Shown: piece by piece, positions 1 through 64,000 of the stretch
Layout of the letters: each line of letters opens with the position of its first letter
Position numbering within the stretch: the first letter of the stretch is position 1
Assembly (NCBI GenBank): GCA_958009085.1
Contig: OY253672.1
Coordinates: 1,116,001-1,180,000 of the forward strand
DNA from: Protoeuglena noctilucae
Taxonomy: Eukaryota
Direction of reading: 5' to 3'
Length of the DNA stretch: 64,000 bases
Position numbers and translations under genes: made by a program
The notes under the pieces: generated by a model
The model's input: the letters and a program-made list of their open reading frames with translations, nothing else
The model's database searches: none
What the model was told of the DNA's origin: nothing

Positions 1-1448
1 GTCGTTGCGGAGGCCAGCAGCGCAGCGTCCGGCCCGGGTCTAGAAGCAGGGCATGCCCTGCGCGGCGGCACACGCTGGCCCCGGAGCGCCTCCGGCAGCC
101 CGCCGACCACCGAGGTGGTTTCTGAGGAGCATCATGTATCGTCTGCGGTGGACGCGCTGCGTGCCCACCGGCCCCTCGCGGCCCGGGCCGCGCTGTCCAT
201 CCGGCCCCTCACGGTGCAGGGATCGCCCGAGCCCAGGCTCCCCGACCGCTCCCGAGCCAAGCGCGACCTGCACCAGCTCGCCCTCGACGCATGCTCCCGC
301 CGGAATCCACGCGAGGGACGCGGCGCGGTCGCGGAAGGGTGAGGATTTCAAAAGCCGCCCTCGACAGCTGGGCTCGCCGGCGACGCGCGCGATTTGCGTC
401 ACGACCCCCGCCTGTTTCACGTCGCAGAGCTCTTCTCTCCGATGCGGCTGGAGCCTGGGCCGCTGCGAGCCATGGGGAGCGCACGAACAGCACCTCCTCG
501 GACGTGCTTCGATCCAATGCTGAGAACTCTCTCCGCCTCAGGTGCGCAATTTTGCCTCGCGAATCTGCACCAGCTTCAAGTTTGCTGTCGGTTCGTCATC
601 CTGAGGAGGTCCGCGTTCGCCTCGCTCGCTCGCAGGCACCACGACTCGCGCCCGCTCTTGTTTGCTCTGGACGAGGCGGAAGCCCTGCCAGCCACAGTAG
701 AGATGCAGCTGGTGAGCCCGTGGGGATATGTCGTGTGGGATGCCAGACGACGCCAAGCGCTGGGAGCATTTGGGAGATGCGATTCGTTCCACGCATCCGC
801 AGCCCGACGGGGACGACATGGCGGGCGTTAGGGCCCCCCCGCGGCGGCAGAGGTCCCCGACGCACACCCCGGCTCTCCAGCGTATGGGTATCTTGGACGA
901 GGGGGCCGAGGGCAACCTGCCCAGCCCCGGGAGCCGCCCCAGCAACCGTGCGGACTGCTCGGGTGGGTGCCCGGGGTGCCATGGCAGGGCTGCCCTCCTG
1001 AGCGCGACGCGCGCACGCGGTGGCATTGCCTTGCCCCGCTTTCGCCGCAGCGTCGCTCGAGATCGGGTGGGAGGAGGTGCGTGGGACGGCGGCCAGCGAG
1101 GGCGTCCAGGGCTGGTCGCAGCACGACCGTCACGACTCTATCGACGGTTTCACGGCGGGCTTCCTGGATGAGGACCAGGCGCTGCTGGAGCGGGTGGTGC
1201 AGGGCCAGGGCATCGCCGAGGCTCGGCCTCACAAGCGCCACGGCAGCCTGGCACGGTCGGTGCTGGCGTCGGCCCAGCAGCCGCAGCACGAGCGGCTGCC
1301 CGGGGCTTTGGCGCCGATGTCTGACGCCATTCCCGTGCCGATTCGGGCACCCGCGGTGGAGGATGAGGAGCCCATCCTGTCGAGCCAACGCGAAGTCAAG
1401 CTCTCGGGGTCCCGGGTGAGGCGCGCCCTGTGCGCAGACGGGCCATGA
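1..1448 (+). CDS. Probable 3' part of an unidentified multi-exon gene
   Basis: Coding-like segments (1-339, ~640-710, ~1050-1448) separated by GT..AG boundaries; no recognisable domain. Confidence 0.3.
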
Positions 1449-1639
1449 GCAGCTGCGTGGCCCAGTCATCTCAACAGCATGTCGTGCCATGAATGCCCGC
1501 AGAGATTGAAGCGAGGGTCCGTGTTCATGGACCGCCTTCACGACTAGGTAGCACGGCGTGGGTGCAAGTCCACAAGACTCTGTTCACCAGGCTCATGCTG
1601 CTCTCGGCGCAAGCATCAATTGCGACGGGAGCGTGTCTG

Positions 1640-2876
1640 TCACGTACCACGGATCGGCTTGTCCCTTATCCATTTGGTGGCCACCCACTTGGTCCCTTGC
1701 CGCACTGGGCAGCCTCCATGCAGGGCATGGGGCTCGATCTCACCCGCCGGTGTCAGCGACCAGAACGCCAGCGCCCACCCTTTCCTCGGACGCACCAGGA
1801 GCCCGTGCTCGCAGCTCTGGTAGTCTGCGCGCGCGGGACATGTGCAACTGTGACCCACGTGTTGCCAACGATGTGTGATGCAACGCTCCCTTGCATCGGG
1901 TGCATCCTTGGCCGCACCGAGCCGTGCGAGTTGAATGCGACTCGGGCGTAAAAGCCACACGAGCGGAACGCACCAGAGTAGTCGCGGTTGGCTTTGCCCT
2001 CCCGGGGCAGCACCGTCTCGCCACCCTCCTCGACGTCAGACAGATACAGCAGCACGGTTGCCAGGCGGTTGGTGGGCTGCGGCCCGAAGTCCTTGGGGTC
2101 GAAGGAGTCCATGTGGGAGTAGTAGTGCTGCCCCAGCTGGTACCTGAGCACGTTGAAGCCCTCGAAGTGCTCCACGGGGATCAGCAGGGCCTCGGCGATG
2201 CGGCGCTCGATCTTGTCGAGCACGCCCTCAGGGTCGTTACCGGGGTAGAGGAACACCCCGTCCGACGTCCGGATCTCGGCGGTGCCCTGGGCCGACTCCC
2301 CCGCCCGCAGCGCCAGGGCTGACTTGGTCAGATGCGCCTCAGCCAGGCGGACGACATAGTCGCACTCCTCGTCCGTCAGGAACGCCGGGAAGAGCACGGC
2401 GCGAGGGTGCCAGGAGAGCACCTGCAGGCGAGTGGTGACAGGCGTGGAGACATGCACAAAGAGGGGCACGCCAAGTGTGGGCAGCGTGCAGGCGGTGGGC
2501 GCACCTGGTAAGGATAGCTCGTCAGGTACGCGTTGCCCTCGGAGCCAGGGACCACCGCGTCCCACTCCAGCGCCCGGTACCCGCCTGCCCCGGCACTGTC
2601 GGGTCCATTCACGGCCGCGCGAGCCTTGGCCGACGCCGGCAGGATCACGACAGATGCGCGGGCCCCGCCATTAGCGTGAACCTCAGCGCTATCGGTCAGC
2701 CGGGGCGAGGCCTGGGAGCGCTCAGTTGACCCGGGGAGCCGTGCTACGTACGAGAAGTAGCGGCCAACGTACCAAACGACGCAGCATGCCAAAGCCCCAA
2801 ACAACAGGTACGTGCGGACCGCCCGAGACGGCCTGTTGGCCGCAGAAGGCGAGAAGCTTGGGAGCAGCCCCGACAT
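1640..2876 (-). CDS. P4H: Prolyl 4-hydroxylase (2OG-Fe(II) dioxygenase, type II membrane anchor), multi-exon
   Basis: QVLSWHPRA..FLTDEEC, RTSDGVF, VLRYQLGQHYYSHMDSF, RLATVLLYLSDVEEGGETV, ALHGGCPVRQGTKWVATKWIR; N-terminal hydrophobic segment. Confidence 0.93.
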
Positions 2877-3285
2877 GGCGCTGGGTGCGCGAAATCTATC
2901 CGCGCATGGCGGTCAGTGACGCGACGGTCCTGCCGCCTTCGCGGCGTCGCATCGCTCCGACGCAGAGCCCCCGGAGCGTGGACGTGGTAGGATGTGCCCC
3001 GTCTGGAGCAGAACCCGTGTGATGTGGAGCTTTTTGTGCAAAAACCTCGTAAGAACACCGCACACGACTCAAGCGCTGTGCCCTGCGCCTACGCTGAATC
3101 TGTCTACAGGACCGCGGCGGCGTCCTCGTGATTCTGAAAAGCACCTGTTGCGCCAAAGCCACCCGGCGCAGCTTGCCTCCCCTTTCCAGCAGGCACTTGC
3201 CGGGTGTGTGGTGCCCACAAGAGATTTTGTGGCCGCTTTTCTGGTGCAAGGCGTGGACAGCGCGTTAACTGCAGCAGAAGGCATC

Positions 3286-6058
3286 ATGTCCGGGGGTGGC
3301 GAGGGCTTCCTGAAGCCCGGGGTCCTAGCAGATGGTCTGGCCCCGGTTCGCGGCCTCTCCCCGACGTCGGACGACAGCGATATGTGGGAGAATCTGGACT
3401 TTGTGGTGAATCCTCCCGTCGAAGCCGTCGTGTACGGCTGGGGCGTGAACGAGGACCACCAGATCGGTCTCGAGGACACGGGCGACATACCGGTGCGCGC
3501 TGCGGCGCTCTGCGTGACCGCGGGTGCCTCCCTGCCTTCGCCGTGGCTATTTGCATGATCTTGCATCGAACGTGCATGTTTTCACCCCGGCTGCAGCTCC
3601 CCAAGGTCGTGGACACGCTCCTGGGCATCCGCCTGCAAGGGCGCGTGTGGGGCCGCGATCCGATCGTCTCCGGCTCGCGGAACTCGATTGCGATCGATGC
3701 GCAGGGCCAGATGCTCTCGTGGGGCTGGAATGCGCGCGGGACTCTGGGCCACGGCCACGCGGGGGAGGTCAGCAAGCCGCGGCGCGTGTTGTTCGCCGAG
3801 GGAGTGCGGAAGAACGTCCGCGTGCGCCAGGTGGCCGTGGGGGGCTGGCACTGCCTCGCGCTCGACGAGGACGGCCAAATCTACGCGTGGGGAGGGAACG
3901 AGTACCGGCAGGCGAGGGGTCGGTGGGGGTTGGAGCCAGCCGCTGATGGCGGCCAGCCGTGGGGCCCTGTCTTGACGGTCGCACGCCCTCGCCCCTGTGC
4001 AGTGCGGCATCAAGACGGAGCACCGGGACGTGACGGTGGCGACGCCCGTGCTGCCCCGCATCCGCGCCGTTATGGTCTCGGCGGGCGGCATGCACTCGCT
4101 GGCCCTGACCGAGGGCGGGGAGGTGTGGATGTGGGGCGAGCCCTGGGGGGACTTCTCTCTCGACGCCACTCAGGAGCCGCGACGCGTGGAGATCGACCCC
4201 CGCGACCACGTCCGTAAGGTCTGCTGCGGGGCCTTCCACAACCTCGCCCTCACCGCCGACCACACCGTCCTCGCGTGGGGGACCAACGACTACGGGCAGG
4301 CGAGGCGGGGTAGCGGGAGGGTTTTAGAAGCGTGGTTTGCTGTCCGATTGACACTGACGGTGCCTTTGGCTGTGCCTGGCCTTGCAGCTGGGGCTGGGGG
4401 CGACGTGCGCCCACACGCGCAACAACAAGCCGACGGAGGTGGTCGGTCTGCGGGGGATCAAGGTGGTCGACATCCACGCCGGCGGGTGGCACAACGCCCT
4501 CATTACCTCTGAGGTGAGGGCCGCGGACACGCACAGGCACGCTCACCGGTGTCGATGCATTTCGTGTATTGCTGTTTGGAAACGATCGACCCCTCGTCAT
4601 TCGATGTCTCAAGGAGCCCCCTTTCCTGCTTTTTTGCTGTCCGAAAAAGGCCTCTCCTCTGCCGTCTCGCGCAGGGTCTCTGCTACACGTGGGGCCGGGG
4701 GGAGTACGGTCGCCTGGGCCACGGGGACCGTTCGGGCAAGTCGGCCATGCAGCCGACCCGCGTGGAGGGCCTCGTGCAGCATTTCGTGGTGCAGGTCGCG
4801 TGCGGGGGCAGCCACACCATGGCCCTCACGCACGAGGGACGCGTGTTTGTGTGGGGCCGGGAGTCGTTCGGCCGGCTCGGGGTGGCCACGCAGCGGGACG
4901 CCTTCTCCCCCGTCGAAGTGCACCTGTCAGGTGAGACCCTGCTCGCATCCCGCATCCCTATCTGCCGGCTATGATATCTCGGCGTCACCTGCCCGATGGG
5001 CCGGTTGACTTGCGTGGCTGCCAAGAGGGCTGGGCCATGCAGCTGCAAAAGCCAGCGCCCGTCTACGTGCCGCATAGATTCAACAACAACCCCGTCCGCT
5101 CCTGCGCCCCGCAGGTGGCTCGTCCCAATGGCGCGTGATCCACATCTCGGCAGGCGGCCGCCACTCCCTGGCCTACGCCCTTCCCCTGCGGGGCGAGTCC
5201 CCGTACGCCTCCTACCGCCCCACTCCGCGCGTCTCTGCCGTCACGTCGCCCGCCGTGGCCGAGGCGCGGGTCCCAGAGACATCGTCCCGGGCACCGCTCG
5301 CAGTCGCATCGCCCCTGCGCAGGGCCGCGGAGGAGTCGAGCAGCAAGCGGGGCGAGGAGGCGGGGGGCGAGGAGGACGGCGCGGAGGGGTCCACGCAGAC
5401 GGACAACACAGACTGGGAGAACCCCTCGCGGGGTGACACCCCCCGGGGGTCCACGCCCAGGGGAGGCGCCTCGGGCCCTGCCCAGGCCAGGGGGCTGGAT
5501 GGAGGGGGTGGCACGGGCGACGGGGGTGGCACGGGCGGTGTGGGTGGTGCGGGCGGGGGGAGGGCGCGGGGCTCGCCGGGGAATGGGAATGGGCAGTTGG
5601 GAGACAAGGGGGGTAAGCCGCCGGGGGGCAGCGGGGGAAAGGCGGCCCTTCCCAAGTCGGCCCTGACGCCGCCCTTCCCGCCGGGGCCTCCCGTGGCGCC
5701 GCGGTCGGGGGTCGCTGCGCCGGCCAAGGCGGCGACGGTGGCGGACTTCCGCAGGGCTGAGACGGTGCCGGGGCGGCGGCGGTCGGACCGGGAGGATGGC
5801 CCGGGGGGCACGGGCAGGGTCCGCGGGCGCGGGGCGGCGGTCTCGGGTGAGCAGGGCATTGGGGGGTCGCGCAGTGCGCAGGGTAGAGCCCCGGAGCAGG
5901 GCGGGGACGTCCCACGTGCTGTCCCTGCAGGCTACGACAGCAGCCGATCCGCCAAGTCCACGTCCCGCGTCGAGCGCATCGCCAGCCGGCTCTCCGCATT
6001 GGACATCGGGTCTGGCGGGGACGACTCGGATGGCGACGCCGGCGACGTGGAGTTCTGA
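3286..6058 (+). CDS. RCC1-repeat (UVR8/HERC-like) beta-propeller protein with Gly-rich low-complexity C-terminus, multi-exon
   Basis: Repeated motifs VYGWGVNEDHQIG, SWGWNARGTLGHG, VAVGGWHCLAL, TWGRGEYGRLGHGD, VACGGSHTMAL, ISAGGRHSLA. Confidence 0.88.
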
Positions 6059-6344
6059 CGCAAGATGCTGCACTGACTGACCTCGTCCCTGCGCCGGCGG
6101 CGGCACGCTGCTCACTTTTTCTGCCAAAGATCGCGTTGTCCGAGGCGACGCATTCCAAAGTTTCGTCGGAGGCTTTGAACCACAACGTGCCGAAGCCCAA
6201 GCTGCGCGACGGGCCGTTCGCCGCATCTCCCCGCAATCTTAGAGCTTTCGAGTGGGCTCTGTCGTCCCTCCCGCGCGATGGGGGGATCGTGATTGGCGGA
6301 ACGCGCACGCGTCTTCGGCTCGCAACGCGGGCCCCCTGCTCGTC

Positions 6345-8913
6345 ATGTCGTCGACCTCCGCATCCCAGGGGGGCCTAGGGTGAGTCCTCGATACCGATGT
6401 GATTCAGCCGCTCGCGACTTTCACCGGCACGGGGCGTTTTCCGCCGGCTGAATGCCGTGGCGTAGCGTCCGGGTTCGATCCGCCGTATTCGCGCTAGGCG
6501 CGATTCGTCGTCCTCTCCTCACCTCAGGGCCCTCGATGTGACCATCGTCGTTGCTTCTATCGTCGCCGTCTTCGTCATAGGCTTCATGGCGTCCCGGAAC
6601 AAGTCGCGTGGGGGTACAGATGCAGCGGAATACTTCCTTGCGGGGCGGGGCACCTCCTGGTGGCTATGTGCAGCGTCCCTGTTTGGTGAGTGCTGCAGGG
6701 GGCCTGCGAGACCTCGATAGGGTGCTACCTACCACCCTCCGTCCCCAGCACGCCCCAGCAGGCATCATGTGAGAGCGTCCCCTTCCCTCCAGCAGCCTCT
6801 AACATCGGCTCCGAGCACTTCGTGGGCCAGGCGGGCACCGCTGCGGCCTCGGGCCTCGCGGTGGCCATCTACGAGTGGCAGGCAGCGTTCTTCCTCCTCC
6901 TCCTCGGTTGGGTCTTTGCGCCCATCTACCTGCGCCTGGCCCTCACGACCACCCCGCAGTACCTCGAGCGGCGCTTCTCCCTCCCCTGCCGGCTCGTCGT
7001 CGTCGCCATCACCCTTGCCAACTACGTCACCAGCAAGATCGCCGCCGGCCTCTATGCGGGCGCCATCCTCCTAGAAGTCACGGCTGGCCTCGGCATGTGG
7101 GTCTCCGCGCCCCTCATCATCCTCGCCACGGGCGCTTACACCGGTGAGAGCGGCGCTGGCATCGAGTCAGTCTCACCTGCGATGCACCCAACGAGCTGGC
7201 AGCTGCAGCTTGTACCAACAGCTGGCGTCCCGCAACCCCGCAGTGTCCGGCGGCCTGCACGCCGTGCTGTGGACGGACGCCCTCCAGATGGTCATCTTCG
7301 TCTTTGGCGGCGCCGTGGGGGCCGGTGTGGCCCTGTCGGCCGTCGGCGGCCAGGCCGGCCTCTTCCGTACGATGGCCTCGGCCGGCTTCCCCGCCTACCG
7401 GCACCTCGTGCGCCCCGCGGACGACGCCGCGCTCCCCGGCGCCGGCATGCTCCTGGGCCAGCTCGTCTCCAGCACCTGGTACTGGTGCCTGGACCACGAG
7501 ATGGCCCAGCGGGTCCTGTCCTGCCGCGGCCCCGCCCACGCCCGCCTCGGCTCCGCCGCCGCCGCGCTCCTCAAGGTCCTCCCCGTCTTCATCGTCGTCT
7601 TCCCCGGCATGTGCGCCCGCGCCCTCTACGAGTCCTGCCGCGCCTCCGGGGGCGCCCGCCACCCCACGTGGTGCTCTGTCGACCTGCGGGACCCCGAGGC
7701 CGCCAACCGCGCCTACCCGCTCCTCGTGGTGCGCGAGTTCCCGCCCGGGCTCAAGGGCCTCATGGTCGCCGCCTTTCTCGCCGCCATGATGTCCAGCCTC
7801 TCGGCCGTCTTCAACTCGGCCTCCACGGTCTTCACCTACGACGTCTTCTGGCGGGCCCTCGCGCAGCGCGGGGGAGAGTCGGCCGACCGCGCCGGCCACG
7901 TCGAGCTCTCGGAGCGCGCCGTGTCGTCCCCGGACATGGAGGGCGGCCGGCGGGTGTCGGCGGGGAGCCCGGGGGACGCGGGGGAGAGGGACCCGCGGGA
8001 GCCCTCGCCGGTGCTCTTCCGGAACGCCCTGTGGGACGACGACGAGGGGGACGAGGGGGCGCTGGGGGGTGCGACACCCCCCCTCGGGGGCGTGGGGTCC
8101 AGCCCGCTGCGGCCGCGGTCGCCCAGCCCGGCGTGGGAGGCGGTCAAGCTGGGGGAGGGGACGGAAGAGCCGACGGTGCGGGTGGCCGGGGCGGGCTCGG
8201 GGGGCGGGGCGGACAGGCGGGTCCCGACCGCGGCCGAGCAGCGCACCCTCGTGCACGTGGGGCGGCTGGCCACTGCGGCCATGGTGGTGTTCTCGCTGCT
8301 GTGGCTGCCCGTGATCCGCGGGCAGCACGGGCAGCTCTACCTGGTGGCCATGAGCGCCACGCTGCACCTGGCGCCATCGGTCGTCGCCGTCTTTGTGCTG
8401 GGCGTGGCCTGGTCCCGCGCCAACGCCCAGGGCGCGCTGGCCGGCCTCGTCACGGGCGCCGTGCTGGGCGCGACGCAGCTCGGGGTCTCGATGGCCCGGC
8501 ACGGCTACTGCGCGACGCGCGTGCGGCCCACCCCGGACGGCCGGGCCGCGCTGCACCTGGCCGGCTGGGACTGGCTCAGCTGCCTGCACTTCCAGTACTG
8601 GACCCTCATCCTCACGGGCGTCTCGGCCGCCGTCACCGTCGCCGTCTCGCTGGCCACGCCGCCCCCGCCGGAGGAGCGGCTCGAGGCGTGCCTGGCGGGC
8701 GGGGGAGGGGTGCGGGCGTGGCTCTCGGGGTACCGGCGCTTCGGGGCGGAGGAGAGCCCCCTTTCGCCGGGAGAGAAGGGCAAGGAGGTGGAGCGGGAGG
8801 AGGGGGGAGGGGGGGCTCCGCCGCTTGAGCAGCGGTGGGTGTCGCGGGCCGGCGTAGCGGTGTCGGGCATCGCCGTCGGCACCATCGTGACGCTCTTCGC
8901 GGTCTACTGGTAG
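6345..8913 (+). CDS. Sodium:solute symporter (SLC5/SGLT-like), multi-exon
   Basis: EYFLAGR, ASNIGSEHFVGQAGTAAASG, GGLHAVLWTDALQ, WYWCLDHEMAQRVL, GLKGLMVAAFLAAMMSSLSAVFNSASTVFTYD; start at 6345 inferred from a short exon plus GTGAGT intron. Confidence 0.9.
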
Positions 8914-8953
8914 CGCCGCCGTTGAAATCGATCGCTGACGGCGGCGGGGACAC

Positions 8954-8998
8954 CCCCCCCCCCCCCCCCAAGACTCAAGGCGTAATGGTTCAGCCCGG
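8954..8998 (-). mobile_element. Extremely 5'-truncated LINE insertion (last ~29 nt plus G-run tail)
   Basis: Matches the 3' terminus of the LINE copies starting at 9019 and 17600; flanked by 15-bp direct repeat CGGCGGCGGGGACAC (8939-8953 and 8999-9013). Confidence 0.7.
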
Positions 8999-10868
8999 CG
9001 GCGGCGGGGACACGCGCACCCCCCCAAGACTCAAGGCGTGATGGTCCAGCCCGAACACGTCTGACACCGGCAGGGTCAGAGCGTGGGTCAACCGCGGCAC
9101 GAGGGTGCGCACAACCTTCGTGAACACTGAGCATGGCTTCGGGGTCATCATAACCAGCCAAGAGCGCCGGGCACAGGGGGGCGAACCCCCCCACTGGCCC
9201 CTTGGGAACCACACTCCCAGAGTGCGTGGGGGCTTTGCAAAGCGTCCCGGGGGCGGCAGCGTCGTTAGGCCACCTGAACGCGTGCGGTGAAGGCAGCGGC
9301 AGCCCCAAGGGACTGGGGGGACCGGATCTCGGGGACCTGGGTCCCCCGCTCTGTCCCACAAGGGGGCGCCAAAGCGTACCAACACTCCGAACATGACGTG
9401 AAACCCTCGGCCACCGCCCCCGACTCTGCTAGGCCCCCGCCCGCCGGCGCCCGCCCGAGGTTTCCTTGCGGGCACCCCGAGACGAGCGCCGACGGGCAGC
9501 CGGCTGTCCCGCGGGGCCGAACCCGGGCTTTAGAACCCTGGAGGGCCGGCGACCTTGAACTCCTGCACGTCCAGGCGATACCGCAATGTGAAGTACTCAC
9601 CACGTCCCACGCACGCGCGAGCAGGCTACCCACACCATCACAGGAGTGCCATCTAGCAGACCCGGTGGGGCGCACCTTGCCGTGGCAGCCTATCACGCCC
9701 CCCGCCAGCAGAAGCAGCACAGCTGCGCCATGACAGAGCGATGCGTGCAGAGGGCGCCATGGGATACGCTGGCGAGCCCTCACCTGTTGCGGCCTCACCT
9801 GGGACTTACCTGCGCGGCGGCTGCCACCGCCCCTGGGACACCCTCCCACGCGGACCTGCAATGCGGACCTTCCCGGCCGCTCACGCGGCAGCCGGGAAGC
9901 CGCGCCACGAGAACCTGCGGCCATCGGCGTGGGCGAGGACGAGCCTGTCGCCCCGCTTCCCCAGCAGAGCAGCGAGGCGCCCTGCCCCAGTGACAGCCAG
10001 AGTGTCTTGGACCTCGGCTGCCACGATGGCGCCAAGCTGGGCATAGAGGCCTGCGGGCGTCGACGGGGAGCGCCAGTTCTCCCAAAGCTCTTGGCGGCGC
10101 CTCCAGATGAGCTTGAAAGCCGCGCCCACGGTGACCGCCCACGAGTACTGCGTGAAACGGCTGGAGGGAGGGGGGGCCAGGTGGAACACCGCCCGCGCCG
10201 AGAGGGCCGGGGCCCGCGCGGCCGCCTTGACCGTCTCCCACACCTCCTGGGCCCTGTCACAGGCCCAGAAGGCGTGGGCGACCGTGTCGTCGTGGGAGCA
10301 CTGCTCGCCATCCCTGCGGAGGAGGGGGCACGTGGTGAGGTCGAGCCAGTAGCAGTGCGATGCGGTGGCACGCGCGTCGGCCAGCGTCAGCCACAGCGCC
10401 TCGTGCATCTGCGGAGACAGGGGGAGAGCGTTGATGGTCTTGAGAGCGGCATGCATGCCCGCCGCCGTGACCCCGTCCGGCCCGTCCTGGGCCTCCCCGA
10501 GCGCCCCGGCCCGGGACCACTGCTCCACCTTGCGGGCGAGCCGCGAGGTGATGGTGGCCCGGTCGAAGGCCACCCCCACCGCATGTCCGACCGAGTACTG
10601 CTTAAGCGGAATGGGGACGGGCACTTCAGTGGGGCGCCGATGAGGCTCGAGGACCCACTGCATGGAGGGGGTGACAAGGGGCAGGTTGAGCTCCACCCAC
10701 CACGCGGGCTCGGGGGCAGGGCGCATAACGGCCGACGCGACCTGGGGGCGGGAAGGACGGGGGAGGAGTTGAGAGTCCTGCTGCGCACAGTAAGCCGCCA
10801 GCGTGTGCTCCGCCCTCGCCAGGTCTGCGGGGGAGGGGACCTGGCCTGCGGCAAGGGAGCGGAGGTGA

Positions 10869-11657
10869 TGATGATGATGTGCAGTTCAATAGCTGAGGGT
10901 GCTGAGGTCCATCAGGATCCTCGCCGCACGAGCTAGGCCCGCGCGACAGGGGCGCCTTCCCCCGGGGCTGCCGCACCCCGGGGGTTCCATTATCGCAGTG
11001 CATATGGCACTTGGCCCGCCCCCGCTAGGTCCCCCCACCCGAAGGGTATGGGGCCGCCGCCCCGGGCTCCAGCGCCCCTAGCCCCTTCGCCGAACCGCCG
11101 CCCCTGCCGGGACGAGCAACCGCAGGATGCCACGCGAGCGGGCCCCTGGGTACAAATACAACAACGAAGCAACGAAGCAGAGACAAGCCCCCATGCCGCG
11201 GCGCAGAGCACTTTCGCCCCATGCTAACAACGGACCCCACCCTGGTCCCACCGGCGCGGTCCCCGCGTCCCGCCGGTCGCTCTGCGTCCCCGACACGAAA
11301 GCCTGCCGTCCCTCTGCACGCACACAGCGCGCAGCGCCCCGAAAGCCCCCCTAGTCTCGGGGGCGCGGCTTGTCCCGACCAGCAGAACTCGAACGCGTCG
11401 TGCTGCCGCCTGGCGCCTGCCAGGGGATATGCGACCGCATCAGCCGTCGCGAATGCACGCAAAACACCCAACCGCACCCCCTCGCCAACTCGCCAGCCTC
11501 CGCCATGGCCAAACCACCGCCGAACCACCGCACTGCGCGCCACCGCGCCATTTTTTGTGAACCGGCTCTTCGTCACCGGCCATAAAGGCGCGGTGTCCAG
11601 AGGGCGCCACGAGGAGGCGGCCGGCGGATCGCGCCATCGCGCGTCCGAGTCCCCCCC
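10869..11657 (-). mobile_element. Non-autonomous retroposon (789 bp) with HDV-like ribozyme head and (CAT)n tail
   Basis: 17-bp TSD CAAGGGAGCGG[A/G]GGTGA at 10852-10868 and 11658-11674; empty site visible at 19432-19448; ATG repeats at left end; no credible ORF. Confidence 0.85.
11562..11657 (-). ncRNA. HDV-like self-cleaving ribozyme (candidate)
   Basis: Minus strand: P1 G-run, J1/2 hairpin, P2 CCGGCC, P3 GCC, L3 UCCUCGU, P3' GGC, P1' GCCCUCU, GG (P1.1), P4 CACCG..CGGUG, J4/2 ACGAA, P2' GAGCCGG. Confidence 0.75.
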
Positions 11658-11776
11658 CAAGGGAGCGGGGGTGAGCAGGGAGGGAGCCGCAGGCCGCAGG
11701 GGACAGAACCAGGCCCTGCCAAGGGTCCCACGCAACCAGGATACCCACGAGCTGCTCAGCCACGCCCATGGTCCAG

Positions 11777-12058
11777 AAAAAAAAAAAAAAAAAGGCCCGC
11801 GGCGGGATCGGAGCTCGACACGTCAGCACCTGGTGCCAGACGCGGGTGCCTCTCACTTCTCTGGACACCAACCGTGACCCGTGAGGGACCACGATCTCGA
11901 GCTCGTCATTTCCCGCCGCGGGTGCCGGGCACAGGGGGGCGAACCCCCCCACTGGCCCCTAGGGATCCACACTCAGAGAGTGCGAGGGAGCTTTGCAAAG
12001 CGGCCCGGGGGCGGAAGCGTCATCAGGCCACCTGAACGCGTGCGCTAGGGGAGTGGCG
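11777..12058 (-). mobile_element. Short 5'-truncated retroelement related to the LINE 3' UTR, with T17 tail on the sense strand
   Basis: 14-bp TSD CGCCCATGGTCCAG (11763-11776 and 12059-12072); 11924-12044 homologous to 9166-9286; A17 on + strand at 11777-11793. Confidence 0.75.
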
Positions 12059-12221
12059 CGCCCATGGTCCAGGGGGGGGGGGGTCTTTTCCAAATCGATA
12101 CCGACATGTCCGGCAGCTGGCTCGCCTGGCCGTGGGACGTCCCACAGTGCCGTGGCGCGAGAGGGAGGAGGTCAGCCGAGTCCATGTTGATATAGCGGCC
12201 GATCGCCAATAATGATATCGC

Positions 12222-12293
12222 GATCCCGTGGCGCAGCGGTAGCGCGCCCGCTTGACACGCGGAAGGTCCCCAGTTCGATCCTGGGCGGGATCA
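12222..12293 (+). tRNA. tRNA-Val(GAC)
   Basis: Cloverleaf GATCCCG/CGGGATC, D-arm GCGC, anticodon loop TTGACAC, T-arm CCCAG-TTCGATC-CTGGG; C-A mismatch at top of anticodon stem. Confidence 0.85.
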
Positions 12294-12358
12294 GACCTTT
12301 CGGCCCAGACACGGGTTTACAGCGTTTTGCCCCGCTCGTGAGCGCGAGCGAGCAAAAG

Positions 12359-12431
12359 TGGCACCTAGGAGACTCGAACTCCTGCCCCCAGATTCAGAGT
12401 CTGATGTCCTAACCACCTAGACGAAGGCGCC
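12359..12431 (-). tRNA. tRNA-Gln(CTG)
   Basis: GGCGCCT/AGGTGCC acceptor, loop CTCTGAA, T-arm AGGAG-TTCGAGT-CTCCT, TTTT terminator just downstream. Confidence 0.93.
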
Positions 12432-12978
12432 GACGTTGTATACCAGATAATGGGGTTTCCGCATCATAAATACCTGATAGACGCGTACGGAGCACGGATG
12501 CCCTGCAGTCGTCCCTGCGTCGGGCTTTGGCGGTCGAATTCAGCTGCGGCACGACCCGTAGACCCAGCACGGACACCGTGCGCGTGTCCCTCGCACTCTG
12601 GGAGTGTGGGGCCAAGGTCGTCAGCGTGACGGGCCAAGGTCATCTGGGCGTGTGGGGGCGAGGAGATGAGGGACGGGACAAGGCCGACGGGCGTGGGAGA
12701 GGACGGGCCAAGGGCCAAGGTTGACGTGCGGGAGCGAGGAGCGGGGTCGCGTCGTGGGTCTCTGGGCACACGGCCGAGTGGGTCGTGCCGGCGCACGCAC
12801 CCGGAGCGGGGCGGTCTGGGGCGGTGCACATGAGAGGCAGCCGGCCCTCAGGGGCGCAGCGTGGGTGAGCGGGGCGCCCAGGGGCAACGCTGCGCCCCCC
12901 AAGGAACGCCGTCTGCGTTCGGACCGCCCCCACCGCCCTCGCGTCCGGGCCAGCGTGGCCGGGTGGGCGAGCCAGCCG

Positions 12979-13371
12979 GGCCGCCTGAGGAGGAGGGGAG
13001 GAGGGTAGGGAGCGGGGGATGTCATGATTGGCCGCACATCAGCTACACAGATCGTCATTAGCCTCGGCCTCACCTTTTGTAATAGACGCCCGGGGGTCTC
13101 CACGGAGGGCCCCCGCGGCTGCATCGTCCCACTCTGGGACGGCGATCCAGCCTCAGGGCGCAGCGAGGGGGCTAGGGGTGCAAGAACCCGGGGTGGGCGA
13201 CCCCTTTGCCTTCGGGTGGGGAGACCTAGCGGGGGCGGGCCACGTGCCATATGCACTGCAACGATGGAAACCCCGGGGTGTCAGCTGCCCCGGGGGACGG
13301 CACTTCTGCCGCAAGGCGTGGCTCTGAGAGTCATAGCACCCCTCGACTGTTGAATCGCTCATCATCATCAT
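12979..13371 (+). mobile_element. (CAT)n-tailed retroposon; 5' boundary uncertain and may extend toward ~12590
   Basis: Near-identical reverse complement of 19783-20175; ends in (CAT)4; no TSD found. Confidence 0.8.
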
Positions 13372-14970
13372 GGGTACCTCCGGGCCGTCCTCACCCATGC
13401 GGGCCTGCCCGCCCCCTTCGTGGGGGCGGCGATGGCCCTCCAGGTGGAGTCGAAGGCTGTGATTGCCTTCGAGAGCGGCTGTTCCCGGCCCTTTTCTATA
13501 GAGCGCGGGGTGAAACAGGGATGCCCCTTGAGTCCCCTCCTGTTCGTCGTTGCCATAGAGCCGCTGGCATGCCGCCTTCGGTCCCTCGCCGCATCCGAGC
13601 CGCGGGCGCTCGGTGTTTCCCTATCCCCGGGGTCGTTCGGCAGCCTCCCCCCGCAGGATCTGGCATCGCGCTTTTTTGCGGACGACGCGGGTGCCCTGAC
13701 CGCAGACCTGCCCGCAGCATGGGAAGCGCTGTCGGCGACCCTGGGGGATTTCGCTGCGGCTTCTGGTCTCGAGGTCAATGCAGCCAAGACGGCAGTCTAC
13801 CGGCTTGGCAGGGGCAACCACGCCTCATTGGAGGCAGCAGCGGTGGCACGGGGCTGCCGCTGGTCCATGCCCACAGGGCCCAGCGAGGGCGTGCGCTACT
13901 TGGGCGCCCATACTCGTGGGGCACTGGCGCAGGCGTGGTCGAGCACGCTGGGTGTGATGGTCCAGCGTGGCACCGCCATCGCAGGGATGCATATGTCCAT
14001 TCAGGGGAGGGCGCGGGCGGCGAGTGCCTATGTGGCAAGCACGGCGAGTTACCTACTCGAGACGTCCCCCGCCCCTGCCTCTATGGACCAAGAGGCGGAG
14101 AAGCTTGTCAACACCCTGGTGCAGGGCAACCGCGCGGCTGGATCCCTGTGGCGTCGCACGGCTGACTGCATGGTCTCTGGCCCGCGCGCTGAGGGTGGGC
14201 TGGGGGCGACCCGGCCCACTGTGCATGTCCCAGCGCGCCGCATGCGCATTTTGGCAAAGATCCTGACGGGCGCGCCTGGCGTTGGCCCGGCTCGCCACGT
14301 GCTGGACCGGGCCCTGACGGTCCTGGGCGGCCCAGGCTGCGTGTGCCAGGCGCGCCGGCGCGGCACGGGCGCGCACGGGCACCGAGCCCCTGTAGCGCCT
14401 CGCAAATCTGGACGACGATCTTCTTGGCAAGGTCCCTGGCCGACGTGGTGTCGCCCAAGCGAGGGTGCGGCAAACGCTCCCAGGACCCCTTGCGCCCCGC
14501 AGATGCGGTTCGCACGCGAAGGAAACAACTTACGCACACCAGCCGGACCTTGGCCGTCTTGCGAGCCTGCGGGAGGGTCGGGAAGCTGGCCGGGGTTGGG
14601 GCTCGGGGGTGGGAAGTGCGCTGGGCTGCAAGGGTGCCAAGCGAGGCAGGGGCGCCTGCGCCTCCCCGCACCAATGCTGCCAGGGCTACGCTTGAGGGCG
14701 TCACTAGAGCACTCGGCCCTGTCCTGTCCCCTGCCGCCTACGACGCCCTCCCTTACCACCTCCGCCCCCTCGCTGTGGGCCAGGTCCCCTTCCCCCGCTC
14801 ACCTGGACAGGGCCGAGGGCGCGCTGGCAGCCTGTTGCTCCCAGCAGGACGCGGAAGCCCTCCCCTGCCCCTCAACACCAGCGTGCGCCCTGCGTTGGGC
14901 CCATACCCCGCGCCTGCGTGGAAGGTAGACCTTAATCTGCTTTCGACCGGGCCAGCATCACCAGCATCAC
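13372..14970 (+). mobile_element. L1/Tx1-like LINE ORF2 fragment (reverse transcriptase domain), disrupted, runs into assembly gap
   Basis: GYLRAVLTHAGLP, ERGVKQGCPLSPLLFVVAIEPL, FFADD, SGLEVNAAKT, VRYLG, PRAEGGLG; downstream part homologous to ORF 18461-19780. Confidence 0.92.
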
Positions 14971-15170
14971 NNNNNNNNNNNNNNNNNNNNNNNNNNNNNN
15001 NNNNNNNNNNNNNNNNNNNNNNNNNNNNNNNNNNNNNNNNNNNNNNNNNNNNNNNNNNNNNNNNNNNNNNNNNNNNNNNNNNNNNNNNNNNNNNNNNNNN
15101 NNNNNNNNNNNNNNNNNNNNNNNNNNNNNNNNNNNNNNNNNNNNNNNNNNNNNNNNNNNNNNNNNNNNNN
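14971..15170. other. Assembly gap (200 N)
   Basis: Run of N. Confidence 1.
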
Positions 15171-15777
15171 GTGCTTAGGTGAAACACCCTGCAAGCCGGG
15201 AGGGCCGGCGACCGTGTCCTCAGGCATGAACTGCTCCCCGTTTCTGCGAAGGAAGGAGGCCCGTGGTTCGGTCGAGCCAGTAGCTGTGACGCGCGAGTGT
15301 GAGCCACAGCACCTGGCCTATCGGCACACCCCCCCTTCCCCTGCCAACCACAGCACAGATGGCGCAGGACGGCTTGGCAACGCACCAACGCATCGAGCCG
15401 ACTCCCTTCCCCCGGCAGGAATGATGTCTCCGCCTACCGCAGGGAACAGACTCGTGGTGACGCGCAGGCCCAGGCCGCCGTGAGAGCTGCGCAGGCACGC
15501 TGGACGAGAATCCGACGTGCAGCAAAAGACGGTCATCCCAGCCTCCGCCGCGCTGAGCGCTGCGCACGCTCACCGCCTGCAGCAGCGCCCCAGCCCGGTT
15601 CTCACGGAGCGCGTCTGCCCGTGCAAGCCCGCTGAAGGCCCCTGTTGTGCCCGCAGAGGCCGCTATAAACCTCCAGCTCACAGCGTCGGAGGGCTTGATG
15701 GTGTTCCCCCTCGCTGTTGCGTGCAGTCGCGGATGAGGCGGCGCTTGTCGTGGCAGATGTGGCCAACCGTCTCCTAG

Positions 15778-16092
15778 AGGGCCACCCTGTTCCCGCAGGG
15801 TTCGCCCTCCTCAACTCCCTCCGCATGGCGGTGGCCAAGGTCTTTGGCAATCGCCTCCTCCGTAAGGAGGGGGACCATGCCTGCGTCATGGAGCGCCTGG
15901 TCCTCGTGGACCAGGCGCTCCATGGCGCAGGCATGGTCCCCCTCCTTACGGAGGAAGAAGACCTTGGCCACCGCCCTGCGGAGGGAGGTGAGGAGGGCGA
16001 TGGGTCGGTAGTTAGTCCAGTCAGCTCTGGACCCCCCTTATGCAGCAGCCAGATCGCTGCGTCCGAGAACCCTGCGGGAACAGGGTGGCCCT
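15778..16092. repeat. Long inverted repeat / fold-back hairpin
   Basis: Inner 48-bp stem 15856-15903 with 15908-15955 around loop TCGT; middle stem 15802-15843 with ~15958-16000; outer 26-bp perfect stem 15778-15803 with 16067-16092. Confidence 0.92.
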
Positions 16093-17599
16093 GCTGGGCG
16101 GGGGCACCCTGCGTCTCAGAGGAACTTTGCCACCACTGCAGGGTCGCGGGGCACAGCGTTGTAAAGGTCGGCCCACTGCGCCCTCATGAACGCCTTGGCC
16201 ACTTGGCCTTAGAGCGTCTTGTCCTGCGGGGCGAAAGCGCTCCGTGCTGCCCAGGCTGGGGCGCTGGTCCTCGAGGCGAGCCTGCGCCGCCTTCGCCGCG
16301 GCCTGGGCCTGAGTGATGGTCTCTTTCCCTGATGCGGTGGGCGGCGGAGAGGGAGCGAGTTTTGGCAGCTAGGGCGCCCCTGCGTTGATGGGGTCCTGCA
16401 CCAAGAGGGGGCTGAGGGACGCAACTTTGGTGCAGAGCTCAACGACGAGGGCCGAAGGGGAGCCAATGGCAGCCGTGAGCGGGAAGGCAGAGCGCACTCG
16501 CGCCGCCAGGTGCGCCCGGCAGTGTGCTCAAGCACGCTTCGGGTCCCCCGCCGAGAGGGTCAGGACCACGGCCAGTAAGCCGAGACGGGGCCACATGGCG
16601 CACCACGGGGTGCGTCTTGGTGAGCAGCGACGCGCTGGCATGCACGCGATCCATGCGCAAAGCAGCAAAGCGCCACAACCGCGGGTCCCCGCGCGCCCGA
16701 CGGGGTCGCAACCGAGTCGCTATATAGTCATCCCCATGTAGACGGGCGGACGGACCCGGGCGGGCACGAGCGGGCCCGGCGCGCCCGGGCTGCAGTTCGA
16801 ACGCTCCAGGCCCGCCCTTGCCAGGCTCGCGCGGAGAAACCAGGATTCCCGGCCTCCTCGCCTCAACAACCACGCAATCAGTTCTCCAATAGCCGCAAAA
16901 GGAAACAAGGACGTCCCGGCGTGGCGGCGGCGAGCTCCGAGTGCGGCAGCTGATGCCCCGTGCCCGCACGCCGCCTACGACCGGAAAGGGCCGCATTTGG
17001 GCAGAGCCTGTCACCTTTCCATGTCATGCATGGCCAGAAGCGACGATCGGGTCGCCTGCCGCCGTGCCACGGCTTGGCGGGCCGCAAGAAATCCGGGGCG
17101 CAACGGCGGCGGAAGCACGGGGAGACACAACGTCCCAGCATCTGCGCACGACATTTGAGGATAGCCGCGCAACGCAGACTAGCGACAGATCGGCTGCGGG
17201 TCCCGGGAAACGTGAAACAAGCTCAGCAGCGCCAGTATGCATCAGCTCGTGCAGTTGCCGTGCCGGCACGGACCGCACCGGACCCTGGAAGCAGCCACGG
17301 CTCCGGGCTCATCATTTCTTACCAGAGGCGCCGGGAACAGGGAGCCCAGCTTCTCTGCTGGGTCCTAGAGGTCGGCGATCAATCTGTGCGCAGTGCAGGG
17401 GGCGGGTGCAGAGCAAAGTGGCCCCGGGGCGGCGCGTCTGAAGGCCACACGTACGCGGGTGGTTAGAGAGAGTCCAAGGGATCACGCTTCTGGCTGATGG
17501 AACGCCTGTGCGGCCGCCCAGCAGCGATTTGAGCAAGCATGTGACCCTCCGCCCCTCCCCGGGCACTGTTCTAACCACCCATTCAGGTCGGGGACTTCT

Positions 17600-20201
17600 C
17601 CCCCCAAGACTCAAGGCGTAATGGTGCAGCCCGAACACGTCTGACACCGGCAGGGTCAGAGCGTGGGTCAACCGCGGCACGAGGGTGCGCACACCCTTCG
17701 TGAACACTGAGCACGGCTTCGGGGTCATCATAACCAGCCAAGAGCGCCGGGCACAGGGGGGCGAACCCCCCCACTGGCCCCTTGGGAACCACACTCCCAG
17801 AGTGCGTGGGGGCTTTGCAAAGCGTCCCGGGGGCGGCAGCGTCGTTAGGCCACCTGAACGCGTGCGGTGAAGGCAGCGGCAGCCCCAAGGGACTGGGGGG
17901 ACCGGATCTCGGGGACCTGGGTCCCCCGCTCTGTCCCACAAGGGGGCGCCAAAGCGTACCAACACTCCGAACATGACGTGAAACCCTCGGCCACCGCCCC
18001 CGACTCTGCTAGGCCCCCGCCCGCCGGCGCCCGCCCGAGGTTTCCTTGCGGGCACCCCGAGACGAGCGCCGACGGGCAGCCGGCTGTCCCGCGGGGCCGA
18101 ACCCGGGCTTTAGAACCCTGGAGGGCCGGCGACCTTGAACTCCTGCACGTCCAGGCGATACCGCAATGTGAAGTACTCACCACGTCCCACGCACGCGCGA
18201 GCAGGCTACCCACACCATCACAGGAGTGCCATCTAGCAGACCCGGTGGGGCGCACCTTGCCGTGGCAGCCTATCACGCCCCCCGCCAGCAGAAGCAGCAC
18301 AGCTGCGCCATGACAGAGCGATGCGTGCAGAGGGCGCCATGGGATACGCTGGCGAGCCCTCACCTGTTGCGGCCTCACCTGGGACTTACCTGCGCGGCGG
18401 CTGCCACCGCCCCTGGGACACCCTCCCACGCGGACCTGCAATGCGGACCTTCCCGGCCGCTCACGCGGCAGCCGGGAAGCCGCGCCACGAGAACCTGCGG
18501 CCATCGGCGTGGGCGAGGACGAGCCTGTCGCCCCGCTTCCCCAGCAGAGCAGCGAGGCGCCCTGCCCCAGTGACAGCCAGAGTGTCTTGGACCTCGGCTG
18601 CCACGATGGCGCCAAGCTGGGCATAGAGGCCTGCGGGCGTCGACGGGGAGCGCCAGTTCTCCCAAAGCTCTTGGCGGCGCCTCCAGATGAGCTTGAAAGC
18701 CGCGCCCACGGTGACCGCCCACGAGTACTGCGTGAAACGGCTGGAGGGAGGGGGGGCCAGGTGGAACACCGCCCGCGCCGAGAGGGCCGGGGCCCGCGCG
18801 GCCGCCTTGACCGTCTCCCACACCTCCTGGGCCCTGTCACAGGCCCAGAAGGCGTGGGCGACCGTGTCGTCGTGGGAGCACTGCTCGCCATCCCTGCGGA
18901 GGAGGGGGCACGTGGTGAGGTCGAGCCAGTAGCAGTGCGATGCGGTGGCACGCGCGTCGGCCAGCGTCAGCCACAGCGCCTCGTGCATCTGCGGAGACAG
19001 GGGGAGAGCGTTGATGGTCTTGAGAGCGGCATGCATGCCCGCCGCCGTGACCCCGTCCGGCCCGTCCTGGGCCTCCCCGAGCGCCCCGGCCCGGGACCAC
19101 TGCTCCACCTTGCGGGCGAGCCGCGAGGTGATGGTGGCCCGGTCGAAGGCCACCCCCACCGCATGTCCGACCGAGTACTGCTTAAGCGGAATGGGGACGG
19201 GCACTTCAGTGGGGCGCCGATGAGGCTCGAGGACCCACTGCATGGAGGGGGTGACAAGGGGCAGGTTGAGCTCCACCCACCACGCGGGCTCGGGGGCAGG
19301 GCGCATAACGGCCGACGCGACCTGGGGGCGGGAAGGACGGGGGAGGAGTTGAGAGTCCTGCTGCGCGCAGTAAGCCGCCAGCGTGTGCTCCGCCCTCGCC
19401 AGGTCTGCGGGGGAGGGGACCTGGCCTGCGGCAAGGGAGCGGAGGTGAGCAGGGAGGGAGCCGCAGGCCGCAGGGGACAGAACCAGGCCCTGCCAAGGGT
19501 CCCACGCAACCAGGATACCCACGAGCTGCTCAGCCACGCCCTCAAGCACCACACGGCTGGCATTGGCACGGGGAGGCACAGGCGCGCCCACAACGCCCAG
19601 CCCCTCAAGCGCCTTGCAAACCTGGATTATTACCCTTTTGACGGGGTCCTTGGCCGACGTCGTGTCGCCCAAGCGAAGGTGCAGCAGCCGCTCCCAGCGC
19701 GTGCCCCACAGCCGCCCGCACCACGACGCCTCCAGCACCTCCGAGGCCACGGCGCCCGGGGAGTCCCAGGCCATCTTGAGCCATGATGATGATGAGCGAT
19801 TCAACAGTCGAGGGGTGCTATGACTCTCAGAGCCACGCCTTGCGGCAGAAGTGCCGTCCCCCGGGGCAGCTGACACCCCGGGGTTTCCATCGTTGCAGTG
19901 CATATGGCACGTGGCCCGCCCCCGCTAGGTCTCCCCACCCGAAGGCAAAGGGGTCGCCCACCCCGGGTTCTTGCACCCCTAGCCCCCTCGCTGCGCCCTG
20001 AGGCTGGATCGCCGTCCCAGAGTGGGACGATGCAGCCGCGGGGGCCCTCCGTGGAGACCCCCGGGCGTCTATTACAAAAGGTGAGGCCGAGGCTAATGAC
20101 GATCTGTGTAGCTGATGTGCGGCCAATCATGACATCCCCCGCTCCCTACCCTCCTCCCATCCTCCTCAGGCGGCCATCTTGAGCCCTGCGCGGCGGCTGA
20201 C
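17600..20201 (-). mobile_element. 5'-truncated L1/Tx1-like LINE, copy 2, with G6 tail; interrupted at 19783-20171
   Basis: 9-bp TSD GGGACTTCT (17591-17599 and 20202-20210); ORF2 C-terminus 18461-~19782 with CCHC finger; near-identical to copy 1. Confidence 0.9.
19783..20171 (-). mobile_element. 5'-truncated (CAT)n-tailed retroposon nested in LINE copy 2
   Basis: 14-bp TSD GGCCATCTTGAGCC (19769-19782 and 20172-20185); (ATG)4 at left end; matches 12979-13371. Confidence 0.88.
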
Positions 20202-20374
20202 GGGACTTCTGTTTTTTGTTAGGTTTTCCGAATCTGAAGCCTGCCAGGCACTCAGCCCCCTCCCCTGCGTGTACGGAGGCTCGCCTACGAACGCTTGCAG
20301 TGCTCAACATTGCACGGGTATATATAGTGTAATTTCGACGACTTTCTACAAGCAGCTCCAAAGACGCGAGCTCG

Positions 20375-20447
20375 TCCCTCGTAGTCCAGGCGGTTAGGAT
20401 ACCTGACTCTCACTCAGGAGACCCGGGTTCGACTCCCGGCGGGGGAA
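20375..20447 (+). tRNA. tRNA-Glu(CTC)
   Basis: TCCCTCG/CGGGGGA acceptor, loop CTCTCAC, T-arm CCGGG-TTCGACT-CCCGG; upstream TATATATA (~20319), downstream TTTT. Confidence 0.95.
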
Positions 20448-20494
20448 CGATTTTGCTGCTGCTGCTCAAGCCTGCAGGGCCTGCGAGAGCAAAA

Positions 20495-20568
20495 TGGATC
20501 CGCCCAGGATCGAACTGGGGGCATCTCGCGTGTGAGGCGAGCGATCTAACCAACTGATCTACGGATCC
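20495..20568 (-). tRNA. tRNA-Val(CAC)
   Basis: GGATCCG/CGGATCC acceptor, CTCGC-CTCACAC-GCGAG anticodon arm, T-arm CCCAG-TTCGATC-CTGGG, TTTT terminator, upstream TATA-like tract. Confidence 0.95.
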
Positions 20569-20772
20569 GGGACTTGAAGCGGTCGACGATATATAACGGT
20601 GAAATTTGCATATATATACCTCACAGTCTGCGTCGTAATCTGCATTCATTTCCGGCGCAAATCTTGCAGCAGTGACGTCGTTCTTTTGACCTCTGCACTT
20701 CTGACGCATATTCAACACATCGCCGAAAAGGCGCCGCGCCAGGGCTACCCCAGGGAGGGAGGTATGGACTAC

Positions 20773-22690
20773 CTACCTGCGGCGGTAGACGGCCGGGTCG
20801 GCGCCGAGCGTCCGGGACAGGTTGGCGAGCATGGTCACGAGCCCGGGGATGCCCAGCCGGAGGAGGTTGAGGCGGGACTCGTTGCACGACTGCGGCGGGC
20901 CACGGGAAGCCACAGGGTCGCGGGCAGCGCTCCCCGCCCACCGCTCGCACCAGCCGAGCGCCCCCCCTCACGCTGGCGAAGAGCTGCAGCCCGAAGAGCA
21001 CGAGCTCCGTGAACATGAGCCGCGCCGAGAGGAACCCCTGCCAGTTGCGGTCGCTGAGGCGGAAGAAGGCGTCGAAGAACTGCCGGGTCTTGGCCAGGTC
21101 GAGGGCGAGGAGGACGTCCATGCCGAAGCAGAAGAACTCGCGCTGGCGGAGACGCTCCAGGGGCCACGTGGTCTTCCAGATGGCCTCCGACATGGCCGTC
21201 GCCTCGGCCTCGCTCACAGGGCGCTTGATGCCGCGCACCTCGTCGCGCGAGCACCCGTCAAGCGCGTCCACGACGGCGTCCCTGCGCGAGGGGAAGAGCG
21301 CGTCCCTTTCACCGCCGCCGCCGCCGCCACGCGCGCGGAACCCAGCCCCCGCCCTCCGGCCCTCCTGCCACCCGACCGCAGCGCCGCACCCGAGGGTGGC
21401 CGAGGCGGCCAGGACGCGGGCGACCATGAAGCCCGTGGAGGGGTGGACGTGTCCGGCCGTGCCACCGAGGCCGATGACGCGCTGGGGCAGCGCGGGGAGG
21501 ACCCCGCCCATCGGAATAAGGCACAGCTCCTCCTCGATGACCCCCGTGACGCGCACGCCGTACGCCTGGAGGCGCGCGTAGAGCCGCTCCTTCAGGTCGT
21601 CGAAGGGCACGGCCGGGCGCGCCACGAGGGACGTCTCCTCGAAGAAGACGACCTTGTCCGAGAGGGGCATGGCGTACAGGAAGGTGGGGAGGCGGTCGTT
21701 GCGGGCCTTCATGCCGTGGCGGCCCGCGCAGTGCTCGTCCTTCCAGTCCATGAAGAGCATCTGGTCGAGATCGTACGGGTGGGACTCGACCTCGCAGAGG
21801 ATGCCGTACGCGCCCTGGTACCCCGGGTCAAATGGCTGGTCGTACTCCACCAGCCGCCTCGCGTGCCCCGTGCAGTCCACCACCAGCGACGCCACCACGC
21901 GCTTCCCGCCCGCGCCCATCAGGTGCACCGTCGACGCCCCGCCCGCGTGCGACACGCGGTCCGCCTTGCCCACCACGAACCGCACGCCCGCCTCCTTGCA
22001 CCGCCCCAGCAGCTTGAGCTTCAGCTTGGCCCGGTCGATCCGCGCGTACGGCCGACGTAGCTTCCGGAACCCGTCCCGCCCGTACTCCCCGCCCAACTCG
22101 ACCGCCGCGTGCGAGAACCGCTTCTCGAAGCAGTCCCCCAGCCCCAGCGCCTCGAACTCGTCCACCCACGTCCCGTACGTCGGCACGAAGTTGAGCGTCG
22201 GGTCCGGGTCCACCAGGCAGACCCGGTACCCGCCCGCAGCGATGCGCGCGGCCACCGCCAGGCCCCCCGGACCCGCCCCCACGACGCACACCTCCTGCTT
22301 GTCGTACTCGGACTCGGGGAGCAGGTCCACGTCGAAGGGGACGCGCTGATGACCCGGCCCAATGAACGGCGGCTCCACCCACTGCGGGCAGGGGGGCGAC
22401 GCGGGCGGGGTGATGCGGGCGGGGTCCAAAGGCGCGGCGCCCAGGAAGGGTGGCTTGCGAGGGCCAGCGCGCCGCTGCCGCCTCGCCTCGGTCTCCGCGG
22501 TCCGTTGCACGGTGCCCTCGGAAGGCGCCACGCCGACAGCGCGCGAGCGCACGGCACGCGGCGCGCCGCGCGGGTGCCCCCCAACGGATGGCCATGCCAA
22601 GCCAGGAGGAGGGGCCGCCGGACCCGCGGGCCGCGAACCCCCCGTCTCCCGTGCCGCCGGCGTTGGCACCTGAATGCCCAGTCGCAGCAT
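20773..22690 (-). CDS. LCYB: Lycopene beta-cyclase, plastid-targeted, multi-exon
   Basis: VCVVGAGPGGLA FAD motif, YGTWVDEF, PGYQGAYGIL, PTFLYAMP, FFEETSLVARP, IPMGG, GTAGHVHPSTGFMV, FFCFGMDVLL. Confidence 0.93.
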
Positions 22691-23337
22691 CGACGTGGCG
22701 ATCAGACACTCAGCGCGACTGCGAGACTCGTGCCACGCCGCACAATGCTTTATCTACTCCCCGACGGGGACGGGCGGCCAGCAAAGGTGGCACGTGATTC
22801 TCGAAACCTAACCGCGGCTTCCCTGCGTCTGTGGAGACCCGCGGGGCTCCCATCGTCCACAGCCTCCACGCGCGGCTGATGTTGCGTGCCAGTGAAGCCA
22901 GAGCTGCGAGGCGTTGCATGCATGGAACCCCTCAGACGCCCCCGGATTATTCACCTTGTTCGAACGACGTCGTGGCACATGCGACGTGTCACGGGGTGCC
23001 GAATTCTGGCCTGGTGGCTTTGAGAGGGGGTCCTGCGCGTTCTTCCCGGCGCTCATTGCTGCCGCGTAGAAGGAGTTCAACTGGCGAGTGGGTGTGCGCT
23101 GGGTCCCGCCCCGTGCGGTGTTCCACTGTGCTGCGGAAGCAGCCCACGGCGGTTGTTGAGGGCACGGGCGGCGCAGCAGGGGAGGCATCGCGTGAAGCTG
23201 ATGTTGGACGACTCGGAACTTCCCTCTGCGTGCAGGGTCCTGGATTGCGGGGGCTGTACGGCGCCGATTTCTCCGAAGATACGCGAACGGGCACAGACAC
23301 GGACGCAGCCCACCCCGCCGCTTGGAGGCACTGGGCC

Positions 23338-26300
23338 ATGTCGGTGGACGACCTTCTCCGCCTCGCCACGGATCTGGTGGCTCTGAGTGGCCCCAAGGGT
23401 GAGCGGCGCCGCGGTTCAAGCAGGGAGGGGAGGCCGAAAGCCAACTGCGTCACGCCCCTCCGTCCCGGACTCCGCCGCAGGTATCTCCGCTGCGGACTTC
23501 CCCGCCGAGCTGTCGTCATATGCAGAGCGCTCGGATGTGCCGCCTCCCTCTGCTTCGGTGGCGGGGCGCGTCTGGAGGGCTCTCCCCGGGGTCCCGGGCA
23601 TTGAGCTCGTGGACGCGCCGGATGGCGCGCCATCCGAGCTCGCAGGGACTGCAGTCGCATGTCGGAAACTTCGAGACACGGCGCTGGGGGTCGTCGAGTT
23701 GCAGGAGTGCACGGAGGGCTCGTGGGACGGGCGGGACCGAGAGGCGCTCGAGGTTCGAACGCGCGGCGCCCTGTTGGCGCGATTTCGAAGACGTTCAGGC
23801 CGCGACAACCTGTATGACTTTCACGTCTCCTCGCTCGCCCACCTGGCCCGCAGAAGCTCGGCCAGGCGCGCCACAGCGGCCGACTGCAGGCGGACTTGGC
23901 GACCGAGCTGGGCGTCAGCAATACGTCCTTCTTCCACACCATCAACAGCCTCGTCATGAAGAGCCTCGCGGTCAAGTCCCCCATCGTCGTCCCCGGCGCC
24001 AACGGCGGCAAGACCTCCACCAACATCTGCTTCTTGACGCGCTTCGCCCCCAACGTCAACACCGGTGCGGCATCAGGCGCATGGCCGTGTAGCACACCGC
24101 CCCCTCTCGCGTCGCCGCGCGCATGCATATCTTCACCTTATTCCCCCGCAGCCGGGAACAAGCGTTTGGTGCCTGCGACCGAGGCGGAGGGGGGAGGAGA
24201 ATTCGGTGCGTACCGTCCACTTGCCTGCCGGGCCCTGCTCGCGGCTGCCACAGGATTCCGACGCGGCGGGCCTGCTGGACGTGATGACGATTAAGTGCTG
24301 TCTGATGTATTATTGTCCTCGCCTCGCAGCCCTGGCGGACGACGCAGACATGATGGCGCGCATTTCGCGACACCTCGAGGCAGCCGGGGACAAACCCGTG
24401 GTGGAATCCGAGCTCAAGGTTCTTTTGGGTTTCTCCGGGACACCGGGGCACCGGAGCTGGCGGCGCATCAGGTGAGGCAGCCGACTTGCGGCACGGACAC
24501 AACCGCGACTGCTCTGTGACCAGGGCAATGCACCATGTCGCTGTGCGGCGCTCGATGTCAGCTGTTCGCGTGCCCGCCGCGCTCAGGGGGAAGTTGGAGG
24601 CTGGCAACCACCTGAAGCAGGTGCCAGCCAAGGTCGGGGGCAAGAGCGTCACCGTCCTCCGTCTGCTCAAGCCCTTCCGGTGAGGCTGCTGTGCATGCGC
24701 ATGCCAGTCGGTGACGCGTCTGCGCATGCTCAAGCCCTGCTGATCAGGCGCGGCGACGAGGGCGCACTTGTGTAACTCCAGTCCGCGCCTCTGCCGGCCT
24801 TCCACTGGCATGGGCGGCTTTGGTACCAATCAGGTTGTGCTGCCGACTCCTGCGGACACCAGCAGCAGATGCCACCTGCGACATTCCCCGTCTCCATTCG
24901 CAGCCGCGACAGCGCAGCCGTGGTGGAGGAAGAGGAGGAGACGTCACCGGTGCTGACGCCCATCGTCGAGTCCGGCCTGGCCCGTCAGATCCTGGACCAC
25001 GTGGTTTCTGGCACGCACGTCACGACCACGCAGGTCTGGGACGCCATGGGCGTGTCTGGCAAATACGAGGCCAAGGTCCTGGCCACGGTCGAGAAGATGT
25101 TCGGGCTGAAGAAGACCATGGTGAGTCCAGCGGAGCCTCGCTGTGGCGACAGGGAGCAGACGAGTTGCGTCCTTGGGCGTCGCTTCCCATGCACCATGCA
25201 CCATGCACCCACCCCACGGTCGGCACAAGCGACCGAGGTTCACTTCACAAGGCGTGGCCTTCTCCGCAGCATGGCAAAGGCCGCAGCAACTACTTCGTGT
25301 ACGAGGCGCCCCCGGAGGTGTTGGCGCTGTACCGGGAGAGGAACCGCCCCACGCTGGCGGCCCTGGAGGGCTGGCAGAGGGACCTGGGGGTGGATGCGGA
25401 GGAGCCGCGGGGGCACGCGGAAGGGGCAGCGGCGGACCGGGCAGGGCCGAGCACCAGCGATGCGGACGCTCCCAGGCCCGCCGTGGCTGCCACGCCCCCG
25501 ACGGTCCAGGCCGTACCCGTCCCCGCCCCCGCCCCGACCCCGGCACAAGCGGCGCCCCCGCCTGTGGCCGCCCGCGCGCCAGTGCCTGTGCCCCCTCTTG
25601 CGCCAGTGGTGGGCGAGGACTCGGGGTCGTCGGACGATGGAATGGCAGTCGACGAGGAGGGCCCGGCGGAGGAGGAGGGGCGGGAGGCGCGGGAGCCGTC
25701 CTTGCGCACGTACGCGCGAGTGGAGACGCTAATACAGGCGAGTGGGGGATCGTTTGTGGGGCCATGAGTGTCACTGATGCAGGCGAGTGGAGGATCGTTT
25801 GTGGGGCCATGAGTGTCACTGATGCAGGCGAGTGGGGTGTTGGTGGTGCAGGCGAATGGGGGGTGCTGGTGCGGGTGAATGGGTCGTTGCTGGTGCAGGC
25901 TAGTTGAAGGGCGAGCGAGGCAGCGCGGGGCTCGGCTGCAGGGCGGTGGGCGGCTCGCCGTCCTCGCACAGACACGAGGCTGCCTCTCATTCGCAGGCGA
26001 TGGAGCGCGAGGGCGGCATCCTTGTGCGGGGCGTCATGGCTCAGGAGCTTGCGGCTGCCTCCTCTTCCAAGCGTCCCGACCTCAAAGTCATCCAGCGGCT
26101 CATGCAACACGCGGTGGCATCGGGGAGGGCGCGCATTGTGTCAGTGCCATACGAGGGGAAGAACGGGAAGCAGCGGTCGGTCGAGGCGCTCGTGTCGGCC
26201 GAGATCGACGTGAACGATGACGTCATGTGAGGGCAGAGGGCCGTGGGCACCGCAGCAAGAGAGTGGCAGTGGCGACGCGTGTGCAGGGGCAGGTCGCGCC

Positions 26301-29300
26301 GAATGACTATCATGACCATGAACCGGACCGCACGAGCGCATTATGGCTGTTGGTGTCGCCCTGGAATGCTGCCGCGTTCGCTTCCGCCCGCAGCGCGGAG
26401 GTGCAGGAGCGCTTCAGGCGCAGCGCGGTAGACGTGCGCAAGAAGAGGGGCCCCGTCCAGGCCCACGAGCAGCTCAACAGGGACGACGTGTTCACGGTGC
26501 TGGAGCCGGACAGGTGAGCGAGCGCCTGCGGGGCGGGAATGGAGGGCCGGCGGGGCGCAGGGCGGCCGTGCTGACTTGCGCCGCGCTGGGGAGGATCCGA
26601 CGTCCCCGACCTCCGCTGCGGCGCAGGACTCTCGCCGTGAAGAAGAAGACTGCTCGAAACGAGCCGCGGGGCAATGCGGAGCACCCGCAGAAGCTCCTGA
26701 TCGCGAATGGGTATGAGGCGGCCAAGGGCCGGCGCGCGGCGCGCGTGCACGCGCTGCTGGTGTCGCTGCTGGGCTGGGGAGGGGGCGAGCGGCGCGTCCC
26801 GTCGCCCGCGGAGCTCGTCAAAGAGCTGCAGAGGCGAATACCCGCGAAATCGGGGCTCGTGGCGTCCAGCCTGGGCATGCCTCACATCCGGGTGCTGGAA
26901 GGCGAGGGGCTGCTGCCGGGCTCAGGGCGCCGCCGCAGCGCGCCGTGCACGCCGGCGCTGACGCAGCGGTGGTGCTGCTGCTGTTCGCGCAGATCGCCAG
27001 GCGGCCCCGGAGAGGCCGGAGGAGGCGGAGGGCGCGGCGGGTGCGGGAGGGCAGGAGGCGACCACCCCGGCCCCGGGCCTGCCGCACGTGACGGAGGATA
27101 CGATCCTCTTCGACGACCTGCTGGCCCAGATGCCCGTGGCGACGGCCGCGGCGTGCATGGGGTTCCCGGTTCGGGAATTGGACGTGGTGGCGTTGGACGC
27201 GCAATACGCCCGGATGAGCGACGTGCCGGACGACCTGCGGGACCCACTGCTGGACTCGCAGAACGTGAAACGCCTGGTAAGGGACGCTGCTTGCTGGCAC
27301 GCAACATGCGGGACGTGCAGAACGTGGCAGGTGTGGTGAGGGCAGTGGGGGTGAAGTGGGGGCGCCCGCAGGCGTGAGGCATGGCCCGTGCGATGGGATG
27401 GCCATAACAGCTGGCCATAAGAGCTAACTATGAGAGCCCGTCGTGATGCTACGTTTCACAATACAGAGGAGCACCCTTTGCAAAGACGTGTCTGACGCTC
27501 CGCCTCTCTGTTTCTACGACTGCAGCACAACTCGGTGCTGCTCCTCCAGTCCTTGGGGCTGGTCAAGATCCGGACGTGTATGGGCGTCAAATTCACCCGG
27601 GGCGTGAAGGTCAAGGCCTATATCAACCTCATCGACGTCGCGCGCAGCGTGGACCTGCAGGCGAGGCCAATGCTGAGCACTGACCTGGATGTGAGACGGT
27701 GTGGCTGCCCTGTGGTCTGCGCTGTGAGGTTTGTACTGTGAGACATGATCTGCAGCAAGCGAGTGGCCGTCCCTTTGGATTTGCAGGGCCTTTGTCTGTG
27801 CTGTGAGACATGGCTTGTCGCGAGTAACAGTTATTGCCCCTCTGGATTTTAAATTGCAGGTCCCCGTCGACCCCATCGGTGCCCGCGCGAGCCTCATGGC
27901 GGAGTTCGATGCCCTGGAGGCCCTGGCGCAGAAGTCTTGGGGAGCGAAGGGCGGCAGGGCACATGGCTCGTCGGGGTCGAGCAGCGGGTCAGAGGACGGC
28001 GGCGACGGGGAGGGAGAGGCGAGTGCTTGGGTGTGGAGTGGCACAGTGCATTGCGGGGAGGGCGAGTGCTTGGGTGTACATGAAGTGGCACGGTGCATTG
28101 CGGGGAGGGCGAGTGCTTGGGTGGTTGGACTAGGAATCACCCACGCTATAGTCGACCAATGCTATGGCGTGTCATAACATCTTGGATGGCTGCCCTTCAT
28201 GCGACGTGACGACGTGCAACATGGGATGGCCCGCCGCGCTTATGCCCACGCCGCCATCACGCCCGCGCCGACGCAGGGCGGTGACCTGCTGGCCAAGCGC
28301 TTACGCCCGGTGTTCGTCTTTCCGGAGCACGTCAAGACGGTGGTGGAGACACGGCCGGAGCACTTTGCGCTGGACCAGCCGGGGACCCTCGAGGACTACT
28401 GGCTGCGGCTGGAGTGGCTGCTGGAGCGGCACCTGATTCCCATGCGATACACGCCGCTCGGGAAGGCCATGCCGAATATCTTCCGGAGGCGAGCGAACGA
28501 TGCGTGCTTCGAGCGGTGGCGTGGGGTTGCCGGGTATCCGGTTGGTGCCACGGGAGCAGCCAATCGCAGGGCGTGGAGCCCAGTCTGGTGGTGCCTGGGT
28601 CGAAGTGCGCGCCTCCAGATCCCTGGTCCCTGCCGTTTGTGCGCTCGCAGGAACACGGTGGTGTTTTCGGCGCGCCTGCCTCCCCTCGACGTGGAGGTGC
28701 GGAAAGACATCCGGGAGAAGCTGCAGGATCTGGGCATCTCGCAGACGCAGGCGAGTGCGGGGGCGAAGGTTGCTGCGGTGTGGGTGTGGCGCAGCACGGG
28801 CGGGTGCAGGTGGGCTGCAGGAGGGGTGGTGGCCGGGAGTACGGCAGTCCTGGGGGCAGTAGTTGAGCCTGCAGTTCCAACACTGTAAAGCGGCACAGGC
28901 AGGGGTAGTTGAGCTGTGCGCTGGTCAGGCGTGGTACACGGTGCCCATGGTGGCGAACATGTCTAAACGAGCTCGCAAGATGGTGTCTGTGCGACGATTC
29001 GGCAATGCTGTTGCCCTCTCGCAGGTCACTCCCACGGACTGGCTGGACTGCAAGCGCCTGGCGGACAGGATGGGGCTGCCGTACTCGCAAATCATCCGCA
29101 TCGCTCGCGAGAGGTGGGGGGCGGTGGTTGTCCCAAATGCCCTGATGGCGCGTGCTGACGGGCGCGGAGCTACGACCCAGCAGTGTCGTGCTCACGTTCC
29201 TCATGTCTTCAATTCAGCTCTTGCATCCCGTGCTGCCACATCGTCTGCTCCCTGCGCTGTGCCCGCGCAATCGGAGCGTCCGTCCACTGCGCCCCGCTGT

Positions 29301-32300
29301 GCTGTCAGCGCTCCCATTGCTGCTCTCCTCGCCGCCGCAGGGTGTCCAGGAAGGGCCCCAAGGTTGAAGCACCGAAGCACGCCACCCGGTCCGGGGTGCG
29401 CCTGGGAGGGGTGTCAATGCCATCCACCAAGATAGCTTTCGGGGAGTCGGGGTGGGAGTTCGGGGACGTGGCGGCGGGGCTTCCGCAGCCAGAGGTGGGC
29501 GGGCAGTCGGCATAGCCCTGTGAGGAGGGATGGCACCGGTGGCAGCTGTCGCACCCGCCACCCAGTCCTATGCTCGCTTGGGGTTCCCACACAGTCAATC
29601 AGCAGTCCATCTCAGTCATTGGCAGCCCCAGTCAGTCACTCATGCTTCCCATCCAGTCCGCAGCACACTCCCGTCACGCAGCGTCTAACCCAGCACGTTC
29701 ACGCTCCCTCGACCCCCGCAGCCTCACATGGAGCTTTACTGAGTCTTCGTTCAGCACTTCAAACCCCTTAAGACATGCCCACCCACTCTCAATGCACCCG
29801 CAGTCCCACATGGAGCTACCGGAGCGCCTCTTCCAGGCGATCAAGAGCAAGCCGGTGGCGGCCGTTCCGGAGCACGTCACTGCGTTCAAGAAGCGCAAGA
29901 CGGACGCGGGACGGCAGCGGCGGGAGCGGGAGCGGCAGAGGCGGGCGGCGGAGGGGCGGGATGAGGAGGGAGTGGAGGATGACGAGGATGTGGATGACGA
30001 CGAGGGTGGCAGCGAGGAGGAGGATGGGGAGGGAGGTCTGCTGGTGAGGGCTGGGGAAGCTAAGGGGACGCTGTGGGTCAGGGGTAGTGGCGCGGTGGAG
30101 GGCGGAGTGCTTGACATGGCACCTTGGTACGGTCGGCAGTGAGAGAAATGGTCATGGCGGGTCCGTGACTTGCTAGATAGTTTTTGTGCCGTGTTCCTCG
30201 ACTGCAGGAGATGGAGGGCGCGGGAGAGGGTGGGGGCAGCAGGGAGGGCCGGCCGCGTGGGCCGACGATGGTCTGGCGGCGAGAGGAGGACATGGCGTGG
30301 ATGCTCAAGCTGGCCCACTCGTACATCATGGTGAGCGTGGTGGGGGAAGGTACTGGGGTTGAGAGGGCTTGAGACTTTGAATGGGCCAGACCGCCATGTT
30401 CACTTTTCAAGACTCTTGAAACGCGAACGTGTGTGCCGACTGCTGGGCATGTTGTACGGGGCTTTGCCGGCTTGCACGTGGACCGAAGGGGCTGTGTCGA
30501 CTGATGATGAGCGATTTAACACATAGAAGGCGCTATGTGTCGAAAACTACGTGCAGACGGGCGACAACTACGTGGATTTGAAGAAGCGCCTGGCGACGCC
30601 CGAGGGAGTGGACATGAGGGCGGTGGGGAACCGCCTGCGTGCGTACCGACGGATCAAGGACGCGTCCACCGCACTCATGGGGCTGCGCGTGCAGGCGAGT
30701 CATGGGGTTGTTTGAGGGTGCAGGCGAGGGTGGGGCTAAGGGTGCAGGTGAGGGTGGGGCTGTGACAAGTGCAAACACTTGCACCCGTGATGACGTGGTC
30801 CGTCTGCAAGGGCAGGCATCCATTGTTATGAGGTATGAGGTTGTGAGGCAAGGGCTGCGGTCTCGCTGTGCGTGACCTGCAGTGCATGGGGCTACCTGGA
30901 ACAGCGGGCGTCATGCGTCTGTGGACATGTCACCTCATCCTCCATCCACGCCCGCAGTGCCTGGTCATCCACCGCATCCTCAAGCCAAACAGCACGGCGG
31001 GGACCGCCGTCCCGTCCCGGCGCGCCCAGCAGCAGGCGCGACAGGCCGACCGGGCAGACAAGGCGGACAAGAGCAATGATGGGCCGCAGCCGCAGCCAGG
31101 CGACCAAGCGGTGGCTGACGATGACTCTGGTGACTCGGGAGGGGACGAGGAGGAGAACGCCGGGGGGCGAGGGACCGGGTCGTCGTCAAAGGGGTCGTAC
31201 GGGGCCATCCTCCGCGACATCGGCCTGGTGAGGGTGGCGGGTGCAGCTGTGGTCTGTGACTTGGGGGCATGGTGAGGGTGGCGGGTGCCATTCGTGGTTT
31301 GTGACGTCGGGCTGGTGAGGATGGCAATGGCCGCCAGCATCGATGGGCTTGTCGTAGCCGAGAGTACTTGGGCCGGCATGCAGTCTGCGCAAGCAGTTGC
31401 GAGCCTGGTGCCGCTTCGCTACCTCTGACCTGGCAGCGTGCCCCATCACCACGCGCAGGTCAAGGGAGGCCAGTTGGTGCTGCCCGACTGCCTCTACCTG
31501 ACCGAGATCACCCCGGCAGACGACACGCTCAATATGGCGGACGAGTGCACTCGGGAGCTCATGCACGTCCTCTTCCCAAGGGGCATAGGCGCTGCGGAGG
31601 GAGAGGGGCAGGGAGAGGGACAGGGCGACGAGGCTGGGCCGTCCGGGGAGGAGGAGGGGCGGACGAGCGCAGTGGCGGAGATCCAGGCGGCGGTGCGGAA
31701 GGCGGGGCTGCTGATGGCGGTGACGCTGGCCAGGGCGCCGCGGCTGAAGGGCGGAGAGGGCAGGGCCGGGAGGCGTGGGAGGGGTGCGGAGGAGGCGGGG
31801 GAGGGAGAGGAGGGGGGCAACGCAGTTGCGACGAAAAAGAAGGGACGGCGCCACCGGGGGAGGCTGGTTGACAGCGCGCGGTGAGTGACGGGGCGGGGTG
31901 GTGGACATAGCAAGCGGTGAGTGACGGGGTGGGGTGGTGGACATAGTAAGCGGTGAGTGACTGGGTGGGGTGGGCAACACAGCACATTTCGATTGCATTC
32001 GAGATCTGAAAAGGAGTTGTCACGGGCAGGGCCCCCTGCCACTTCCTTTGTGCTTCATCGAGCTGTGTCCCGCATTCGCAGTGTCGAGGACGAGCTGGGA
32101 GACGACAGCCAGGCTGCCGTGCCCCTGCGGCCGACCACGCCTCCCACGATGCGGCCCGCGTCCACCTTCCGGAGGTGAGGGCTGCCAGCTATGGCACTGC
32201 TCGCAAGGCGCGGACCCTGCCCCTCGCCCTTTGGTCTGGCCAGTCGGCGCAACCCCTGGGCCCACATCGCACTGCCATTGGTGTGGCAACAGGGAGGCGT

Positions 32301-34234
32301 GGACAGCACCGAAGCACCCGACGTGCACATCCCACAAGCCTCCCATATCACTGCCTTTCGCAGGCGCTGGCCGGGGCTGGCGTCCGGCGGCGCTCGCCGC
32401 ACCGCATCGCTCGGTGCCAGCATGGCCGCCGTGGCGCTGACGCACGGGCTCCTGAGCATCGACGCGTGGAGCGCAGACGCAGAGCGGTCGGTGCTCGAGA
32501 CGGTCCGCGGCATCTGCACTGAGGTGAGGGTGCATCGCAGTCATGGTTTGCAACTACGGTGGATGTCTGGCACGAGCACCCAGAACCTCGTCGCTCTTTC
32601 CTCACCGCAGGAGGAGATCTCAGGAGGCGTGGCGATCCTGAACGAGCGCGTCTCGTCGGCCAGCAAGCACCTGTCGGGCTCAGCGCTTCGCGACGCCCTC
32701 GCCGCGACCCTCGACGCCTCCGCCGCGGCGCCGCTGTTCGCCGAGGCGGGACCCGTTCCGCAGTCGGCGGCCGGGCCTTCGGGGGGTGGCGAGCCCGTGG
32801 CAGACGCTACCGCAACCCCGCCGATGGCCCTCCCGGTCCCGGAGCTCCCAGACCTGGCGCCCACGGCGTTTGAGGAGGTTCTAGAAGGTCGATCTCGCGC
32901 GTGGGGTTTGCCACCGCCGCTGCTGGTGGAGGACGGGGTGACGTCACGCCGTGCACGCACCCTCATGGCCATTCATGCGATGGCATGCGGGGCAGGCACC
33001 ATCAGCCTGTCCCTGACTGATGGGGATGGTGACGCGGAGGCGTGGCTGGCGGGGGTCCAACGCCGCATCGAGGAGGAGGGGGACAAGGAGGGCGCCCCTG
33101 GGGAGGGCGAGGAACGGCCCACGTGGCGGTCCGTGCCTGGGGCAGCGATGACGGAGCTGCGGGCGCTGCTCATGTCGCGGGGACAGGGGGGAGGCGAGCC
33201 GGGGGAGGCGGCGCGTGGAGAGGCAAGTCTGGGCGGCGAGGGCGGCGAGGGCGAGGGAGGCGGTAGGGGTGGGGCGGGGCGCAAGCGTGCTGCGGACAGG
33301 GATGGCGAGGGCGAGGGCGAGGGCGAGCGCGCGGAGAAGCGTCGCCGGGTGGACGAGGCAGGCGCGCCCGGGGCGAAGGCCTTTGCTTGGGCTCGCGTGG
33401 GCGCGGAGGCTGCTGCCCGGGAGGCGGCCCAGGGTGCCATGGCGGCAGACGCCGGGGACGCGCGGGGCGCCTGTGAGGCAGCGCTGCGGCGAGTCCGGGA
33501 GGCCGGTCGCGGGGGCGTGGGGGCGGAGGAGGTGGCTGCTGTGGTGGGGGGGGACGCGAGGGGTGCGATGGACGCTTTGGAGCGACTGCGGCGGTTCGGC
33601 CTGGTGCGGTCCCTGCACAGCTTCGGGGGGCCGCGCTGGGTCGCGTCGGAGCACTCGCAGGAGTTCGTCGTCGCCGCGAAGAAGGTCACGGAGCGCGGGG
33701 GGCTAGCAGAGGCGGCAGGGGATGCGGCGGCTGGGGCTCTGGCAGCGCGCGTGCGGGCGGAGGCGGCGGCCGGGCGCCAACCGGAGTGGCAGCTGTGGCC
33801 GTGGCTGGGTCCAGGGGGCGACGTCGGGGACGGGGTGGTGGAGCGCGCCGCTGCGAAGCTGGTCTGGGCCGCGACTCTCAGCCCTGGCATCCCAATGCAA
33901 GCGCTGCAGGCGCAGGTGCGACATAGCCCAGTTGTGGATTGTGTGGTTGAGTCATTATCCATCACTGCGGGGTAGCTTGGCTGCACCTGAAGCTGAATGG
34001 AGTGCTGCCCTGTGCTCGCAGGTCCCAAGCCTCCCGGCCGCGGCATCGGCGGCGCTCCTCCGGAGCCTGCTCAGGGCCCGGCTGCTGGAGCCAGAGGACG
34101 CTTTTGGGGAATGCAAGGCGGACCAGGACGGTCTGCCTGCCTTCCTGTCGGCGTCGCGGGCCAGCTTCTGCCTCAAGGGGCGGCTGGACCAGGTGGTCGC
34201 CGACGCGCTGGCTTCCACCCTGCAGGTCCCCTAG
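23338..34234 (+). CDS. TFIIIC B-block-binding subunit (GTF3C1/Tfc3-like), many exons
   Basis: N-terminus MSVDDLLRLATDLVALSGPKG; B-block-like DLATELGVSNTSFFHTINSLVMKSL..TNICFLTRF; LIANGYEAAKGRRAARVH, QMPVA, LEDYWLRLEW resemble plant orthologue motifs as I recall them. Confidence 0.72.
25735..25862 (+). repeat. Intronic minisatellite, 45-bp unit x2 plus two partial units
   Basis: CAGGCGAGTGG[G/A]GGATCGTTTGTGGGGCCATGAGTGTCACTGATG at 25735 and 25780; CAGGCGA again at 25825 and 25849. Confidence 0.85.
28018..28125 (+). repeat. Intronic minisatellite, ~43-47-bp unit x2.5
   Basis: GGCGAGTGCTTGGGTG at 28018, 28061 and 28108. Confidence 0.85.
31878..31972 (+). repeat. Intronic minisatellite, 36-bp unit x2.5
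   Basis: GCGGTGAGTGACGGGG[C/T]GGGGTGGTGGACATAG[C/T]AA repeated. Confidence 0.85.
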
Positions 34235-34565
34235 CTCGCTCGTCAGAGTGCGGGGCCTGGCTGTCTGTTTATTATCACGCACGTTGTAGGCGCTGCTGCA
34301 TGTCGGGAAGCACGCCTGCGTTCTGCGGCACGAAACATTATTCTTGCACTAGGGTAATTTGCGGAGCGGCATTAGATCGCTTTGTGCAAGCCCCACGCGC
34401 CAGCAATGTGGGTTGAATGTCTCGGGTGTGCACGCTCTCGCATCATCGCTGCCCGGAGACTCTTTTACTTCCCCTCCTCCCACCCCCCCTTCCCCCGTCT
34501 GAAGAGGGCGCTTAGATAAGGAGCGAAGGAAGGGGCTTGGAGTCGGCTTCGGCAGCCGCTCGACG

Positions 34566-37500
34566 ATGTCGGGGGTGGGGGGCAAGCAGCCGGCGAAGGG
34601 GGGAGGGGGCGCCCGGTTCGAGGACGACGTGTATGCGGGCACGAATGGGTCGCAGTTCGTGGATTCGATCGACGTCAACGATGCGGACGCGGATGATGAC
34701 CGGGAGAACCGCGAGGCCATTCGGAGGTGAGAGATGGGGCTGTGGACCTTCTACTCCCACTCCGTTATCCGTGCCTGACTGGCGGAGAGCGGGAGAGGGG
34801 CCGGGGCGCGTGGAGCGGGGCGTGATGCGTGGCGCCCGCTCTCAGCGGGGAGAAAACTTGATGAGTCGCCTGTTGCATGGATTCTTCGATGCGTCTGTTA
34901 GCTTGGCTTTACGATCACGGGGAGGGGGGGCGGCAGTCCCGGTCCCGTCCTCCCCGGCGCCGGAGGGACGCCGTGAAGCTTGGCCGCGCCCATGCGCGCT
35001 CCGCGGGGCCGCTCCCCCCCTCAAGCGCCCCCCGACGGCCCGCCGTCGCTCCTTTTTATGCTTTCTCAAGCCCGGCACCGACTCTGACCCTGCGCCCGCC
35101 TCCGCAGGAACCTGACGGCCTTCACAGCGTCCCAGTCGGTCTTAGACGAGCGGCCCCATGGGGAGGCGGAGGACGGGACGCTCCCGGCACGTGGGATCGG
35201 GGCGCGTATGTCGGAGTACCACCGCCGGCAGTTCGACCGCATGCTGACGCCCGCGCGCCACGACCCTTTCCTGGCCGGGGAGAAGACGCCCGACCCTCAA
35301 TCCCGGACGTACCAGGACGCCATTCGGGAGGCGAACCTGAAGCGCGAGCGCGACAACACGATGGCCAACATCATGCGCAAGCAGCGGCAGCAGGAGGACG
35401 CCGTGGAGGTGAGGGCTGCCGCTTGTGCGTGCTGCGCGTCGTTGTTGAGAGCCCTGCAGGCACCGCCGCCCCCCGCCGCCCCGCGCAGGAGACGATCAAG
35501 CGCGCCGCGGCGGCGGCGGCGGCCAAGGGGACCGGCACGGGGGCAGAGGAGGGTCCGGGGGCGCAGGTGGGCGACAAGCGCAAGGGAGAGTGGGAGGGGC
35601 CGGCGGGTGATGGGAAGCGGGCCAAGTCCGGGTGGGACGGCGGGGTGACGCCGAGCGGGGCGCGGAACCGGTGGGATGCGACGCCGGCGGGCGGGCGGTG
35701 GGACGGGGCGACGCCGAGCCGCGCGCCGGGCGCCACGCCGGGACGCAACCGCTGGGACGCGACGCCTGCGGACATGAAGGGCGGCAGCAAGTGGGGCGCG
35801 ACGCCCGCGCAGCCGGGCGGCAAGGCGTCCCGGTGGGAGGAGATCCCCGCGGGGGGGATGGGCGCGACCCCGGCGGCGTACGGGGGCGCGACGCCGGCAA
35901 TGGGCAAGACGGCGGTGGGCGGGCTGGGCCTGGCGACGCCCATGGTGGGCCCGGGCATGGGCATGACCCCGGAGATGGTGAAGCTGGCCAAGGTGGAGCG
36001 GGAGATGCTGGAGAGGAACCGGCGGCTGACGGACGAGGAACTGAACCAGCTCATGCCGGCCACGGGGTACGTGGTGGTGGACCCGCCCGGGAGCTACCAG
36101 CCGATCCGGACGCCCGCGCGCAAGCTGATGGCGACGCCGACGCCGATGGTGCAAGGGTACACGATCCCGGAGGCGCCGGAGGGGCCGCTGGCGGAGGCCG
36201 CGGCCGAGAAGGGCATCGGGGTGACGCCGGACGGCATCGAGCTGCGTCCAGAGGACCAGCTGTTCTTTGGGAAGCTGGCGGAGGAGGTGGACGAGGCGGC
36301 GCTGTCGGTGAAGGAGGCGAAGGAGCGGAAGATCATGCGGTCCCTGCTCAAGATCAAGAACGGCACCCCGCAGCAGCGCAAGAGCGCCATGCGGTTTTTG
36401 ACCGAGAAGGCCCGGGACCTGGGCGCGGGCCCCATCTTCGACCAGGTCCTGCCGCTGCTCATGCAGCCGACGCTCGACGACCAGGAGCGGCACCTCTTGG
36501 TGAAGGTGATCGACCGGGTGCTCTTCCGCCTGGACGACCTCGTGCGGCCGTTCGTGCACAAGATCCTCGTCGTGATCACGCCTCTGCTGATCGACGAGGA
36601 CTACTACGCCCGCGTCGAGGGGCGGGAGATCATCGCCAACCTCGCCAAGGCGGCCGGGGTGGCGTCCATGATCGCCGCCATGCGCCCGGACATCGACAAC
36701 CCGGACGAGTACGTCCGCAACACCACGGCGCGCGCCTTCTCGGGTAAGAGCGCGGCGCGCGTTGGTCGGCTGTGGCACCGGTTGGGCACCCCCACTGCCC
36801 CAGCCTCCCGCACCTGCCTTGTACGCCCGCCCCCCACCCCACCGCTGGCGCCTCCCCTGGCTCTCTCCCGCAGTGGTGGCGTCGGCGCTGGGCATCCCCG
36901 CCCTGGTCCCCTTCCTCAAGGCCGTGTGCAAGGCCAAGAAGTCGTGGCAGGCGCGTCACACGGGCATCAAGATCGTGCAGCAGATTGCCATTCTGCTGGG
37001 TTGCGCGGTGCTGCCCCACCTGACGCAGCTAGTCGAGGTCATCGCGCACGGCCTGGCCGACGAGAACCAAAAGGTCCGCACCATCACGGCCCTGTCGCTG
37101 GCGGCCCTGGCCGAGGCGTCCCAGCCTTACGGCATCGAGTCCTTCGACCCCGTCATTAAGCCTCTGTGGGACGGCGTCCAGACGCACAAGGGCAAGACCC
37201 TCGCGGCCTTCTTCAAGGCCATTGGCTACATCATCCCGCTCATGGACGTGTCGTACGCTAACTACTACACCCGCGAGGTCATGATTATCCTGCTGAGGGA
37301 GTTCCAGAACCCCGACGAGGAGATGAAGAAGATTGTCCTCAAGGCGAGTCGCCAGTCGTAGAGCGAGGGCACCCGGTGTGGATGCACGCGTCTCGCACTC
37401 TTATCTCGAGTCATGGACGGCCGCGTGGAGGTGCCGATGGCTGTGTTCATGTATCCAGCTCCCCTGGCTCTGTCGAGGCGTGGATAATTCTGTAAGCAGG

Positions 37501-39805
37501 TCGAGCTTCCAGGGCTCTTTGGCGATGAGATGGCACTAACGCCCTGCCCCCGCTGCCACTCTCGCAGGTGATCAAGCAGTGCGTGCAGACGGAGGGCGTG
37601 GAGCCAGAGTACATCCGCAACGACGTGCTCCCGGACTTCTTCAAGTACTACTGGGTGCGCAAGATGGCCATCGACCGTCGCAACTGCCGGGTGAGGGGCG
37701 GGTGGGTGATGAGGCCTTGGCAGGGGTGATGGGGCGGGCGTCGTGGTAGGGTGAAGGTGGGTGCGGGAGGCCTTGGTGAGTGGGTGCGGAGAGGACGCGG
37801 TGGTTGAGAAACCCCGCATTGTTTACCGCTCCGATAATGACTGGTTGCCGCGCACTGCACCCCCCTGCTCGTCACCCCCGCCCCCTCTCCACGCACACGC
37901 AGTCTTTGATTGAGACGACGCACGCGATCGCCATTAAGGTGGGCGGCCGGCACGTGGTGGAGCGTCTGGTGGAGGACTTGAAGGATGAGAACGAGCAGTA
38001 CCGTCGGGTGGTGCTGGAGACCATCCACAAGATCGTGGCGGACCTGGGGGTGGCAGACGTGCCGGCGGCCCTCGAGGAGCGCCTCATGGACGGCGTGCTG
38101 TACGCGTACCAGGAGCAGACGCCCGCGGACGAGTCGGACACGGTGCTCAAGGGCGTGGCAGCGGTGGTGGCCGCTCTCGACACGCGGGCGGCCCCCTACT
38201 TCCAGCAGATCACCGGGCTGGTCAAGTGGTTCCTGAAGAACAACCTGCCGCGGAGGAGGATGCAGGCCGCGGACCTCGTGGCCAAGATCGCCGGCGTCAT
38301 GAAGGTCTGCGGGGACGAGCGCGACTTGTCCCACCTGGGCCAGCTCTTCTATGAGAACCTGGGGGAGGAGTACCCGGAGGTTTTGGGTTCGATCCTCGGC
38401 GCGCTCAAGTCCATCGTCAACGCCCTGGGCATGGAGAAGATGAACCCTCCGATCAAGGACCTCCTGCCCCGGTGAGACGGCGCAATGACTGGCTTTGGCT
38501 GGCCAGTTTGCAGCTGTGCCTCGCTTCCCTTCTCACGCTGTTTCTTCTGGCTCGTATGAGACGGTGCCATGGCTGCTCACACGGCCGCTTGTTGTTGCGA
38601 TGGGTGTTACTCCCGCTGCCACAAAATGTCCCCACCGCCACCCGCCCTCGCCCCCCGCAGGCTGACGCCCATCTTGCGCAACCGGCAGGAGAAGGTGCAG
38701 GAGAACTGCATCGACCTCGTCGGGCGCATCGCCGACCGCGCCGCGGAGGCCGTGGGTCAGCGCGAGTGGATGCGCATCTGCTTCGACCTGCTGGACCTCC
38801 TCCGGGCGCCCAAGAAGGCCATTCGTCGCGCCGCCGTCAACACCTTCGGCTACATCGCCGCGGCCATCGGGCCCCAGGACGTGCTCGTCACGCTGCTCAA
38901 CAACCTCAAGGTGCAGGAGCGGCAGATCCGCGTCTGCACCACGGTCGCCATCGCCATCGTCGCCGAGAGCTGCCAGCCCTTCACGGTGCTCCCGGCCCTC
39001 ATGAACGAGTACCGCGTCCCGGAGCTCAACGTCCAGAACGGCGTGCTCAAGGCGAGGAGGCTCGCAGAGCCTCGTTTGCAGTAGCTGGGACAACTGCTCC
39101 CGACGAACGACAGCGCGTGCCGGCGCTCTCACCTCCCACCCCTCCCTCGCCCGCAGGCGCTCTCCTTCATGTTCGAATACATTGCGGAGGTAGGCAAGGA
39201 CTACATCTACGCGGCGGTGCCCCTCCTGGAGGACGCTTTGATGGATAGGGACTTGGTGCACCGGCAGACGGCCGCCTACACCATCCAGCACCTGGCCATC
39301 GGGGTGGCCGGCCTGGGGTGCGAGGACGCTCTCGTGCACCTGCTCAACTACCTGTGGCCCAACATCTTCGAGATCTCGCCCCACATCGTGCAGGTGAGCG
39401 TGCACCTGCGACTGCGCACTGCTGTCCCCAGCACTGCCAGCCAATGTCGCTGGCACCCAGCAGTGTTACCAACGCTGAACCTTGCCATTGCACAGTTACT
39501 TTTCATCCTTCTTTATCAAAGACAGATTTCGCCCACTTGCCGATCGTGCCCCTTGGCGCGCCCCACCCCCGCAGGCCACCACGGGCGCCATCGAGAGCAT
39601 GCGCGTGGCCTTGGGCCCTGGCGTCATCTTGTACTACCTCCTCCAAGGCCTCTTCCACCCGGCTCGCAAGGTCCGTGAGGTTTACTGGCGCCTGTACAAC
39701 ACCCTCTACGTGGGGGCGCAGGACCAGCTTACCGCCTTCTACCCGGTGCTGGAAGACGAGGGGCTGAACAGTTTCCGGAGGCACGAGCTCGACATGGTGG
39801 TGTGA
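34566..39805 (+). CDS. SF3B1: Splicing factor 3B subunit 1 (U2 snRNP), multi-exon
   Basis: RWDATP repeats, [83 protein letters not shown]. Confidence 0.98.
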
Positions 39806-40001
39806 GGGCTTAGCCAATGGGACGCACAGTGCGGGTCGCCGGTGCTGGCGGGGTCGCAGGGTTTGCTGGGTTGCAAGGAGCGCAAGCGGGGGCTGCCAAG
39901 GGGTCGCGGCAGCGTGGCGCGTGGCGCTGGAAGATGGGGGGGGTTTCTATTGCTAGGCGTGGCGCGGAGTGCTGAAGGCTGAGCGAAGATGACGTGTGCA
40001 C

Positions 40002-40803
40002 CTAGGTCCCGAAAAGGCCCCAGTGGCAGACGCGGATGGAAGCCAGGACGCGTCGCAACACGTATGCGGCCGCTTCTGGCCCGCCCTGGCGCTGCCCGGC
40101 ACCCGCCTGGGCCGCCGCCACGCTTTGCTGCGGGCAGGACGAGTGCTGGCAATCGCACCTCTCTATTATCCCCAAGCCTGGCATGTGCACTGCACCGCTC
40201 GCGCATCGGCGTCACCTCGGATATGAACACGGGCGCGTGCGAGGACACGAGGACGTCGGAGCGCACGTGGGGTAGTCGCACCACTGCCAGCGCCACCGCC
40301 ACGACGTTCGCAGCCACGCGTTGGTCCTGGCGGCCTTTGCTCATCGTCTGCAAACCCGAAATGATCCCCGAAAAAGACGCTTCCGCCACTCCGGTCGGAG
40401 CCGCGTCCATGCGACTGTTGACCTCGACCGGATGCGCCTCGTTCGTCTCCGCGAGGTCTCGCCAGAAGAAGTCGAGGGCGTCTGCGTCCGCTAGGTCCTC
40501 CCTGTGCTCCACGATCTCCACGATGATCGACTGGTCGGTGCTGGCCTCGGCCCACACCTGCGCACGGGGCTCTGGATGGCGTGTTGTGGCCGGCCCGGCA
40601 CAGAGGCGAGCGAGCCCGCATCCGTACGCGGTGTTCATGACGTGCGCACGCATGGAGACGTCGGCATCGTCGACAGCATTCCATCGCACCTCCTGATGGT
40701 CGGGAACCGGCCGGAAATCAGAGACGTCAAGGAAACGCTCCGGGAGCTCGCACTCCATCGCCCCCCCGAACAGCGGCACGGTTCTCCATCCCTGGCCGTC
40801 CAT
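40002..40803 (-). CDS. MOG1: Ran guanine nucleotide release factor (Mog1 family), multi-exon
   Basis: PLFGGAM..LPERFLDVSDFRPVPDHQEV, DQSIIVEIVE, VRLPHVRSDVLVS, C-terminal WGLFG. Confidence 0.9.
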
Positions 40804-41165
40804 CTCCAAGACGGAGCTGTGCAAAGGCAGAGCGCCCCGTCGATGCTTTGCCTTCAATCGACTGCCGGTGCGCAGCTCCAAAAGGTGGGGCAGGTGCCGT
40901 CGAGCAAGCGAAGTAGAGAAATCCGGGGCAAAATCTCGGCAGTGTACAAGAGCCAGAGTGCATCTGTGTATGAGCGGGGCACCAGAATGCGCTTCGCGAG
41001 CAACGGGCGGCAACTGGCGAGCCGCCGGTAGGTCGGAGAGCCTGGCGCCGTATCGCGGGGAGGAACGAGCTCATTTCTGCACGCACATCGAAAACAACAC
41101 CAATTTTTGGTTCTCCTTGCGTCGATACGTCCACCCCGTGGAGCAAGGGGCCAGGACGGAGGGCC

Positions 41166-43898
41166 ATGACGCTACCAGCAACCAAGCCTCCGGCCTCCGT
41201 GCCCGTGACACTCCTCTCAGGCGCGGCGCGAAACTGTCGACACAGAGCTTCAGCGAGGCAAGACGTCCTCGCGCCATGCGATGCTCAGGGACGCGCTCGC
41301 GTACGGCTCGCCCGCAGGCTTCCTCGGTGCGGGCAAGACGACTCTCCTGCGCAATATTCTGGAGAACAAGGAGGGCAGGAAGGTAGCTGTGATCGTCAAC
41401 GACATGGCGGCAATCAACATCGACGCCGCGCTGGTGCGTTCCGCCGCCTCGCCGTCTCCTGCCGGCCACACGACCCGGCGCTTCCAATCCGCGCGCGCGC
41501 CGCTCTCTCTTGCGTCTGCAGATACGGGAGACCAAGCTGTTGCAAAAGGAAGAGAAACTGGTGCAGCTGCAGAACGGCTGCATCTGCTGCACCCTCCGGT
41601 AAGCTGGCCGACGGGCTGCGCACAGTTCGCCGCCTCCACGTTCGCGTGCGACGCGGGGCTCTCCTCTCCGCCGCAGCGGCGACCTCATTGAGGGCGTCCT
41701 CCAGGTTCTTGAGGATTCGGAGGAGATCGACTGCGTTGTCATTGAGTCCACCGGCATTGCCGACCCCGCCAACTCCGCCAGCGCCTTCACATTCAGGAGA
41801 GGGTGCGCAGCAGCGACTCAAACGAGAAGCGAGCAGAAGTCTGTTGTGTTTATCCGCAACTGCTTGTCCTCGCGCATCGAAGAAGCGCCGCTGGGCTCCT
41901 GCAATGCGTGTGCAGGCCCGAGGGCGGTGCGGATGGTGACATACCCGACGCAGAGGAGGCAAAGATCGAGGCCCTGGCAGCTCGACTGTCGACACGGGCG
42001 CACCTGGACACGTGTGTCACGGGTGAGAGCACCCTGCCCTGGGTGCATGTCGCGCACGTCGCTTGGCCAGCCCTGACGGCTCTGGTCGCTTCTTCCTGAC
42101 CCAGTCATCGACGTCACGGCTTTCAAATCTGACCTGGAGTCATTCGAGGACCTCGATGAGCGCTGGCAGGACGTGGACGAGGAGGATGTCCGGGCTGTCT
42201 CGGAACTGCTGGTGCGTGGGACGGGCTGCGAGGCGTGCTGTGCACTGGCAACAACACGCTGAGCAGCTGGGTGACTGACCAAGGACATGGCGTTCGGTGC
42301 GCATCGCAGGTGTCTCAGGTGGAGTTTGCGGACGTGGTGGTGCTGAATAAGGCGTCCGAGGTGCCGTCGTCAGTGCTGAGTCAGCAAGTGGAGACGGTGC
42401 GGGCCCTCAACCCCACGGCGCGGGTGCTGACGGCGGACTTCGCGCGGGTGCCGGTGGGGGAGGTGGTGGGCACGGGGCGCTTTGACTGGGACAAGGCGCG
42501 GATGGGCGCGGGTTGGCTGAAAGCACTGGAGCGCCGGGCAGCGCATGGGCACAGCGACAGCGACGACGATCACGAGCCGACGCCCCTCGCGGTAAGTGGC
42601 CCGCGCTTGACAGCTGCGCTGCGGCGCTCAGCAGGTCGTTGCACGTGCCGTGCGCGCACACCGCCGCGCTCTCGCACACCGCCATGTCTTGCAGGGTCCC
42701 GAGGGTGGCGTGGGGGGTTTCGTAAGGCAATGCCATGGTCTGGGGAGCTTCGTGTGGCAGTGCCGCCGGCCCCTGCACCCGGGGCGCCTGAAGGACATGC
42801 TCACGTCGTGCTTCCTGCTGCGAGTGGCGCAACTGGACGAGGAACACGATCACGGTCACGATCACGATCACGATTACGATCACGGGGCACACGGGGAGGC
42901 GGGGTGCGGACACAGCAAAGGGGAGTGTGAGAGTTTGGGGCAAGGGTGCGAGGGCAGGGACGAGGAGCAAGAGGAGCATCGTAGGCGGCTGGCAGAGGTG
43001 CGCCATGTATTTGTGATAATCGGGCACTGTCCTAACGAGCGTGCCGGTGCGTAATGCATATGAGCATCTGCCATGCGGCTGCCTGTCTCGCATGGCTGCT
43101 CGCTCTTGTACCAAATCGCTGTGCATTTCTCTATCTGAGCTCTTTGCGCACGTCGCAAACAGATAGGGCCAGCGCTTCGCTCACATCTAGACCCCTTGCA
43201 ACCCTGACCCAGCCGGAACGCATCCCAAGGCCGTGTTTGCAGAAGCGAGACAGGGCGCTGGCTGCCATCCGCGAGCGGTGGGGTGGCATGGTGCGGTCCA
43301 AGGGCTTCCTTTGGGTGGGCGGTCTCAACAGGTGACCCCACAGCTCACAGCACGGGTGCTTGCGTTCGCCTTGCGTTTGCACCGCTGCTGCACCCCTCCA
43401 TACACAATGTCACATTCCCTGCTTTCAGTCACATGGTGGAAGTGAGCCACGCGGGCGCCATGGCGACCCTGGAGGTGTCGGGGCCGTGGATGTCGCACGT
43501 GGGCATCGACGCATTGGCGGAGCTGGAGGGCGATGCCAGGGTGCAGATCGAGAAGGGCTGGAGCCGCGCGGCGCTGCCGGGGGTCCCGGAGGTCGGGGAC
43601 CGGCGCCAGGAGGTCGTCTTCATTGGGCAGGGCCTGCAGGTGACTACTGCCAATGACTCAGGGCCGCATGTGTGGTACACGCAGCTGTGCAGCTGAGGTC
43701 ATGATGCGATAATACGCATGGATAGAGTCTTTCTGATTGCTCGTCGTGGCATTCGCGCAGTGCGATCGCATCGTGGCCGACTGGGAGGCGTGCCTGATGA
43801 CGGACGAGGAGATGGCGCGTGCGGATGAGGTGGAGGACCCATTGTTCGAGGAGACCAAGGCGGCGCTGAGGGACATGGAAGCCGAGGCGCAAGAGTGA
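41166..43898 (+). CDS. CobW/COG0523 metal-chaperone GTPase with His-rich insert, multi-exon
   Basis: [87 protein letters not shown]. Confidence 0.93.
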
Positions 43899-44074
43899 TG
43901 TGGCTACTCGGCTCTTTGGCGCATTGAGTCATGGCTCGCTGTTCTGCTGGCCACCTGTGACTTTTGCACAACAAGCGATGGCTTGCGTGTACCCGCTTTC
44001 AAGCACCTCAAGTGACGCAATAGCGAAGCTGAACCACCACTAGCATTTTCACGACTGTATCAACAGAGAGAGCG

Positions 44075-47000
44075 TCAGTCCCGCATAACCTCTTGCACCG
44101 CCACCACCTGGGCCTGCGTCAAGTGCCCGTGTGCCTCCTGCAGCACAGGGTGCCCCTGCGCCACCATGTGCCGCACGAGAGAGCCGATCTCGGCCACCAG
44201 ACTCACGTCCTACAGAGGCAATGCGGCGTTGATGACCCATTCTCCCCGTACACTCACGAGCACTGCCGTGCCAATCACGCGCGCAACACCCATGCAACAG
44301 AGACGAACCCCACCCCTCGCCTTGACAGGATCTCCCTCCTCCGTGCCACGTAGATAGATGGTCTCGTGGCCTAAAGGCATCTTGGTCTCATCGACGTCCT
44401 CCTGGTCATCCAACACATCGCACAAGTCCAGCCCCTGGCCCTTTACGTCCAAGCCCCCACCGCCGATGCTGCGCGCCGAATGCGACAGTTGCATTGCACA
44501 GGAACAATGTCAACAGGGTCTTACCATTGGGCAAAGCACAACTCAGCTGGTCCCATCGCATGCCACAGCAGGGCAGTCTTGCTACTTTCAGACAAGCCAG
44601 CAAGTCAGCAACCAGCTCATATCATGACACTCGCCTGCTGAGCATGGCCCCGTGCCCCTCTCCCTCGTCGTCCTCAGTCTCCCATTCAGAGTCCCCGTCG
44701 GCCGCATCCCCGCCCTGCTCCCGGGCCTCCACCAGTACCTCCGCCAGCAACATCACGATCTGCGCCATCACACGGGACGACCCTCGTTACGGGGCATCCG
44801 CGGTCCCTCCCTGGTCAACGGCACGGCGCAAGTACCTGACGCAGGTCGGCGTTGTGACTGCATGCCCACCCTTCGCCCCAACAACACAGAGACCCCATTT
44901 AAATCACTACCTAGCTGCTGCGCGCCCTCACCTTGGCCCTCAGAGACACATGCACCCACTGCTCGGCCCCCTGGCTGCGTGCCATCGACCGCGTGCGAAT
45001 GCGGCCGGGGTTGGCATCCACAATGCGTCCAGGGACTGTCACCGCGTCCAAAGCCTCGCTGGGGCACTGCGAAGCAGAGGAGAGGCACAGGAGTGAGTGT
45101 GACTGTCACTGCACCATCCGATTTGTGGCCCAGCCCGCCCCTCCCGCAAAGGCGCAACCTGACTGCCACTCATCACAGCCTGTGGTGGCGTGGCGTCCCT
45201 GCGCTACACAAGCACCCCTCTCGCCTGCAGGAGCTTCATGAGCGCCGTCGTGGTCAGCTTGATGCGGTAGGCGCCCTGCACGTCGCCTTGGTGGCTTGTC
45301 CACCGCCGCATCACCAAGCCCAGGCCGTTGCGGTCCTGGCCATCCACGGGGGTCGAGGCCAGCGTCGCTATCAGGTCATCGCACGCCAGGTGCACTGCGG
45401 AACAAGCAGGCAGGTCTCGCGAGATGGCGGGGAGGGTCTGAGCATTGGTACAGAGCACACACACGCAATGACACAAGATCTCCCTGGTCTATTGAAGGTG
45501 TTCATCACTAGTAGCCAAGCAATAAGGCTCACCCAATCTCGCCACGGCGTCGATGACGTTCACGATGAAGAAGGGGACCGTGGCCGTGTCCAGCCGCCGC
45601 ACAATCACGTGCAGCACGTCCCCGAGGATGGGGCTGAGCTGGTCGGGGAGCGTGGCGATGAGCTGACTCAGGAGGGTGCCGGCGTACGCAGCAGCCTGCT
45701 CGTCCCCTTTGGGATCCAGCAGCACCTCCAGCACCTGCGATTAATGAGAGAGGGCGTGGGGCGCTGTTGCACGTCAGCGATGCGCTCTGACAATCGCTGG
45801 CGCGCAGGTGCAGAAAGCGCAGCGGAGCCTTTGCTGAGCGTCTTCACTCACCTTGAGAACGGCGTGCGTCGCGCTTTGCCCGCCCGCGCCCTCCCAGTCC
45901 CGGAAGGCCGGACCCCCCGCCGCCACCAGCAGCTTCACCAGCACCACCGCGCACTGCACGACCCCGGCGTCGGCCGAGGTGGTCGCGAGGCGCACGGCCG
46001 GCTCAAAGACGGCGCTGTGCACGAGGCGGGCCCCCGGGAGCGACGCCCGGGTCACCATGGCTCCCAGCATGTCCAGCGCGGCCTCTTGGCCATTGGCGGG
46101 GACCTCTGGGCCCAATGCCGTGGGGTCCACGAGAAGTTGCCTGCAAAGGGCCGCAATAGAGAGGACAGGTGAACTGCCTGTGCTTGACGCAGCGTGCGAG
46201 CCGCAGAGTGACGAGCGAGTTCACGGATGGTCCAAATACCGTGAGGGCAGCATGCGAGTTGCAAAGGACACCACAGGGGTAGAGTGTGGCATCACAGGGA
46301 GAGCAGCAAGTTTTGCGATTACCTGAGAGTGGGGAGGACCCGCTGAAGGACCCCCTCTTGGCACTGTGGGATGCCGATGAGCGTGCAAAGCACGTCCTGG
46401 CACGCGGGGGCCAGCACCGGGTCGTTGGTGTGGCGGTACCACACCCCCATGATTGCCCCGCATATCTCCCCCTCGAATGTCGCCGCCGCCTCCGGTACTG
46501 CCCCGACCACGACCCTCAGTGCCTCCAGCACCCACTCCATGCTGTCGTCTGAAGCCACGTGGAGCAGCGAGCCCAGAGCAGGGTACACCTGCAGCAACGC
46601 CGACAGGGAATGGTATGCGTTGTGCAGGTCTGTCTTGAACACCGGCCCAGCGGGATGGAGTGAGCTCGGCAGGATCGCCATGCAAACGCGCTCGAGTCAC
46701 GGGACGCTACCGCAGCCTGCCACTTGCCTGTGGCAGCACGGCCGAGACCAGCTCCCTCGGGCAGCGTGGAACGAAGGCCGCCAGGCCCCGCAGGCCGCCC
46801 CACTGCAGCGGGGGAGACCCTGCGGTGCCTAACACGGCGGCGGCTGCGTGGACGACGGTGGGGACCATCGCATCCGGCACGCCCGCCCCGATGCGCGAGA
46901 GGAGACAGAGTGCCCGGCAGACCACGAACGGCGTCCGCTGGAACGCGTCTGGTGTCAGGTCTCTCGCCACCACTTCGCCCGCCAGGTGTGCAGTGTTGAG

Positions 47001-49248
47001 GCCCACGTCGATCCCTGCCTCTTCCTGCTCAGCCAGGCTGCCGAGCAAGGTGCCCGCCATGCTGCGATGATCGTGAGAGATACAATGCAAGTGGGGGCTA
47101 CAGGAAATGCCCTTTTTTCAGCAGCCTCGCTTCTAGCCAGTAAGATCAGCCAGTGAGAAAAGTAGCGCTTGGCCTCGGCCCCTCCTCGCCCCGTCTCACC
47201 TCAATGCCGCCTCCCGTCTCCGCCACGCCCACGCCCACCGCCCCGCTGCCTCCAGGGCCCCCGCCTCCGCGTGCAACTCTTGGTACGCCCCCACCACCGC
47301 CGCGACACCTGCTGCGTCGTAAGCCTCCACCGCCGCCTCCAGCACCAGCTCGCCGGCCGCCCTCGGCGCCCCGAAGTCCGCCGTGTCCTCGCCCACCAGG
47401 TGCCCCGCATCCCGGCCCCAGTCCGCCTCCTGGCGCACCGTCAGCTGCATCAGCCGCCCTGTCGCCAGCGCCAGCCTCCCCGCCGCGGGCGCCAGAGCCT
47501 CCGCGAGCGCGCTGCGCCCCAGCAGCGCCACGACCAGCTCCAAGTGCTGGCAGACCAGGGCGTCCAGTGCGCTGGCGGCGGTGTGCTCGTCTCCATCCTC
47601 CGGCAGTACGACTGTAATTTCGAAAGGTCCCACCAGGGCGCCGAGGCCCTCCACGGCAGCGGAGAGCAGCGCGGGGGCGGCCGGGTGCACTTGCGGGTGC
47701 TTCAGGTACAGCGGCACCGCGAGCGTGGCCACACGCCTGGCAGTCGTGTGCAGGTGCAGGGAGTCTTCGTCATCTGGGTCGGGGGCTGGGCCGACCAGGG
47801 CAGCGACGTGGCCGAGCACCGCACACGTGTGGGGCATGGAGGCGTCCCTGCGGTCGCGGCGACGGGTAGCCCTGATGCCACTGCCAGGAACCCGGGCACG
47901 CTCTGAGGAGGCGCTCTGCGCTTCGCTGACACGGTGGTCTGCACGCGCGCACCTGACAGCGCGCTGAGCCTTGCCGGTCATGAAGGAGAGGGTGCGGAGG
48001 AGGTGGCAGAGGATGGAGAGGGCCGTGGTGCGGACGCTCGTGGCATGGCCGGACTCCGGGCTGACAGCGGCCGCGACCTCGGGTGCCAGGGCGGCCATGA
48101 GGTCGGGGAGATGGCCATCGTCGAGGTCTTCGGCCACCACGGACAGGCACTGCAGGGCGCCCTGGGAACCGAGCGACGGGCCAGGGAGGGTGATGACGTC
48201 CTGGCACAAAGCAGGTGCCAGACACGCCGAGGAACGGGCGAGCTGGCCAGGTGTCAAGAGCTTTCCACCGGCACGGCTGGTAAGCTGGTGTTCTCACCTG
48301 CAGCGACGCGGGGGAGCGCTTGGTCTGCACCGCTGCCAACAGCTGAGGCATGAGGTCGGGCCACTGCTCGGGCCAGTCGAAGTCCGCGATAGCTGCAACG
48401 GCCGCGCTCAGCAACGTGCGGACCTTGCTGCTGGGATCCGCGAGGCCACCTGGGGGCAACGAGCATAGGCGCGAACCACTGTTGCGCACAGCAGAGCCCC
48501 TGGCGTTACGCTGGCGCGGCAAGGAGCATGGGCATTGGCCAAAGGCTTGACGGTCGCAACGCATCGTGCCGGGCATCGTGCCGGCCGCCCCTTGCGTAGG
48601 CGCACCGAGGACAGCGGAGCGGATGGCGTGTTTCTCTTCTTCTGCAATCCCTGGCGCCACGAAATCCCCAGCCGCAGGCGACCAGCGAGTGGTGACGTAT
48701 TTCTGCGTCCAACACGAACCAGTGCCCGTCGCATAGCCCCGCGACGGGGTCGCCGCGCGCACAGCAGGCGTGGTGAACACGGCAGAAGACCCTCTGATCA
48801 GCCGCGAACGAATCAGGCGGATCCGAGCGCGCAGGTACGACCTTCACGCTGTAGCTGCGAACTCGTCACCGCCAGGATTGCCCCGCTCACCTTGAGCAAA
48901 ATTGCTGCCAGCTGCCGGACCCCGTCCTCAACCGAAGCCTGGTCCAGCGCAACGGCGAGAATGCCCGGCGCGAATCCCGGCCTGCCCATTGCAGCCTCTG
49001 CGAAGAACGCGGAGAACGCGGGCCAGGTCGGGGCGGAGCCGGGGCGCGAAGTCCCATCACTGCTTCGAAGTGGGCCTCCCTGTACGAGGATCCACGGAAA
49101 ACGCGGGTGCGGGATCCGTCCGCGACGCAGAGTAGCTTCACAGCACAGCATGCACGGTCTCGCCTATCTGCTTCTCGGCGTGCTCGCGGACATCAGCCTG
49201 CGTGTCCAGGGCCGCCCTCAGGACAGCCACCACGCTCGCGTCCGCCAT
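44075..49248 (-). CDS. IPO9: Importin-9-like karyopherin beta, multi-exon
   Basis: VRQLAAILLK, EEEKHAIR, GLADPSSKVRT..AIADFDWPEQWPDLM, WRRREAAL, NDPVL, acidic C-terminal loop. Confidence 0.82.
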
Positions 49249-49525
49249 CCTCCCGCGTCTCTCAGGGCAACCCACTGCGGTGGGAAGCCGCCGCGGCAAG
49301 TACGCGAATCCCAGCTTCGGACGGAAGGGTCACTTCGTTAGCTCCCGCAGCGTGCTGCACGTGCACGCATGAACGAGCCTACTGACATCCAGAGACGTTT
49401 CTATGGATCTCGGGTGCTCAGGTGGACAATTGCTTCATGTCCTTGCCGCAAACGATGCCATGGCCGTGAGAGTCGGTGCTGGCGTCATCCCGAAACTCGC
49501 GTCGAAGTCTGTGTTGCGCTGTGAC

Positions 49526-50345
49526 ATGAGACTGGGGCCCAGCTTCTTTGCGAGAGTAGCTAGGGTTTTGTCAACAGAGCTGAAAGCGAAGGCGACACCG
49601 ACTGGGTGGATAGAGGCCACTCGCTCGCCCCCACGCCGCACATCCCTAGCGTGGGCCCCTCCCGCCTCGCCGACCCCGCGCACAGCGTGCCGGGTCTTCG
49701 CAGCGAGCGCGAGGGCGCTTCCGCAGGGGCTATCGCGTCTCGCGGACCGGGCGGACGTGACGGTGCAGTTTGTGCGGAGCTCCGGTCCAGGCGGCCAGAA
49801 CGTGAACAAGCTCTCGGTGAGCGCGGGTTCCACTCTTGTTCCTTCCCCGCCATAACCTTCTGCGTTTCACTTGCAACGTGCCGATGGGCTAAGCCTCGCG
49901 CCCTGCGCCCGGCCTGCGCAGACCAAGGCAGATGTCCGGGTGCAGCTGAGTGGGATCGCGTGGGCGTCGCCGGAGGTGGTCCAGGCGGTGCAGGAGCGAG
50001 AGCGGAACCGCGTCAACAACCGCGGGGAGCTCGTCGTGCAGTCGGACCGCTTCCGGACGCAGCAGCAGAACGTGGCCGACGCCCTGCAGAAGCTCAATGA
50101 CATGTTCCTGGAGGCGGCGCGGTCGCTGGAGGAGCCCGAGCCCGACCCCGAGAAAGCCAAGAGGATCGCCGCACTAGGTGAGGCGGCTGGGGCCGGGACG
50201 CGCGCACCGTGGCATGGCCTGCACGCGTGCCCCTAACGCTGCCCGGCGCTGCTGTCTGTACACAGAGAGGGCCGCGAAGGAGAGGCGGATACAGGAGAAG
50301 AAGAAGGCTAGTTCAAAGAAAGCGGAACGGCGCGTGCAGTGGTGA
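49526..50345 (+). CDS. Organellar ICT1/ArfB-like peptidyl-tRNA hydrolase, multi-exon; start codon uncertain
   Basis: FVRSSGPGGQNVNK, TKADVR, NRVNNRGELVVQSDRFRTQQQNVADAL, basic tail RIQEKKKASSKKAERR. Confidence 0.88.
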
Positions 50346-50609
50346 TTTGGGCGCACGTGCAGGCCCTAGACGCGGACGCTAGCCCGACTTCTCAAGCAGA
50401 CCCTCGAGATACCGGTTCATCACCCATCGTTCGGACCTCTCCACGTCTAGCCGGTGGTGGTCCCGGACGTACCGACCCCCGTGCAGCTTGTACTGGCACA
50501 CGAGCTTCGCGACGATGTACCACTCCCTGCATGTGGGCTCAGCCAGTCGGATAGCACAAGAAAGCCAGCACCTCTAAGCAAACAATGAAGCACAATATAC
50601 CCTCAGTTC

Positions 50610-51222
50610 TCACCCGTCCACCTCGATGGTCTCCCCGCAATGGGTGTTGGGAGGGAGCGAGTGGATGCCCAGGCTTCGAGGGGGGGGAGACAGCACACGA
50701 ACCTCGAACAGGCCCGGCTCCTGCGCATGCAAGCAAAAGCGTCCATGTTTCAAGTAATGCAATGCCGTCGGGGCCCTGACGTGGGGCCTCGGAGCCACAA
50801 ACTGAACGCAGGCACCAACGCAGCTCTGAGGACCCACGCCTGCCAGACCGTCCTTTGAGTACCAAATCTACCGTCCAGGTTAGCGATAAGAGCTTGGTAC
50901 GCTCTTGCGCGCCCCGCGCGAGGGCCGTGCGCGACTCACGCGAGCCTTGCGTCGACGGGACGCGGAAACGACGAGCGTCGCCCCCCTCTCCCGGGTCGAT
51001 CCTAGCCTCCCCGATGTCGATGCTGCGATTGAAGGCATCGAGGCCTTTGACGGCTTCCAGGGCGCCCGTTCGAGTGCCAAACCACTCCCTCCCACTCTGC
51101 GCAGAGGAGCCGTGGGCCCCGCGGCCCCTTCCGACGCTGCGCTCGTGGAGGACACACACCTTTGGCAGTGCTGTTCACGGGAGTTATGGCGACGTGGCGT
51201 GCGAAGCCCCCAAGCTCCCTCA
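50610..51222 (-). CDS. Possible short multi-exon gene with weak resemblance to the Atg13 N-terminal HORMA domain
   Basis: Segments CVLHERS, REWFG, WTVDLVLK, LLETWTL occur in the order expected for Atg13 HORMA; judged by eye only, boundaries uncertain. Confidence 0.25.
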
Positions 51223-51629
51223 TCGGCGTCGTGGTCGCCCTCTCTTTTTTCGAGACAGAGACCGACCCCGACTGCGGGTAGGGCGGATGCTGGCGCAACC
51301 AGCTTGTGGCGGACAACAGCGTGGAGCCTTGACGTTGGGACCCCCACCCAAGAAATGTCTGGCGCGTGTCGGATGTGTAGTTAAGCGAGCTGCGAGTCGC
51401 TGCAACACAAAATGGGACGACCCGCAGTTTGTCTGCGTGCGCGCATTCGAGAAGCTACGCACTCCTATTTTCAGAGTCGTCCTTTTTTTGATTGGCCACT
51501 CTGAGAAGGAAGCCAAGTCCCCACGCGTACCATCGCATCTTCCTCTGTAGATCTGGGCGTCGTAGATCTGGGCGTCGCCTGGGGTTAGACTCGGTCCATG
51601 GGCCCCAGTGGACGTGCCCGAGCCGCACG

Positions 51630-54491
51630 ATGGATTACAGCGTGACGAAGACGCTGCGGGAGACCTTCCATGGTTTGCTTGGGTCTAAGAGCGATGCAGA
51701 GATCCAAGAGTTGGCGCGACGGGCGAGCATGGAGGTGGTGGAGCTGCGGCGGCGGGGCCGCGCTATCATAGACGAGACTGACCGCCAGAAGACTCGCACG
51801 GCGCGGTTCCGCGAGGAGTTGGACAAGGCAAGTGTGGAGCAGTGGCCCGGAGCGACCATCGCCCGAAGCTCGGCATTTTTGCACTGCCGGGTCGCCGACC
51901 GAGCCGGTTTGTTGCCCGCAGGCCCACCTGCTCCTGGCCAACTTCCAGTACGAGCGGCGGTACTACGAGAAGGAGATCCGTGACTGCGAGGACTTCCAAC
52001 ACGCGCACACGGACGAGCAGATCGGGCTCGTGCCCCTGGAAGAGTTTTGGGAGGCCGCTCCTCCCGAACTCACCGCCGATTTGGACCGGAACAAGCCCGA
52101 CGAGCACTTGTTCATGCTGCGGGTGAGTGGAGGCGTTTTTTGGCGTGCGTGGACCTCGGGCAGTGCCGGAATGGAGCAGGCTTCTCGCATCCGAGGGCTC
52201 GTGGGTCTGTTGGCACGCTTTCTGGACGCCTCCCGCGCCCGCAGCGGCTGGAGTTTGAGCGAATGCAGCGCGCGGAGCTGCTGGAGCAGCTGAAGTCGCT
52301 CAAAGAGATCCGGGACAAGAAGGTAAGGCGCAGCTGGCGGCCCCCGACAGGAGGCACGACAGGTGCTTTTCCCCAAAGCAACAAAGCCCCACCCCGGCCG
52401 CGAGCCGCTCCCGCAGTCTGCAAAGGTCGAGGAGCGTCGCAAGCTCACGGACGTGTCGGCTGCGCTGGCCAAGGTTGGAGACACGGTGGCCGAGATACAG
52501 AGGCAGCTGGGGTCGTACCAATGGAAGGACGTGGCGAGCAGCAAGGCGGCGGAGCTGCTCCCTGCGCCGATGTACGTGCTGTACACGCAGCTCTGCGCGT
52601 GCCGCGACGCCCATGGAGAGGACGTGGAGGTGGCGGTGGAGGGGGACATCCCCGCTGCCCAGGCGTTCGCCAAGAGCGCCGCAGAGAGCGCCGCCAAGGC
52701 CGGGGTCAAGAGGCCGAGGCTCCAGGCGAGACATGCGAGGGCGGCGAGGGGCACGCCTCGTCAGCGGCTGTCAAAGAGGACTTCCAGCGCCTTGCCACAG
52801 CCCTTGAATGCCCGCGACTGCCAACGTGTCAACCGTCCTCCCTCCCGTGTTGTCCAGGGTGGCGACGTGTCTGCCGTGCTCCAGCCTCACCCGCTGGCCG
52901 TGGTGCTCGACATCTGCCCCGCCTCTGCTCGCGTCGTCTTCTACTACATGCCTGCCCTGCACCTCGGTGAGTGTTAAAAGCCGCCAGAGACCGAGTGGCT
53001 CTATCATTATCTTTCCAAGGACTGGCTCTGCTTGCCAGAGCAAGACCGTCCCTGAGAGCCCGCCTCACCGCGTCACGTCGCAGTGTTTGCCAAGGCGGCG
53101 CAAGAGCACCAGCAGAAGTTCCTCGGGGAGCTCTTCGACGGCGACGACGGTGCGGATCTGCCCAGCGAGGCCGCCAAGCACGTCCAGGTCGATGGAGGGA
53201 CCGCGTGGGACTTCCCGCAGGGCCGCCGGGAGAGGCGAGGGGCGGCGGCACGGACCGCGGCACTGCCGGGCGCTGGGCCGCGCTGGGGCTGTCGCCAGCG
53301 AATCTCAGCGCCTTTACTTCGCCCCCGCAGGCCCTACGGCTGGTGCCAGAAGCTGGCCGGCCTGGACTTCCTGCCCAGCATGCCTTTCTTGCCTGGGGAA
53401 CCTCAGGTGTACAGCCGGGGTGCCCAGGAGGACGCTCTGAGGGCGCACCGCCAGGGCGGCCTGCCTCTCCGCGTCATTGACTTGCTGTCCTTCCTCATCC
53501 AGGCCTCCGCCAAAGTCAATCCCCAGGTCAATGCCCTGAAGGTGAGTGGGCGGGTTTCGCACGTCATGCTGCCACGTGGGCCTGCTCAGCCCGGTGTGTG
53601 GCTCATAAAAGCTGTGTGACTTGCCGCGTCGCAGGCCGGGGGCGATGTCACACGGAAGAAGGTGGAGGAGGTGCTGGCGGTGATGGCGGCAGCAGGCGGC
53701 GTGTGCGCGGAGGTGGCGGCCCGTCGGGAGGCACTCTTGGCAGCCCTGCCTTCCGTCCGGGAAGTCACGGAGGACGGCAGCGGGGCGGGCGCGGAGCCCG
53801 AGGCGCCGTCATCCTCCGAGCCGCAGCCACAGGTCGGTGCTGTGGCGAGAGCGCCGCGTGCCTCCCCGCTGACTCCGTTGCGGCATCGAGCGGTCGGTCT
53901 TCCCTGCAGGAGGGCGCCGGTCGTGCGCGCGCGGGTGCGGAGGACGCGGAGGGCGAGGCTGGAGATGCGGAAGGCGAGGGCGAGGCGAGGAAGGCGGGGC
54001 AGGACGGGGAGGAGGAGCGGGACGACGGAGAGGACGACGCGGCAGCCTCAGCCTCGGCGCAGAGGCCCCTCCGAGTGCTGGCCGTGTCGCCTGCATTGCC
54101 CCACGGCACGCCACCCACGCTGCGGGTGGCCGTGCCCCAGGCGTTCCCGCTCGAGCTCCCCACAGTGTCCCTCCACTCCCGGGGCGGTCTGGCGGAAGCC
54201 GCGGCGCAGCGGCTGGCGTCCGCGGCGCCCCACGCGGTCGGGGCGGCGTTGCGGGCGCTGGCGGCGGCGACCTCGCTTCCTGCGGAGGACCTGCCGCCCG
54301 CTGCCACGGGTGCCGAGGGGGGCGTCGCGCAGGTCCTCGGGCGATCCCCGGGGAAGGGCCCGGAGCCCAACTGGCGCCTCGCGGAGGTCGCCGTTGTTGC
54401 GGCAGTGCTCGTGGCGGCGTGGGAGATGCACCGGGCGTCCGAGGAGATGGCTGGGGGGGACGTGGACATGACTGACGCTGACGCGACGTAG
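51630..54491 (+). CDS. THOC5: THO complex subunit 5 (FMIP family), multi-exon
   Basis: ELDK|AHLLLANFQYERRYYEKEIRDCEDF, HLFMLR|RLEFERMQR, AELLPAPMYVLYTQL, PHPLAVVL, LGELFDGDDGADLP, RPYGWCQKLAGLDF. Confidence 0.9.
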
Positions 54492-55095
54492 GATAACGGC
54501 TGACTCGGGGGCCTGGCTCAGGCTTTGCAAGTCGCAGACACTTCTGGCAGCACTATTTCCATAAAAAGCGGCGAGCAGGCGCGTCAGAGCCCTCGAAGCT
54601 TTTGGTTTTCTGAACATTCCTCGGACCACCCGGTCATCCCCGCCAGCGAGCGATCCCCTAGTTCGAGCATAAAGCGAGCGCAGACGCCGCGCCCGGGGCG
54701 GAGCCTGCGACAAGGTGAGACCCCTTCCCGCCCTCCCGCGCTGCCACGTCGTTGCCTGTGTCGCTGGGAAGGCAGGGCAAATGGGCGGGCTTTGCTGCGC
54801 TCGCCAGCAGGACAGGATAGCATGGTCTGTACCCCGCGGGCCGCGGGGACGAAATTGGCTCGCTTTCGACCTCAGCTATGGTCGCATTCATCACTTGGTA
54901 ACATCTTTTGCTTGATATCCTGTTATTTCGAAGAATGGACCCAGGTCTGGGGACGTGCTTTGCTATTGTGCTCTTCTGTTTATACCTCGTACACAAACCC
55001 CAGCCGCAAAGCCGCTCGGCGAACACACTTGCCCTTCCATGTTCTGCTCGCAGCCTTTTATCCGGGCCTCTGCCGTGCGGAAAGCGGGCGGCAAA

Positions 55096-56319
55096 ATGCA
55101 ACGCTGGCACGCGCGCCCGCTTCAATGCGCGGTGCTCGTGCTGACGCTGGCGGCGTCGGCCCAGGCGGGTGCTGTCTTTGGCGGCCTCTTCGACTGGGAC
55201 CCACCGCCGCCCCCGAGCTACGACTCGTACTACTACGGTCCTTCGCCGAGCTACTCCAACCCGTCGCCGAGCTACTCGGACCCGTCGCCGCCCCCTCCAT
55301 CGCCACCCCCGCCCCCCCCTCCCCCGCCCTCGCCTCCGCCCCCTCCTCCTCCACCGTCACCATCACCGCCTCCTCCTCCCCCGAGCCCGCCCCCGCCTCC
55401 CTCGCCCTCGCCACCTCCGCCCTCGCCACCTCCGCCCTCGCCCCCGCCGCCACCCTACCGCACCCCATCCACCAAGGAGGCCACTGCCATCCCGCCACCC
55501 AACGTCCAGCTCACTGTCACGATCAACCTCTACGGGACGGACTCGTCGGTTGCGGACAGCCCCGCGTGGCTCGCGACGGCGTCTGGCATCCGGGGCGCGG
55601 TGGCGACGGTGCTGGACGTGGACTTGAACACCGTGATCGCTCGCACCGACTTCCAGCCACTCGGGGCGCCGGGGTCGGCAGCCAGGCGGAGGCTGGGTCA
55701 AACTCCAACCCCGAGCACGGCCGCCATCGTCACCGTCACCGCCCTAGCCAAGGACGGCGCCGAAGCACTGACCATGGCCCAGGAGCTGGACACCAACAAG
55801 GACCAACTACAGTCCAGGATATTGGGGGCGGCTCTGCAAGAGTTCGATGCGGTCGGCAGCGTCACCGTGTCTCAGCCACAGGTGGTCCTCCTGGGCTCGC
55901 AAGGTCTGCCCACGCCCACGCCTGCACCTCATCATCGCAAGGTGATCGAGGCATGCGTTCGAATGTGCTAGGGCTGCGACCTTTCAAGGTGGCTGTGCAG
56001 ACGAGCTCATATCACGCCTGTTCCACACGCAGTCCTTGAAGCCCCTCATCATTCCCGTCTGCCTGAGTGTGACTGGAGCCATCCTCGGCGGCATCATCAA
56101 GTACGCGTGGTCCCGTTCCACCAAGTGAGCCGCCAGCTTTGCAATTCTACAACGCGCACACCCACGGGCGTGACTGGCGCGCGGTGCGACCCCCTATGGT
56201 CCTCCTTACCTCACAGGCGATGCAGGAGTCCAGATAAGCAGGGCCAAGGGCAGGGGAAGGGCCAGGGCCAAGGGCAGGGGAAGGGGCAGGAACAGGAGCA
56301 ATTTGCCCCTGTGGTGTAA
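55096..56319 (+). CDS. Secreted or surface hydroxyproline-rich glycoprotein (SPn repeats) with C-terminal globular domain; last exons uncertain
   Basis: Signal peptide AVLVLTLAASAQA, PSPPPP tract, VQLTVTINL..ARRRL segment; downstream GQGQGK repeat exon ends at TAA 56319. Confidence 0.7.
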
Positions 56320-56775
56320 GCTAAGCTTCTGCGCCTGCGACAGCTCCTTGCTTGTGTTGCTCGTTGCGTGAGGGTGTATCCCTCGCTGTGACTGTGCAAC
56401 GCCGTTTCAATGGTGCTCTCCCAATCAGATCTAGCGCCGGATGGCACGCAAGTGGGGTGGTGGGTCGGTGGGAAGGGGTATGTCGGGACGTGACTACGCG
56501 ATGCTATCCCAGGTACACAGCTCCGACCAGGCAAAGTGTGGAAAAGCGGCCGCGTGGGCGGATAAATCAAGCCCATGTCTCTGGCAACGGGGTCGGTGGG
56601 GCCATGGGAGCCCTCGCCAGCTCTCGCAAGGACGAGCGCTGTGCGGCACGAGCTATGAGGAAAGAGACACCTCACAAAGCATCACCCGACGCTCGCCTCG
56701 CGCCCAGCTGCGGCCAGCCCTGGTGCGCGTGCGACGGGGCCCGCACCGGCACCCCGGCCTCGCGTCACGGCGCGC

Positions 56776-59700
56776 TCAGGCGGGCACGGGGCGTGGTGCG
56801 CTTCCCATGTGCTGCGCGACGTTGGCGAACAGCCTGCGGATCTCCTCGCTCGTCTGCGTGAACTCGTGGTCCCAGAACTTATACACGGGGTTCTTGATGA
56901 GCTCGATGAAGGTGACCAGCAGGCCCCAGGGGTGCGGGCGGTTGACCATCAGCCGCTCCAGCAACACCCGCGTCAACTGCGGGCATTGAGAGGGGGTCAG
57001 GTTGGTTCCAGTCAGGACGAGGAATGCATGCATGCATGCGAGTAGGGGTGCAGAGGGCGCGAGGGTCATCAACTGCACTCACAAGCCCGTTAAGAAAAAG
57101 CGCCTCACCTGCTCCTTCACCACGGGCCGCGGTGCTTTGAGGAAGATGTAGAGCACGACGCACGAGAAGTAGTGCGTGTGGGCGTTGGGGTACCTCAGGT
57201 GGTTGGCGATGGCGTTGAAGAGGATGTAGCGGTCCTCTGGCTCCAGCTGCAGGAATGAGGGAAGAAGAAGAGAGGTGGGTGGAGTGGGGAGGACGGTGGC
57301 AGAGCGAGGGTGGCGGCAGAGCATGGAGCGAGCGGGCGAGGGCGATGGCGGCGAAGACCCAAGACGAGACAAGACATAGGAGATAGCCGGGGAAGGACAA
57401 CAAACCCACGTGGCGCGTCCCACCAACCGCGTCTCACCTCGACGGCGACCTGGAGGAAGAAGGACATGTGCGGCGGCTGGTGGGTGCCGGCGGCGTGGTC
57501 AATGGCCTGCCTGCCGACCGTGATGACCAGGGCGTTGACCAGGGACGTGGTCTGGGAGGACCCGAACCCAGCGGCCGCCTCCGCACGCGACGCCCGCAGC
57601 ACCTCCCCCACCACCGCCTTGACCGCGGTGGGCAGCCGCGCCGGCTGCGACACCACGCCCTCGATGGCCTCCCGCAGGGCGCGGGGCAGCGTCTGCGCGG
57701 GGTCAGGGACGATGGCGGGGACCTGGGCCATCTCCGGCAGCGTGTCGACCTTGAGGTTGGGCGTGAGGGGGTCGGGGAGTCGCATGCTCCTGGGGAAGGC
57801 CGACAGGACGAGGTTGCGCAGCTGGATGCACGGCCCCGGGATGGCGTCGCAGAGGTGGTAGTGGTACTCTGCCAGGAACTCCGGGAAGTCGTGGAGGAGG
57901 ACCAGGAACACCCGGAGCGTGCCCTTGTAGAGGAGGCGGATGGGCGGGGTGAGCTGGGCGGCGTGGAGGTACGGCTCCAGGAAGCGCAGGAGGCCGACGA
58001 GCAGGCGCAACAGGTGGGGCCAGCCCTTGTTGCGCGGGAGCTGCAGGAGCTTGGGCATGAAGCTGCGGAAGGAGACGAGCTCGAGCCAGGCGAAGGCGAA
58101 CCCGGGCACGCGGAGGGGCTGGAGGGCATTGAGGGCGGCGGCCATGGCGGCGAGCATGCCAAACGCGGCCGTGTCGGCGGGGGCCGAGGGCGTGAGCTCG
58201 TAGATGAGTCCGACGCACATGCGGAAGTAGGGGCGGGCGTTGAAGGCCCCGAGGCTGGCCGCAGCGTCCTTCTGCAGCACCGAGGCCACGACCGAGAGGA
58301 CCTTGGCGAGGAGCGGGGCGCCGCCCCCGTGCGTCTTGACTAAGAGCACGACCAGCATGACGAACGAGTCGACGGCCAGGAAGGAGAGCTGGCGCGAGCC
58401 GGGGGCCTCGCTCTTGAGGCAGTGCTGCACCGCCACCTCCGTCAGCGTGCGCAGGAAGCGGTCGGTGGTGTCGTCGCCGTTCAGCAGGCCCATGTGCCGC
58501 ACCTGCGCCACGAACTGCGCGTGGTCGCCCGTCGCCCGCTGCCCGTGCGAGGCGCGGATCCACTGCTCGAACAGCGCTGTGACCTGCTCCCGCAACATCG
58601 CCGACTGACGCTGGCGCTCCGCCTGAGCCAGCGCCTGCCCCGCCGGCTGCCCGGCCTGAGGAGCGGACGCCAAGCCGGGGGGACCCTGCGACCCCGGGCC
58701 GCCCGCCAGCGCCGGCGACTGGCCCAGGCTGCCCAGGCCCGGGGCGGCCGGGCCCGCCTGGGCGCTCCGGGCGCGCGCCTGCTCCACCAGCTTCAGGAGT
58801 AAGGCGCCCTGGGGGTGGCGCTGGGCCACGCGCAGCAGCAGCTCGATCGTCTGGGGAAAGTCCGTGACCGTGGCCCCCGTGTCGCCCAGGATGCAGTTGC
58901 TGATCACCAGCACGGCCAGCTCGACCCCCGTGAGCGCCTTGCTGCCCAATGAGATCGTGCGGGAGATGGACGTGTCCAGCGCGGACAGGGGCACGCCTCC
59001 GCCCGCCACCAGCGCCACGAGCGCCTCCTTGGGCGTGCGCGGCAGCTCCTCCAGCGCGTGCACCCACTCCGTGATGGGCGCCTGGACCTGGGCGGCCTCG
59101 GCGCCCGCCGCGGCGATGATGGCGCCCGCCGCCCCCGCGAAGGCGTGCGTGAGGAGCTTCGGGCCCGGGCCGGACCCGTTGCCCTCCATGGACAGGCACG
59201 CCATGAGCAGTTGCCGCACCACCAGCGCCGCCTCGCGCCACCCGCCCCCGGCCTGCAGGAACTGCGGCGCCCCCGCCACCAGCTGCCGCACCTCGGACCT
59301 CTCCGGCAGCGCGCGCAGCGTGGACCCCACCCCCAATTCCTTCTGCACGGCTGCCTCCAGCTGCTGCCGCCACAGCTGCAGCCGCTGCGCCAGCTGCGAC
59401 GAGGCGGGCGGGCCCATCTGCTGCGAGGCGGGCGCCGGCGCGGCCTCGGCCTCGGGAGCCGCCGACTCCGACGGCGCGGACCCCTGGCTCATGCCCGGCT
59501 GGCTGCCGGGGCCCGCGATGGCCGCGGCCTCGAGGGCGCCTGACGTGGCGGCATCGGCGGTGCCGTCCGAGGGCACCGCGGCCCTGGGCTGGAACTCGTC
59601 GTAGACGTTATGGGCCACGGAGGCGAGGGGCCTCGGGCGGAGGGCGGGCGGGAGGCGGGCGACGAGGGGGCTGATGCCCGGGGAGGCGAAGGGGCGCCCC

Positions 59701-62700
59701 TCGCGCCTCGCCTGGGCCCGGGCGGCCAGCTGCCCCTCCAGGCGTCCGTCGATCTCGCTGACGGCGCGGTCGAGCGCGATGTGCTCCAGCAGGGACATGC
59801 AGATGGGCAGGTTGTCCGTCGCCACCAGCTGCACGATCTTGTCGCGTGCCGCAGCCTCCCCCAGCACCGGCTTGAGCGCCTCGTGCATGAACTGCGTCAC
59901 GGAGCTCTGCGGGCACGAGGGTAACTGGCAGCGTCAGCCCATGCATGGGGGACATCGAGGCGGGGTGGTGGTTGCTGTGGGCGACCCCATGGTCGTCTAT
60001 CGTCATTTAACACAGGATCGACCCGTCTCAAACCAAAGCTAGGTTGTAGCGGTGCGGCAGCTGTGCATCGCCCCTGCCCTCGCCTTGAGCGGCTCCCGCA
60101 TGTTGATGGTGGTGAGGCTGACGGAGAGCTTCTGGGCCATGTTGATCGACGCCAGGCGCAGCTTGCCCTCGTCCGGCTCAAAGACGAAGTCCTTGGTTAA
60201 GAGGTCGACGGCGGTGCTGCAGGCGACGACCGTGTACCGCTCAACGAGGCCGTAGCAGTTTAGGACGGCCTTCTGAAGCACGACCGGCACGAGCTTCCCC
60301 AGCTGCAGCTGCTCGGCCACCCCGGACAGGTGCTGGTTGATGCGGCACGCCTGCCGCAGGATGCGCGCCACGGCGTTCTCCACCGCAGCCGCCTGCCGCG
60401 ACGCCGCGGGGCCGCCCTTGGCCCCGGGCAGCGCCGCGCCCTGCCGCGGTCCGATCCCGGGCAGCCCCGCCTTGCGCTCCGAGACCCAGTCGGGGTTGTC
60501 CTCCATGACCCTCGGGTAGCTGTGGAGCGACTGGGAGGGCATCATGTCCGCCACCTTGAGGTTGAAGTCCCCCAGGGTCATCTCCACCTCGAACCGTATG
60601 GGCAGCTTCAGCTTGTCGCCCCCCAGCGTGTAGATCTCCACCAGGAGGGACAGGATCGCCATGGTCCAGGGGTTGGGCGGGCGGAAGATGAGCGAGTGCT
60701 TGGCGCCCTCGAGGACCTTGTGGACGAACGGGACCACGGCGATCATGCGGCCGCGCTGGTAGGCATCGAAGAGGCAGTCCTTGAGCGACAGCTCCTTGTG
60801 CAGCACGGGGCGGTTGCGCGCCAGGGTCAGCTGCCCCAGCCAGCTCCCCAGGTTCTTGAGCAGCGAGCGCTCGGACGCCTGCGTGTGCACCTGCTCGGAC
60901 GCTGCGGGGGAGACGACACACGGGTGCAGGGTAGGTTGTTGTGATGGTGTGAGGGGTGTAGTGCCGGATCTCCGCCGCCCTGCTCTGTACTCCCATGCAG
61001 ACCCTGGCTAGCCTCGCTTGCTAGGTTCGCCTGCTAACACACGGTGCGCGTCAACCAACGGGTACTTGTGTGCCCCTGCCGCGCTCACCGAGGAGAGTCC
61101 TGACGTAGTGGTAGGTGGTCGAGAGGACCTTCCTCTGAATGGTCGGATCCTTGAACTCGTTCACCAGTCGCACGTACAGGGGCTGGAAGTTGTGCTGCAC
61201 AGACACGGGGGCGTGTGGCAGCAGGTTAGTCACGGAGACCGCCCCAGGACCCTTTCAAGTCCACACGGCCCTGTCGCATGACAGGTCTCAGGGGACAAAA
61301 CCGAAAGGCATGTCATAACTAAGCACCTCGTCTTGCTCGCGGCGCTGAGCGTGGCGGGGCTGCCCAGGCAATGCGGAGCCGGCCTCACCTCCGCAGCGGC
61401 GCGCTTGACCACGATCAAATTGGAGAACCAATCCTGGAAGTTTTTGCCGACGATACGACCGATGTCAGCCGCCTTGCTCGGCAGGTTCTCCTGGGACAGG
61501 TTGTTGATGTTGAAGGACACGCGGTCCTGGTCGGCCTCTGGTGGGATCTGCGAGCGAGGCAGGGCGGGGTGGCAGTCACGTCAGGGGTGCGCCACCTGTG
61601 ACGGACAGTGGAATGGAAGCAAAGACATCAAGCGGAGAAAAACACAGAGACGATTGCAGACCACAAACAGCCAACCGCGTCTCATACAGACGACGTGAAG
61701 AACGCATCACGCAGAGTGGCGCCGGGGTCGTACCTGGGTGCGCTGCAGCCGCATCTGGTACTCGCGCTCGAGCGTGCTGACGCCGGGCATGGGTGCGGTC
61801 CCGGGCGCCTGCACCGACCCGGACCCGGCGCCCGAGAGGCTGGCGGGGTGCTGCGACTTGACGGCGTCAAGGGCCGCAGAGGTGCCCTGCATGGGCTGGG
61901 ATTGCTGCGCCGCGGCCTGGGGCGCGGCCTGGGGCTGCTGGGGCTGGGACGCCGCGACGGCCGCGTCGTGAATGTCCTTCGCCGCCTGCTGCAGCACGGG
62001 GAGGCTGGCGAGTCCCGTGGCGAAGTGGGGCCAGGAGGGCAGGCGAGGCGCCGCCATGCGGATGGCCTCAATGGCGAAGGCGAACATGGCGCTGCCGGGC
62101 GGCTTGGTGGCGAGGAAGACCAGGAGGGCCTCCAGGCACCAGGAGAGGTCGGGCCCGGTCAGCACGGACGAGCGGAGCATGGACCCGAGGAGCTGCGTGA
62201 CGACGTGCCGCTCGCGGTCGGGGTACTCGTCGAAGTGGACGAACTCGTCCAGCAGAGACTGGACCATGCAGTCCTTGACCTGCTGCTGGCGGGCGACCAG
62301 CGACTGCGAGAAGCGCTGCAGCATCTGCGTGGCGTCCGCGATAGTCAGCTTGCCGTGGAAGATCTGGTCGAAGTAGTCGTTCGCCTCGTTGTTGATGTCC
62401 TCGGGCCACTGCGGGCGGGGCCAGGGGGCGCGACGGTGGCGACGTGGGGCGGACGGGGACAGGAACACGGCGCAGTGCAGATGCTCTCAACCAGGACCCT
62501 CAGCCGCAGGCTGTCGAAAGCATGCCACCTCCTTCGCTCAAGACTGTCAGCCGTAAGCACTCGGCCCCACCGACACCATCGTATGCAACGCAACCCCATG
62601 CACGCCTCTCGCCTGCTGCTCCTGCCGTGGCTCTGGCTCCAGCGTCTGTTCTTGCTGCTGGAGCTGCTGGATCTCGTGCACGCGCTGCAGGGCCACCTCG

Positions 62701-64000
62701 TCCTGCTGCTGCATCATGCCAGAATGCTTCGCCAGGACGCGGTTGATGATGGCCTGGACGGTCGGCGTGAGGCGGATGCGGGAGATGAGGTTCTCGGGCT
62801 TGAGCTTCTCGGCGAGGAAGCGGATGATCATGCGGATGAAGTTGAGCTGGCCCTGCTGGACCTTGGAGGTGAGCCAGGCCTCGAGGTCAAAGTACTCGCG
62901 TCGGCTGGCGGTGCACGCGATGTCCATGGCGATGTAGGCGGGGGCGACCTCGATGAAGACCCCGATCTGCCCGATGGCCTGGACGGCCTCCACGATCGAG
63001 GAGACGGCCGTGGGGTCCTTCGAGTACATAGCCGCCATCACGCTCACCACCGCGTCGCGGCGCACGGCCCACAGGCGCGAGAGCACGATGCGGTTCTCGG
63101 GGCTCGCGCTCACGTACGACTGGAGCAGGTAGTGGAAGAGGTTGCCGTGCTGCGGGGGCGGGCGGGGGCGCGCCTCGTCAGGCCGGGCTGAGGGTCAGGC
63201 CCGCGTGGGGCGTGGCGAGCGGAGGTGCAGGCACGCACCAGGGCCATCCACTCCCCACCGGCGTGCGCGGTGGAGATGATGAGGACCTCGGGGCACAGCT
63301 TGACCGCGGGCTCGAGGACCTCTCGCACTGCGTCGTGGAGCTGCCCGCCGTTCCAGTCAAAGAGCCGCGCCAGAGTGTCGATCAGATCCGGGCACGCCCA
63401 CGCGCCGTTGGGCGTCCCCATCGGCGACGACCGCCCGGGGATGCCCTCGACGGGCTCGATCTTGCGCGCCGCGTGCCTGCGAGGGCGGTCGTCGCAGAGA
63501 TGCTTGCGACGCCCCGTGCCAGGCCGGGCGCGGGGCAGGGCGAGCCTGGCCGGTTGGATTCGATCGGCAACGGTGGGCTGTCGCACTCACGCGAAGGAGA
63601 AGAGCGGGTCGAGGGTGGCCGCCTTGAGGATGGACAGCTGCGCGGGGGCGTTCTTCCAGAGCGTGACGATGAGCGGCGGCAGGGGGAACGGCCCGCCCAC
63701 GATCAGACGGAAGGACTGCGCCATCCGCGAGAAGGCCGCGAAGTCCGCGAGCACCCACTCGGGCTGGTCCATCAAGCCAATGACCTTCCCCCAGTCCAGG
63801 CTGCGCGGGGAAGGGCCGGGAGGCACGGTCGTGGGCCCTCGCGTGACGGCGCGGGGTCAGAGGCAGAGCTGGCACGCCTCGGCGGCGCGGCGCGCGCGGG
63901 GCAGCGGCAGAGGCGACGCAACGTCCACGCAGCCGGGACCCACCTCGGATTGGCCTCGCGGAGGCATTCGAAGACCGGGCCGAAGTTCCACTCGCCATCC
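56776..64000 (-). CDS. NOT1: CCR4-NOT scaffold subunit NOT1, 5'-partial (continues beyond window), multi-exon
   Basis: [92 protein letters not shown]. Confidence 0.97.

Follow-up and report, generated by a model that had tools for sequence, protein, structure and literature searches.

The 64-kb window analysed here (the whole stretch of DNA, 64,000 nucleotides) carries stacks of non-LTR retrotransposon copies upstream of three of its four tRNA genes, and the best reading of their layout is that tRNA genes guide an integration specific in both position and orientation, a reading that we hold to be probable. The host of the stacks is a GC-rich marine green alga: that it is an alga, as taken in an earlier note on this DNA, stands, and it belongs to the green lineage. 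A lycopene cyclase search yielded just 52-55% identity to named chlorophytes. Codon periodicity covers 58% of the window, indicative of a compact genome.

Exactly four tRNA genes were detected in the 64-kb window by ARAGORN, all recovered with Rfam and arranged as two convergent pairs: tRNA-Val(GAC) (12222-12293, plus strand; Rfam tRNA score of 62.5 bits), tRNA-Gln(CTG) (12358-12431, minus strand), tRNA-Glu(CTC) (20375-20448, plus strand) and tRNA-Val(CAC) (20495-20568, minus strand). No further Pol III-type RNA gene was found by Rfam in the whole window. Minus-strand element stacks lie upstream of tRNA-Val(GAC) and tRNA-Glu and a plus-strand stack upstream of tRNA-Gln, and tRNA-Val(CAC) is the sole tRNA gene without insertions. 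About 52 bp separate the 5' end of tRNA-Val(CAC) from the end of a lycopene cyclase reading frame at 20621, and position -150 therefore falls inside that frame; purifying selection at such a target position would explain why this gene carries no copy. The native spacer between the stop codon of an SSF gene and tRNA-Val(GAC) was originally only about 200 bp long.

The eight insertions listed in the earlier note proved real: they are 5'-truncated non-LTR copies or short tailed partners, with repeats confirmed by self-BLAST and with target-site duplications (TSDs) in the places that the note gave. Farthest from tRNA-Val(GAC) is a minus-strand mini-copy of LINE family A (8954-8999), which retains the last ~30 nt and a 16-nt G tail and is flanked by an exactly matching 14-bp TSD, GGCGGCGGGGACAC (8940-8953 and 9000-9013). 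It is followed by LINE A copy 1 (9019-11764, minus), a 5'-truncated copy with a G7 tail, an 855-nt 3'UTR and the C-terminal part of ORF2 (92% amino acid identity to P0014), for which no TSD was found. Copy 1 is split by a nested, likewise minus-strand and 5'-truncated (CAT)n-tailed element, Bn (10869-11657), bounded by a 17-bp TSD with one mismatch (10852-10868 and 11658-11674); an RNA-library contig of the Bn family reaches 392 nt further 5' than the window copy. Closest to the tRNA lies a T17-tailed element (11777-12060, minus) with a 3'UTR module of ~155 nt in common with family A (11924-12077 and 9166-9320 are 86.5% alike by self-BLAST) and a 12-bp TSD, CCCATGGTCCAG (11765-11776 and 12061-12072), 150-161 bp from tRNA-Val. 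The 5' end of this T-tailed copy may be at 12060 or instead at the end of a G-run at 12083, and the stretch that matches its TSD may belong to the interior of the family sequence.

The 8-kb spacer between tRNA-Gln and tRNA-Glu holds the remaining copies. Upstream of tRNA-Gln, the plus-strand elements reported previously are indeed present but start 548 bp away, and the gap is closed to 157-179 bp by a repeat that had gone unseen, C (12610-12978), recognized by read laying, with a loose end at 12609 and contigs ~10x deeper than the unique flank. Repeat C is assigned to the plus orientation because other copies join the C body to a B-type 3' end (joint 12902>13336), and at its 5' edge sits a 22-nt stretch resembling the A/T-family 3'UTR in sense orientation (12588-12609, plus; 95% over 22 nt, E 5e-5), possibly a template-switch filler. 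Next comes element B (12979-13371, plus), ~393 bp of non-coding DNA with a (CAT)4 tail (13360-13371), for which read laying reveals one contig that carries another flank at the identical 5' end. No TSD was found for this B or for C, and their target positions, as for copy 1, are read from junctions only. Beyond them lie a LINE A-family RT fragment without its own 3' end (13369-14355, plus; ORF2 residues 637-965, RVT_1 E 5e-10, 91% amino acid identity) and an older diverged LINE fragment (14356-14970, plus) with an inverted 5' segment (minus-strand residues 1147>1051 followed by plus-strand residues 1144-1256). The latter runs into a gap of 200 N (14971-15170), which sits where element orientation switches, and a contig placed by read laying extends it, plus-oriented, 185 nt into that gap.

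Directly past the gap lies an old A-like fragment (15177-15288, minus), followed by an old LINE fragment (15549-16669, minus; ORF2 residues 215-597) whose RT N-terminal part folds back on itself around a palindrome centre at 15905/6, with arms that are 98%, 95% and 72% complementary. The older fragments at 14356-16669 were missing from the earlier inventory, and some of them lie on the 'wrong' strand owing to the inverted 5' segment and the foldback. The ~925 bp that separate the old fragment from the next copy (16667-17590) are unclassified, with no match to an APE N terminus or ORF1 in that interval even at E 50; if this is native DNA, the old fragment did not insert near -160. LINE A copy 2 (17600-20201, minus) has a G6 tail, the 3'UTR and ORF2 from residue ~866, is 5'-truncated, and is flanked by a 9-bp TSD, GGGACTTCT (17591-17599 and 20202-20210), 165-173 bp from tRNA-Glu. 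Its 17600-19541 portion equals the two parts of copy 1 (9020-10868 plus 11658-11767) at 99.1-99.7% identity by self-BLAST. Nested 16 bp inside its 5' end is a minus-strand element B (19783-20171) with a 14-bp TSD, GGCCATCTTGAGCC (19769-19782 and 20172-20185), 190-203 bp from tRNA-Glu; in self-BLAST, 19781-20175 is the reverse of 12979-13373 at 99.7%.

The autonomous element is a LINE encoding both an apurinic-type endonuclease (APE) and a reverse transcriptase (RT) in an ORF2 of ~1,520 residues, with the APE at the N terminus, a long unassigned stretch past the RT and a Cys/His motif close to the C-terminal end. Family member P0020 matches Exo_endo_phos (E 2.9e-8) and RVT_1 (E 1.6e-22), a FADD box is present in the RT of relatives, and neither P0014 nor P0020 showed an RNase H. 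The window copies are 91-92% identical in amino acid sequence to this family and thus belong with the APE + RT non-LTR elements, and with APE and RT both encoded by relatives, the family looks competent from its sequence. Among solved structures, ORF2 is best matched by human L1 ORF2p (E 3.9e-18 over the RT), with R2 at 1.7e-11, and protein-search matches outside the family were only 22-36% identical. Where two or more tail-type families had been supposed to share the insertion site, at least three do so, with tails of three types: G-run, T-run and (CAT)n. We also considered element B as a tRNA-derived SINE and rejected the idea, as Rfam (E<=1) matched no portion of B, Bn or C to tRNA, 5S or 7SL RNA. 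A metagenome scan with the 18-nt family A 3' end returned nine loci, all attributable to chance (GC 49-64%, nothing beyond 23 nt and no tblastn match), and a viral-contig scan with P0001 gave no match.

Evidence for guided integration comes from position, orientation and relative age together. An element-free gap of about 139-178 bp is found upstream of three of the four tRNA genes, and TSDs recur at the offsets previously given as ~150-163, ~165-173 and ~190-203 bp, with exact matches at -150..-161, -165..-173 and -190..-203. The nearest element base to tRNA-Val(GAC) is at 139 bp if taken from the G-run end at 12083 or at 150-161 bp if taken from the TSD, the tRNA-Gln edge is set by repeat C at -157/-179, and the three stack edges agree within ~40 bp. 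As first proposed, and as read from ORF2 strand, 3'UTR homology and tails inside TSDs, every element with a defined 3' end turns its 5' end to the 5' end of the nearest tRNA gene: the four elements upstream of tRNA-Val all lie on the minus strand, the four between tRNA-Gln and the N gap all on the plus strand, and those past the gap toward tRNA-Glu all on the minus strand, the opposite-strand pieces in the middle representing an inverted 5' segment or a foldback arm. Newer insertions lie 0-107 bp into the tRNA-proximal edge of older ones, though kilobases of older transposon sequence were available: the T-tailed element adjoins the 5' junction of LINE A copy 1, the tail of copy 1 is 5 bp from the mini-copy TSD, and Bn sits 107 bp inside copy 1. 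Divergence also grows with distance from the tRNAs, from tRNA-adjacent copies that are mutually 99.7% identical to mid-spacer fragments with only 40-78% amino acid or 72-79% nucleotide likeness to the family.

The near-absence of such elements from the rest of the window was likewise borne out: tblastn of the whole window with full ORF2 relatives confines ORF2 homology to 9893-19798, and none of the 99 ORFs of >=200 residues outside the stack contains an RT or transposase domain. When the four upstream regions were aligned locally in pairs, no common motif emerged at the sites, only TATA-like boxes at about -30..-55, and the TSDs have no consensus; the lack of a motif in common at the three sites favours positional over sequence recognition. 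Under a rough null, the three founder insertions have a conservative probability of 4.5e-5 after a post-hoc factor of 53, a value that is not negligible across the ~250,000 windows scanned, and six events have one of 7e-13 before and ~4e-11 after that factor, the nested events among them not being independent. The pattern is drawn from one locus with three stack-bearing tRNA genes.

Independent reads cover parts of the locus. In each of two species-labelled runs, a 607-bp contig matches 12035-12641 without a single difference, from the T-element edge across both tRNAs to the start of C, and a flank contig leaves unique DNA and enters the mini-copy, of which it covers fewer than 31 letters. At 95% likeness, read sets X4, X1 and X7 leave the RT fragment at 13499-13924 almost or entirely uncovered, and the word depth of the tRNA contig is below that of the flank (36.6 vs 170.6 in X4). 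Three 'skip' joints (8974>13204, 9465>13243 and 10284>13282) bring the 5' ends of A and B together head-to-head; all three occur in both X4 and X1, at depths of 24-121, the same order as single-locus contigs here. Such joints would fit further tRNA loci flanked in this manner, but with sides of only 22-30 letters they count as a hint rather than as evidence.

We propose a model in which an active APE-type LINE family, comprising G-run and T-run tailed subfamilies and the partners B, Bn and C, which are short or non-autonomous and carry (CAT)n tails, would use target-primed reverse transcription to insert in one polarity and at a fixed position with respect to tRNA genes. The first nick, at which the tail is deposited, would be made ~140-200 bp from the 5' end of the mature tRNA, on its upstream side; the element 3' end would point away from the tRNA and the usually truncated 5' end toward it. 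Each new copy would settle on the tRNA side of its predecessor, or intrude a few bases into the predecessor's 5' end, and older copies would thereby be displaced outward, leaving the youngest nearest the tRNA; the tRNA-Gln and tRNA-Glu stacks would then meet mid-way in the 8-kb spacer. The guide, we infer, could be the tRNA gene's Pol III transcription complex (TFIIIB, TFIIIC or Pol III itself) or chromatin organised by that complex. A nucleosome holds 147 bp of DNA, and the element offset corresponds to approximately one nucleosome.

Selection could yield part of this pattern. Insertion might be random, with only those copies escaping purifying selection that land in dispensable tRNA-side DNA or in older copies already there, and the orientation bias might arise if copies transcribing toward a tRNA gene were harmful. 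The compactness of the genome, with codon periodicity over 58% of the window, fits such an explanation, as do the original ~200-bp spacer upstream of tRNA-Val and the lack of an insertion at the only tRNA gene with a reading frame over position -150. Survival in safe havens without targeting nevertheless leaves unaccounted for the ~15 kb of non-periodic DNA in ~20 other window segments, where tblastn with ORF2 gave no match, the choice by later insertions of the outermost 0-107 bp at the tRNA-proximal edge rather than kilobases of neutral older element, and the agreement of three stack edges within ~40 bp, and we regard it as unlikely.

The endonuclease might alternatively prefer a local sequence, DNA structure, or open or nucleosome-edge site and so recognise local DNA or chromatin rather than the Pol III machinery. 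Short AT-richer tracts do adjoin two of the sites (for tRNA-Val, TTTTCCAAATC past the upstream G-run; for tRNA-Glu, TTTTCCGAATC, likewise upstream), and the 9-mer GGCTCGCCT is common to tRNA-Val and tRNA-Glu near -100; the Gln site, however, has no AT-richer tract, and with neither a common motif in the four upstream regions nor a TSD consensus, we consider this explanation improbable. That repeat contigs were merely piled beside the tRNAs in assembly, or that one stack was locally duplicated, is suggested by the marine metagenome origin of the DNA, the 200-N gap and the 99.7% likeness of LINE A copies 1 and 2. The two copies differ, however, in truncation points, TSDs and nested elements, the 12035-12641 contig recurs unchanged in two species-labelled runs, and the flank contig joins unique DNA to the mini-copy, albeit by fewer than 31 letters within it, which together make an artefact or duplication very improbable.

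If integration is indeed guided by tRNA genes, the same strategy in a marine picoalga would extend convergence to a third eukaryotic supergroup, provide a new solution to the problem of finding a safe site in a compact genome, and suggest a guide other than direct TFIIIB contact at the start site. The distinct ~160-bp offset would allow asking what is recognised (factor, polymerase or flanking nucleosome), and in practical terms such elements would mark safe landing sites in an alga and explain tRNA flanks as repeat-rich, hard-to-assemble spots in an otherwise compact genome. Homing to tRNA genes is treated as a compact-genome adaptation of yeasts (LTR elements) and dictyostelid amoebae (LTR and non-LTR elements) in two reviews (PMC5006619, PMC5911963), in which algae and plants go without mention (word counts of 0); full-text literature searches found no algal case, and excerpts from the genome papers of two marine prasinophyte-type algae (PMC7455551, PMC13213038) state nothing on tRNA-linked LINEs. 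An independent origin of the targeting is plausible, the RT being only distantly like anything named and the offset unlike that of TRE5, and we give about an even chance to the fuller claim that the green lineage (Archaeplastida) evolved tRNA-guided LINE integration on its own, with a roughly one-nucleosome offset of -140 to -200, strict polarity and at least three tail-type families.

We compared the elements with the class of tRNA gene-targeting non-LTR retrotransposons as delimited by Spaller et al. 2016. A similar distance is found at three of the four tRNA genes within the window (edges about 139-178 bp, TSDs 150-203 bp), and a fixed orientation, as in TRE5, in all elements with a defined 3' end. 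Dictyostelium TRE5 (TRE5-A) elements are tRNA gene-targeted non-LTR elements with an offset of 40-54 bp and oligo(A) tails, and contact between TRE5-A ORF1 and TFIIIB has been demonstrated (PMC5911963, PMC5006619). Compared with those descriptions, the algal elements are likewise 5'-truncated APE + RT non-LTR copies upstream of tRNA genes in a compact genome, transcribed opposite to the tRNA with the element 5' end facing the gene, but differ in their offset (~140-200 vs 40-54 bp), their G-run, T-run or (CAT)n rather than oligo(A) tails, and their green-lineage host. Membership in the dictyostelid TRE family was rejected as judged by offset, 139-203 bp upstream here against ~50 bp upstream or ~100 bp downstream there. 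A precedent for convergent origins is provided by NLTR-A and NLTR-B of Dictyostelium purpureum and Polysphondylium pallidum, described in PMC5006619 as independent non-LTR lineages that gained targeting upstream of tRNA genes, albeit with offsets of 2-6 bp and 39-64 bp and with an RNase H downstream of the RT, a domain not found in P0014 or P0020.

In architecture the family resembles L1, with its APE-RT-Cys/His order, 5' truncation, inverted 5' segment and variable TSDs, but lacks a poly(A) tail, has an ORF2 of ~1,520 residues with a long region after the RT, and would select sites by position near tRNA genes rather than by a T-rich nick site. In position, it recalls yeast Ty1, which integrates upstream of Pol III genes in a nucleosome-related window well beyond the TFIIIB footprint (PMC5911963) and whose integrase binds the AC40 subunit of Pol III (PMC7459421). 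Ty1 differs in being an integrase-dependent LTR element, with no fixed orientation on record in the sources cited, but the offset of approximately one nucleosome observed here is closer to the Ty1 window than to that of either Ty3 or TRE5.

The four tRNA genes predicted by ARAGORN in the window are arranged as two convergent pairs, tRNA-Val(GAC) (12222-12293, +) with tRNA-Gln(CTG) (12358-12431, -), and tRNA-Glu(CTC) (20375-20448, +) with tRNA-Val(CAC) (20495-20568, -). All are confirmed by Rfam, with three of the four listed at the gathering threshold, and each carries a TATA-like box ~30-55 bp upstream; no Rfam match points to a further Pol III-type gene elsewhere in the window. The 9-mer GGCTCGCCT precedes both tRNA-Val(GAC) (at 12119-12127) and tRNA-Glu (at 20278-20286) by ~95-103 bp. 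The G+C of the window (~68%), the few introns in its host genes (sodium:solute symporter, lycopene cyclase, SF3b1, Mog1, THOC5 and CNOT1), the lycopene cyclase matches to named green algae (at most 52-55% identity) and the occurrence in marine metagenome runs and in runs carrying a single species label identify the host as a GC-rich, compact, marine green-lineage alga.

Several insertions belong to a G-tailed LINE family, A, whose copy 1 (9020-10868 and 11658-11767, -) matches copy 2 (17600-19541 of 17600-20201, -) at 99.1-99.7% in self-BLAST. A reverse transcriptase (RT) domain lies in the plus-strand ORF at 13354-14928, whose closest database relative, protein P0001, is 90% identical. P0020 and P0014, cluster mates of this protein, show 92% identity to the ORFs on the minus strand in copies 1 and 2 as well, so that the RT fragment and both copies form a single family. 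The same cluster mates yield a full ORF2 of ~1,520 aa, an estimate that uses a 208-aa offset from tblastn, with an APE endonuclease, an RT with FADD box, a long region without assignment and a Cys/His motif; its nearest solved relative is human L1 ORF2p (E 3.9e-18). After a 3'UTR of 855 nt, the family A copies terminate with 6, 7 or 16 G residues; this G-run lies inside the target-site duplications (TSDs) and therefore represents the tail. A T-tailed element (11777-12060) has in common with family A a ~155-nt 3'UTR module (86.5%) but ends in an unlike terminus with a T17 tail, and species-labelled contigs aligned on 8600-14970 join A-type and T-type modules in other combinations (e.g. 11854>9458 and 11983>8963), which suggests that the subfamilies exchange 3' ends as modules. 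The 12-bp TSD of the T-tailed copy matches sequence that may be internal to its own family, as suggested by a metagenome contig with a loose end at 12077 that continues like family A, so that the 5' end of this copy may be 12083 rather than 12060.

Two copies of a shorter, non-coding element, B (~390 bp; 12979-13371, +, and 19783-20171, -), are 99.7% alike with an identical 5' end and a (CAT)4 tail, and this 5' end recurs with another flank in an RNA-library contig. Element Bn (10869-11657) has a B-related 3' end and the same (CAT)4 tail. A SINE-like origin of the short elements was rejected, as Rfam revealed no resemblance to tRNA, 5S or 7SL RNA. Alignment of contigs of four runs on 8600-14970 further revealed a repeat, C, with a left boundary at ~12609/12610: in sequencing run X4 the contig of 12612-12926 has a word depth, which by the tool's own warning is not copy number, of 1771 versus 170.6 for the unique flank contig. 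In other copies position 12902 is joined to a B-type 3' end at 13336, which makes C plus-oriented. Immediately before it lies a 22-nt A/T-type 3'UTR piece in sense orientation (12588-12609); this piece and 12061-12083, at the 5' junctions of C and copy 1, respectively, resemble the interior of another LINE subfamily and are possibly template-switch filler from reverse transcription. A 607-bp contig, with 0 differences from 12035-12641 in two species-labelled runs, covers the edge of the T-tailed element, both tRNAs and 31 nt of C. It passes both tRNAs unbranched, which suggests that their sequences are single-copy; its word depth is 0.2-0.3 of that of the adjacent unique contig (36.6 versus 170.6 and 21.5 versus 72.7).

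The earlier note had described insertions upstream of tRNA genes with their 5' ends facing the tRNA, an arrangement that TSDs, spacing, orientation and the added element C both confirm and extend. Exact TSDs flank the T-tailed element (12 bp, 11765/12061), copy 2 (9 bp, 17591/20202), the B copy within copy 2 (14 bp, 19769/20172) and a mini-copy of family A (14 bp, 8940/9000), and Bn within copy 1 has a 17-bp TSD with one mismatch (10852/11658); copy 1, the plus-strand B and C have none. The first three lie 150-161 bp from the tRNA-Val start and 165-173 and 190-203 bp from the tRNA-Glu start, respectively. Once the Val stack is peeled by coordinates, the 5' junction of copy 1 falls at ~-161 and the mini-copy TSD, 5 bp past the copy 1 tail, at ~-166 to -180. 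The mini-copy, copies 1 and 2, the T-tailed element, B and Bn all have the 5' end tRNA-proximal and the tail distal, and newer insertions sit at the tRNA-proximal edge of older ones, with the T-tailed element at the copy 1 junction, B nested 16 bp inside copy 2 and Bn 107 bp inside copy 1. The element-free upstream stretch measures 138 bp (to the G-run end at 12083) or 149 bp for tRNA-Val(GAC), 156 or 177 bp for tRNA-Gln and 164 bp for tRNA-Glu. At the fourth gene, tRNA-Val(CAC), the lycopene cyclase reading frame ends 52 bp from the tRNA 5' end, so an insertion at -150 would disrupt it. Distally, the mini-copy TSD falls within the 3' arm of a 9-bp-stem hairpin (8914-8953) immediately past the symporter stop codon, and the stack thus occupies the 3' end region of that gene.

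The listed insertions all stood, and the list had omitted 14356-16669, the central part of the Gln-Glu spacer. The RT fragment (13369-14355) lacks a 3' end; beyond it, 14363-14939 matches aa 1147>1051 on the minus strand and then directly aa 1144-1256 on the plus strand (tblastn), and so has the look of a plus-oriented copy with an inverted 5' segment. A species-run contig extends it, plus-oriented, 185 nt into a 200-N assembly gap (14971-15170), which coincides exactly with the switch from plus- to minus-oriented elements. To its right lie minus-strand LINE pieces at 15177-15288 and 15908-16669; a plus-strand match (15583-15980) is a foldback arm (centre 15905/6; arms 98%, 95% and 72% complementary). 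The foldback (15549-16300) is near-perfect and consists of an RT-coding LINE fragment with sub-threshold miRNA-precursor matches in Rfam. Between the old LINE fragment and copy 2, GC-rich 16667-17590 (~925 bp) matches neither a protein nor an RNA family; a TATA-like tract lies near 16718. Plus orientation toward tRNA-Gln and minus orientation toward tRNA-Glu are the expectation for two stacks growing from both tRNAs, and the spacer-middle pieces are 40-78% (aa) and 72-79% (nt) like the family versus 99.7% between tRNA-proximal copies, the expected age order.

All tblastn matches to ORF2 are confined to 9893-19798. Of 99 ORFs of at least 200 aa beyond the stack, none encodes an RT or transposase domain, and ~15 kb without codon periodicity, in ~20 other segments, gave no ORF2 match, in a search blind to non-coding single-copy repeats in such segments. 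Self-BLAST found short tandem-like direct repeats outside the stack (25729-25846, 28012-28123, 31222-31325 and 31855-31973; 82-91% identity). Under a rough null of a 75-bp band, four tRNAs and one orientation, the per-insertion chance is 0.0095 against non-periodic DNA only, giving 8.5e-7 for three founder insertions (4.5e-5 with a post-hoc factor of 53) and 7e-13 for six events; as nested events are not independent, the true chance lies between the three-founder and six-event figures.

Targeted insertion relative to tRNA genes, as the earlier note had proposed, is thus well supported locally and, for this one locus, the probable explanation. Points that weigh against it are the restriction to a single locus, the missing TSDs of copy 1, the plus-strand B and C, the possibly family-internal TSD of the T-tailed copy, the stretch at 16667-17590 that matches no family, the RT fragment lacking a 3' end and the position of the orientation switch in an assembly gap. 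Passive survival in a safe haven would leave unexplained both the agreement of three stack edges and the choice of the proximal edge despite kilobases of neutral old transposable element. Recognition of a local sequence motif could draw on a similar T-rich 11-mer adjoining two of the sites, but no local motif was found at the sites, and an assembly artefact is unlikely given TSDs and truncation points distinct between copies and an agreeing independent contig. Targeting would proceed by target-primed reverse transcription with distance and polarity fixed with respect to the tRNA gene, perhaps guided by the tRNA-bound Pol III complex or a nucleosome positioned by it, either of which would be compatible with the roughly one-nucleosome offset.

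Other tRNA-homing elements occupy different distances: Ty1 inserts as far as ~1 kb upstream, into nucleosomes, and TRE3 downstream of tRNA genes (PMC5911963), and NLTR-A and NLTR-B insert 2-6 bp and ~50 bp upstream, respectively (PMC5006619). These two reviews mention neither algae nor plants, and the full-text literature searched, a limited collection, yielded no algal case of tRNA-gene-targeted retrotransposons. TRE5 inserts 40-54 bp upstream of tRNA genes in opposite transcriptional orientation, with its ORF1 contacting TFIIIB (PMC5911963). The algal elements resemble it in strategy and polarity but insert at another offset (139-203 bp), carry other tails, occupy another host and belong to another protein family, and are therefore not a TRE.

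Follow-up and report, generated by a model that had tools for sequence, protein, structure and literature searches.

HDV-like ribozymes that head LINEs and their non-coding parasites have been documented in animals and trypanosomatids (PMC3774820, PMC4035085, PMC6765202). The R2 SIDEs of Drosophila are ribozyme-headed non-coding retroposons whose 3' end is recognised by the LINE enzyme in trans and whose 5' junctions vary by a few bases (PMC3774820, PMC6765202); they insert site-specifically in 28S rDNA and are excised from rRNA co-transcripts. In trypanosomatids, NARTc, SIDER and other L1Tc/ingi derivatives are likewise non-coding and ribozyme-headed (PMC4035085), and the HDV-like ribozyme in their first bases frees the RNA from co-transcripts (PMC4035085, PMC6765202). 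Their head is a compact ribozyme of 77 nt which doubles as an internal promoter, and they carry a poly(A) tail; in L1Tc itself, the first 77 nt are promoter and ribozyme both (PMC3383444). RTE, R4 and baggins have HDV-like heads, possess no promoters of their own and are cut at the 5' end (PMC6765202, PMC3774820).

The locus described here lies on the minus strand of a 64,000-nt stretch of the alga Protoeuglena noctilucae (the window, to which all positions refer). Positions 10869..11657 form a whole non-autonomous element of 789 bp, a non-coding target-primed (non-LTR) retroposon, and its 5' end coincides within one base with a predicted HDV-like ribozyme. The insertion, its duplication and tail, the lack of an ORF, the common ends of its copies and a full set of HDV-like features are all observed.

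Two copies of a host repeat, one filled and one empty, define the insertion. Self-comparison of the window matched 9020-10868 with 17600-19448 (99.73% identity over 1849 nt) and 11658-11767 with 19432-19541 (99.09% over 110 nt). Since both matches overlap by 17 bp at 19432-19448, the 789 bp from 10869 to 11657 are missing from the second copy of the repeat, which is uninterrupted at the insertion point when the sequence is read directly. This empty site (19432..19448, minus strand) is identical to the 3' copy of the target-site duplication (10852..10868, minus strand), and the 17-bp 5' copy (11658..11674, minus strand) differs from the 3' copy at one base. The 789-bp insertion and 17-bp duplication of the original prediction are thus confirmed by an empty copy with 99.7% identity, with 1 mismatch between the duplication copies. 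The 5' boundary is uncertain by 1 nt (11657 or 11656), as one G of a run of eight belongs to the duplication, and the 3' boundary, placed at 10869, is uncertain by 3 nt, as TCA is common to tail and duplication. Because TCA can be assigned to either, the duplication measures 14-17 bp.

Read on the minus strand from 11657 to 10869, the element opens with the G run followed by ACTCGG and terminates in CATCATCATCA; the (CAT)4 tail occupies 10868..10879 (minus strand), sharing its last T, and possibly TCA, with the duplication. Two ATG ORFs, of 65 and 66 aa, lie fully within the element on the sense strand, and longer ORFs of 125 and 109 aa extend beyond it into the flanks. A Pfam scan at E values up to 0.1, which covered the ORFs of 65, 66 and 125 aa and a stop-to-stop frame of 265 aa, found no family. 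The claim of a (CAT)n tail and no ORF therefore holds, in that the tail was located, the scanned frames contain no Pfam family and the element has no recognisable ORF.

The HDV-like motif comprises 95 nt (11562..11656; this and all parts that follow are on the minus strand), and cleavage is predicted to fall between 11657 and 11656. By descriptor and fold, the 5' strand of P1 (11649..11656) consists of six G (11656-11651), a bulged A11650 and C11649, and its 3' strand lies at 11599..11605; the wobble G11656-U11599 is the first P1 pair and sits at the predicted cut site. A hairpin of 9 bp with one bulged A fills J1/2 (11625..11647), has a free energy of -15.4 kcal/mol alone and is part of the minimum free energy (MFE) fold. 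It is followed by the 5' strand of P2 (11619..11624, descriptor and fold) and by P3 with its loop (11606..11618), where the 3-bp P3 (GCC/GGC) pairs 11618-11616 with 11608-11606 and the 7-nt L3, UCCUCGU (11615-11609), fits the consensus TYYHCGY and matches L3 of the Rfam drz-Agam-1 consensus. The GG at 11597..11598 pairs with the CC of L3 (11614-11613) to form P1.1, as found by our own scanner and in the fold. P4 (11574..11595) is a hairpin of 5 bp, a bulged C, 3 bp and a 5-nt loop (-13.7 kcal/mol alone), and the motif is completed, again by descriptor and fold, by J4/2 with ACGAA (11569..11573), in which C11572 is the predicted catalytic cytosine of the CNRA motif, and by the 3' strand of P2 with one bulged A (11562..11568). 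The minus-strand text of the first ~96 nt was as given in the original prediction, and the position of the catalytic C at 11572 agrees.

P1 requires either the bulged A or a mismatch at its seventh pair, and P2 requires a bulged A; the expectation of one bulge in each helix was borne out, as the descriptor matches only with insertions. The leading G-U pair expected for P1 is present, but the better register begins at 11656 rather than 11657. In the same way, element start and ribozyme start, which had been taken to be identical, coincide within 1 nt but not to the base at 11657: the predicted cut 11657/11656 falls within the element, one base from the edge marked by the duplication, and it is the point at which four contigs of one public run (X6, see below) depart from the window sequence. 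Where the ribozyme of an R2 element cuts right at the end of that element, 5' junctions are described as varying by non-templated bases, and the extra junction base 11657 matches this description (PMC3774820). The 23-nt hairpin in J1/2 should be no obstacle, because far longer J1/2 loops, of 216-498 nt, are described for the R2 ribozymes of silkmoths (PMC3774820). P1 mismatches are described as uncommon in HDV-like ribozymes and are blamed for absent activity in vitro, which they may abolish (PMC3774820); for the RNA of this element they present a real risk.

The MFE fold of the RNA from 11656 (-46.7 kcal/mol) contains the J1/2 hairpin, P2, P3 and P4, and the nested sub-folds reach -40.3 kcal/mol with P1 and -41.2 kcal/mol with P2. 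The MFE z-score of the 103-nt head is -1.75, with 13 of 200 shuffles folding equally well or better; a plain MFE z-score is not informative for a pseudoknot.

Published HDV descriptors were taken from the supplement of the RNArobo paper (Figs S11-S14, PMC4870747), machine-read from the PDF. As extracted, they specify a P1 that starts with a purine or G opposite a pyrimidine, a J1/2 of up to 50 nt and a 6-bp P2; a Watson-Crick P3 of 3 bp, L3 TYYHCGY and RN after P1; and a P4 region, CNRA and the P2 return strand, with variants that permit one inserted base per helix (PMC4870747). With P1 of 5 or 6 bp, as printed in the supplement, the window contained no match, and none was found with P1 set to 7 bp, its length in the Rfam HDV consensus structure, and zero insertions. 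With a 7-bp P1 and at most one insertion per helix, exactly one match occurred in the window, its first nucleotide at 11656 and its P3 at 11618. The nested double pseudoknot (a 7-bp P1 resuming after P3, a closing P2, the 3-bp P3 and P4) is thus present with one-base insertions in P1 and P2, and the conserved nucleotides are complete (G11656-U11599, L3 UCCUCGU, GG, and CGAA with C11572). Markov-generated controls gave 0 matches in 20 Mb when trained on the window and 2 in 20 Mb when trained on the element, and the latter fell to 0 in 20 Mb once a P4 stem was required. Of the six P3-L3-P3 cores in the window, only that of the element's head belongs to a full motif.

A scanner of our own was designed after the candidate was known and is stricter than the published descriptor in demanding P1.1. 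In it, P1 had to have 6 bp and begin with G, J1/2 could extend to 40 nt, and P2 and P3 needed 5 and 3 bp; L3 was set at 7-8 nt and had to contain CC, with GG present for P1.1, and a P4 stem, C-N-A-A and the P2 return strand had to follow. On both strands (128 kb), its sole site was the element's head, in three registers of the G run and with GG 11598-11597 opposite CC 11614-11613, and first-order Markov controls yielded 0 sites in 7.68 Mb (trained on the window) and 2 in 3.84 Mb (trained on the element). A decoy version of the published descriptor, in which A replaced the catalytic C, likewise gave one minus-strand match, probably at the same locus, where AAGA at 11570 followed by GCCGGT would satisfy it. 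Since the decoy matches as well, the descriptor by itself does not pick out C11572.

Rfam reported nothing at the element at gathering scores. When 221 nt were searched at E values up to 10, three models of the HDV family matched the head in one shared register: drz-Agam-1 (RF01787; 18.4 bits, gathering 37, E 0.17), HDV_ribozyme (15.7 bits, gathering 50) and HDV-F-prausnitzii (11.7 bits, gathering 44). These matches are not significant alone, and they were absent from a search of the whole window at E values up to 10; the models are mutually related and carry no pseudoknot pairs. The proposed check by HDV searches is divided in its outcome, with a descriptor match that needs insertions on one side and Rfam matches below gathering scores on the other. 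Degenerate and exact core scans of metagenome and viral contigs found no relatives of the head: the exact 22-nt core had 0 matches in the viral contigs, and four metagenome loci with the degenerate core were rejected as chance, having no 5' strand capable of P1 and no likeness to the element. Within the window, the first 157 nt used as a query (word size 7) returned the element itself and short chance matches only.

Other copies of the element were found in public sequencing runs. At least half of its sampled words were present in 12 of the 24 public-run entries listed, the sources being marine metagenomes, RNA libraries of the same campaign and one coded organism. Two related organisms contain 0.21 and 0.10 of the words. 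Contigs of four public runs were aligned to 10700-11850. An 841-nt contig (X1) spans 10870-11656 with five differences and has a foreign flank at 10870, and a 1624-nt contig from an RNA library (X2) spans 10870-11658, its flanks being foreign at either end. Four X6 contigs that partly differ from one another (agreement 0.55) diverge from the window just past 11656, and further contigs of this run diverge at 10873. Departure points among these public-run contigs are thus 10869-10873 at one end and 11656/11658 at the other, the commonest 5' end being 11656, one base further in than the duplication indicates. Other copies do share the 5' end, as had been asked, since the four X6 contigs depart from the window just past 11656. 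Some contigs pass over the element, with joints from 10863 to 11670 and from 10820 to 11658; they represent further copies of the host repeat, which lack the insertion. The element accordingly exists in several copies with different flanks and both ends in common, and its family is young. Contigs differ from the window at 11041, 11046, 11293, 11355, 11393 and 11505, and nowhere within 11562-11657.

In a second RNA library (X8), the contig with the element's 5' part stops at 11647, and that of X2 crosses the predicted cut site into the other flank, consistent with uncleaved RNA or with carried-over DNA. Transcription, strand and 5' ends are unreadable from contigs, and neither library was counted as evidence of expression or cleavage. 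Contig depth in X6 is ~1000-1100, a value that, having no single-copy baseline, gives no reading of copy number. One RNA-library contig fuses the element's head to telomere-like repeats.

The last ~220 nt of the element (10869..11095, minus strand, by alignment) form a 3' module that is common to a second non-coding family. One copy of that family, of 393 bp, lies at 20175-19783 on the minus strand and is flanked by a 12-bp duplication; the other, found by self-comparison, lies at 12981-13371 on the plus strand, and the two are 99.7% alike. The second family shares its last ~220 nt and a (CAT)4 tail with the 789-bp element and has a different 5' part. Between the 3' module and 19853-19991 or 13163-13301, identity is 84.9% over 139 nt, and a joint fold of the two modules contains 60 predicted pairs, 5 of the 60 being changed on both sides, which is weak given two sequences only. 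A structured 3' module and a tail in common suggest that one reverse transcriptase may serve both families, and the module is likely the recognition site of the enzyme that mobilises them.

The host repeat lies on the same strand as the element and runs in the same direction. Over a few hundred nucleotides, partly inverted, it is ~78% identical to the 3' half of the ORF at 13354-14928, which carries a reverse-transcriptase domain (RVT_1, E 5e-10). At 9020 and 17600, the copies of the host repeat terminate in a G run, and these 3' ends have no (CAT)n and no likeness to the 3' end of the element. The repeat was considered as the partner LINE and rejected on account of this unrelated 3' end; it is the insertion target, and nothing marks it as the partner. 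The original picture of an element parasitising a tRNA-adjacent LINE is not supported: the host repeat is LINE-related, without (CAT)n or the common 3' module. No LINE with the element's head or 3' module was present within the window or came from the scans of metagenome and viral contigs. tRNA genes do lie a few hundred bases from both host-repeat loci, and the window also encodes lycopene cyclase, SF3b1 and Not1, a gene content which, taken with the marine runs, suits a marine eukaryotic alga.

It is very unlikely that the motif is a product of chance, that is, that a 5' end rich in G and C meets a permissive descriptor by accident, the element's end being unrelated to any ribozyme. The sub-threshold Rfam scores, the unremarkable z-score and the shuffles that do as well would all fit such a coincidence, as would the two insertions that the descriptor requires and a head which is invariant among copies and so shows no covariation. 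Against this stand the 0-2 matches in 20 Mb of composition-matched random sequence, compared with one in 128 kb here, and a sole match that starts exactly at the common 5' end of the family; moreover, L3, the G-U pair, P1.1 and CGAA are all as in HDV or drz-Agam-1. Somewhat less remote, though still improbable, is a head derived from HDV-like ribozymes that no longer needs, or never needed, to cut, with an internal promoter starting transcription at the G run and the fold serving as a binding or stabilising structure. The bulges in P1 and P2 and the RNA-library contig that spans the predicted cut site are compatible with such a head, inactivity of ribozymes has been put down to mismatches in P1 (PMC3774820), and Pr77, the first 77 nt of L1Tc, is a precedent for promoter and ribozyme in one (PMC3383444). 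The conserved nucleotides and the five pairings are nevertheless intact, and the copies of this young family are identical across the head; no known pol III-type head was found there, HDV models being the only Rfam matches.

How the element arose is a separate matter. It is quite possible, although we lean slightly against it, that it is a SIDE-like internal deletion of an autonomous LINE with the same head and the same (CAT)n end, an origin that is compatible with a self-cleaving retroposon. R2 SIDEs retain only the ribozyme and the 3' UTR of their parent (PMC3774820), and in the present element head and 3' module are separate blocks, the latter recurring in a family with a different 5' part. 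On the other side, no LINE carrying either block was seen in the window or in the scanned metagenome and viral contigs.

We consider it probable that the element is a self-cleaving, LINE-mobilised retroposon, built of an HDV-like head, a ~470-nt body without recognisable function, the ~220-nt 3' module and (CAT)n, which cuts itself out of a read-through transcript. Read-through transcription, self-cutting of the RNA and the kind of enzyme that moves it are what we infer here. The element would be transcribed within a longer RNA, for example through the LINE-related host repeat which runs in the same direction. The ribozyme would then fold and cut just 5' of G11656, removing upstream sequence and fixing the 5' end, and the reverse transcriptase of some LINE would recognise the 3' module and tail. 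Copying of the freed RNA at a nicked target would leave the 14-17 bp duplication, and annealing of the tail at the nick is suggested by the TCA that it has in common with the target. An element of this kind may be promoter-less, as was originally proposed.

Compared with the R2 SIDEs, the element is similarly non-coding, with an HDV-like 5' head and a cut that is predicted here to fall at the 5' end. It differs in its algal host, its (CAT)n tail, the unrelated flanks among its copies and its target, which is a LINE-related repeat; without an rDNA target, it does not count as an R2 SIDE. It resembles NARTc and SIDER as a dispersed non-coding retroposon of a protist whose first bases adopt an HDV-like fold, but its predicted ribozyme is 95 nt long and includes a complete P4 and, in J1/2, a hairpin of 23 nt, and its tail is (CAT)n rather than poly(A). 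The best Rfam match, drz-Agam-1, has the same 7-nt L3 and the same helix order; the element falls below its gathering score, has bulges in P1 and P2 and a hairpin in J1/2, and is non-coding. With genomic HDV and CPEB3 ribozymes it shares the nested double pseudoknot, and L3 differs by one base and one gap when aligned to the Rfam HDV model. The CGAA in J4/2 and the G-rich P1 of these ribozymes resemble those of the element, and their P1 and P2 are not known to carry bulges. Their setting is viral or intronic, unlike that of the element, whose score with the HDV model is far below gathering (15.7 as against 50). The element contains no tRNA, 5S or 7SL match; lacking a pol III head, it falls outside the classical SINEs.

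The original prediction knew of no earlier description of the combination. The design itself is already known from insects and trypanosomatids (PMC3774820, PMC4035085, PMC6765202), and what remains new is the algal host and the details. Among the full texts searched, no HDV-like ribozyme heading an algal retroposon was found, and the mention of algae in one review concerns retrozymes (PMC6765202). Ribozyme-headed retroposons probably extend to algae. More tentatively, and with the balance only just short of even, this may be the first such family from an alga and one that is currently active, with a ribozyme that works in spite of its bulges and a head that is perhaps a portable 5' module for other elements. 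Current activity would follow from the insertion having occurred after a duplication whose copies are 99.7% identical, and from near-identical copies in ocean metagenomes and RNA libraries.

The concept itself is unchanged by the finding, which brings a known principle to a new eukaryotic group. For structure-function studies, its natural bulges in P1 and P2 and its hairpin in J1/2 would make the head a useful variant, and the element would give access to a compact, apparently young retroposon in an organism of ecological abundance. The strategy would gain in known range from a well-formed case in a photosynthetic eukaryote of the sea, and, if the more tentative reading is true, promoter-less retroposons throughout the eukaryotes, and not in animals and trypanosomes alone, would have in self-cleaving heads a general solution.

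A second family of short non-coding retroposons lies in the same window as the 789-bp element (10869-11657, minus strand). Its first copy, 393 bp long, occupies 19783-20175 on the minus strand, ends in a (CAT)4 tail and is flanked by a 12-bp target duplication. The second copy (12981-13371, plus strand) is 99.7% identical to the first, read from 20175 to 19783, and lies in the opposite orientation, with no obvious target duplication around it. The sole part common to the 393-bp family and the 789-bp element is the 3' module of ~220 nt, and our descriptors detected no HDV-like head in the 393-bp family.

The copy at 12981-13371 adjoins a 5'-truncated reverse-transcriptase ORF of LINE type (13354-14928, plus strand), which begins immediately past the (CAT)4 tail, encodes the C-terminal half of the RT domain (RVT_1, E 5e-10) and reaches an assembly gap of 200 Ns at 14971-15170. 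On each strand, a long hairpin at 15855-15956 matched several miRNA-precursor models below threshold; the best match reached 39.7 bits (E 0.0016), where the gathering score is 62. This hairpin is probably an inverted repeat just beyond the assembly gap.

In copy A of the LINE-related host repeat, which holds the 789-bp insertion, the 3' end of the repeat (…ACGCCTTGAGTCTT followed by a G run) occurs twice in tandem at 8960-9045 on the minus strand, with G runs of different length, and it occurs once, at 17600, in copy B, which is without the insertion. Copy A breaks off at 11767, beside a sequence of ~14 nt that is present both at 11770-11795 and at 12065-12085. On the plus strand, this sequence leads into a homopolymer run in both places, of A in one and of G in the other. 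The two sites have the look of tails belonging to a further short repeat.

Two pairs of divergent or convergent tRNA genes, Val-GAC with Gln-CTG (12222-12431) and Glu-CTC with Val-CAC (20375-20568), each sit a few hundred bases from this cluster, in which LINE-related repeats and short retroposons are nested, a proximity that may reflect tRNA-adjacent targeting.

Among the public sequencing runs compared with the element, the RNA library X8 contained a 195-nt contig in which bases 11-142 of the 789-bp element, comprising the predicted ribozyme head (window 11516-11647), are fused to telomere-like repeats, degenerate and, on the plus strand, of the CCCTAAA type. The contig has a depth of 43.5, above the 11.3 of the element body in that library. 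It could be an assembly chimera, or it could come from a chromosome end that has been healed or from a different element in which the head is reused.

Some copies of the element in runs X6 and X1 have 11656 joined back to 10913. They consist of the element minus its last 44 nt, then 19 nt that resemble the first bases of the 789-bp element itself, and then a full element start, and are head-to-tail composites. With this arrangement, the upstream unit could provide the downstream unit with read-through transcripts.
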